Of a DNA stretch of 32,000 bases, positions 1 to 32,000 are shown piece by piece. Numbering within the stretch: the stretch's first letter is position 1; every line of letters starts with the position of its first letter. The DNA comes from Xylella taiwanensis. Lineage in GTDB: Bacteria; Pseudomonadota; Gammaproteobacteria; Xanthomonadales; Xanthomonadaceae. Under the pieces are notes generated by a model that had not been told where the DNA came from, did not search any database, and worked only from the letters and a program-made list of their open reading frames with translations. The stretch covers positions 2,100,001 through 2,132,000 of the forward strand of contig NZ_CP053627.1 in assembly GCF_013177435.1 (NCBI RefSeq), read 5' to 3'. Both the position numbers and the translations under genes were made by a program.

Positions 1-135
1 GTAGTGACACCATCGGTCCAAGAAGCCACGACCACACCGATTAAATCCGAAGCAACCGCCTCGATCCCCGTACAGCAAGGCTTCCAGCCCGTGTCCGAAG
101 ATGACATCCAGACCGAACCTCTCAACCACCATTGA
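1..135 (+). CDS. Possible 3' end of an upstream ORF (partial, unknown product)
   Basis: Frame 1 is open from the window edge to TGA at 133-135 (..VQQGFQPVSEDDIQTEPLNHH*). I recognise no motif, and the sequence is low-complexity and A/C-rich, so it could be non-coding. Confidence 0.2.
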   Translation, partial: VVTPSVQEATTTPIKSEATASIPVQQGFQPVSEDDIQTEPLNHH

Positions 136-209
136 ACGCCAATCCGTACAGGTATCGATATGGTTCAGGTATGCTGAAGCCCCCTTTATAAAGTCATAGT
201 GAGTAAATC

Positions 210-425
210 ATGGGCAGCTTCAGCTTCTGGCACTGGCTGGTCGTGCTGGTCATCGTACTGTTGGTGTTCGGCACCAAGCGGCTGACCAATGGTGCCAGAG
301 ATATCGGGAACGCCATTAATGAATTTAAAAAAGGCCTACGCGAAGACGAAAAACCGACCGATCAGCTCAGCGACACCCCACAGAGCCCAGTCTCTGGGCC
401 CCACCAGGATCGCGGTAAACACTGA
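210..425 (+). CDS. tatA: Twin-arginine translocase subunit TatA
   Basis: 71 aa. One N-terminal TM helix ([20 protein letters not shown]) is followed by an amphipathic helix ([16 protein letters not shown]) and an acidic/polar tail. It is the first gene of a tatA-tatB-tatC order. Confidence 0.9.
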
Positions 426-442
426 AACGCAGGCCGTTTGCC

Positions 443-865
443 GTGTTCGATATCGGTTTTAGCGAACTACTGCTGATCGCAGTGGTCGCCCTGGTTGTTT
501 TAGGTCCAGAACGTCTACCCAAGGCAGCCCGCTTTGCTGGTTTGTGGATGCGCCGTGCACGCGCGCAATGGGAATCAGTCAAGCAAGAGTTGGAACGGGA
601 ATTGGAAGCCGAAGAACTGAAACGCAGCCTGCAAAATGCACAGCAGACACTACACGAAGCCCCAGCGCAGTTGCACCGGAACCAGCAAGATATGGAAATA
701 CAGGACTCCATACTGCACGAGCAGCCAAGTCGCGACATTCATATTGATCACAACACCAACACAGTGGAACCAACCACGACCGCCCCCCATAACGTCCATG
801 CCATTCCTCCACCACCGCCAGGCATCAGCAAGCATGGCAACTATGGTCAAGAAAAATCGCCGTGA
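443..865 (+). CDS. tatB: Twin-arginine translocase subunit TatB
   Basis: 140 aa. The N-terminus MFDIGFSELLLIAVVALVVLGPERLP is the TatB signature. The gene starts 17 nt after tatA, and its stop overlaps the tatC start (GTGA at 862-865). Confidence 0.9.
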   Translation: MFDIGFSELLLIAVVALVVLGPERLPKAARFAGLWMRRARAQWESVKQELERELEAEELKRSLQNAQQTLHEAPAQLHRNQQDMEIQDSILHEQPSRDIHIDHNTNTVEPTTTAPHNVHAIPPPPPGISKHGNYGQEKSP

Positions 866-1602
866 CCTCGTCGGAGCATTTACAGAGCGAAAGCAGCCTC
901 ACCGAGCATTTGATCGAGCTACGTGCACGATTGATACGGATGTTGATCGGTCTTGGTCTGGTGGTAAGCGCACTGCTGCCATTTTCAAAAGTCCTTTACA
1001 GTTGGCTGGTCACACCGATGCTCTCGCAATTACCGGCTGGACAGAGCGTGATCTCCACCCAACCTGCGGGGGTGGTGTTAGCACCATTGAAACTAACTTT
1101 CTTCCTAGGCCTGTTCATCGCCATGCCCTGGGTGTTGTACCAGGCATGGGCGTTTATCGCGCCTGGTTTGTATCAGCGCGAGAAACGGCTAGCACTCCCC
1201 TTGCTAGTCTCAGCAGTGATCCTGTTTTACATCGGTTGTGCATTCGCTTACTTCCTGGTGTTGCCCGCAGTATTCCATTTTCTAACCACGTTCAAACCAG
1301 ACGTCATCCAACTTACGCCCGACGCTGGAGCTTACCTGGACTTTGTGCTGGCGATCTTCTTCGCCTTCGGTGCCAGCTTCGAACTTCCAGTGGCCATGGT
1401 GATTCTGACAGTACTGAGTTGGGTCAAACCAACGCAACTGCGTGAAAGCCGCGGTTATGCGATCGTTGCCATCTTCATCTTGGCAGCGGTACTGACACCA
1501 CCGGATGTCGTCTCGCAACTTATGCTGGCGGTACCGATGTGCCTACTCTACGAGCTTGGCATTCTTGCCGCATGGGCAGTAACGGACTCGAAAACGGCTT
1601 GA
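862..1602 (+). CDS. tatC: Twin-arginine translocase subunit TatC
   Basis: 246 aa with a GTG start. It has the N-terminal LTEHLIELRARL motif and a hydrophobic profile with about six TM segments. It is the third gene of the tat cluster. Confidence 0.9.
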   Translation: MTSSEHLQSESSLTEHLIELRARLIRMLIGLGLVVSALLPFSKVLYSWLVTPMLSQLPAGQSVISTQPAGVVLAPLKLTFFLGLFIAMPWVLYQAWAFIAPGLYQREKRLALPLLVSAVILFYIGCAFAYFLVLPAVFHFLTTFKPDVIQLTPDAGAYLDFVLAIFFAFGASFELPVAMVILTVLSWVKPTQLRESRGYAIVAIFILAAVLTPPDVVSQLMLAVPMCLLYELGILAAWAVTDSKTA

Positions 1603-1665
1603 AGCATCGCCCCACCATTTCGGACAAGAAAAGGCAAATCCCATCGGCTCCCACAATGCACTGAC

Positions 1666-2538
1666 TTAAGCGGCAAAGACGTCCTCGCGCAGCGACGGCA
1701 ATCGCACGTGTGCAAACATCTGTTTCCAAGCCTCGTACACTGCACCGGTAAACGCCGGCATCAGCACAGTCACCAAAAACACCTGCAACAAGACTATGGT
1801 CATCAACTCGCCAAGCAATTGCCTGATCAATAACGCCACAATCATCAAGGCAAAATAAACTGCAAAAAGCGCGATAAAGGCCAGGAGGAAGAACACCAAC
1901 AACGCTGAAAAATTACGCAAGCCAGCACGCAGACTCATGTTTAAAGCATGTAAACCGTCGGCTCCGTCGAACATCACCTGCGGTAGCATCACAAACAACG
2001 CCAAACTCATCGCAACGAAAACCAATAACACCAAGACCACCCACAGCAGAAAACGTACCGCAGGAAAACCAACAAGTAATTGCTGGATGTCATCCGGACC
2101 AAGCTGCACACCAGCCTGGTTTATCCCAAACAACTTGAATAACTGTTCCAAGCCGCTAGAACCCAGCATCACCCATAGAAGCACCCCCATGAGAGCCCCT
2201 GCGACCAATTGCGGCAGCAGTGACACCAGCAGATGCGGCGCCCGGCCATCTTGGAACCCATGGAATAAATGTCCCAGACGTGCAGTGCGGCCCTCATCAA
2301 CCTCGCGTACCGCCCACAACAATCCCCCCATCAGTATCGGTCCAACCAGGATCATCAGAAACTGCAAAGCGTTGCTTAAGCTTGGCCACTTGAAACCAAG
2401 CATCACTAGCAACGAGGAAATCGCACCCCATAACATGCCAATCCCACCCAGTTGCAACGGCGCACGCCGCAGTAATGCAAAGCCAGCCAACAACCATTGT
2501 GCACCGGACGCCGCCGGGACCTTGCGAATTTCGCTCAT
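1666..2538 (-). CDS. Multi-pass inner-membrane protein of unknown function
   Basis: The ORF is open from 1666 to 2658. I place the start at Met41 (2538, MSEIRKVPAASGAQWLLAGF..) because the upstream 40 codons look non-protein-like. The rest is 6-8 hydrophobic segments. I cannot name the family with confidence. Confidence 0.6.
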   Translation of the reverse strand: MSEIRKVPAASGAQWLLAGFALLRRAPLQLGGIGMLWGAISSLLVMLGFKWPSLSNALQFLMILVGPILMGGLLWAVREVDEGRTARLGHLFHGFQDGRAPHLLVSLLPQLVAGALMGVLLWVMLGSSGLEQLFKLFGINQAGVQLGPDDIQQLLVGFPAVRFLLWVVLVLLVFVAMSLALFVMLPQVMFDGADGLHALNMSLRAGLRNFSALLVFFLLAFIALFAVYFALMIVALLIRQLLGELMTIVLLQVFLVTVLMPAFTGAVYEAWKQMFAHVRLPSLREDVFAA

Positions 2539-2786
2539 TAACTTCGGTTCCAATACCATGCCATAAAGATGCAGCACCCTGGAGCAATTATCACCATTTT
2601 CAAAGTGACAAGGATATAGACGGCTTCGGAATACGAACATTTTGCCGACACCAGCCACCCCTGGACGCTAGCAACACACTTCAAGACTGCCATAAACCAA
2701 AGACGGAACATATAGACACCTGAAGATACTAGGGAAGCCGTAAAGTCAGGAAACACAACAGCGTCATAGCACGGCCAGATTCCGTC

Positions 2787-3515
2787 TTAAACGGTGCACT
2801 GCGCATGACGCACGAAGCGGCGTAACAACTGGCGAGCCACCGGCGCAGCACTGACTTGGCGCGCAATGCTACGCGGACACTGGCCATGGCGCTGTAAACA
2901 CTGAGCACGTGCAGCGACATAGCCACGCATATGATGCGTGGCGAATTCCGGATGGAACTGCACACCCCAACTATTCTGCCTCCACCGGAATGCATGGCAC
3001 CGATCCTGAACTGAACGTGCCAACACAACCGCTCCCTCAGGCACACGCAATACAGTCTGCAGATGAGTCGCATGCGCTGCAAACTGCACAGGCAAATCGG
3101 CAAACAGCGGATCGTCAAACGCAGCAGGATACAATTCCAGCCGAATCGTCCCGGATTCACGCCCGGCGGGGTTATATGCAACCTCTCCGCCAAGCGCATG
3201 TGCTAGTAATTGGTGTCCATAACAAATGCCGAGTAACGGCATCCCCGCATAAGCGGCTTCACATAACCAATCGGCGGTACGCTCGCTCCAGTCAGCACGG
3301 TCAGTGACAAAGGCCCCCGAACCACTGATCATCACCCCAACGAACCCTTCACGTGTCGGCAACGTCTCACCCGCTTCGACATTAACCACCACCGTTTGCG
3401 ACTCAGCCAAACCAGAAGCAACGCGAATCCAGTGTGGGAAGCGCCCATAACGCCTCACCGTTGGCAAGGGCTGGCCAGTTTCGATAATTAAAAAAGGTGC
3501 TGCAGACATTGTCAT
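2787..3515 (-). CDS. Class-I glutamine amidotransferase (GMP-synthase-like GATase domain protein)
   Basis: 242 aa. The nucleophile elbow is LLGICYGHQLLAHALGG and the His/Glu region is GVQFHPEF. The length is typical of stand-alone GATase-1 proteins. Confidence 0.8.
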   Translation of the reverse strand: MTMSAAPFLIIETGQPLPTVRRYGRFPHWIRVASGLAESQTVVVNVEAGETLPTREGFVGVMISGSGAFVTDRADWSERTADWLCEAAYAGMPLLGICYGHQLLAHALGGEVAYNPAGRESGTIRLELYPAAFDDPLFADLPVQFAAHATHLQTVLRVPEGAVVLARSVQDRCHAFRWRQNSWGVQFHPEFATHHMRGYVAARAQCLQRHGQCPRSIARQVSAAPVARQLLRRFVRHAQCTV

Positions 3516-4805
3516 GCGTAAGCAGTAAAAGATTCATCAAGTTAGACAACAGCAGTCCGGCTTTTTCAAGCAACGTGCATCAGCAGCCGGCACCAAAGAA
3601 TATTAAAACTCACCGTTCCCACGCTACTGAGCGCAGCACTCCTGCAATTTCCAACCATAAGCCCCCACTCTCCTGCGATCCAGATACCCTCTCCCCTGTC
3701 ATTACCCAGTTGCCCGCTCACACACCTCATCATCCGGATATCACCTTGGAGCAATCCTAAGCAGTCCTCAGAATATGCCTATCGATTCGATGGAATAACG
3801 GCCATTGCCATGCAAGTGTCACTCAAGAAATAACAGGCCCTTAAACATCCTCACAGGCTCGAACGATACCCGGATAAGAACTATGTTTGGATGATCTGAA
3901 AATCACCACAGCACAAGCAAAGCAAGCATCATATTTTTTACACCCTGCCTACACCTTGACCACTTCATAGCGACTATTAACGACCATCTCTCGCTCTGCT
4001 GTACAGCATCAGCACCGCTTGAGCTCAGTTTCACAGACGCATCAAATCACTCAATGTTTTATCAATCATCAGCGCCGCTGCTACGCTCCTGACTCGTGGA
4101 AATGCGACGCACAATGCTGCATATGTACACCCAATGTTCTGGGCTGATGCTGCGACGAGGATCAACTGCGTACCCCTTTGTCTGAAACATCCCACTCCTT
4201 CCACCGGAAACAACTCGGTATTGAAAACACCTTTAAAAGCTCCGAGCATGTAGAATTGGCAATTTTTGAATCTCCGGTTGCATGCGGCGATACCCTCACG
4301 ATCATACAGACGCTCCGTAGATATTGAACTTCCGACTTTCGTTGCACCGCATCACGAAGCGCATCCCGACACCGACACTGTTCGACCATGATCGGGGAAA
4401 GCCCATGCACACGGTACCCCAACGACGCAACGCCCTAGAGCACATCACGTTACGCATGACCTGTACGATGTATCCATTGCTTCATCGACACCATATCCTG
4501 ATGTCCGCCTTGTCAGGCATCTCCCCTGCGTCCTACTGCATCTTGCATCATCTAGCAGCATACCGGCTCACGCCACAAGCAGTTGTCAATCCCGGTGAAT
4601 GTCAACAGCACTTAAGACGGACAACACGCATCGCTCAGAACGACAATAGTGACTGGTAGCTACAAGCATTACCAATTCAATCGAGTGGGTTTCAGTCTGA
4701 TTATTTCACCGTTTCCGGTTACAAACAGCTGTCGCTATCGGAACAACCAGCAGACACCTACAATCCCCATAGTCTTGATCCCATGACACCTTAGGAAGCG
4801 CCGCT

Positions 4806-5261
4806 TTGAAACGGTTACTCAACACCGTCTTGACCGCCATGTTGCTCAGCAGCTCACCTGCCCTCTGGGCCGAAACGTGTGCAGTGACTATTTCTGCAAA
4901 CGATCAGATGAGGTTCGACCAAAACACCATCAAAATCGCACCGCAATGCACCCAGGTTAACCTCACACTCAAACACACCGGCAAGATGGCCGCACGCGTC
5001 ATGGGTCACAATTGGGTACTGACCAAAACCACCGACATGCAGGCCGTCGCACTGGCCGGATTACGCACCACACTGGCAGACAGCTATCTCCCCAAGGCCG
5101 ACCCGCGCGTCATCGCCTATACCAAGATCATCGGCAGCGGTGAGAGCACGACCATCACCTTCCCGACCAGTAAGCTCAGCAAAAACGTGTCATACACCTT
5201 TTTCTGCTCATTTCCCGGTCACTGGGCACTGATGCAGGGAACCCTGAGTTTTGGCCAATAA
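4806..5261 (+). CDS. azu: Azurin (blue copper protein) precursor
   Basis: 151 aa. TTG start at 4806, 7 nt after AGGAAG (4793-4798). Signal peptide ..SSPALWA/ETC. Copper ligands sit in the canonical context (MGHNWVL ... FFCSFPGHWALMQG). The early Cys pair (C..C) expected for the azurin disulfide is present. Confidence 0.85.
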   Translation: MKRLLNTVLTAMLLSSSPALWAETCAVTISANDQMRFDQNTIKIAPQCTQVNLTLKHTGKMAARVMGHNWVLTKTTDMQAVALAGLRTTLADSYLPKADPRVIAYTKIIGSGESTTITFPTSKLSKNVSYTFFCSFPGHWALMQGTLSFGQ

Positions 5262-6068
5262 AAAACAAGTGTTCGCATGCCCGTCGCAGCAAGGAGAACA
5301 AGGTGATGGAAATACCATCCTCATTGATAACGGCACTCTGACAACGTCACTTCCATACCATTGGTGCTTCAGACACATATAGAAAGGATAGAAGTGCAAT
5401 AAAACATCCCATGTCTTGATAAACACATCAGGCGCGTCGCTTTACTGCTCATTGGAATCCCAGAAAGAAAATGACCACAACACTGGCAAGACACGAGCAG
5501 ATCCGAGCAACAACGTTTGCAACACCTGAAGTACGAAGCCACCCACAGCAGACCATACACAGCCTCTTCTGAAGCCTGTACAGCGCATTTTGGGACAAAA
5601 AGCATTCGCATCCGATCACACCATTAAGACTCATGGGTCGGTTACATCAACGCATCTCACCAGTGCTGCACACCGAGCCAATTCACAGTCCCACCAGGAC
5701 ACTGTCAAACGCCTTCAAGTATTCAAGGAGGAACCATCACGACACCATACGCATTCAGCAAGATATAGGCGTGCAACCGTACTTAGCGCACCTCGAACAC
5801 ATCCGTGCAACCCACATGGACCTGTGTGGTACTCAAAAGATCTGCACGCAATATACCCATGGCGTCATCACTGATCCATTGATAGCTATCCTGGAAGAAC
5901 CAAAGCATCTGAACGAACTCATTTCCGCGCATGCATCACCAACGACGACCACCCACCATCGACGCGCACTCACCCGTCCATACTAGACTTGATGCATATC
6001 AACGGAACGCTACAAAAATTAAAACAATTCAACCTGAATTCGAAGGAACGTCAGGGAGGACAACGTCC

Positions 6069-7088
6069 TCAATAGCGCCGTGAAATCAGTCTGGCTGCTG
6101 CCCCAACAATCTCACCATGCAGTTTCAGGTAGTTACGCAGACGGGTCGGATCCAACGTTCCACACGCAATCGCCGCACGCACCGCACACCCTGGCTCAGC
6201 CTGATGCGCACAATCGCGAAAACGACACTGCGACGCCAGCGACTCAACGTCGGCAAACTCTTCGACGAGGTCCTCCTCACCAGTCAGCTTGAGCTCACGC
6301 ATCCCTGGGGTATCAATCAAACACGCCCCGGACGGCAACGCCAATAACGCCCGATGGGTCGTCGTATGTCGACCACGCGAATCTCTCTGACGCACCGCTG
6401 CAACCCTCATACGCTGCTCGCCAAGCAGCGTGTTCATCAACGTCGACTTGCCCGCACCCGATGAGCCGACCAACGCCACCGTACGCCCCGGCAATAGCCA
6501 CGGACGCAGCGCCGCAACAGGCGCTGCTTCACGCGCATCAACAGGCACCACCGCCTGCAGAGAATGCTCCCGCAGCACAGCCACCGCCGCTCCTACATCG
6601 GCACACCTATCGACCTTCGTGAGGACCACTACCGGCTCAACGCCACCACTGCCAATCAACACGCAGTAACGCTCAATCCGGCGCGGATTAAAATCACCAT
6701 CCAGTCCGCAGACGATAAATGCAGTATCCAGATTAGCGGCAATCATCTGTTGCCGGTAATGTTCACCCGCTGCCAAGCGCTTGATCACTGTGCGCCGCGG
6801 CAATAACGCCACGATGCGACGGTCATCCAACAACACCCAATCGCCCACCACAGCTCGCTCATGGTTTGGGCAAGATCGCCGCTGCCACGCGGGCGGCGAC
6901 TCAACCTTCATCCGGAGCTCTGGCGCTTCAGCTACGACATAACCAGATCGATGCTGCTCAATCACCCGCGCTGGACGCCTCTGTGGATGCGCTGCACAGA
7001 CCGCCCGCCACGCTGCATCAGCAGGCGGCCCCGGCCAGGGCCAACCAATCGCTTGAAGCATCTGATACTCAAAAACAGGCTCAATCAT
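6069..7088 (-). CDS. rsgA: Ribosome small-subunit-dependent GTPase A
   Basis: 339 aa. The GTPase motifs are circularly permuted: VVLTKVD (G4) precedes the P-loop GSSGAGKSTLMNTL. The C-terminal zinc knuckle is CRFRDCAHQAEPGCAV. Confidence 0.9.
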   Translation of the reverse strand: MIEPVFEYQMLQAIGWPWPGPPADAAWRAVCAAHPQRRPARVIEQHRSGYVVAEAPELRMKVESPPAWQRRSCPNHERAVVGDWVLLDDRRIVALLPRRTVIKRLAAGEHYRQQMIAANLDTAFIVCGLDGDFNPRRIERYCVLIGSGGVEPVVVLTKVDRCADVGAAVAVLREHSLQAVVPVDAREAAPVAALRPWLLPGRTVALVGSSGAGKSTLMNTLLGEQRMRVAAVRQRDSRGRHTTTHRALLALPSGACLIDTPGMRELKLTGEEDLVEEFADVESLASQCRFRDCAHQAEPGCAVRAAIACGTLDPTRLRNYLKLHGEIVGAAARLISRRY

Positions 7089-7483
7089 GCATCGATTCTA
7101 ACGTGCACACGTATTGCCTTTTTCCGAAATGCTGCGCTGTGGCGCCCAACCCATGATCGCATTGATCATCACGTCCCTATAACCGGATTCTTACCACAAC
7201 ACCTTGAACACGTATCCGCATCTCCAAACATGAAAAATACCTATGTCACCAAGCCAACCACAGCCATCTCGAACCAATCGCACCAGGAAGATTGGTAGCC
7301 ATTCAACACCGCCCCAGCATGGCACTTACGGGGCGGCTGTGGAAAATGCGATCTGTTGCTACACCTTGATTCCTCAAACGACATAACACGCTCCTCATGG
7401 GAAACGTGCCGATCAAGACCAAAGCGAGATACAAGCATCGCTGCTTGTTTAATCAATGCTGCATCGCAACAGCACCAAGCATC

Positions 7484-7852
7484 TCAACAGTCATCCAGGC
7501 GAAACGCATCACGGATCCAATGCAGCTGCAACGGCCTGCCTGCCCCCTCAACCACGTCGAAGCGGCACGGCACCTGCGCTAACAGCGGGTGGCGCTGTAA
7601 AAACAACTGCGCCGCCATGACGAGCTTGCGGCGTTTACGCTGATCCACACTCTGTGCAGCGCTCCCATGACTATCTTGCTGACGGTAACGGACCTCGACG
7701 AACACAACACTCATCACATCATGCATCACCAAATCCAATTCGCCGCCACGGAAATGCACGTTACTGGCCAACCAACGCAAACCAGCCTGTTCCAGATACC
7801 GGCGTGCAGCCACTTCGACGGCTACACCGCACTCGCGCCGGTTCAACATCAC
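7484..7852 (-). CDS. yraN: YraN family protein (UPF0102, predicted endonuclease fold)
   Basis: 122 aa. The pattern G..AE..A..YL...G......N.R...GE.DL and VFVEVR..... matches YraN. It lies immediately downstream of lpoA with zero gap, as in E. coli. Confidence 0.8.
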
Positions 7853-9583
7853 TCAGAGCATCTCCACCGGAATGCTCTGACCATTCCTGAAAGTCGCCCA
7901 GATCGGCGTACGTATGACGTTACCGGAATCATCCAAATGCAAAGTCCCTGTGGCCCCGCGCAGGCCGCCACCGTCAACAGCACCAGAAAGTCTCTCCAGA
8001 TAGACAGACAAGGTCCAGGCATCGACACCAAATGCGAACAGACGCAAGGCCGCCCCCCGCATATTTGGCAAACGCACAGCCACGTCCGCCGCGGTTGGTA
8101 ATGACTTCATGCCCTGCACAATCCAAGGTTCAGCCGGATACACAATCCCATCCAACAAGGCATCTTCCTCAGGCTTACCCGTGCCCAACACCAGTTGCGA
8201 AGTGCCCACATGGGGCTTGCTCGATAACCCCGCCAGCGCCAGCTGCGGCACCACCGCACGCGCGGTGGGACCACGCACTGCAAGAAACACTGCATCAGCA
8301 CGATCGGAGTCACGCAGCCTGGGGCCCAGATCACCGGGGAGATCAGCGATGTCCAGCACCGCCAACACTTGGCCACCACGCTCCCGGAAGCGCTCAATGA
8401 ATGCCTGCGCACTCCGCCGGCCAATGTCATCATGACTGCTGATCACCATCACGTTGCGCCGCTCTTGAGCTAACAAGTATTCGGCAGCCATCACGCCATC
8501 ATCCTCAGGGGCCAACGAGAAACTCACGCTCCCTGGCAACGACGCCACCCGCTTGTCGCTCGAACGATTCAATGCCAGCAGCGGTACGCTCAGTGACTCC
8601 TCACCCAACAACACGCTCACCTCGTCGCGACCGAGGGGACCGATCACAAAGTCGGCACCGGCCGCCACCGCCTTGGCGTACGCGGCCTTGGCTCCAGCTG
8701 GAGTGCTACCAGTATCGAAGAAATCCAGTTCCGGGCGACGCCGAGTTTCAGCATAGTAACCAGTGAGCAAACCATCACGGACTGGGGCAGCCGCTGTGGC
8801 CAGACTGCCGGTCAATGGCAGCAGGACCGCCAACTTCAACGGCGGGCGATACCCATCGGAGTCGGCCGGTGGGCGCTTGCTGATGTCCACACCCCGCTGC
8901 TCGCTACGCTCGAACGGACGCGGGAGTGCTTGACCGCGGCGCAGTAAGGCGCGTCCAGCAAAGTTGTACAACGGATCACCCACTGGCAGCGCTGCCGTGC
9001 GGGTGCTTAATACAGCGTCATCTAAACCAGCAAGCAGGCGCACGAGCGCGCGCTGATTTTCATCGCGTGCATTGCCAGTCAATGCTAAATCGGCGCGCGC
9101 GCGCTGCTGCGCCGCACCAAAAGCGTCACCGTTGGCCTCCAACGCCGCCGCACGCCCCAACCACCAACGTGTCTGCAGTTGCGGAGGCAACCCATCCGGT
9201 GATTCACCCAAATACTGCAACGCCTGTACCGGCTGCTGATTGGCTACCGCCAGTTCTCCCAGTAACAGCGCAAAGCGCGCCTTACTGTCACCAGTGAGCT
9301 GCTGCACGCTCACCTGTGCGACCAGCGTCTGTGCACGTGCGGTATCTCCAGCATCGCGCCAAGCGAAGGCAGCATCGGCCAGCAACCGCATGCGTTCGCT
9401 GCCCCTGGCCTGGCTGGCCTCGGCTTCGAGCTGCTGCGCCGCCTCGCGCGGTTTGTCCTGCTCCAGCAATACCAGCCCGGCACTTTGGCGGGGCAAGAAC
9501 ACTTGAGTGGATGTAGTCACACAACCGGCAACCAATAGCGTTGCCAGCAACAGCATGGATATTTTTGCAAAACGCTGGTTCAT
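7853..9583 (-). CDS. lpoA: Penicillin-binding protein activator LpoA (LppC family lipoprotein)
   Basis: 576 aa. Lipobox LLVAGC. The N-terminal part is Ala/Leu-rich and TPR-like, and the C-terminal part resembles a periplasmic-binding-protein fold. It is divergent from rsmI and followed by yraN, the conserved rsmI/lpoA-yraN arrangement. Confidence 0.8.
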   Translation of the reverse strand: MNQRFAKISMLLLATLLVAGCVTTSTQVFLPRQSAGLVLLEQDKPREAAQQLEAEASQARGSERMRLLADAAFAWRDAGDTARAQTLVAQVSVQQLTGDSKARFALLLGELAVANQQPVQALQYLGESPDGLPPQLQTRWWLGRAAALEANGDAFGAAQQRARADLALTGNARDENQRALVRLLAGLDDAVLSTRTAALPVGDPLYNFAGRALLRRGQALPRPFERSEQRGVDISKRPPADSDGYRPPLKLAVLLPLTGSLATAAAPVRDGLLTGYYAETRRRPELDFFDTGSTPAGAKAAYAKAVAAGADFVIGPLGRDEVSVLLGEESLSVPLLALNRSSDKRVASLPGSVSFSLAPEDDGVMAAEYLLAQERRNVMVISSHDDIGRRSAQAFIERFRERGGQVLAVLDIADLPGDLGPRLRDSDRADAVFLAVRGPTARAVVPQLALAGLSSKPHVGTSQLVLGTGKPEEDALLDGIVYPAEPWIVQGMKSLPTAADVAVRLPNMRGAALRLFAFGVDAWTLSVYLERLSGAVDGGGLRGATGTLHLDDSGNVIRTPIWATFRNGQSIPVEML

Positions 9584-9664
9584 TCAAGACCCATACGACG
9601 GGGCCCACCGAAGCGGGCAAGTGAAAAACGCTACGATTTTACTCTCCCACAAGAATCTCCGCCG

Positions 9665-10486
9665 ATGTCCACACCAGGCACGCTCCATATCGTCGCAACC
9701 CCCATCGGCAACCTGGGCGATCTGTCGCCACGTGCGCAACACATCCTACGCACCGTCGCCATGATATGCGCCGAAGACACTCGGCATACCCGGCAACTGC
9801 TGGCACACTTCGCGATTGAACGCCCGCTGCTGGCGCTGCACGCGCACAACGAGGACACGCTGGCTGAGCGGATAGTGACGCGACTGACCGGAGGCGAATC
9901 ACTGGCCCTGGTCAGCGATGCCGGCACACCGCTGATCAGCGACCCGGGCTTTCTTCTGGTCCGTGCTGCACGTGCGGCGGGAATTCGGGTGACCCCGGTG
10001 CCAGGACCAAGCGCATTGATCGCCGCACTCAGTGTCTGCGGCCTGCCGAGTGACCGCTTTACCTTCGAAGGCTTTCTGCCAGCCAAACCAGCGGCACGGC
10101 GCGAACGTCTGACACAACTGGCGCATGAACCCAGAACCCTTATCTTTTACGAGGCATCGCACCGCATCGCCGCGTGTCTGACGGACCTAGCAACCATCTT
10201 CGGCGGCATGCGTGCAGCGGTGATTGCACGCGAACTCACCAAGGTATTCGAGACCGTGCTTGACGGCACCCTGGACACATTGCAAACACAGGTGGCCAAC
10301 GACGATCACCAGCGTAAAGGGGAATTTGTGGTCATTGTGCAAGGTGCCGCCGATCAGGCCACCGCCAGGATCGCGGAGGGCCGCCGTGTCTACACACTAC
10401 TTAAAGCACACCTGCCCCCTTCAGGTGCCGCCAAACTGGCCGCCGAGATCACGGGTGCTCCACGCAAGGCGTTGTACGGCGGCTGA
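9665..10486 (+). CDS. rsmI: 16S rRNA (cytidine1402-2'-O)-methyltransferase RsmI
   Basis: 273 aa. The N-terminus is GTLHIVATPIGNLGDLSPRA and the motif VSDAGTPLISDPG is present (tetrapyrrole-methylase fold). It is divergent from lpoA. Confidence 0.9.
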   Translation: MSTPGTLHIVATPIGNLGDLSPRAQHILRTVAMICAEDTRHTRQLLAHFAIERPLLALHAHNEDTLAERIVTRLTGGESLALVSDAGTPLISDPGFLLVRAARAAGIRVTPVPGPSALIAALSVCGLPSDRFTFEGFLPAKPAARRERLTQLAHEPRTLIFYEASHRIAACLTDLATIFGGMRAAVIARELTKVFETVLDGTLDTLQTQVANDDHQRKGEFVVIVQGAADQATARIAEGRRVYTLLKAHLPPSGAAKLAAEITGAPRKALYGG

Positions 10487-11382
10487 CGTCACATCGTTTT
10501 TCTTCGATTCTGCGTCATTCCTGAACACATCGGTTCTGATCCGTCAGGCTTCACTCGTAAAGCACTGCGCATGATATGTCAGGGCACCAGAAACGCTCGC
10601 CTATCGACGGCTGGTGAACTGTCATGGCGATAGACAATGTTTCAGTAAGACATTGATACGGAACATGTTGCTGTTGCCGGCAATGACGATGCAGCATCCT
10701 TGCTGCTTGGCATGTCATCAGCGTTTGGGAAGCGATAACCACAACATGCTCGGGAACAGTTCTCCTATCTCCAGCGCTTCAGTTGGGTAACGACGCACAT
10801 GATGCGCGCCGATGAGCAGCTCGCATACAACAACATCACATGGGGTACGAGTAAATACAGCACAAGAAGCCCTTGAAGCAGGCAAGCAAGCGAACGGATG
10901 CATGACTTCTTTCCATTGCCGATCGCTGCGGCGCTGGATCGATTGGCACCAGGATGGGAACCAGCAGCGTGTACTTCTTGCAACGAGAACATCACAAGCA
11001 GTTGCCGATCAGATGCACGATATACATGTGCATCGCAGAGACCGCCAGCAACGTCGCCAACACCTTCCATTAAACGGCACAGGAAAACAGGGGAACTGGC
11101 ACGCTCGCTTCAATCATCGGACACTGCATCCATACAATCTTTGACAAGTTCCTGAATCTCACTTAACTGAAATTTGTTATTGTGGCAAACACGGGAACAA
11201 AAGTACCCCCTACCTTATGACCTGACGCCGTGTGCTTTTTAGGCTTCTCAAAATCAAGTGGCGACACAAACACTCAGACTTCAGCTTCGTTCTGCTTGCG
11301 CTTAAGGATGACCTTGATTCCCCGTTTCCCCCCAAAACTCAGACCTGCGCACCACAATTGTGTTGGCACGCGACGTATACGA

Positions 11383-11492
11383 ATTGCAATAAAAATTGCA
11401 ATAAAAAAAGCAACGTTGCATCGCGTTCCAATCGCATTGATGAGTAATTGATGAGTAACAGTGGCATTAGTACTTCGTTATAGTTTCGTTAT
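11383..11492 (+). promoter_or_regulatory. Cluster of three adjacent direct-repeat pairs upstream of the TonB-dependent receptor
   Basis: ATTGCAATAAAA x2 is exactly tandem (11383-11394, 11395-11406). The palindrome GCAACGTTGC lies at 11410-11419. TTGATGAGTAA x2 is tandem (11437-11447, 11448-11458). TTCGTTAT x2 is spaced 11 bp apart (11474-11481, 11485-11492). All lie 70-180 nt upstream of the ATG at 11561. Confidence 0.4.
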
Positions 11493-11560
11493 GCGGATAT
11501 TTCCAGCACTCACCTCGACACGCATCCATACGACTCTTTTTTAATATAGGGAACAGCAAA

Positions 11561-14500
11561 ATGAAGACACTCAGCAGATACGCGCCGGCGTTGAACCATT
11601 TGACACTGGCACTGGCGTCAACACTGCTGCTGGTCGCCTATGCAGCCAACACAACGGCCGCCGAACCACAGCACCTCACGAACGCAGACAGCACGTCTGC
11701 ACCCCACGATAGCAAAGCCACCGATCTGGACCGCGTCGTCGTCACCGGCTCACGCATTCCACGCGCCGGCTTCGACACACTGGAACCAGCCACTGTCGTC
11801 AACCGGCAGTATCTTGAAGGTTTCGGCTTCACTAATGTTGCCGATGCGCTGTTCTCCCAGCCTGGCTTCGACAGAAGCGCCGAGGTGCGTGGTGATCAAG
11901 CAGGTTTCGGTGCCGGCGTCAGCTTCCTTGGCCGCTTCGGGCTCGGTTCCAACCGTCAACTCGTTCTGGTCAACGGACGCCGTTTGGTGACCTCTAATCC
12001 ACCGACCATCTTTGGCCCGGACGACGGCGGTACCCAAGTCGATCTGAATGTGATCCCGACCTCGTTGATCGAACGGACCGAAACCATCGGCGTCGGTGGC
12101 GCACCAACTTATGGCTCGGATGCCATCTCCGGGGTCACCAACCTGATTCTGAAAAAAAACTACGAAGGCGCAGAAGTCAAAATTGGCTATGGCCTGACCG
12201 AGCGTGGCGACAACGCGCGCTACACCTACTCGGCACTGCTGGGCAGCAACTTTGCCAATAGCCGGGGCAACCTGACCATTGCTCTGGACGCGGACGATAA
12301 CGCAGGCGTGCTTGGTTCCGCACGCCGCTATTACCGCAACAGCTACTCAATGCAACCCAATCCAAACGCCGCAGCCATCGCACAGTTTCAGCCTGGGCGC
12401 GACTCCGCGACCGACGGCCGGGTGCACACCACTATCCCGTTCGACACCAGTGCCACTGACGGCATCCCTGGCCGGGTACTCATCCGTGACCGCCGGCTTA
12501 ACAACACGACCTTGGGCGGCCTGCTTTTCCCCATCACTGACCGTTTCACCCGTAACGCCAGCGGGCAGCCACGCGGCTTCGGCCCGGGTCAGGATCAGTT
12601 CCTGCAATTCGACAAACAAGGCAACTTGGTCAGCTACAATCCGGGCGTCAATTTCGGTAACTACTCCTCCTCCGGAGGCGATGGGCTGGACCTCAATCAA
12701 ACAGTACAAGTGACCTCACAGTTAGACCGCAAGTCGGTGTTCATGCTCGGCAACTACGACATCACCGATAGCATCACCAGCTTCTTCGAGGGGTCATACT
12801 ACAGCTCAAAAGCACTCGAACTGACCGATCAGAGCATCTACAACGCCGTCGGTGGCGGAATCGGCAACGTTGACGGCAGCGGCGATCAAGACGGCACGCT
12901 GAACTTTAACATCGACAATCCGTTTCTCTCCGAGCAAAACCGGCAAGCGCTGCGCCGCTTGGGGATCACCGATTTCCAACTGTCACGCGCCTCACGCGAT
13001 CTGGTAATCGGAAACTCCAGCACCGACACCCGCCTATGGCGTGCGGTTGCCGGCCTCAACGGTCACTTCGACGCAAGCGGACACTTGTTCGACTGGGAAA
13101 CCAGCATCAACCATGGCGAAGGCAACTTCGACTATTACCGCACCGGCCTGATCCAGCAACATTTCATCAATGCCATCAACGTGATACGCAACAGTGCCGG
13201 CGAGATCGTTTGCAACCCAAGCGCGCCAGGCACCACCGCTGATCCGAACTGCGTGCCGCTCAACCTCTTTGGCGAGGGCGTCGCCTCACCAGCGGCACGC
13301 AATTACGTCACCACACCGACACACGCCACCGCACAGATGAAGCAGACCGTGTTCAATGCGAACCTGTCCGGCAGCCTCATTGACCTGCCTGGGGGCAAGC
13401 TCGGCTTCAACGTCGGCTACGAGCGCCGTAAGGAAGAAGGCCGTTTTACCCCGGACGAGTCTCAGCGTCTGGGTTTAGGCCGCACGGTGCCGACCACAGG
13501 CTCACGCGGCGCATTCACCACCAATGAGTACTTCGCCGAGATCCTAGCCCCACTGGTCAATCCAGAAGCGGGCCTCCCCGGTCTGCATCGCCTCGATCTG
13601 ACCGGCAAACTCCGCCGCGTCAACAACACCGTCAACGGGTGGTTCACTGCCTACACGTATGGTCTCCAATACGAACCGTTGCAGGGCATCCAACTGCGCG
13701 GCAACAAGACCCGCTCCTTCCGTGCGCCCGCCATCGTTGAGCTGTACACCAGTCAACAACCAAGCTACTCCTTCATCTCGGAACCCTGCACCCCGGCGGA
13801 TATCAACGCAGGTAAGCGCCCCGAGGTGCGGCAGCGCAACTGCCAAGCGTTTTTCGGTTACTACTCCAATGTCAATCCGTCAACTTTCGAAGCCGCACCA
13901 ACCAATCAACTCGGCTCAGTGAGCGGCAATCCCCACCTGGAAAACGAGCTCGCCAAATCTTGGACGGCCGGGATCGTATTCCAACCAGACTGGGCACGCG
14001 GTCTACGCATGGCCGCGGACTGGTACGACATCAAGCTCAGTAATGTGATCACCGTGTTATCGCCCGACGACATCACCTCCGGGTGCTTCGACAACGACAC
14101 GTTCAATACCAGCGATATACCCAACGCCAACCACTTCTGTAGCCTGATCACCCGCGATCCACGCACTGGCGTGGCCAGCAGTATCCGGAGGGAATATACC
14201 AACGGCCCGTACATTCACTTCCGCGGCTGGACCGCCGAGGTCAACTACCGCTTCGACCTGAGACATCTACGCTGGGGGGGCCTGCTTGACCTCAGCCTCA
14301 ACGGCTACTTCCCGAAGAACCTGAATTACGCAGCCACTCTGGACATCCCGCCTACCGAATCGGTCGGGACAATCGATCATTCCAAGCGTCAACTCCAATG
14401 GAATGCCCGCTACCTGACCGGCCCGTGGAATCTTGGCGTCAGCGCAAATTACAAAAGTGCTGCGGTGTACGACCTGACCAATACGGTGGAGACACGCGAT

Positions 14501-14677
14501 TACCTGGGCATCCCCAGCTACACCAGTTACGACGCCAATATCGGCTACACGTTCGACAAGCACAGCAACCTCAATCTGGCGGTACTGAACGTGACCGACA
14601 AGATGGTCGCATTTCCATACGTGTACGACGCATTGGGACGCCGCTACATGCTGACGTTCAACTACAAGTTTTATTGA
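11561..14677 (+). CDS. TonB-dependent outer-membrane receptor (large, Xanthomonad-type)
   Basis: 1038 aa. It has a signal peptide and a TonB-box/plug start (DLDRVVVTGSRIPR..TLEPATVV). Alternating beta-strand sequence runs throughout, and the C-terminal aromatic end is ..TFNYKFY. An AGGGA RBS lies 8 nt upstream of the start. Confidence 0.9.
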   Translation: MKTLSRYAPALNHLTLALASTLLLVAYAANTTAAEPQHLTNADSTSAPHDSKATDLDRVVVTGSRIPRAGFDTLEPATVVNRQYLEGFGFTNVADALFSQPGFDRSAEVRGDQAGFGAGVSFLGRFGLGSNRQLVLVNGRRLVTSNPPTIFGPDDGGTQVDLNVIPTSLIERTETIGVGGAPTYGSDAISGVTNLILKKNYEGAEVKIGYGLTERGDNARYTYSALLGSNFANSRGNLTIALDADDNAGVLGSARRYYRNSYSMQPNPNAAAIAQFQPGRDSATDGRVHTTIPFDTSATDGIPGRVLIRDRRLNNTTLGGLLFPITDRFTRNASGQPRGFGPGQDQFLQFDKQGNLVSYNPGVNFGNYSSSGGDGLDLNQTVQVTSQLDRKSVFMLGNYDITDSITSFFEGSYYSSKALELTDQSIYNAVGGGIGNVDGSGDQDGTLNFNIDNPFLSEQNRQALRRLGITDFQLSRASRDLVIGNSSTDTRLWRAVAGLNGHFDASGHLFDWETSINHGEGNFDYYRTGLIQQHFINAINVIRNSAGEIVCNPSAPGTTADPNCVPLNLFGEGVASPAARNYVTTPTHATAQMKQTVFNANLSGSLIDLPGGKLGFNVGYERRKEEGRFTPDESQRLGLGRTVPTTGSRGAFTTNEYFAEILAPLVNPEAGLPGLHRLDLTGKLRRVNNTVNGWFTAYTYGLQYEPLQGIQLRGNKTRSFRAPAIVELYTSQQPSYSFISEPCTPADINAGKRPEVRQRNCQAFFGYYSNVNPSTFEAAPTNQLGSVSGNPHLENELAKSWTAGIVFQPDWARGLRMAADWYDIKLSNVITVLSPDDITSGCFDNDTFNTSDIPNANHFCSLITRDPRTGVASSIRREYTNGPYIHFRGWTAEVNYRFDLRHLRWGGLLDLSLNGYFPKNLNYAATLDIPPTESVGTIDHSKRQLQWNARYLTGPWNLGVSANYKSAAVYDLTNTVETRDYLGIPSYTSYDANIGYTFDKHSNLNLAVLNVTDKMVAFPYVYDALGRRYMLTFNYKFY

Positions 14678-14704
14678 TGATCGCAGCACCTTGGCATACA
14701 CCAG

Positions 14705-14730
14705 GGGCCGGCTTGCCGGCCCTTGTCTTT
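14705..14730 (+). terminator. Intrinsic terminator after the TonB-dependent receptor
   Basis: GGGCCGG-cttg-CCGGCCC forms a perfect 7-bp GC stem (14705-14722) followed by TTGTCTTT. It begins 28 nt after the stop codon. Confidence 0.7.
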
Positions 14731-14845
14731 GGGGAGGCACGATGACAACACACGGCGATGACACAGACTGATGCGCGAGCACGAAGTGCCTGGATCGATC
14801 ACTGGGCATGCGATACTCGTCGGTCCCCTGGTACCGCCTGCGTTC

Positions 14846-16927
14846 ATGACCACTGCACTTGTCACCACCGCCCTGCCTTATGCCAACGGTCCGCTGCACC
14901 TCGGCCATCTGGTCGGCTACATTCAAGCTGACATCTGGGTACGCGCGCGGCGCCTGGGGGGGCACACTACTTGGTTCGTCTGCGCCGACGACACTCACGG
15001 CACGCCCATCATGCTGGCCGCAGAAAAGGCGGACATGCGACCAGAAGCGTTTATCGCCACGATCCAAGCCAGCCATGAACGCGATTTTGCAGCGTTCAAC
15101 GTCGCTTTCGACCACTACGACTCCACGCATTCCCCCGTCAACCGCACCCTGACCGAGCAGTTGTATCTCACACTCAAACAGGCCGGACATATCACATGCC
15201 GTTCCGTCGCTCAATTCTACGACCCGACCAAAGGCATGTTCCTCCCTGACCGCTACGTCAAAGGAACCTGCCCAAACTGCGGTGCGACCGACCAATATGG
15301 CGACAACTGCGAAGTCTGTGGCGCCACCTATACGCCCACAGAACTCAACAATCCGTATTCGGTGATCTCCGGCGCAACACCGGAACTTCGTGACTCGGAA
15401 CACTTCTTCTTTGAAGTGGCTCACTTCGACACCTTCCTACGACATTGGCTGAGCGGCGATGTCGCCCTGCCCAGTGTCAAAAACAAACTCAAGGAATGGC
15501 TGGATGCCACAAGCGGCCTGCGTGCCTGGGACATCTCCCGCGATGCGCCTTACTTCGGCTTCGAGATCCCCGACCAACCAGGCAAGTATTTCTACGTTTG
15601 GCTGGATGCACCGATCGGCTACTTATGCAGCTTCAAGACATGGTGCGCACGCACCGGCGAAGACTTCGACGCCCATCTACGCACTGGCACCGCGACAGAG
15701 TTGCATCACTTTATTGGGAAAGACATCGTCAACTTCCACGGTCTGTTCTGGCCGGCGGTCCTGCACGGTACCGGCCACTGCGCCCCAACCCGGCTCCATG
15801 TCAACGGCTATCTGACTGTGGATGGTGCCAAGATGTCCAAATCGCGCGGCACCTTCATCATGGCGCGCACCTACCTCGACACTGGCCTGGAACCAGACGC
15901 ACTACGCTACTACTTTGCTGCTAAAGCTTCCGGAGACGTGGACGACCTGGACCTTAACCTGGGTGACTTCGTCGCACGTGTCAACGCCGACCTGGTCGGC
16001 AAATTCGTCAATCTGGCCAGCCGCTGTGCAAGTTTCATTGGCACACGTTTCAACGGCCAGCTCGCCGACACGCTGCCAGACCGCATGCAATACAATCGAT
16101 TCGTCGCTGCACTGGTCCCCATCCATGAAGCTTACGAACGCAACGACACCGCGAGCGCAATTCGTCAAACCATGCAGCTGGCCGACGAGGCCAACAGATA
16201 CATTGACGAGACCAAACCCTGGGTCATCGCCAAACAAAACCACGTCCACGCCCACACGCAGTTGCAAGCCGTATGCACCCAAGGGTTGAATCTGTTTCGC
16301 GTCCTGGTCACTGCACTCAAACCAATCCTGCCGCACATCACCACCCAAGCCGAGGCATTCCTCGCCGCACCAGTGACGCTATGGCAGGACCTCGAGCAAC
16401 CACTGACAGGTGGTCACACCATCCGGCCCTATGCGCCCCTATTCACCCGCATCGACAAAAAAGTGATCGGCATCATGATCAACGCTTCCAAAGACACGCT
16501 CGCCACTCCTATCCCCACCCCTGCTCCCGTCAAGCAACAGACCGCCTCCATGTCAAGCACAGCAACAACTGCAGAAGAGCAGGAAACAGCCATCCCCACC
16601 ATCGGTATCGACGACTTCGCCAAGCTCGATCTGCGCATCGGCAAGGTGCTGGCATGCGAATACGTTGCAGGATCAGACAAACTGCTGCGCTTTGAATTGG
16701 ATGCTGGCACGCTAGGCAAACGCCAGATTTTCTCGGGGATACGAGCCAGTTACAGCGAGCCAGACAAGCTGATTGGCCGCAACGTGGTGTTCATCGCTAA
16801 CCTGGCACCGCGCAAAATGCGCTTCGGTGTTAGCCAGGGGATGATCCTCTCAGCCGGCTTCGACGGCGGTACGCTAGCACTGCTGGATGCTGACAGCAGC
16901 GCTCAGCCAGGGATGCCGGTGCGTTAA
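14846..16927 (+). CDS. metG: Methionine--tRNA ligase
   Basis: HIGH motif (PLHLGHLVGY), zinc knuckles (CPNCG..CEVCG) and KMSKS (DGAKMSKSRG) are present. The C-terminal part is an EMAP/Trbp111-like tRNA-binding domain (IGKVLACEYVAGSDKLLRFELD). The ORF opens at 14771, but I place the start at the ATG at 14846 (MTTALVTTALPYANG), which matches the usual MetRS N-terminus. Confidence 0.95.
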   Translation: MTTALVTTALPYANGPLHLGHLVGYIQADIWVRARRLGGHTTWFVCADDTHGTPIMLAAEKADMRPEAFIATIQASHERDFAAFNVAFDHYDSTHSPVNRTLTEQLYLTLKQAGHITCRSVAQFYDPTKGMFLPDRYVKGTCPNCGATDQYGDNCEVCGATYTPTELNNPYSVISGATPELRDSEHFFFEVAHFDTFLRHWLSGDVALPSVKNKLKEWLDATSGLRAWDISRDAPYFGFEIPDQPGKYFYVWLDAPIGYLCSFKTWCARTGEDFDAHLRTGTATELHHFIGKDIVNFHGLFWPAVLHGTGHCAPTRLHVNGYLTVDGAKMSKSRGTFIMARTYLDTGLEPDALRYYFAAKASGDVDDLDLNLGDFVARVNADLVGKFVNLASRCASFIGTRFNGQLADTLPDRMQYNRFVAALVPIHEAYERNDTASAIRQTMQLADEANRYIDETKPWVIAKQNHVHAHTQLQAVCTQGLNLFRVLVTALKPILPHITTQAEAFLAAPVTLWQDLEQPLTGGHTIRPYAPLFTRIDKKVIGIMINASKDTLATPIPTPAPVKQQTASMSSTATTAEEQETAIPTIGIDDFAKLDLRIGKVLACEYVAGSDKLLRFELDAGTLGKRQIFSGIRASYSEPDKLIGRNVVFIANLAPRKMRFGVSQGMILSAGFDGGTLALLDADSSAQPGMPVR

Positions 16928-17389
16928 CCCTACCCCGCACATCCTGCATAGCAGCGCAAAGAACAGCAGCATCAGGACGTGTCTCGCCATCAACGTCAGC
17001 TCTGCCCCTCTCGGATGTCTGCTTCCCCGCATCCATCCGTGTTCGACACCGCATCCCAACGGACTGTCGCTCCGCTGCCCAACTCCAAAGCACCGCACCA
17101 AAGCATGATGTGACTGAAAATACCTGCGCATGCCCGGCCATCCACCCGCATAAAACACGTGATACAGCCATTAAGCGGCACATAGGACAACGTCACGAAA
17201 GGCCAAGGCTTCACCTCATTCCAGTGCTCCCGCGATCTGGACAACAACACGGTTCGCTCCTGGTGCACCCGCTACGATGCAAAACACACTCACCCACGCG
17301 ACATTGGCAGGCTGGCCAATACCCGGACAGCAACACATCCACCAGATAAAAGACGGGCACCGTGACCGCAGCGCGAGAACACATTCCCG

Positions 17390-18160
17390 CTAAAAAACAG
17401 CAGCGCACTGCGTCAGCGACCTGAAGTGATCCAACGCATGATCGACCTGTGGCAACAGCATCTAGCTATCTCCGCTTCTGGGCGTACCCTGCGCGGGCAG
17501 TGTACATCCTACGTCACACATGGCCAGCACTGCGCCAGGCATCCATAGCCAGCAATAGAAAGTCTGACACCTACCAGCGGGCCACTACTGAGAGTGGTAC
17601 TTCATGACGCACCACTGCCTCAAGGCACGCAAAAAGCGCACCTGTTTGCCAACCATCGGCGCGCTGGCAGCAGCCAACATCATGCGATTTAAATGCTGCA
17701 ACGCGTCACTTGGCGGCTGACTTCACCTATATCCACAGCAAACCTGACTGACTGTCTTTCACCACCGTATTTACTTGTACTCACACATCCCCAAAGCGTT
17801 ACACAACGCTGCCACGCCGGCCCGTCGCACGCGGGACACCGTCTTAGCAATGCGCATTGCCCTGCATCAGCCCCAATCCAGCCTGATCATGCATACCGAC
17901 CACAGCACTCAGAACGCCGCTCTAGGCGATCGCCATACACTGGACCACCCCTGATCACACGTATGTCCCCCCAACCCACTGCCATTGGAACAGCCCCTCA
18001 TGAGACGGTGACGGCGGAGTGAAAAACGGGACAGAATGTGACAGCAATGCACTACTCTCCAGATGAAAGCATCACCAACATGCTCCACTCGATCGTCGGC
18101 TGCTCCTCACATCGGCTCCATGCCTCGCTAAGCGATCGCTGCGAGAAGACCCGCTGCTAA
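17390..18160 (+). pseudogene. Heavily decayed IS3-family transposase (OrfB/DDE integrase core) relic
   Basis: Collinear motif remnants appear across shifted frames. These are ..NAATRHLAADFTYI (17716-17733 = ADFTYI), then D*LSFTTVF (W->TGA), LIMHTDHSTQ (compare LIhHSDrGsQY), MSPQPTAIGTAPHETVTAE*KT (compare SMSrkGNcwDNApmEsFFgsLKtE) and HRLHASLSD (compare RrHSsLgy). There are multiple stops and frameshifts, and I saw no inverted repeats. Confidence 0.5.
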
Positions 18161-18296
18161 TACATCTCCCATCTTGGAAGTCATCAAAACGCAACCGCAA
18201 CAGCACCACCACTCCGGCCCAACGAAAAGAACAGGCTGCTCGGCTATCCGCTCTACATTGCTTTTCACGTCATACCACGCAGCCTAACATCACACC

Positions 18297-18716
18297 ATGT
18301 CTAACACCGCCACCCTCAACCTGGTCGAACGCCTTGATCGCTTACTGCCACAAACGCAGTGTGGCCAATGCGGCTTTAAAGGCTGCCTGCCGTACGCCGA
18401 AGCGATGGCACGCGGCGAAGCTGGCATCGACCGCTGTCCTCCCGGCGGTGACGCCGGTGCACGCGCACTCGCACACATCCTTGATGTGCCAGCGCGCCCC
18501 TACGATCGCAGCCGCGGCATCCAACAGCGACCACAGGTCGCCTGGATTGTCGAAGCGGACTGTATCGGGTGTACAAAATGCATCCAGGCATGTCCCGTCG
18601 ACGCAATCATCGGGGGGGCTAAGCACATGCATACGGTGATTGCTGCGCTTTGCACCGGCTGTGAATTGTGCGTGCCCGTTTGCCCAGTGGATTGCATCGA
18701 ACTACATCCCATCTAA
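18297..18716 (+). CDS. RnfB-like Fe-S protein / ferredoxin
   Basis: 139 aa. The N-terminal Cys cluster is [22 protein letters not shown], as in the RnfB Fe-S domain. Two classical 4Fe-4S motifs follow ([12 protein letters not shown] and [12 protein letters not shown]). Confidence 0.8.
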
Positions 18717-18740
18717 ACAGATCAACCTCAACAGCATTGA

Positions 18741-19440
18741 TTGGCAATAAACCCAACACCCGCAGCACGCTTGGAGGAGCGATTCAAAGAGGATCCAGCA
18801 TCCGAAAGCCACATCACTCTATGGATACCCCCCGTTCGACATGCCATGTGCATGAGCGTTCTGGACGCGACACAAACATTCGATCCGAAGACGGCCACGA
18901 CGCTCTGCATCTGCTCACTGATCGCAAGCCGGCTCGCTCACGGACAGACACACATGGAGGGGATCGATTGTCTACGTACACCCACCACGGTCACGCTGGA
19001 TGGTTTAGGGATCCAAGCTGCCTTGTAACGCAAGGTTCTATTCCGAAATCGCAAGCAAGATACGCACGCTAGGCAACGCTTCCTTGGCAGGTCATCGTAA
19101 AACTTCACATCATTCTCTCAGGTCTGGAAGAGACCAGCCGCCTTGCGCAACCGTTGCGCTTCATTCCGAACCCCTGTTACCGTCACCACGTCATCAATCC
19201 ATCATATGTGCAACAACGCCGAACAGATCGCTACATGATCAGTGCATAGTGGCCAGTATCTGTTTTTAAATCACATGGCTCATGACTGACCGAATCATTC
19301 ATTGCAGAACATGTGGTTGTGATTCACAGGTGCTTACTCCATGTACATCCAGCAGGCTCATTTCATGATGGTGAAGAGGATTCCGATGTCTGCGGTGACG
19401 CAGGCAATACATTCTTGATTGGAAAACAAGCCGCAAACCG
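18741..19440 (+). pseudogene. nth: Possible endonuclease III (nth) relic
   Basis: It lies immediately downstream of the RnfB-like gene, where nth sits in the E. coli rsx-nth operon. I see weak, collinear by-eye matches to Nth. PASESHITLWIPPVRHAMCMSVLDATQTFDPKTATTL aligns with PHPTTELNFSSPFELLIAVLLSAQATDVSVNKATAKL. VLFRNRKQDTHARQRFL aligns with GLYNSKAENIIKTCRIL. QVWKRPAA...TPVTVTTSSIHHMCNNAEQIA aligns with GVGRKTAN..PTIAVDTHIFRVCNRTQFA. HVVVIHR aligns with HWLILHG. Identity is low, stops and frameshifts are present, and one spacing is about 18 aa off. Confidence 0.4.
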
Positions 19441-20422
19441 TCTCCCTGATGGCCACCTCACCTATTGGATGCGCTGCCCACATAAGACGCATCAACGAAA
19501 CTTTAATTCACCCAGGACACAACAATTGCACAGTGGTGACCGCACCGGCCGAGAAGGACTCAGATAATGGCTGCGGCTGATACATCGCTCATAGCAGAAG
19601 CAGTGAGAAAACTTACTTGATTCAAGCCAAATCATGACAAGGCATCGTGCTGTCAGCTCACACAAATGAGCATCTTATTCATCAAAAACGCGAAACGAAT
19701 CTTAGTGGTAGTGAGCCAGAAACCAGTCTCCATCATAAATTTTTCTTACCTAACTGGCATACGGCAAGCAGATGTACTCATCTGTACGTATGAAAGACCT
19801 CACTGACGATGGTATCCACTGCCGACCGTATACATCTGGAAAATATGGACGGATGACAAGAGTGACATGATCGATGAGCTACACCGTGTTGTTGATGAAG
19901 GTAAGAAACTCTGACCTCGTTCAGATCACGCCCCGGTTCGAAAACGCCTCCAAGGACGCCATGAGTGGTATGTGCATCCTAATGGTGCGCATTACGCGAT
20001 AAGGCTGCGGCTGGAGTAAAAGACCTCCGACGTCTTTATTTACCAGCTCAAGCAAGTTCCGACGTAGCAAGCAGCGGCAAGGCTTAGAAACGACTCACTC
20101 ACACCGCATCTAGCATCGCTACGAACATGATCGAAGGAAGCCAAAGACAGTTAAGCGCTGCAAATAGTAGGCACGCTTACCAAGCGACTATCGGCTTAAA
20201 TCTTCATTGTTCCTGGCATCCTAAGTTGGACGCAAAGCAACGCCACACTGATGAACGGTCAAGCCAAATGACCGTGTGTAGCAAGGAGTTCAGACCATGT
20301 TGTTTCCCGGTGGCATCCTGAGGAACCATTGTGGCGCTTCGGCTCAATCTGCAATTTTCTCGGTCATGTTGTCCGGTGATTTCGTTAAGTGAGCAGCTAC
20401 CAACCATCCTTCGCCTATTGAA

Positions 20423-20806
20423 CTAGCGCTGCAAACGATCAATTGAAACCACGGTATCCATGGCTTGTTCTTCCTTGCGCAGGATCACCCCGTCAGCCGT
20501 GTCACGCCGTTGCAGCGACAGCTCAACTACATCAGCCTTCTTGGTCGTCAATTGACTAAAAGCAAGTCCAAGGAGGCGCTCCACAGCACGCGCGGCTAGT
20601 CCCAACACGGCAGGTAAAACATCAGCGCTGACAAGGCCCTGATCGACTAACAATTCCATCGTGCGCTTCAATAGCCGTGGCTTCTCCAGCATACGGTCGT
20701 GGTCGTTGGGTTCTTGGCGGCTTCCCCATTTGGCCGAGCGCAATTTAATCAGGCGCGAATAGTCATTGTCATCCATCATGCCGAACGCTTGAAGTTGCAT
20801 CTTCAT
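20423..20806 (-). CDS. Hypothetical protein (127 aa), possibly itself a remnant
   Basis: Uninterrupted ORF (MKMQLQAFGMMDDNDYSRLIKLRSAKWG...). It overlaps the 3' end of the methyltransferase-like relic by 38 nt in another frame. I recognise no family. Confidence 0.35.
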   Translation of the reverse strand: MKMQLQAFGMMDDNDYSRLIKLRSAKWGSRQEPNDHDRMLEKPRLLKRTMELLVDQGLVSADVLPAVLGLAARAVERLLGLAFSQLTTKKADVVELSLQRRDTADGVILRKEEQAMDTVVSIDRLQR

Positions 20807-21503
20807 GGCTGTTACCGAAACACCTCAGCTCTTCTTTCCTCGAAAAGAACACGCCTTGAAGTGAGATTGGCGATGCGACTGGAGCACTGAAACCGCGCGT
20901 AGGTCGCAAAAATGCACCAGCGAAGTGCTGTGCTTGCTGCTCCGTCAACATGTGAGTTGCTGCCTCGCCAGATACTTCTATGTATCGGTGCAGCACTAGA
21001 TGAGCAAGCGCGTCGCCATGTGCCGTAGCGCTTCCGTACAGTACACGCCGCTACGGCACATGGATCCGCAGCGGTGGCTAAGAGAGTTTGGTCTCCGCAA
21101 TACGTTGCACGCATGGATGGCTTTCAAAACCATACGCCGCCACCCCACCACTTTCAGCTTCGATGCGTGTGGCACCAGAACCTACGAAAAGATCAAGCAC
21201 TGTGCAGCCCTTGCCGCTGTATTCACTCATGACGGTCTCGACCCATTCTGAAGAGAAATCTACTGAGTAACGCAACTAGCGATAAACTGAGCACTGTATG
21301 TTGTCGGTAAAAGTGCCCAACCGGACAATGTGGAAAAGCTTGGTCTGGTGGGGAATGGATGAAACATCGAGTAGCAAAGGAAGCCCCGAGTGGGTGCGCA
21401 CAATGTAGGTAGTAGCGTTGCAAGCACCACAGCACCCACGACTTGCCACCACATGGCATGTGGGCAACGCACCAGGACACTCCAGCAACCAAGCGGCCTG
21501 CAC
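20769..21503 (-). pseudogene. SAM-dependent (DNA) methyltransferase-like gene inactivated by three in-frame TAG codons
   Basis: One continuous frame of 245 codons is interrupted only by TAG at 21276-21278, 21078-21080 and 21051-21053, with no frameshift. It contains a motif-I-like segment YSVDFSSEWVETVMSEYSGKGCTVLDLFVGSGATRIEAESGGVAAYGFE (compare hPaxFPxxL....VLDPFxGSGTT..A...G....G.E). Confidence 0.5.
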
Positions 21504-21552
21504 ACGCGGTCGGGTTGTGCGCTAGCAGGGCAGCGTACCGCAGCCAAGAATG

Positions 21553-21576
21553 AAAAAACCCCGCATCGCTGCGAGG
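21553..21576 (-). terminator. Intrinsic terminator, probably the ancestral tRNA-Asn terminator
   Basis: The minus-strand RNA reads CCUCGCA-gcga-UGCGGGG, a 7-bp stem with one G.U pair and a GNRA loop (21559-21576). It is followed by U6 (A6 on + at 21553-21558). It lies directly downstream of the displaced tRNA-Asn 3' fragment. Confidence 0.65.
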
Positions 21577-21599
21577 CCTGCTTTTAAGCTGTTTTACTC

Positions 21600-21645
21600 T
21601 GGCACCCGAAGTTGGACTGGAGCCAATACTCCCTGATTAACAGTC
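21600..21645 (-). repeat. Displaced, degenerate copy of the 3' half of tRNA-Asn (island attL-like end)
   Basis: tggcAcccgaagttggactGgaGccaaTACTccctgattaacagtc aligns with 27900-27946 of the intact tRNA. About 6 mismatches plus one 1-nt indel over 46-47 nt, same orientation. Confidence 0.8.
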
Positions 21646-21785
21646 GCCGCATTCAAAGCACATGAGGCGCCTGAAGTTAAGCCGTTTTTCTCCGTTAGCC
21701 TCGTCTAATACAAAACGAATGAGTCAGGCACAACACATTGATTTTCAATCTACCAGTCCGACCATATTAGACAGCCAATCGACGA

Positions 21786-21831
21786 CTGAAGTGGTTTGCA
21801 GAATTCGTAATCTTCCATGAGATACCTGGAA
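21786..21831 (+). repeat. 46-nt segment paralogous to 24395-24440 (fragment of a decayed ORF)
   Basis: ctgaagtggtttgcagaattcgtaatcttccatgagatacctggaa aligns with ctgaaacggtttgcagaattcgtgatctcccattagatacctggaa at 41/46 identity. It translates as EVVCRIRNLP*DTWN versus ETVCRIRDLPLDTWK. Weaker similarity continues about 35 nt upstream. Confidence 0.8.
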
Positions 21832-21906
21832 CGGCGGAAATTCGGGCTGATTCCACCGATCCGTCGTCTAACGCAGCATTGATGGAAATATTGTGTAATA
21901 CATTAG

Positions 21907-22191
21907 ATGATGCCGCTCACCTTCCGGATTGATCAGGCGCTGCAAGCCGAGTTTTCTATGACTGCGAAGGCGCCCATGACCGTACCGGCGCATAACTCCT
22001 GTGCGCATTCATCCGGGACTAGGTGAAACAACAGCAGGAAAGCACCGGAATATGATGCTTGGCTGTGCACTAAGGTCGAGCGGTCACGATCCTCCGCCAA
22101 CGCCGGTAACCTGGTGCCCACCGCCGCAGTTGATGCCAAATTCGCAGCTCGCCGAGCTGCGACACGTCGCCGGATTGAAGCGCTGCAGTAA
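21907..22191 (+). pseudogene. Ribbon-helix-helix antitoxin gene (ParE partner) interrupted by an in-frame stop
   Basis: ATG at 21907 gives MMPLTFRIDQALQAEFSMTAKA.., an RHH beta-strand. TGA at 22024-22026 is in the same frame. That frame then continues APEYDAWLCTKVERS....RRRIEALQ* and ends TAATG overlapping the parE start (22189-22191). No ATG/GTG/TTG follows the TGA before the CTG at 22063. The middle section reads better in another frame (LLCAFIRD*VKQQQE). Confidence 0.65.
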
Positions 22192-22472
22192 TGGAATTGT
22201 TTTGGACACTAGAGGCAATACAAGACCGCGACGACATTTACGACTGTATCGAGACCGACAACCCGACCACCACGCTAGCCTTCGATGAATTGTTAGAGGA
22301 AAAAGCGACGTTGTTGGTCAGGTACCCAGCTCTCAGACAGATTGGCAGAGTTCCAGATACACGTGAGTTCGTTGTACATCGGAATTACATCTTTATTTAT
22401 GGAGTAGTTGACGACTTGGTGCGCGTGCTGAACCTGGTACACATAGCTCGTCAGTGGCCGTCGATGAGTTGA
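22191..22472 (+). CDS. parE: RelE/ParE-family type II toxin
   Basis: 93 aa, uninterrupted. The pattern W..EA..D.D.IYDYI...NP..A......L......L...P..G R.....TREFVV.RNYI.IY......V.VL.LVH.AR.WP matches ParE. Its start overlaps the stop of the upstream antitoxin frame. Confidence 0.8.
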   Translation: MELFWTLEAIQDRDDIYDCIETDNPTTTLAFDELLEEKATLLVRYPALRQIGRVPDTREFVVHRNYIFIYGVVDDLVRVLNLVHIARQWPSMS

Positions 22473-22505
22473 GTAAGTAGAACAGATTAATCTTCCAAAG
22501 CGTAA

Positions 22506-22520
22506 GGGGCCAAAGGCCCC
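22506..22520. terminator. GC hairpin between convergent parE and lipase genes
   Basis: GGGGCC-aaa-GGCCCC is a perfect 6-bp stem. It lies 34 nt after the parE stop and 21 nt after the lipase stop. The T-tract is weak on both strands. Confidence 0.45.
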
Positions 22521-22540
22521 CTACACCCTCACTCAGAATA

Positions 22541-23791
22541 CTAACGTTGCTTATCAAGCAATTGGTGACGAACCGCAATGATGCAACTCTCCAGACTGGC
22601 CAAGTGCGCAACCAGACCATCGTTAGCATCTTTGTTTCTAGGCTTTCCTGCGTCAACGTCCAACACAGAGACCTGTTTACTACCACGTCTCTGGAAAGAG
22701 ATCATCGCAGCGACGGCATTCTGCAATGGAATAAGGGAATCATTGCTAGAACCGCACAGCAGGGTCGGAGCCTGTGGCGCCCAACGCAACAAATTGTTAC
22801 GTACTAGATCCAAACGAAATGGATTTCCCGGATTATAGAAATCTCTATAAAAACCAGGCTGGAAATACGTCTTGATCTGGTCAGGCTTAGGAAAGTCATC
22901 AAGTGTCAGCTTCTTATCACCAGGAAACCACACTTCAACCTCATCTGCCCAAGGCTCCTGAAAAACGTCTATGGGGGAGAAATAGATATTGTGGTAGGTA
23001 CGGTTCATGCCGATAATCAGAGCGGTGGCCAACGGGATAAGGTCAAGAGCGTCACTACGGCCATACCAACTATCAAGGATCGTTTGGCTAAGCGCATACG
23101 GCCCAGAAATCGGCGCACTCGCAACAAGCGAAAACTCATTTGACAGGTGTGCTTCAATCTCACGCTGGGTAGCCAGTGCACTATGGCCACCTTGCGAAAA
23201 GCCAGACGCCATCACTTTGTCCGACAGTGGCGTCTTTAAACCCCGCAGTACAGTACGAGCGGCACGCATCGCATCAATCGTAGCACTGGCCTCTGAAGAC
23301 GCCTGTAGATAAGCATGGAAGGGGTAGTCAGAGTTACCTAATCCAAGATAATCAACGCCAACAACCACATAGCCCTGGCTAGCTAAACGTGTGACCAATG
23401 GAGTATTGCCCTTAGCGTTAAAGATAGCCTTAGCCTGTCCAGCATGACGCAGCGCGCTGATCATCGGACCCCAAGAGAGCATAGGATAGGGAGCCGGGCA
23501 ATACGAACCATCTGGGATGAGCAGTACCCCCGACGCCGTCGTCGGTTCACCGGACACACCAACCGTTGCATAATTCAACTCAACAACATGAACGTCGCAT
23601 TTGGGTTGTTCGGACGCAGGCTCCTTGGTGAGAAAGGCAGCAATCTCATCTCTTTTATAGCTGGCAAGGAGATTGCTCTCAATCACCGTACCACGTTGAG
23701 GCCAAGCTGCTGCGACCACAGGAAAAACAACGCTAGTCATAATAAGCAGGCGAAGACCTGGAAGTATCGGTTTTTTTCTGAAATAAAGCAT
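22541..23791 (-). CDS. Secreted lipase/esterase (alpha/beta hydrolase, LIP / LipA-like)
   Basis: I place the start at the ATG at 23791 (MLYFRKKPILPGLRLLIMTSVVFPVVAAAW, a signal peptide). The ORF opens at 23863. The nucleophile elbow is MASGFSQGGHSAL. The size of about 416 aa fits Xanthomonad LipA-type esterases (my recollection). Confidence 0.7.
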   Translation of the reverse strand: MLYFRKKPILPGLRLLIMTSVVFPVVAAAWPQRGTVIESNLLASYKRDEIAAFLTKEPASEQPKCDVHVVELNYATVGVSGEPTTASGVLLIPDGSYCPAPYPMLSWGPMISALRHAGQAKAIFNAKGNTPLVTRLASQGYVVVGVDYLGLGNSDYPFHAYLQASSEASATIDAMRAARTVLRGLKTPLSDKVMASGFSQGGHSALATQREIEAHLSNEFSLVASAPISGPYALSQTILDSWYGRSDALDLIPLATALIIGMNRTYHNIYFSPIDVFQEPWADEVEVWFPGDKKLTLDDFPKPDQIKTYFQPGFYRDFYNPGNPFRLDLVRNNLLRWAPQAPTLLCGSSNDSLIPLQNAVAAMISFQRRGSKQVSVLDVDAGKPRNKDANDGLVAHLASLESCIIAVRHQLLDKQR

Positions 23792-24045
23792 GAGATTAGA
23801 CTCACTTGAACGAGTTATAATATTTATATGATCGCCAGCTAAATACCAAGACAATTGTCTCAAAAAATATTTTTTATATAAGAAAGAATTTATGCGATCA
23901 ATTCATATAATAAATTCTAAGCCATTATAAAGTATTACCTATAGAGAGATTTAACGTTATTTCTAAAAAATATTAATATTTTTTAATAATCTATCTATAT
24001 ATCAAATGAAATTATATAATCCACGCACTCAAATTAAGCCAGCAA
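23792..24045. promoter_or_regulatory. Extremely AT-rich upstream region of the lipase gene, with A6/T6 palindromes
   Basis: A 14-bp perfect palindrome AAAAAATATTTTTT lies at 23862-23875. A 20-bp perfect palindrome AAAAAATATTAATATTTTTT lies at 23965-23984. The surrounding ~200 bp is almost devoid of G/C, in sharp contrast to the rest of the window. Confidence 0.45.
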
Positions 24046-24070
24046 TATAGCCTCACGTTCTGAGGCTATA
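24046..24070. other. Perfect 10-bp stem hairpin at the edge of the AT-rich block
   Basis: TATAGCCTCA-cgttc-TGAGGCTATA. No clear U-tract follows on either strand, so the function is unassigned. Confidence 0.4.
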
Positions 24071-24156
24071 GACATCACTGCCGACATGACTCGTAGAAGA
24101 AAACAGTTGTGTCCACCGTAGCTCGGACCATTTACTCAAGACGTCGTTGAGGATAA

Positions 24157-24531
24157 CGTTTTGGTCAGCATCGAAGGCAAGGACAAAGCGCACATGCCAT
24201 CACTGAAGATGGTGACGGCAACACGTGGAGTTTTGAAGCCACTGGGGAATTGGCTAAGGACTTGGCTCACCACTTGTTCGGAAAGCCTGTTCGGCTAAAG
24301 GGCAGTGTCCGTTTGCCTAGAGATGCAGCAGGGTAATGGCAATACAGCAGTCTCAAAGCAGTTGAATTTCGACCGCTAAACAACGATACCTTGGCTGAAA
24401 CGGTTTGCAGAATTCGTGATCTCCCATTAGATACCTGGAAACAAGATATTGACCCCGTTGCAATGCTTAAATCGCTTCGCGATGAAGATTGCCTCCCACA
24501 TCGTTGCTCAGGTCAAAAACAGAATGATTAA
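24157..24531 (+). pseudogene. Decayed ORF of unknown family (paralogous fragment at 21786-21831)
   Basis: The frame reads ..AITEDGDGNTWSFEATGELAKDLAHHLFGKPVRLKGSVRLPRDAAG*WQYSSLKAVEFRPLNNDTLAETVCRIRDLPLDTWKQDIDPVAMLKSLRDED..*. An internal TAA lies at 24334-24336. Upstream text reads in another frame (NVLVSIEGKDKAH). There is no start codon. Confidence 0.45.
24395..24440 (+). repeat. 46-nt segment paralogous to 21786-21831
   Basis: See the feature at 21786-21831 (41/46 identical). Confidence 0.8.
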
Positions 24532-24929
24532 GGCTGCTTGGCTGGCTGTGGTGGCGGCTGCAATGCTTGAACCGGAACCTGAATGATGATTGGGGCAGAC
24601 TGAGTTGGCAACGCTTGAGAAGTGACCTTCACACTACTGGCAACGAAGCCGCCAACGCCAAGAATGCCTGCGAAAAGGGCTAATACCGTCGCGAGCATCC
24701 ATGTTCGATTTTCTTTTTGAGCCTTCTCGAAATCGGTGTGCAACTCCCCCACTGACTTGTCTAAATCGGCACGCAACTCCCCAACCGACTTGTTTAAATC
24801 AGCACGCAACTCCCCCACCGACTTGTTTAAATCAGCGCGCAAGCCTTCAAAATCGGCCTTGGTGGCAAGTGTGGGGATGATGGTTTCAAGTTGGACTATA
24901 CGTGCTTCCATACCGTCATCATGTGGCAA
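24528..24929 (-). CDS. Small coiled-coil, single-pass membrane protein with an internal 11-aa x3 repeat
   Basis: 133 aa. The N-terminal heptad-like region is MEARIVQLETIIPTLATKADFEGL, followed by (RADLNKSVGEL)x3. One TM helix follows (WMLATVLALFAGILGVGGFVASSV) and then a Pro/Gln-rich tail. It is on the same strand as the BrnA-like gene and 55 nt downstream of it. Confidence 0.6.
   Translation of the reverse strand: MPHDDGMEARIVQLETIIPTLATKADFEGLRADLNKSVGELRADLNKSVGELRADLDKSVGELHTDFEKAQKENRTWMLATVLALFAGILGVGGFVASSVKVTSQALPTQSAPIIIQVPVQALQPPPQPAKQP
24741..24839 (-). repeat. 3 x 33-bp perfect-phase tandem repeat inside the CDS
   Basis: The units are 24741-24773, 24774-24806 and 24807-24839 (caactcccccactgacttgtctaaatcggcacg and variants). 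They differ at a few positions, and a degenerate fourth unit follows. Each unit encodes 11 aa in frame. Confidence 0.9.
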
Positions 24930-24984
24930 ATCGCTGGCAACGTCCAGCGGGGTGAGGCAGTAAGGTGCAAGGAAACGGCGCTGT

Positions 24985-25275
24985 TCATTTTATAGGTGGA
25001 TCTCCGCTTGTTCCGCGTAGCGAAGCCGCATCGCTTTCGAGCAGCATCCGCACATAGCGCGTGTATGGCACACCTTTCGTTTTGGCCTTAGCTTTCAACG
25101 CTTCCAGTAGTTGGGTGGGTAATCGCATATTCAATACGGCTGTTTTGGGTTCGATCTCAAAGTGCATCGGCTTAAACCCGGAAAGATCATAGAGCAACAG
25201 GTCGGCCTTAGCGACGAATTCATCAGCCGCTACGTCGCTACGCAGCGATGGCATGGGCTTAGATTTGACCTTCAT
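24985..25275 (-). CDS. CopG/ribbon-helix-helix antitoxin (BrnA / CopG_antitoxin-like)
   Basis: 96 aa. ..PSLRSDVAADEFVAKADLLLYDLSGFKPMHFE..KTAVLNMRLPTQLLEALKAKAKTKGVPYTRYVRMLLE matches the pattern of antitoxins paired with DUF497/BrnT toxins. Its ATG overlaps the TGA of the upstream toxin remnant (ATGA at 25272-25275). Confidence 0.7.
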   Translation of the reverse strand: MKVKSKPMPSLRSDVAADEFVAKADLLLYDLSGFKPMHFEIEPKTAVLNMRLPTQLLEALKAKAKTKGVPYTRYVRMLLESDAASLRGTSGDPPIK

Positions 25276-25451
25276 ACATAATGATTAATCTCTTTCTGGT
25301 GCATATAACGGGGGCTGATAGGACGTCGCTTGATACGGCCTTCAGTCTCTTTAAGCATGAATACAAGGCATACGTAATGTCCTGCTGGGGGTTGTGAAAG
25401 GGAACCATCTGAAATTTCGGGACGCCTGTTACTGTTAAGACAGGCTAGAAG
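25272..25451 (-). pseudogene. N-terminally truncated BrnT (DUF497)-like toxin remnant
   Basis: The open frame covers only ~59 codons (..RPEISDGSLSQPPAGHYVCLVFMLKETEGRIKRRPISPRYMHQKEINHYV*). The C-terminus matches the DUF497 signature iRIISARkAtkkE...Y. An upstream in-frame TAA lies at 25452-25454. The only ATG would give 28 aa. The remnant abuts and overlaps the stop of the M20 peptidase gene. Confidence 0.6.
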
Positions 25452-26755
25452 TTATCGCTGAGATAACGGCTAATAAAAATAGCTGCTCTTTTGGTGACTA
25501 TGGGGAGAGCAGCTATCTCTAAAGTTTCATTTTTACTGTGCGCCCCAGTTCCCCACGGACCTAAACCATCAATGCTGGCAGAAACATCTTGTGCAATATA
25601 AGAAATATCCGCTCCTCCACGTTCAGCCGCTGGCGCTGCCTGCAATGGTTCTCCACCCAATGCCGTACTGATAGTGCTGAATTGGACTAAAAGTTGCTTG
25701 TTGGCATCAGTCTCCGGCATAACCGGGATGATATCTTTGAATATCAATTGACTGGAGGTGAGCGGTAATGGAGTCACCGTAATGTCACGCATCTTTTGTT
25801 CTGCGAGGCTTTTCTGTGCATTGGATAAAAAGCGCAAATCGCCATGCACTAATGTTTGTGCTGCAATAATGGTTTTCTGCCCGCTAGCATGACCGATACC
25901 TTGCTGTACATCTTCACTCACGGTCTGTCCACCAAGAATAATCCCTGGATTAAGGGTTAAACCGGACGTATCCGAAAGAGTGGTGCGAAACATATTCAGC
26001 ACCCGTGCAATTTCATAAATAGCACCAAAACCAGCACCAGACTCAAATATTGTGGATGAATGTCGTGATGTACCACTGCTGGAAAGATACCATTCACTTA
26101 ATCCTCTTCTATTGGTCACCAGCTGGTTGGTGGTCAGAGAGAACTCAAACCCCAGTGCAATATCACTGCCCTGAGCGGCTTCACGTAGTGTTTTACGCGA
26201 TATTTCGGTTGGCTTTGCCGCCTGCTCCTCATCGCCGGTAAGTACGACCGTGATATTGGCATTCTTTAGTTTATCTACCTGATCCAGCGCCTTGAGAGCA
26301 TATAAGAGCGTGACTATGCCACCTTTATCATCAATGACACCCGGCCCTGTTGCTGATTTTTTATCCGAGGAAAGCACGAACGACTGAAAAGGACTGTCAG
26401 CAGGAAAAACCGTATCTAGATGACCAATCAACAAGATCCGCTTCCCCACTCCGTGATGGGTAGCCACTAAACTGCCGGCATGTTTCATTGATGGAGGGAG
26501 GTCGACCCATTGTGTTTTGAAGCCCATACTTTCAAACTGTGGGCGAATCAGTTCACCAACTTTTTTGACACCCTCGTTGTTTGCTGTGCCGCTATTGATA
26601 TTGACCAGACGCTCTAATAACTCGAGTTGATTTTTTTTATTTTCATCAATGTGATTTATTAAAACGGTTTCATCTGGATTTAACGTTGCATTGGCAATAG
26701 GGATATCGTTGACACCTAATAAAACCAATATCAGAAAAAATATTCTTTCTTTCAT
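25445..26755 (-). CDS. Secreted/periplasmic M20-family metallopeptidase (carboxypeptidase G2-like)
   Basis: I place the start at the ATG at 26755 (GAGG 7 nt upstream; signal peptide MKERIFFLILVLLGVNDIPIANA). The ORF opens at 26785. The M20 motifs LLIGHLDTVFP, VIDDKGG and LTGDEEQ are present. GC content is visibly lower than in neighbouring core genes. Confidence 0.8.
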   Translation of the reverse strand: MKERIFFLILVLLGVNDIPIANATLNPDETVLINHIDENKKNQLELLERLVNINSGTANNEGVKKVGELIRPQFESMGFKTQWVDLPPSMKHAGSLVATHHGVGKRILLIGHLDTVFPADSPFQSFVLSSDKKSATGPGVIDDKGGIVTLLYALKALDQVDKLKNANITVVLTGDEEQAAKPTEISRKTLREAAQGSDIALGFEFSLTTNQLVTNRRGLSEWYLSSSGTSRHSSTIFESGAGFGAIYEIARVLNMFRTTLSDTSGLTLNPGIILGGQTVSEDVQQGIGHASGQKTIIAAQTLVHGDLRFLSNAQKSLAEQKMRDITVTPLPLTSSQLIFKDIIPVMPETDANKQLLVQFSTISTALGGEPLQAAPAAERGGADISYIAQDVSASIDGLGPWGTGAHSKNETLEIAALPIVTKRAAIFISRYLSDNF

Positions 26756-26937
26756 GTTTATCCTCATATAGCCGTTAACCTCCACGTTACAGGTACAGAC
26801 GGCCTAGGGCCTGCCCAACCCACATCCTGATCGCATTGAGCCCACGGTCGACCAACTTCTGCGGCCAGTATCGACCTTAGCATCATACGATCACCCAAAG
26901 TAGGCGGACCTGGAGCATCTCGATGATGTCCCCGATG

Positions 26938-27389
26938 CTATACCATGACCGAACTTCTTTTCACTGCGCGCTGAGCACGTGCCAACAGAGCGCCAAACGC
27001 CGCGCCGAGCAGATGCGCAACCCACGCCACGCTGCCAAAGTCGAGCACGCGTGCAGCAAACACCACCTGCAGAGCAATTAACTGGCGAACGCAGTGCAGT
27101 CATGCAGGAACAGCGCCAGCCAGCCCTCGTCGAGCGCAAATACGACGGCGCTGGCACCGATCACAGGCCAGTCGATCAGCACCACCGCCGCACCGTTGGT
27201 CAACTCGCCGGTACTATGGACGCAGGTCATGCTGATGGCACGTGCGATACACGGGCCGAACATCACCAGGCCGGTAAGATTGCCGGATAAATGTGCAATG
27301 CTGGTGTGGAGCAAGACCGTCATCATCGTGACGCAATCCCTAGTGCAATGGTCACCTTGAAATTTCCAGAAGTCGTGGTATTCGGCCAC
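26938..27389 (-). pseudogene. Rhomboid-family intramembrane serine protease, frameshifted and 5'-truncated
   Basis: Frame A reads ..LLHTSIAHLSGNLTGLVMFGP...VIGASAVVFAL.. (the H..HL..N motif and the GxSG region) and ends at 27078. Frame B reads ..FGSVAWVAHLLGAAFGALLARAQ..* (the catalytic-His AHxxG region) and ends with TAG at 26938-26940. At least one frameshift lies near 27078-27100. The N-terminal part is missing or degenerate. Confidence 0.6.
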
Positions 27390-27539
27390 ATATCCAGGAC
27401 AGGCGTGGCCAGATTTGGACTCACCAGCACCGCGACGGCGACAAGCAAGCGTAAATCCCTCGTCGTCGCCAGCGATTGAATCTGCCAGCCAGCGGACACA
27501 TTAGCGGTGACTGTTGACGTGATATTGATGTTCAGCATG

Positions 27540-27813
27540 GCTGCTGCAAGCATGTCATCACTCATGGCCACCAGCGCACCAAGAGACGGAACCGCCACTT
27601 TGGTAACCGTCGTTATTTGTCCACGATGCCAACGTACCCGTATCCGCAACAGACGCACTCGTAAGGCAGGGCTATCAGATGTGCGCCTGCATGACATGAG
27701 AGCCCAAGACGGGAAGGAAACGGGAAACGGTCGAAGAGGCATCGCAAGTATTAGGTCATTCCGATACACAAGTAATGCAGCGGCGCTACCGACGGAGGAT
27801 GACAACCCGGTGA
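27540..27813 (+). pseudogene. int: Tyrosine recombinase (phage/P4-type integrase) C-terminal stump
   Basis: ..RRTRKAGLSDVRLHDMRA (HxLR box) is followed, after a +1 frameshift near 27700, by KTGRKRETVEEASQVLGHSDTQVMQRRYRRRMTTR* (LGH...T..Y box with the catalytic Tyr). Only ~90 codons remain. It ends 86 nt from the tRNA-Asn 3' end. Confidence 0.7.
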
Positions 27814-27845
27814 TTATTAGACAACTCAGCGTTTATTAGACACGC

Positions 27846-27883
27846 GGAAAAACAACAAGGGCCTTCATCTCTGAAAACCCTTG
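27846..27883 (-). terminator. Possible terminator of tRNA-Asn (island-borne)
   Basis: The minus-strand RNA reads CAAGGG-(16-nt loop)-CCCUUG followed by UUGUUUUU. The loop is long, so the call is only moderately convincing. Confidence 0.4.
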
Positions 27884-27899
27884 CATTTAAAGCAATTCA

Positions 27900-27946
27900 T
27901 GGCGCCCGAAGTTGGACTCGAACCAACGACCCCCTGATTAACAGTC
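27900..27946 (-). repeat. tRNA-Asn 3' half = island attR-like end
   Basis: Direct repeat partner of 21600-21645. Confidence 0.8.
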
Positions 27947-27976
27947 AAGTGCTCTAACCGGCTGAGCTATTCGGGC
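27900..27976 (-). tRNA. tRNA-Asn (anticodon GUU)
   Basis: The reverse complement is GCCCGAAUAGCUCAGCCGGUUAGAGCACUUGACUGUUAAUCAGGGGGUCGUUGGUUCGAGUCCAACUUCGGGCGCCA. It folds by hand into a full cloverleaf: 7-bp acceptor stem, GCUC/GAGC D stem, CUGUUAA anticodon loop, GUUGG/CCAAC T stem and UUCGAGU T loop. CCA is encoded. Length 77 nt. Confidence 0.92.
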
Positions 27977-28080
27977 AATCTTAGGATTGTAACCAGCCAC
28001 TCATGGGTGAATCAACATTATTTCCAAAGCATTTTCTGGAACATCGCGACGCTTTCAGCTAAAAGCAATTCCTGAGTGCT

Positions 28081-28497
28081 TTACCAGCACTCGGATAATT
28101 GGCCTTGACTATTCGTCTTGACTCCAGCCTGGTTGATAAAGAGGGTACCGCACTTATCGTCTTGCTGGGCTCCTTGTGGCACGGCACTGACAGTAAACGC
28201 AGAGAGGGTGGGATCGCCAACAAACTCTACACCATAAAAGGCAACCCCCTGGCGTGGGGATTGGGTAATCGGGTTGGTGGCAGGGAATCCAACATAAGTA
28301 TTGTTCACAGTACGGAAACGCTCCGCTAACTGGGCAATTTCTACCAAATCAGCCTTAGCCTGATCTCGATGCCCCTTGCGAATGTAATTCCGGTAGGACG
28401 GGTACGCAATGGCCGACAAGATAGCAATGATGGCAACCACAGCCATTAACTCGATCAGGTTAAATCCGTATGATCGATGCAGCGCACCCATCCGCAT
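28081..28497 (-). CDS. pilE: Type IV pilin-like protein PilE
   Basis: The prepilin leader and N-methylation site are ..[29 protein letters not shown], and a C-terminal Cys pair is present. I place the start at the ATG at 28497 (alternative 28491). The ORF opens at 28566 but would then overlap pilY1. It lies directly downstream of pilY1. Confidence 0.85.
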
Positions 28498-28532
28498 TGA
28501 CCTGCTGGCGCTCTCATCCTTTAGGATCACAA

Positions 28533-31500
28533 TCATCGCAACTGCCTCCACGATTGTCGTCCACATGCTCTGAGCACTGAAATGGACTTGGTTGGATCAT
28601 TTGGATCAATGATGACCTCGCTGCATCGGGTATCCACAGGCCCGGCAGGTTTCTCAGGCACCAAAGGACAATCATCTTCACCTGGATTGCAGAAAACCGG
28701 TTGCTTAGGCATCGGCCGGGTCACGGCAATACTCTGAATTGGAGCGTCGCCACCCGTCGAAACCGCACCGGTGTCACTATTACCAACGCTAGACCTGGAA
28801 CTACGAGACGGTACATTGACCTGACCAAGCGCAGCACCACCTGTAGTAGCATCTAATGCATAAAGCCAATTGCTACCGCCTGGAGCGCAGTTCACACTCA
28901 CCCCCGGCACGTAGGTTGAGAAGAAGACACGTCCACCCTGCAACAATGGCGCGGCAATGGAACGCTCACCCTGTGGATCCTGTCCCTGTACCACTAAATC
29001 GACATACCAACCACGCTTGGTCATATAACTCAGCTGGTTACGGGTCACAATGCGGGTATCTGGCGAGGTCGGGTTGTCGCTGGCCTGGATCATTTGAGCT
29101 GATAAGGCTGCACGCCCCGCAGTGACAGGGCTCCCGCTATCCCAGATGCCATACAACGTACTGAGGTCTTTGCTGCTGTTGTCACTGACAACAAAGTAGC
29201 GGCCACTGCCAAAATAGATCATATAACCAGCGTTCGGCCCCACCGCCACCTCCAGACCTCCCGTAATCGATTGGCGATAGCCTTTGGCATCACGGGCAAC
29301 AAATAGCGGCATTGGATTGTTCAACCCATCCTTGTAAGCGATACCCCAGTTTTCTGGATCTTTGCCCATGAGGTTGAACTTCCAAAGATTACCGTGCAAA
29401 TCAGCGCCGTACACCATATCGACCAACCCGTCGCCATCGGTATCCAACACCGCTAAATTGCCCAGACCGTTATATCCCATGTTCGCAGGATCAGTGCCAT
29501 CGGGATCAATCCCGTCACGCGCCTCAATCTTGCGGATAAGCTGGCCAGTAGCCAGATTCACGATGAAGAGCACCGCCCGGCCATTACTGCTGTTGTAACC
29601 GTTTCCGAAGATTGCCGCCCAACTGCCATCCTGTAACGGCACGATGTAGGGCTTGCCCATGGTGTACCCCATATCATCGTCATTCTGGCTGTTAATTTCC
29701 CACAACACATTCGACTCCGCGAAAGTGGTTGGGCTACTTACATCCAAGGCAAACATCGAACGGCCGCCAGCTCCAGTGCCAGCAACCAGCACAGTCTTCC
29801 AGCCTCCCCCCAAATAGGCATCGCTCAATGTCAATTTGCCATCAACATAGTAGCGATGTTGATAGTCCCGGTTAGCCAGGTAACCCAGTTGGTGAAGCAC
29901 ACTGTTGGGCACATACGCAAAACGTTCTGTCCCCTTATCGTCAAAGGCATGCAGCATGCCGTCGTTCGCACCAACAAAGATATGCTCAGCGGCCGTTGAG
30001 TCCCGGCGAGCCTTAATAAAAGCAGAGTAGCTGTCGCGCTGCACCTGCGGTAACCCACTCGCAGTGGCCCACCCATAATTCGCACGACGCGTCGCGACAA
30101 CAGGAATCGAATTAATAATGTCACCCAGCGGAGCGAAACGACGGCGGAACGGTGCGCTATTGAGTGTTACACCCTCCATGCTCTTATCACCACGCAAATA
30201 ATTCACTAATTGGTTGGGCGTGACAGAACTACCGAAGTCATCAATGACACCACGTGCTGTATACCCAAGGTGGCCGAAGACCTCTGCGGCATCAGTAGCT
30301 GCATCACCGCTACTACTCTGGACCAGCTTTTCGGCGACGAAAGGACGCACCACAGAGGAGCGGTTGGTTTCGTTTACATTGCTCAACGCCGTATAGATCA
30401 GACGCTTCGATATCCCATTGATACCACTCGGCACACCAGCGCTTGCCAACCACAGCACATCGCCTACCATGCCATTGGGATTGATCCGATAAGCAGTCAT
30501 CTCGCCCGTCCAATCTTTACCATCATTGGTGCTCGAGTAACTAGGGATCACTGCGAACGATGTACTAGAAACACTTGTCCCAACAACCGCAACCGAACCA
30601 CTGCTACCCGCCTGATTCTGGATGGCCGCAAACGCTTTAGCCACCTGCTTACGCAAATAGAGCGGATTGTTCACTGGAAAATAATCAGCCAGAGCACCAT
30701 TACTATCGAGGATGACGCCCTGATCATGACCATACTTGGCCGCATACCACAGTGGATCTTTTAACAACACCGCATTCGTGCCTTGAGAAGCAACAGCAAA
30801 TGTTCGCGTCGCAACAGGTGGCAAGCCATTACAATCCCCAGGCATCGGAATAGCATTGCAATAACCCGGTGGATGATCAGGAGGAGTATTTAGTTTGTAG
30901 GCTTGTTGTCCCGCACAGCTACTGCGCGTACCGTCATTACTGTGGCCATCAGCAAGATCGCACACTTCCAGGTACACACCGTCCTGTGTGGTCCCAGAGA
31001 TGACATAACCCATATGCTGGTCCATGGTACCAGCAGAATATTCAGTTTTGAGTGTCACCACGAGTTGATTCTTGGCATCGACGGAAATCGTGTAAAGCAC
31101 GATTACGTCCATGTCATGATCAGCGCCTTGTTCCACATCCTCGTAATTGATGCGGAACTCTGCATAGGGGCGGCCACCATTGACGGTTGCATCGTAGTCC
31201 ATCCCAGAGGAGCCGGCCATATTAGCGATACGCTGCACATAGAAATCGACGATCTGGTTGGTAGGCTGGAAATTACCAGTCGGAGAAATACCGGCACCAC
31301 GCACAGATTTGGCGAACGGTACTAGACTCACTCGACCATTGCCAACAGGAAATTCAAACTTCGGAAGCGGTGAGGCCAGTGCAACAGCATAGGTTCGTAC
31401 GAATTTGCTGCCGCCGATCTTGTGGTTGGCACCGTAGCGGGCAACCGCAGCCGAATAATAAGTGCCACGCTTGCTGGGTTCCTCAGGAGCTAACCCGCGC

Positions 31501-32000
31501 ACTGTGGATAAGTTGCTCACCACTTTCGGTGTTGGCGCATTATCGGAGTTGTTATTGGATTCGCCGATAAAAACCAGTTTGCTACCGCCACCCTCATCTG
31601 CCCAGATTCGATCAGCCTCTGCGGAAACGTCCAAATTGCGCAGCGAAGCAGGATCAGCCGATGCATTGAAATTGGACCAGCGCGAACCGGGCAACTTGTA
31701 ATCATAAGAGGGGTTGATATCGCTGAACACCGTCATTGTCGGCTGCGCACAGAGCGAATAACCGCCGCCTCCCTGATCGACAGACGTATACGGCGGCTTC
31801 CAACTGGGGTGCGAGAGCTGCAACGTGGCGATGTCCTGTGAACTGTCATTAATGTCGTACTCAATACGTGGCGCCGTCGCTCCTCCGAAGTAACGTAATG
31901 TTTCGTACATCATCTCAGCGATGGGATTGCCCCACATCCAACACTCGCCCTCACTCACGGGGCGCGTCGTGATCCATCCGCACCCATATGTATGGTTCTT
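28533..32000 (-). CDS. pilY1: Type IV pilus tip adhesin / biogenesis factor PilY1 (5' end outside window)
   Basis: The frame is open to the window edge: 14 stop-free codons lie upstream of the GTG at 31958. More than 1150 aa are visible. The C-terminal region is propeller-like ([33 protein letters not shown]) with an EF-hand-like site DTDGDGLVD (29418-29444). pilE follows. Confidence 0.9.

Follow-up and report, generated by a model that had tools for sequence, protein, structure and literature searches.

The tRNA-Asn gene of Xylella taiwanensis, located just downstream of pilE, adjoins what is very probably (roughly 88%) the worn-down remnant of a prophage integrated at this gene. The remnant occupies 6.3 kb (positions 21600-27946) of the 32,000-nucleotide stretch of DNA analysed here (contig NZ_CP053627.1, positions 2,100,001 to 2,132,000; hereafter the window). 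One boundary of the locus is formed by an intact tRNA gene and the other by a direct repeat matching the 3' part of that tRNA; an integrase preserved only as a relic adjoins one att site, and a related genome has an empty site. An earlier note, made from the sequence letters, had read this region as an old, immobilised element in the 3' part of tRNA-Asn, with a displaced copy marking the ancestral gene end and its flank, and the empty site supports that reading. The following features define the boundaries:

27900..27976, minus strand: intact tRNA-Asn(GTT), acting as attL
27900-27946, minus strand: att core, the 3' 47 nt of tRNA-Asn
21600..21645, minus strand: attR (copy 2), a decayed bacterial copy of the tRNA-Asn 3' 47 nt
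21506..21599, minus strand: ancestral flank 3' of tRNA-Asn with a terminator at 21556-21579, aligning to the X. fastidiosa loci L083 and L086
21646..21838: attR-proximal element end, collinear with L086 and the IMG/VR locus L106

The tRNA-Asn(GTT) gene was called at 27900-27976 on the minus strand by both ARAGORN and Rfam (71 bits), as had been noted before, and its sequence is the same as in X. fastidiosa and, in alignment, also as in Xanthomonas. With the tRNA region as blastn-short query, 21600-21645 was the single further copy returned within the window (E=1e-5); it is identical to the tRNA at 41/47 positions, with 5 mismatches and 1 gap, so that the previous count of about 6 mismatches and one indel was essentially right. 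Copy 2 extends exactly from the CCA end to the anticodon stem (tRNA positions 31-77), and its end-point is shared by the perfect copies of att in L086, a prophage-occupied X. fastidiosa locus, and in L094, part of an IMG/VR viral contig. On the minus strand it is followed by the terminator-like hairpin reported earlier, which a terminator scan places at 21579-21556.

Tandem tRNA genes are common in bacteria, and 21600-21645 could be read as the relic of a second, tandem tRNA-Asn, the intervening DNA being ancestral and deleted in X. fastidiosa; a third tRNA copy further to the left, described below, even shows faint similarity past the anticodon stem (p about 0.07). This reading is close to refuted. 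Copy 2 breaks off at exactly the nucleotide where the perfect copies of att end, the DNA that follows it corresponds to what follows the one intact tRNA in X. fastidiosa, and Xanthomonas has one tRNA-Asn at the equivalent position. Furthermore, the separate degenerate tRNA with a 5' half of its own, which the earlier note had weighed against its proposal, was not found: an anchored alignment beside copy 2 scored below the background median, with 97% of random window positions scoring as high, and no Rfam tRNA covariance-model match was obtained at copy 2 even at E<=10. The other observation that would have spoken against the note, a set of relatives sharing the gene order but devoid of any repeat, was not made either.

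Comparison with relatives revealed both an empty and an occupied allele of the site. Nothing separates the intact tRNA-Asn of X. fastidiosa L083 from the homologue of 21506-21599, hairpin included, which is the empty-site arrangement that had been predicted. This segment shares 70% identity with the DNA directly after tRNA-Asn in L083 and after attR in L086, and the Xanthomonas outgroup shows the order pilE, tRNA-Asn, fimT and uvrB without an insert. L086 (X. fastidiosa subsp. multiplex, CP136975.1) carries a prophage at the tRNA-Asn site, where phage tail and baseplate genes, an orthologue of the island lipase, a copy of the tRNA end identical at 47/47 positions and the host flank follow one another, the flank being the same as that of L083 over 93/93 nt. 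The window is collinear with L086 across both sides of attR (phage side, 77%; host side, 70%): 21646-21838 corresponds to L086 11864-12049 (77% identity) and 22526-23915 to the lipase and its upstream region, the attR-proximal 1.9 kb being homologous overall. The two elements share the insertion point, the 47-nt core and the order of lipase, non-coding segment, attR and flank (70-77% DNA identity), whereas the L086 prophage has retained its tail and baseplate genes, has an att copy free of mismatches and lacks, within the 10 kb seen, the M20 peptidase, BrnA and ParE genes, all three of which are present in the window.

The attR junctions of the window and L086 would be orthologous if an ancestor shared by X. 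taiwanensis and X. fastidiosa had already carried the integrated prophage and the empty strains had arisen by precise excision, an alternative that concerns the timing of the insertion and not the nature of the element. Both the collinearity on the two sides of attR and the divergence of copy 2 (6/47, 13%), near half of the 30% interspecies divergence of the neutral flank, are compatible with such an ancestral insertion. However, the perfect att copy of L086 and its flank identical to L083 speak for an insertion that took place recently within X. fastidiosa. Between the window and L086, the lipase region shares only 75.6% DNA identity, compared with about 86% for metG and pilY1, which implies that the phage lineages apparently split before their hosts or evolve faster. 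Integration in the common ancestor is thus considered unlikely.

Independent of its timing, the prophage reading draws on the tRNA-proximal end of the element, which comprises the following features:

27663..27813, plus strand: int-A, tyrosine integrase stump
27801..27838, minus strand: doublet of TGTCTAATAA with 19 nt spacing (repeat family D7)
27855..27884, minus strand: element-supplied terminator hairpin just 3' of the intact tRNA
26786..27662: G+C-rich stretch (GC 0.575, 877 nt)

int-A represents the last ~50 codons of a tyrosine integrase, distributed over two reading frames of the plus strand by one frameshift, and keeps the HD(M)R and LGHSD...Y motifs. It ends 86 nt from tRNA-Asn, and the stump previously described at this distance is real, if short. 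The stump was identified by tblastn (E 1e-9 to 1e-6) using as queries the integrases of seven IMG/VR loci (six contigs) with the exact 47-nt core; its stitched translation had zero matches in Pfam, PDB and a 5.8-billion-protein search. No integrase similarity was found in the adjacent G+C-rich stretch, for which Pfam, PDB, protein database and tblastn searches were all negative.

A total of 32 IMG/VR loci contain the 47-nt block, two ~37-kb viral contigs carry it at each end, and in the seven such IMG/VR loci scanned it does not lie within a called tRNA gene. A similar arrangement to that of the window is found in IMGVR_UViG_3300006051_000003 (L114 and L094), where tRNA-Asn is followed by a terminator and an inward-facing integrase in L114 and the 47-nt core recurs at the other end. 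Unlike the remnant, this metagenomic element is intact, measures 37 kb and encodes a 330-aa integrase, and the comparison of the integrases is limited to the last ~45 residues, over which the L114 enzyme matches the stump. The att arm of L114 aligns with 27660-27976, including a common terminator loop and a doubled TGTC(C/T)AATA motif. The terminator at 27855-27884, detected by a terminator scan, is homologous to the one between tRNA and integrase in L114, the loop CAGAGATG being common to both, and L114 carries an equivalent doublet TGTCCAATAC with equal spacing at an equal position. The TGTCTAATAA doublet may be regarded as a pair of putative arm-type integrase binding sites of the attP arm. 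One point against the prophage reading is that integrase geometry differs in some of the relatives matching int-A: the L122 integrase adjoins the opposite att copy.

The interior of the element contains a mixture of cargo genes and non-coding debris:

22191..22472, plus strand: ParE/RelE-family toxin ORF
22541..23791, minus strand: intact LipA/LesA-family lipase/esterase, predicted to be secreted, the cargo gene closest to attR
23815..24014: A+T-rich block upstream of the lipase gene (GC 0.19)
24120..24540: non-coding phage-derived debris with matches to L088 and L086
24528..24911, minus strand: 127-aa repeat protein (repeat family D1)
24985..25275, minus strand: orphan BrnA/CopG-family antitoxin
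25445..26755, minus strand: intact M20 metallopeptidase, carboxypeptidase G2-like, with a signal-peptide-like N-terminus

The GC content of the island is 0.489, below both flanks (0.559 and 0.525), and the tetranucleotide distance peaks at 22-27 kb, a compositional profile in line with the earlier proposal. The ~200-bp block then called almost pure A/T is present, and at 81-84% A+T this wording was somewhat overstated. Lipase residues 31-416 align to PDB 3H2G/3H2H ('esterase') with E=1e-148, and the translation shows a GFSQG nucleophile motif. Judged by its sequence, the enzyme belongs to the LipA/LesA family, with secretion and activity predicted; it is part of a three-copy Xylella family, and its X. 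fastidiosa orthologue (68% aa) is located at the attR end of a prophage. The M20 peptidase contains PF01546 and the dimerisation domain PF07687, matches PDB 1CG2 (E=1.6e-21) and has a gene GC of 0.448; its closest relative is from Serratia (67%), the next reaching <=47%. The BrnA-type antitoxin (Pfam CopG_antitoxin, E=4.5e-25) leaves no space for a BrnT partner. Upstream of the ParE toxin (Pfam ParE_toxin, E=2e-10), there is no intact antitoxin, and the stitched upstream translation lacks a Pfam match. The 127-aa protein has a hydrophobic stretch at its C-terminus and three repeats of 11 residues, encoded by a 33-nt tandem repeat at 24723-24842; its PHROG matches, to families of unknown function, are weak. 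The cargo as first described (lipase, M20 peptidase, repeat protein and toxin-antitoxin remnants) agrees with the Pfam assignments to LIP/alpha-beta hydrolase, M20, ParE and CopG/BrnA and with the repeats seen. Its layout, which had seemed non-standard for an island, is ordinary: a prophage remnant with an attR-proximal lipase, as in the X. fastidiosa prophage with a perfect 47-nt att.

No phage structural or virion genes were detected in 21646-27899 by Pfam, PHROGs or tblastx. This is the state expected of a remnant, and as no structural gene is left in the island, its phage origin rests on the homology of its ends and of the debris. Within the debris, 24120-24489 matches the interior of a prophage in the Xylella sp. 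genome L088 and 24393-24540 the attR-adjoining segment in X. fastidiosa L086. Furthermore, a 46-nt repeat at 21786-21831 recurs at 24395-24440 (repeat family D3), the duplicated segment bracketing the lipase. A non-phage genomic island, for example an integrative mobilisable element, that shares the phage integrase type and att site would equally lack structural genes, and the lipase, peptidase and toxin-antitoxin cargo is compatible with it. Such an origin is nevertheless highly improbable, because the attR-proximal 1.9 kb with the lipase is homologous to an X. fastidiosa element end adjoining tail, baseplate and tail-fibre genes, the match of 24120-24489 lies inside another Xylella prophage, and a 37-kb viral contig carries a homologous att arm.

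For the prophage remnant, we propose that a temperate phage with a lambda-type tyrosine integrase, whose attP reproduced the 47 nt of tRNA-Asn that extend from the anticodon stem to CCA, recombined with the tRNA-Asn gene of an X. taiwanensis ancestor at a presumed crossover position. Integration would have left the tRNA intact because the phage supplies a new 3' part and terminator, and the original 3' 47 nt, terminator and flank would have been moved to the opposite end (21600-21645 and further left). The prophage of roughly 37-43 kb would later have been mostly deleted, leaving 6.3 kb in which the last 50 codons of the integrase, phage debris, lipase, M20 peptidase, repeat protein and toxin-antitoxin leftovers survived; selection for the cargo could account for the survival of these genes. 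The element is probably old, and it is predicted to have lost the ability to excise and re-integrate, since the integrase gene is incomplete and 6/47 positions differ between the att copies.

The attR boundary of the island as originally drawn (21600-27946) is borne out, yet mobile debris extends to the left past it:

20214..20263, minus strand: copy 3, a third direct repeat of the tRNA-Asn 3' end, decayed further (39/50 ungapped)
19696..20117, plus strand: int-B, a possible second, heavily decayed integrase relic, pointing at copy 3
20264..21505: debris of older mobile DNA separating copies 2 and 3, with phage gene fragments
21096-21269, minus strand: C-terminal fragment of a DNA methyltransferase
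20423-20806, minus strand: truncated C-terminus of a phage-type regulator

Apart from the tRNA and copy 2, the best other match in the window reaches 27/50, compared with 39/50 for copy 3. int-B may tentatively be taken as an integrase relic: tblastn aligned it in two collinear segments with L122 integrase residues 166-310 (E=6e-5; 0/150 shuffles better), and it is also backed by three other integrases and shows the same geometry towards copy 3 as int-A towards the tRNA. Within the debris, the methyltransferase fragment was found in a six-frame scan (Pfam N6_N4_Mtase, E=7e-4), the regulator matches positions 275-364 of 367 of PHROG 2439, and 20849-21003 aligns to L083 20748-20894. The presence of copy 3 with its own candidate integrase relic points to serial insertions, in which this tRNA-Asn site would have hosted at least one element before.

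The lipase is found at a prophage edge in three Xylella lineages (X. taiwanensis, X. fastidiosa subsp. multiplex and an uncultured Xylella sp.) and adjoins the tRNA-Asn att site in two of them. We tentatively suggest, at slightly less than even odds, that this branch of the LipA/LesA virulence lipases moves as phage cargo and has outlived its phage in X. taiwanensis together with a peptidase of enterobacterial affinity, tRNA-Asn being a landing pad reused by at least two generations of elements. If true, lysogenic conversion helped shape the secreted enzymes of these xylem pathogens. The surviving lipase belongs to the LesA family, whose founding member is needed for Pierce's disease, and should this paralogue be phage-borne, some of the virulence factors that Xylella secretes move horizontally, which is relevant to host-range comparisons between the pear pathogen X. 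taiwanensis and the X. fastidiosa subspecies. In addition, one att site with empty, freshly occupied and fossil alleles within a single genus allows a rough dating of decay and reveals the genes that persist after their phage is gone.

Integration of phages and islands at tRNA genes is textbook knowledge, and Xylella cases were catalogued in 2008, so the mechanism itself is not new. Integration at an anticodon-loop sublocation of tRNA genes is reported to have been described by Williams (2002, Nucleic Acids Res 30:866; cited in PMC2605562). The window conforms to this pattern, with an identity block that runs from the anticodon stem-loop to the tRNA 3' end, so that insertion of the element leaves a restored gene. 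Along its whole length, the island lipase can be aligned with PDB 3H2G, the LipA structure of Xanthomonas oryzae. It falls in the same three-copy Xylella family as LesA, PD1702 and PD1211 of X. fastidiosa (PMC4709584, PMC5700972), and the word 'phage' is absent from the main text of these two LesA papers. The element in the window is not mentioned in the X. taiwanensis genome paper. The closest precedent is prophage xfp6 of the sister species X. fastidiosa, reported at tRNA-Asn alongside tRNA-Asn fragments (Varani et al., 2008; PMC2605562). The integrases of the X. fastidiosa prophage-like regions form a decay series from full-length through frameshifted copies to fragments of <150 residues in phage remnants. 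xfp6 includes genes XF0480 to XF0535 of X. fastidiosa 9a5c, whereas the element described here resides in X. taiwanensis; the genus, the target tRNA, the tyrosine integrase, the reconstituted tRNA and the tRNA-Asn fragments are common to both.

X. taiwanensis retains the remains of a prophage at tRNA-Asn, recognizable from an att core and its geometry, from empty and occupied alleles of the same site in X. fastidiosa and from an integrase relic. The element is delimited by the following features:

27900-27976, minus strand: tRNA-Asn(GTT)
27884-27855, minus strand: terminator-like hairpin directly after the intact tRNA-Asn
21600-21645: displaced copy of the tRNA-Asn 3' end (copy 2, attR)
21579-21556, minus strand: terminator-like hairpin beside copy 2

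ARAGORN and Rfam agree on tRNA-Asn as the sole tRNA gene in the window. Short-word BLAST recovers copy 2 as the one other significant match to the tRNA region in the window, lying in the same orientation, identical at 41 of 47 positions with one gap (E=1e-5) and extending from the CCA end to the anticodon stem. The earlier note, which proposed a decayed island between these repeats, had named a separate degenerate tRNA gene with its own 5' half as the alternative. This 5' half is absent: an anchored alignment detected no similarity to it in the 30 nt beyond copy 2 (97% of random window positions score as high), and a covariance-model search of 20100-21750 found no tRNA at E<=10. Copy 2 thus represents only part of the tRNA sequence rather than the relic of another tRNA gene.

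The empty site that the earlier note had predicted is present in X. fastidiosa GCA_028637085.1 (locus L083), which has the order pilY1, pilE, tRNA-Asn, approximately 6 kb of small genes, rnfB and metG, and whose tRNA-Asn is identical to that in the window. Window positions 21506-21645, comprising copy 2 plus 94 nt of its left flank including the terminator, align with the 3' half of the intact tRNA-Asn of L083 and the sequence directly downstream. Xanthomonas axonopodis has no insert at this position: downstream of its pilE and tRNA-Asn come a terminator, a fimT-like gene and uvrB. The placement of tRNA-Asn after pilE is therefore ancestral. An rnfB-anchored search for the empty site across 80 Lysobacterales genomes located tRNA-Asn within 10 kb of rnfB at 0 of the 51 loci scanned, all from outside Xylella, and the adjacency of rnfB and tRNA-Asn is therefore Xylella-specific. 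Together with the fimT and uvrB neighbors in Xanthomonas, this reveals a rearrangement breakpoint of the Xylella lineage inside the mobile-DNA tract downstream of tRNA-Asn (18716-21505).

The right flank encodes a pilE-like minor pilin with a ComP_DUS domain (28081-28566) and pilY1 (28533-31958), which is cut by the window end with 1141 of 1521 residues present; this fragment matches a Xylella taiwanensis protein at 100% identity and the X. fastidiosa counterpart at 87%. The ATG-to-stop ORF of the pilin had no identical recorded protein in an exact look-up, and its annotated start codon probably differs from the ORF start. The MetRS look-up matched only contigs of the same lineage. A 134-aa ORF (18668-19072) that overlaps the rnfB-like gene at its end matches nothing in Pfam or PHROG, shares only its first ~200 nt with X. 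fastidiosa and is probably not a gene.

An occupied allele was identified through the island lipase, whose homologue in X. fastidiosa subsp. multiplex CP136975.1 (locus L086) is 68% identical. There, phage genes for distal-tail, baseplate, sheath-initiator, wedge and tail-fibre proteins are followed by a SocA-like gene and the lipase, and beyond the lipase by the small genes of L083, rnfB and metG. Between the lipase and the small genes lies a copy of the tRNA-Asn 3' end (12050-12096, 47/47 identical), the three bases preceding it differ from the tRNA, and ARAGORN detects no tRNA gene in the locus. The window is collinear with L086 across the att junction, with 75.6% identity over the lipase and its upstream region, 77% over the phage-side segment adjoining the att copy and 70% over the host flank; over this flank, L086 and the empty-site strain L083 agree at 93 of 93 nt. 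Three states of the tRNA-Asn site thus occur within one genus: empty and freshly occupied in X. fastidiosa, and fossilised in X. taiwanensis. Furthermore, the genome of an uncultured Xylella sp. encodes a lipase homologue (73%) at a prophage edge adjoined by portal, terminase and baseplate genes, and window positions 24120-24489 match the interior of that prophage. An identification of the X. fastidiosa lipase at this site with PD1211/XF2151 beside prophage xfp6 was dropped; the genes listed for xfp6 run from XF0480 to XF0535.

The integrase relic and the att arm lie next to the intact tRNA:

27663-27813, plus strand: integrase stump encoding KAGLSDVRLHDMRA, a frameshift, then KTGRKRETVEEASQVLGHSDTQVMQRRYRRR and a stop codon

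The stump ends 86 nt from tRNA-Asn. Searched as DNA and peptide against the phage collection it gave tRNA matches or none, its 191-aa stitched translation had no match in Pfam or PDB, and a 75-aa stitched version had none among 5.8 billion proteins. A six-frame Pfam scan of 18750-21650 and 26780-27900 returned a methyltransferase fragment only, and a by-eye match of 27250-27340 to the Arg-212 region of lambda Int, unsupported by any search, was discarded. An exact scan of IMG/VR for the 47-nt core yielded 32 loci, including two viral contigs of ~37 kb that have co-oriented copies of it at their two ends. The stump matches the extreme C-termini of integrases from seven of the core-carrying loci (six contigs; E 1e-9 to 1e-6), and nothing integrase-like was detected upstream of 27663. 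One of these contigs carries at one end (L114) tRNA-Asn, a terminator and a 330-aa integrase that points inwards to the tRNA and whose stop codon lies 65 nt away from it, and at the other end (L094) the 47-nt core, starting at the same nucleotide and followed by a different terminator. Window positions 27660-27976 align with the L114 attL arm beyond the tRNA. Common to both are the terminator loop CAGAGATG and two copies of TGTC(C/T)AATA with 19-nt spacing (repeat D7 in the window), which represent putative arm-type integrase sites. Closely related integrases with the same 47-nt core occur in opposite geometries: that of viral locus L122 (13096-14349) adjoins the distal att copy in tRNA-sense orientation, whereas that of L114 (43-1177) adjoins the tRNA and is antisense to it. 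Between the stump and the M20 peptidase gene, 877 G+C-rich nucleotides (26786-27662, GC 0.575) have no detectable homologue and contain only overlapping ORFs of ~88-160 aa without family match.

The island differs in composition from its surroundings, with a GC content of 0.489 vs 0.559 in the left and 0.525 in the right flank, and its tetranucleotide distance from the core is highest at 22-27 kb; an A+T-rich block at 23815-24014 has a GC content of 0.19. All cargo genes listed in the earlier note were confirmed:

22191-22472: ParE toxin
22541-23791: LIP/alpha-beta hydrolase (lipase)
24985-25275: CopG/BrnA antitoxin
25445-26755: M20 peptidase
127-aa protein with three 11-residue repeats

All island proteins are annotated in X. 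taiwanensis PLS229 in the accession range AXI84083 to AXI84087; the M20 peptidase is AXI84087 and the lipase, judging by the adjacent numbers, probably AXI84084. The lipase can be aligned along its entire length with the PDB 'esterase' entries 3H2G/3H2H (E=1e-148), the LipA esterase of Xanthomonas oryzae, and is a member of the LipA/LesA family. This family is present in three copies in nearly all Xylella strains and in two copies in one strain, and LesA is required for Pierce's disease (PMC5700972, PMC4709584). The M20 peptidase is similar to carboxypeptidase G2 (1CG2, E=1.6e-21). In a set of 1.84 billion cluster representatives, the closest protein comes from Serratia marcescens/ureilytica (67%, the next at <=47%), which, with the low GC content of its gene (0.448), points to acquisition from outside Xanthomonadaceae and suggests a transfer between Enterobacterales and Xylella, possibly phage-carried. 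There is no space for a BrnT partner of BrnA. The ParE/RelE toxin ORF is apparently intact and has no intact antitoxin upstream; the region upstream resembles a frameshifted antitoxin by eye, and stitched translations of these supposed remnants have no Pfam match. The gene of the 127-aa protein contains three tandem 33-nt units (24723-24842; 80-83% identical) encoding (A)DLNKSVGELR; the protein has a hydrophobic C-terminus and its sole matches are PHROG families of unknown function. The lipase-ParE module is flanked by a 46-nt direct repeat (21786-21831 and 24395-24440; 89% identical). As the counterpart of this repeat in L086 is single and located downstream of the lipase, the X. taiwanensis module appears to result from insertion or rearrangement through recombination within the repeated segment.

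Some tyrosine-integrase phages are reported to target the anticodon-loop region of tRNA genes (Williams 2002, cited in PMC2605562), and on this basis we propose the following course of events. Recombination between attP and tRNA-Asn would have split the gene, with the phage placed after its 5' part and ahead of the former 3' part. The phage-borne copy would complete tRNA-Asn and supply its own terminator, and the former 3' part would remain joined to the old terminator and flank. Later deletions would have removed nearly all phage genes, leaving accessory genes as the intact survivors. X. taiwanensis, X. fastidiosa and Xanthomonas share one tRNA-Asn sequence, so copy 2 acquired its six differences after displacement. 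This 13% divergence along one lineage, compared with 30% in the neutral flank between the two species (roughly 15% per lineage), suggests that the insertion is about as old as the species split, 47 nt being a very small sample.

Beyond copy 2, the left side of the window holds a further tRNA-end copy paired with a putative integrase relic:

20214-20263: direct copy of the tRNA-Asn end (copy 3), 39/50 ungapped identity
19696-20117, plus strand: putative, heavily decayed integrase relic (int-B) just left of copy 3

Besides tRNA-Asn and copy 2, the best other window match reaches 27/50, vs 39/50 for copy 3. A reading of copy 3 as a full pseudo-tRNA was rejected (5' extension not significant, p about 0.07; no Rfam match). 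Int-B matches residues 166-310 of an att-linked integrase in two collinear segments (E=6e-5, exceeded by 0 of 150 shuffles), is also supported by three other integrases, and is oriented to copy 3 as the stump is to tRNA-Asn. The interval separating copies 2 and 3 retains two more C-terminal fragments, 58 residues of a DNA methyltransferase and a quarter of a phage-type regulator. Serial insertion at one tRNA-Asn is a rather probable explanation for these copies and relics; every new arrival would shift aside both the preceding tRNA end and the older element lying behind that end. No integrase relic was found beside copy 2, and copy 3 is absent from X. fastidiosa. In viral locus L106 (IMG/VR), an integrase gene adjoins the att copy and the opposite side is homologous to the attR-proximal end of the window, the layout expected for tandem prophages; another Xylella genome seems here to carry two different phages side by side at tRNA-Asn. 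The integrase at L106 193-885 (IMGVR_UViG_2585427635_000010), adjoining the 47-nt att copy, has a different type of C-terminus (HGLKHRG...), and this integrase-like ORF has no match in the window.

Prophage remnants at tRNA genes are a well-known kind of element. Prophage xfp6 of X. fastidiosa 9a5c is associated with tRNA-Asn, the same target as that of the element described here, and reconstitution of the tRNA after insertion, tRNA-Asn fragments and a decay series from full-length integrases to fragments in remnants have been reported (Varani et al. 2008; PMC2605562). The X. taiwanensis genome paper makes no mention of phages, islands or lipases, and the remnant therefore appears undescribed. 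The word 'phage' is absent from the main text of both LesA-family papers (PMC4709584, PMC5700972); the one mildly new aspect is the apparent carriage of a LesA-family lipase at the edge of Xylella prophages.

Follow-up and report, generated by a model that had tools for sequence, protein, structure and literature searches.

We find that the toxin-antitoxin (TA) locus of the window, the 32,000-nucleotide stretch of Xylella taiwanensis DNA analyzed here, is probably what erosion has left of a ParD(YacA)/ParE operon from a mobile element, and that its toxin is probably neither made nor active. The first-pass annotation had presented the locus as a paradox, with an intact ParE toxin gene, expected to be lethal, next to an antitoxin gene broken by a single in-frame stop codon. 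This framing was overstated: The antitoxin died long ago, the toxin appears to be drifting, and such a state has been documented as a less common result of TA decay (PMC13617665). The lethality paradox is apparent, not real, because the toxin gene drifts and its expression signals have been lost. The toxin ORF, the antitoxin frame, the TAATG overlap, the TGA at 22024-22026, the CTG at 22063 in the antitoxin frame, and the frame containing a TAG that the annotation described were all recovered in the sequence. The features discussed below are collected in Table 1.

Table 1. Features of the ParDE relic and of the surrounding island (positions in the window)
Feature	Positions	Strand	Basis
Chromosomal flank that ancestrally adjoined tRNA-Asn, moved away by island insertion	21506-21598	.	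75.7% identity to X. fastidiosa L012/L014/L015 flank
Degenerate att-like direct repeat of the last 47 nt (3′) of tRNA-Asn; left island boundary	21600-21645	-	Repeat identity
Fossil genomic island, ~6.25 kb, in tRNA-Asn	21646-27899	.	Repeat and tRNA bounds; absent in X. fastidiosa
Degraded operator/promoter block of the TA operon	21871-21903	+	Relatives share TGTGCTAC..GYAC..GTAACACAT
Truncated 5′ end, no Shine-Dalgarno sequence (SD)	21904-21912	+	Ancestral SD and start codon missing
Pseudogene of a parD/yacA-type antitoxin, 95 aa in its ancestral form (predicted RHH at the N terminus, predicted ParE-binding region at the C terminus)	21907-22191	+	Family matches of the repaired translation
+2 insertion (GC duplication), first frameshift	~21969-21974	+	AAGGCGCCCAT versus AAG--GCCCAY in all relatives
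Nonsense TAA in ancestral frame, Gln to stop	21993-21995	+	Relatives CAA/CAG; Gln 99% conserved
Nonsense TAG in ancestral frame, Tyr to stop	22020-22022	+	Relatives TAC/TAT/TTC; Tyr 96% conserved
TGA in shifted frame between the two frameshifts	22024-22026	+	Secondary
+1 insertion in A run, second frameshift, original frame regained	22039-22041	+	GGAAAGC versus GG-AAGC or equivalent in all relatives
Undamaged antitoxin C-terminal half (APEYDAWL...IEALQ), PaaA2-like predicted ParE-binding module	22042-22188	+	Conservation; PaaA2 alignment
ParE-type toxin ORF, 93 aa	22191-22472	+	PF05016 match; fold match
tRNA-Asn (GTT), integration site, right island boundary	27900-27976	-	ARAGORN

An open toxin frame of the ParE type

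The toxin ORF runs from an ATG to a C-terminal end of ...HIARQWPSMS with neither stop nor frameshift in its 282 nt, and its start overlaps the antitoxin stop as TAATG at 22189-22193. It matches the Pfam model PF05016 (ParE_toxin) with 41.5 bits (cut-off 23) and the NCBIfam model RelE_StbE with 35 bits; on the same Pfam model, eight close relatives reach 57-70 bits, which is 16-28 bits above the window toxin. The top match in a search of PDB sequences is ParE2 of Escherichia coli O157 (E = 2e-7), and, when modeled with AF2 (pLDDT 86.4), the toxin superposes on that protein with a TM score of 0.89-0.90 (rmsd 1.5 Å, 33% identity). TM scores against other ParE toxins are 0.73-0.86, mostly ~0.8 (6XRW_A, 0.80), compared with 0.49-0.66 against YoeB, YafQ, and RelE. 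By profile the toxin is a member of the ParE branch of the RelE/ParE superfamily, and its modeled fold is of the ParE type and not of the RelE/YoeB/YafQ type. The PF05016 match and the TM score of 0.89 to ParE2 bear out the earlier assignment to the ParE family. The hallmark of ParE toxins is the poisoning of gyrase or topoisomerase, with induction of the SOS response and neutralization by the cognate antitoxin.

Lesions of the antitoxin gene

We aligned the DNA of the locus with nine related loci, including those of Trinickia, Thauera, Achromobacter, two Betaproteobacteria MAGs, pXcB, a Mycetohabitans megaplasmid, and pRWC72a (yacA/yacB). In the intact relatives, the antitoxin has 95 aa and the toxin 94 aa, and the stop codon of the first gene overlaps the start codon of the second. 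Seven of the nine loci are intact; the remaining two (L004 and L006) have a damaged toxin with an intact antitoxin, the reverse of what is seen in the window.

The alignment reveals at least five lesions in the window's antitoxin gene, among them two frameshifts, a pair of nonsense codons, and a 5′ truncation, which preclude an uninterrupted antitoxin ORF of ~95 aa. The TGA at 22024, which the first-pass annotation had reported as the in-frame stop, is secondary because it lies inside the out-of-frame stretch bounded by both frameshifts; it is a by-product of the first of them. The second frame reads ...HDRTGA-stop-LLCAFIRD-stop-VKQQQE, its TAG being the nonsense codon at 22020-22022. Five or more independent disabling lesions have left the antitoxin gene dead.

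The C-terminal half has no in-frame ATG, GTG, or TTG before 22114. The first-pass annotation had stated that no such codon follows the TGA to restart the conserved C-terminal half; a GTG at 22114 does follow and opens a 25-aa ORF, but it is too far downstream for such a restart. We reject the proposal that a 39-aa N-terminal fragment suffices as antitoxin: It contains only 22 authentic residues and is devoid of the predicted C-terminal toxin-binding half (positions 45-90).

Once repaired, the antitoxin translation shares 78-80% identity with proteins of 95 aa that bear the names "CopG family ribbon-helix-helix" (RHH) or "YacA." A Pfam search of the window's antitoxin pieces gave no match, and the antitoxins of the relatives themselves score 18.6-20.4 with RHH_9, below the threshold of 23.4. 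The antitoxin family profile, however, matches Pseudomonas aeruginosa ParD (6XRW_B) over positions 2-80 (E = 3.9e-5), and family positions 45-90 align with PaaA2 (E about 0.011). The profile match to ParD and the PaaA2 alignment therefore indicate a ParD(RHH)/ParE module in which the C-terminal half of the antitoxin probably corresponds to PaaA2. The RHH antitoxin that had been recognized upstream of the toxin is probably of the ParD/YacA type, as both its 95-aa relatives and the match to 6XRW_B indicate.

Control region and expected expression

The window retains 19 of the 33 positions of the operator block that lies upstream of the antitoxin (relatives, 23-30) and 10 of its 15 invariant positions, and the left half-site is lost. 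The imperfect half-sites of this operator are visible only in the alignment; an automatic search for inverted repeats (seed 6) returned nothing in any locus. The block ends 3 nt before an ATG-ATG in the window and 11-14 nt before the start codon in relatives, the 5′ region of the window being ~14-17 nt shorter. An SD of the GGAG/GAGG/AAGG type is present in five of seven relatives and absent in the window. A consensus scan for sigma-70 promoters found none in the window, a result that does not discriminate because none is found in the intact pXcB relative either. Scanning 20.5-23.5 kb with Rfam gave matches at chance level only.

No SD precedes the toxin start in the window or in the relatives, and the start/stop overlap is common to all, so that toxin translation is probably coupled to completion of the antitoxin. 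In the window every reading frame of the antitoxin ends at least 135 nt upstream of the toxin. Since the SD, the start, and the operator of the operon are damaged as well, little or no toxin is expected; on these sequence features, it would be made poorly or not at all. With a dead antitoxin, a damaged operator block, and no SD, the locus lacks the constitution of a functional type II TA operon.

Drift of the toxin gene

The description of the toxin gene as free of lesions is correct for stops and frameshifts but not for missense changes: The toxin has 15 substitutions at positions at least 80% conserved in 118 relatives (family mean 3.4, SD 2.4, maximum 11) and is the most deviant of the 119 family members. 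In a leave-one-out HMM test of the 119 sequences, it scores 149 bits compared with 179 ± 5.6 (z = -5.3). The near-invariant residues of the subfamily are not retained: A28T (100% conserved), G49R (98%), L60F (98%), L68F (98%), and D71G (97%) are changed, and A85I is also among the substitutions at such positions. Further conserved residues are affected by L31F (95%), V82L (93%), H45Y (91%), D44R (88%), and R50Q (86%). The substitutions are scattered over helix 2, the loop that follows it, and strands 2-4, at core and loop positions alike.

As a measure of drift, we used change at nucleotide columns that are unanimous in five relatives. The toxin is changed at 23 of 147 such columns (15.6%) and the dead N-terminal half of the antitoxin at 14 of 73 (19.2%). 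The same measure applied to functional relatives gives 0.7-13% across segments and 0.7-8.7% for the toxin. Changes from GC to AT outnumber the opposite direction, both overall (29 vs. 9) and in the toxin (18 vs. 4). The toxin has a GC content of 48.4% (relatives, 53.5-59.9%), which is 10.8 points under that of its antitoxin; the corresponding gap in six relatives is 1.8-3.6 points. We took the divergence of the att-like copy at the left island boundary as an independent neutral clock, and its value of 6/47 (13%; 95% CI 5-26%) agrees with the 15.6% of the toxin.

By these measures the toxin sequence behaves as unconstrained, AT-shifted DNA, and the numbers suggest that the toxin may have been drifting for at least as long as the antitoxin. 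Comparison of dN/dS between the window and six relatives was uninformative because synonymous sites are saturated (pS 0.6-0.8, with many values undefined), and the toxin/antitoxin dN ratio falls inside the range found among the relatives.

A fossil island in tRNA-Asn

The ParDE relic lies within a genomic island, 260 bp from its edge; the island has a tRNA at one end and a direct repeat at the other and is absent from the sister species. The att-like copy is identical to window positions 27900-27946 at 41 of 47 sites and to the X. fastidiosa tRNA at 42 of 48; the orthologous tRNA of the X. fastidiosa locus L012 lies at 18932-19008. The displaced flank includes the conserved hairpin CCCCGCATCGCTGCGAGGCCT. 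Three X. fastidiosa loci (L012, L014, and L015) share the core genes and tRNA-Asn with the window but show no similarity to 21646-27899. Synteny extends to a TonB receptor, metG, and an Fe-S protein on one flank and to a pilin and pilY1 on the opposite flank. The window's MetG shares 95% identity with the X. fastidiosa cluster representative and ~81% with the MetG proteins of other Xanthomonadaceae.

According to Pfam, the island carries the ParDE relic, an alpha/beta hydrolase, a coiled-coil ORF, BrnA with a BrnT remnant, an M20 peptidase, and a rhomboid-like fragment. BrnA is intact (88.5 bits) and the trace of BrnT faint, which makes this pair a second TA relic. The BrnT remnant, a methylase stub, and the lack of a detectable integrase make up a context of decay. 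The cargo has a GC content of 45-50% (hydrolase 50%, M20 peptidase 45%), compared with 58% for metG. Stop-to-stop segments of 26.8-27.9 kb contain no match to Phage_integrase (Pfam), and we class the island as fossil and not mobile because no integrase was detected beside the tRNA. Searches of plasmid and phage DNA with the island flanks and a 930-bp stretch gave nothing useful.

Relation to known ParD/ParE systems

The nearest systems at the DNA level are the yacA/yacB-type modules of X. citri pXcB (73% over 540 nt), IncP-1 pRWC72a, and Burkholderiales chromosomes. These "plasmid stabilisation" modules of conjugative plasmids share with the window the gene sizes, the stop/start overlap, and the operator block. 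In sequence and fold, the toxin is nearest to ParE2 of the paaR2-paaA2-parE2 operon of the E. coli O157:H7 prophage CP-933P (5CW7, 5CZF). PaaA2 is a natural stand-alone antitoxin of ParE2 without a DNA-binding domain, regulation being left to the separate PaaR2 (PMC8630535). The window differs from PaaA2-ParE2 in that its antitoxin descends from an RHH fusion of 95 aa, has since been broken, and retains a PaaA2-like half with no start codon, and in that its toxin is highly deviant. P. aeruginosa ParDE (6XRW) and the pairs 3KXE, 5CEG, 8C24, and 7R5A have the same order, with an RHH antitoxin upstream of a toxin of ParE fold. Pairs of the 6XRW type are intact and functional, whereas the window has a dead antitoxin and a degraded control region.

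Proposed decay of the operon

We propose that the TA operon arrived with the island when, in the X. taiwanensis lineage, this inserted into tRNA-Asn and that the toxin would have lost activity, expression, or both first. Loss of the toxin first is the usual order of TA decay (PMC13617665). The antitoxin would then have been free to break. Toxin translation would need ribosomes that finish the antitoxin frame, a coupling that would now be broken, and the open toxin frame would be a survivable accident of neutral decay.

How lucky such an accident is can be estimated. In simulations, 25-40 random substitutions leave the toxin ORF free of stops in 47-32% of trials, and the chance that it escapes both stops and frameshifts is ~0.001-0.19 (central values 0.02-0.08) under an assumed 0.05-0.2 indels per substitution. 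The absence of frameshifts in the toxin is thus mildly lucky. Five lesions lie within the first ~135 nt of the operon and none in the 282 nt of the toxin, an all-antitoxin distribution with P = 0.03, although small P values are inflated here by ascertainment, the locus having been picked for the contrast with an intact toxin. A silently inactive toxin was among the solutions that the first-pass annotation had offered, and it is the one favored by the outlier tests and by the drift, alongside a loss of expression that had not been listed.

The outcome is rare but has already been described. In Photorhabdus, eight of 379 eroded TA copies (2%) combine an intact toxin with a defective antitoxin, and pseudogenization of the toxin only or of both genes dominates, with 185 and 186 copies, respectively (Belot et al. 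2026; PMC13617665). The explanations put forward by those authors are toxins killed by missense changes, polar effects, and other antitoxins (PMC13617665). The Photorhabdus copies resemble the window in their state, in belonging to a RelE/ParE-family system, in lying in a region of high gene turnover, and in the explanations that have been offered for them. That study counted such cases without dissecting them, whereas the drift of the toxin and the lost expression signals are described here for one case in another genus.

Alternatives to neutral decay

An active toxin could be neutralized in trans by a paralogous ParD, YacA, or PaaA2-like antitoxin encoded elsewhere in the genome. The open ORF and the confident ParE-fold model fit this explanation, compensation by similar antitoxins has been proposed for such cases (PMC13617665), and the number of TA systems varies among Xylella genomes (PMC8176220). 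We nevertheless consider it unlikely. There is no close paralogue among the best 120 antitoxin relatives, the sole other antitoxin in the window is the unrelated BrnA, and the neutral-like drift and AT shift of the toxin argue against ongoing selection. Non-cognate ParD/ParE pairs are, moreover, usually insulated from one another.

The second alternative arises from the distribution of the damage within the antitoxin gene. Every disabling lesion falls in the RHH half and the C-terminal half is free of them; if the lesions are independent, the probability that all five fall in the N-terminal half is 7e-4 operon-wide. At columns at least 90% conserved, the C-terminal half deviates at none of 21 and the N-terminal half at 10 of 29 (Fisher p = 0.003), and at the nucleotide level the C-terminal half is changed at 4 of 69 unanimous columns compared with the 14 of 73 given above (p = 0.02; segment pN agrees), an asymmetry based on small counts and on a partly post-hoc split. 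Local hypermutation of the N-terminal half is excluded because raw divergence is even along the operon (nucleotide divergence to pXcB is 0.25 there and 0.33 in the toxin). The C-terminal half alone has no match in the PDB.

A uniform neutral model does not predict the spared C-terminal half. Its survival could be due to chance on small counts, or to a shorter neutral period for the antitoxin combined with an unlucky clustering of lesions; residual selection on the PaaA2-like fragment is improbable. Such selection would presuppose a reduced module without RHH domain, in which the C-terminal half is made at a low level, by read-through of TGA-22024 from the ATG at 21907 or by non-standard initiation, and the toxin comes only from ribosomes that have read this frame to its end, so that it never exceeds its antitoxin. 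Apart from the sparing itself, this module would draw on the single stop of frame 0 from 21907, which results from the two frameshifts summing to +3, and on the alignment with PaaA2, which neutralizes ParE2, the best structural match of the toxin. That it works is very doubtful: The C-terminal half has no start codon of its own in a usable position, 21907 has no SD, no sign of efficient TGA read-through is seen, the neutral drift of the toxin would not be allowed in a functional pair, and the asymmetry is subject to the limits just stated. We attach equally little probability to the corresponding evolutionary reading, that the locus captures a natural transition from a two-domain RHH-ParD to a stand-alone PaaA2-like antitoxin, with the DNA-binding half lost, the ParE-binding half and the toxin under selection, and expression kept low and strictly coupled through read-through of the frame-0 TGA.

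A third possibility is that selection for a new, non-addiction role has held the toxin ORF open, the protein being an exapted or attenuated ParE. It would account for 282 nt without stop or frameshift despite ~16% change at constrained sites, for which the neutral chance was estimated above, and it has a parallel of sorts in blueberry-infecting X. fastidiosa, in which an orphan RelE/ParE gene is linked, not cleanly, to phenotypes (PMC13048404). That gene is likewise a solitary toxin ORF of the RelE/ParE superfamily in Xylella with no cognate antitoxin adjoining. It is, however, of the RelE type, has an intact ParD/ParE pair beside it and no described antitoxin remnant, and is not a positional homologue, the syntenic X. 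fastidiosa loci being without trace of the window's TA genes. The locus has neither an SD nor a recognizable promoter, its substitutions are AT-biased and fall on core and loop alike, it was chosen for its open ORF, and ~2% of eroded TA copies look the same in another genus; we therefore hold exaptation to be improbable as well.

Finally, a sequencing or assembly error hiding an intact antitoxin, which had been raised for position 22024, is effectively refuted, since there are five separate lesions of differing kinds plus many missense changes, two more complete assemblies, independent of the first (CP087686.1 and CP011800.1; loci L010 and L011), do not differ from the window across the TA region, and the exact toxin protein is present on 32 contigs.

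Implications

The survival of the C-terminal half bears on whether antitoxins of the PaaA2 type originated when an ancestral DNA-binding domain decayed (PMC8630535), for which the evidence from this locus is too thin to make a claim. As a probable remnant of neutral decay, the locus cautions that a toxin cannot be presumed to work because its frame is open and matches its family well, and that a single visible stop in the partner gene can conceal a long history of decay. It provides a worked example of the rare erosion class in which an intact toxin frame accompanies a broken antitoxin.

A fossil genomic island in tRNA-Asn

The ParDE relic (a dead antitoxin gene with an open ParE-type toxin ORF) lies in a fossil genomic island for which tRNA-Asn was the integration site. 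The repeat at the opposite boundary matches the 3′ end of this tRNA gene at 41/47 positions and adjoins the displaced ancestral flank, and in X. fastidiosa the same site carries no island. The cargo genes are low in GC (45-50%); no integrase is detectable within the island.

Features of the island and of neighboring variable DNA
Feature	Position	Strand	Evidence or note
Genomic island in tRNA-Asn, ~6.25 kb	21646-27899		Boundaries: repeat 21600-21645, tRNA-Asn 27900-27976
BrnA/CopG_antitoxin ORF and BrnT remnant	24988-25284 and 25275-25451	-	PF12441 match; weak BrnT match
Predicted coiled-coil protein ORF	24531-24989	-	Hydrophobic C-terminal segment
33-bp tandem repeat within this ORF	24740-24842		3.1 copies, 91% matches
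Rhomboid-domain match, stop-to-stop segment	27081-27500	-	Marginal: 23.4 bits, cut-off 22.6
68-aa ORF antisense to dead antitoxin gene	21933-22139	-	Public gene calls, CP087686.1
N6/N4 DNA methylase stub, 65 aa, C-terminal part	21081-21275	-	27.9 bits
IrrE/Peptidase_M78-like fragment, weak	20772-21050	-	E = 0.02
metG to Fe-S protein gene, ~930 bp	17298-18229		No X. fastidiosa counterpart

The tandem repeat encodes a reiterated 11-residue motif, LRADLNKSVGE. The Rhomboid-like segment falls in the kilobase from the M20 peptidase gene to tRNA-Asn, which is otherwise poor in ORFs. Public gene calls for CP087686.1, a further complete assembly identical across the ParDE region, omit the antitoxin gene and list the antisense ORF. 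The pseudogene DNA here is GC-rich, and this ORF is very probably not a real gene.

Immediately beyond the island edge, the variable region holds the methylase stub and the IrrE/Peptidase_M78-like fragment, two additional decayed defence or mobile genes. The flanks of the metG/Fe-S protein gene interval are contiguous in X. fastidiosa, and in the interval we found no internal repeats, phage or plasmid matches, or long ORF.

Direction of toxin-antitoxin decay

Damaged toxins beside unbroken antitoxins occur at two of the nine relative loci: in an Achromobacter MAG (L004, 3001-3255), the toxin lacks a start codon and its QWP motif is interrupted (TGG to TGA), and in a beta-proteobacterium MAG (L006, 3001-3283), it carries a 2-nt deletion. 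Within the island itself there is a second toxin-antitoxin relic, consisting of an unbroken BrnA/CopG_antitoxin ORF (88.5 bits to PF12441) with only a faint remnant of the C-terminal part of BrnT upstream (E = 0.06). This relic, its antitoxin kept and its toxin lost, shows the usual direction of decay, whereas the ParDE relic shows the reverse.
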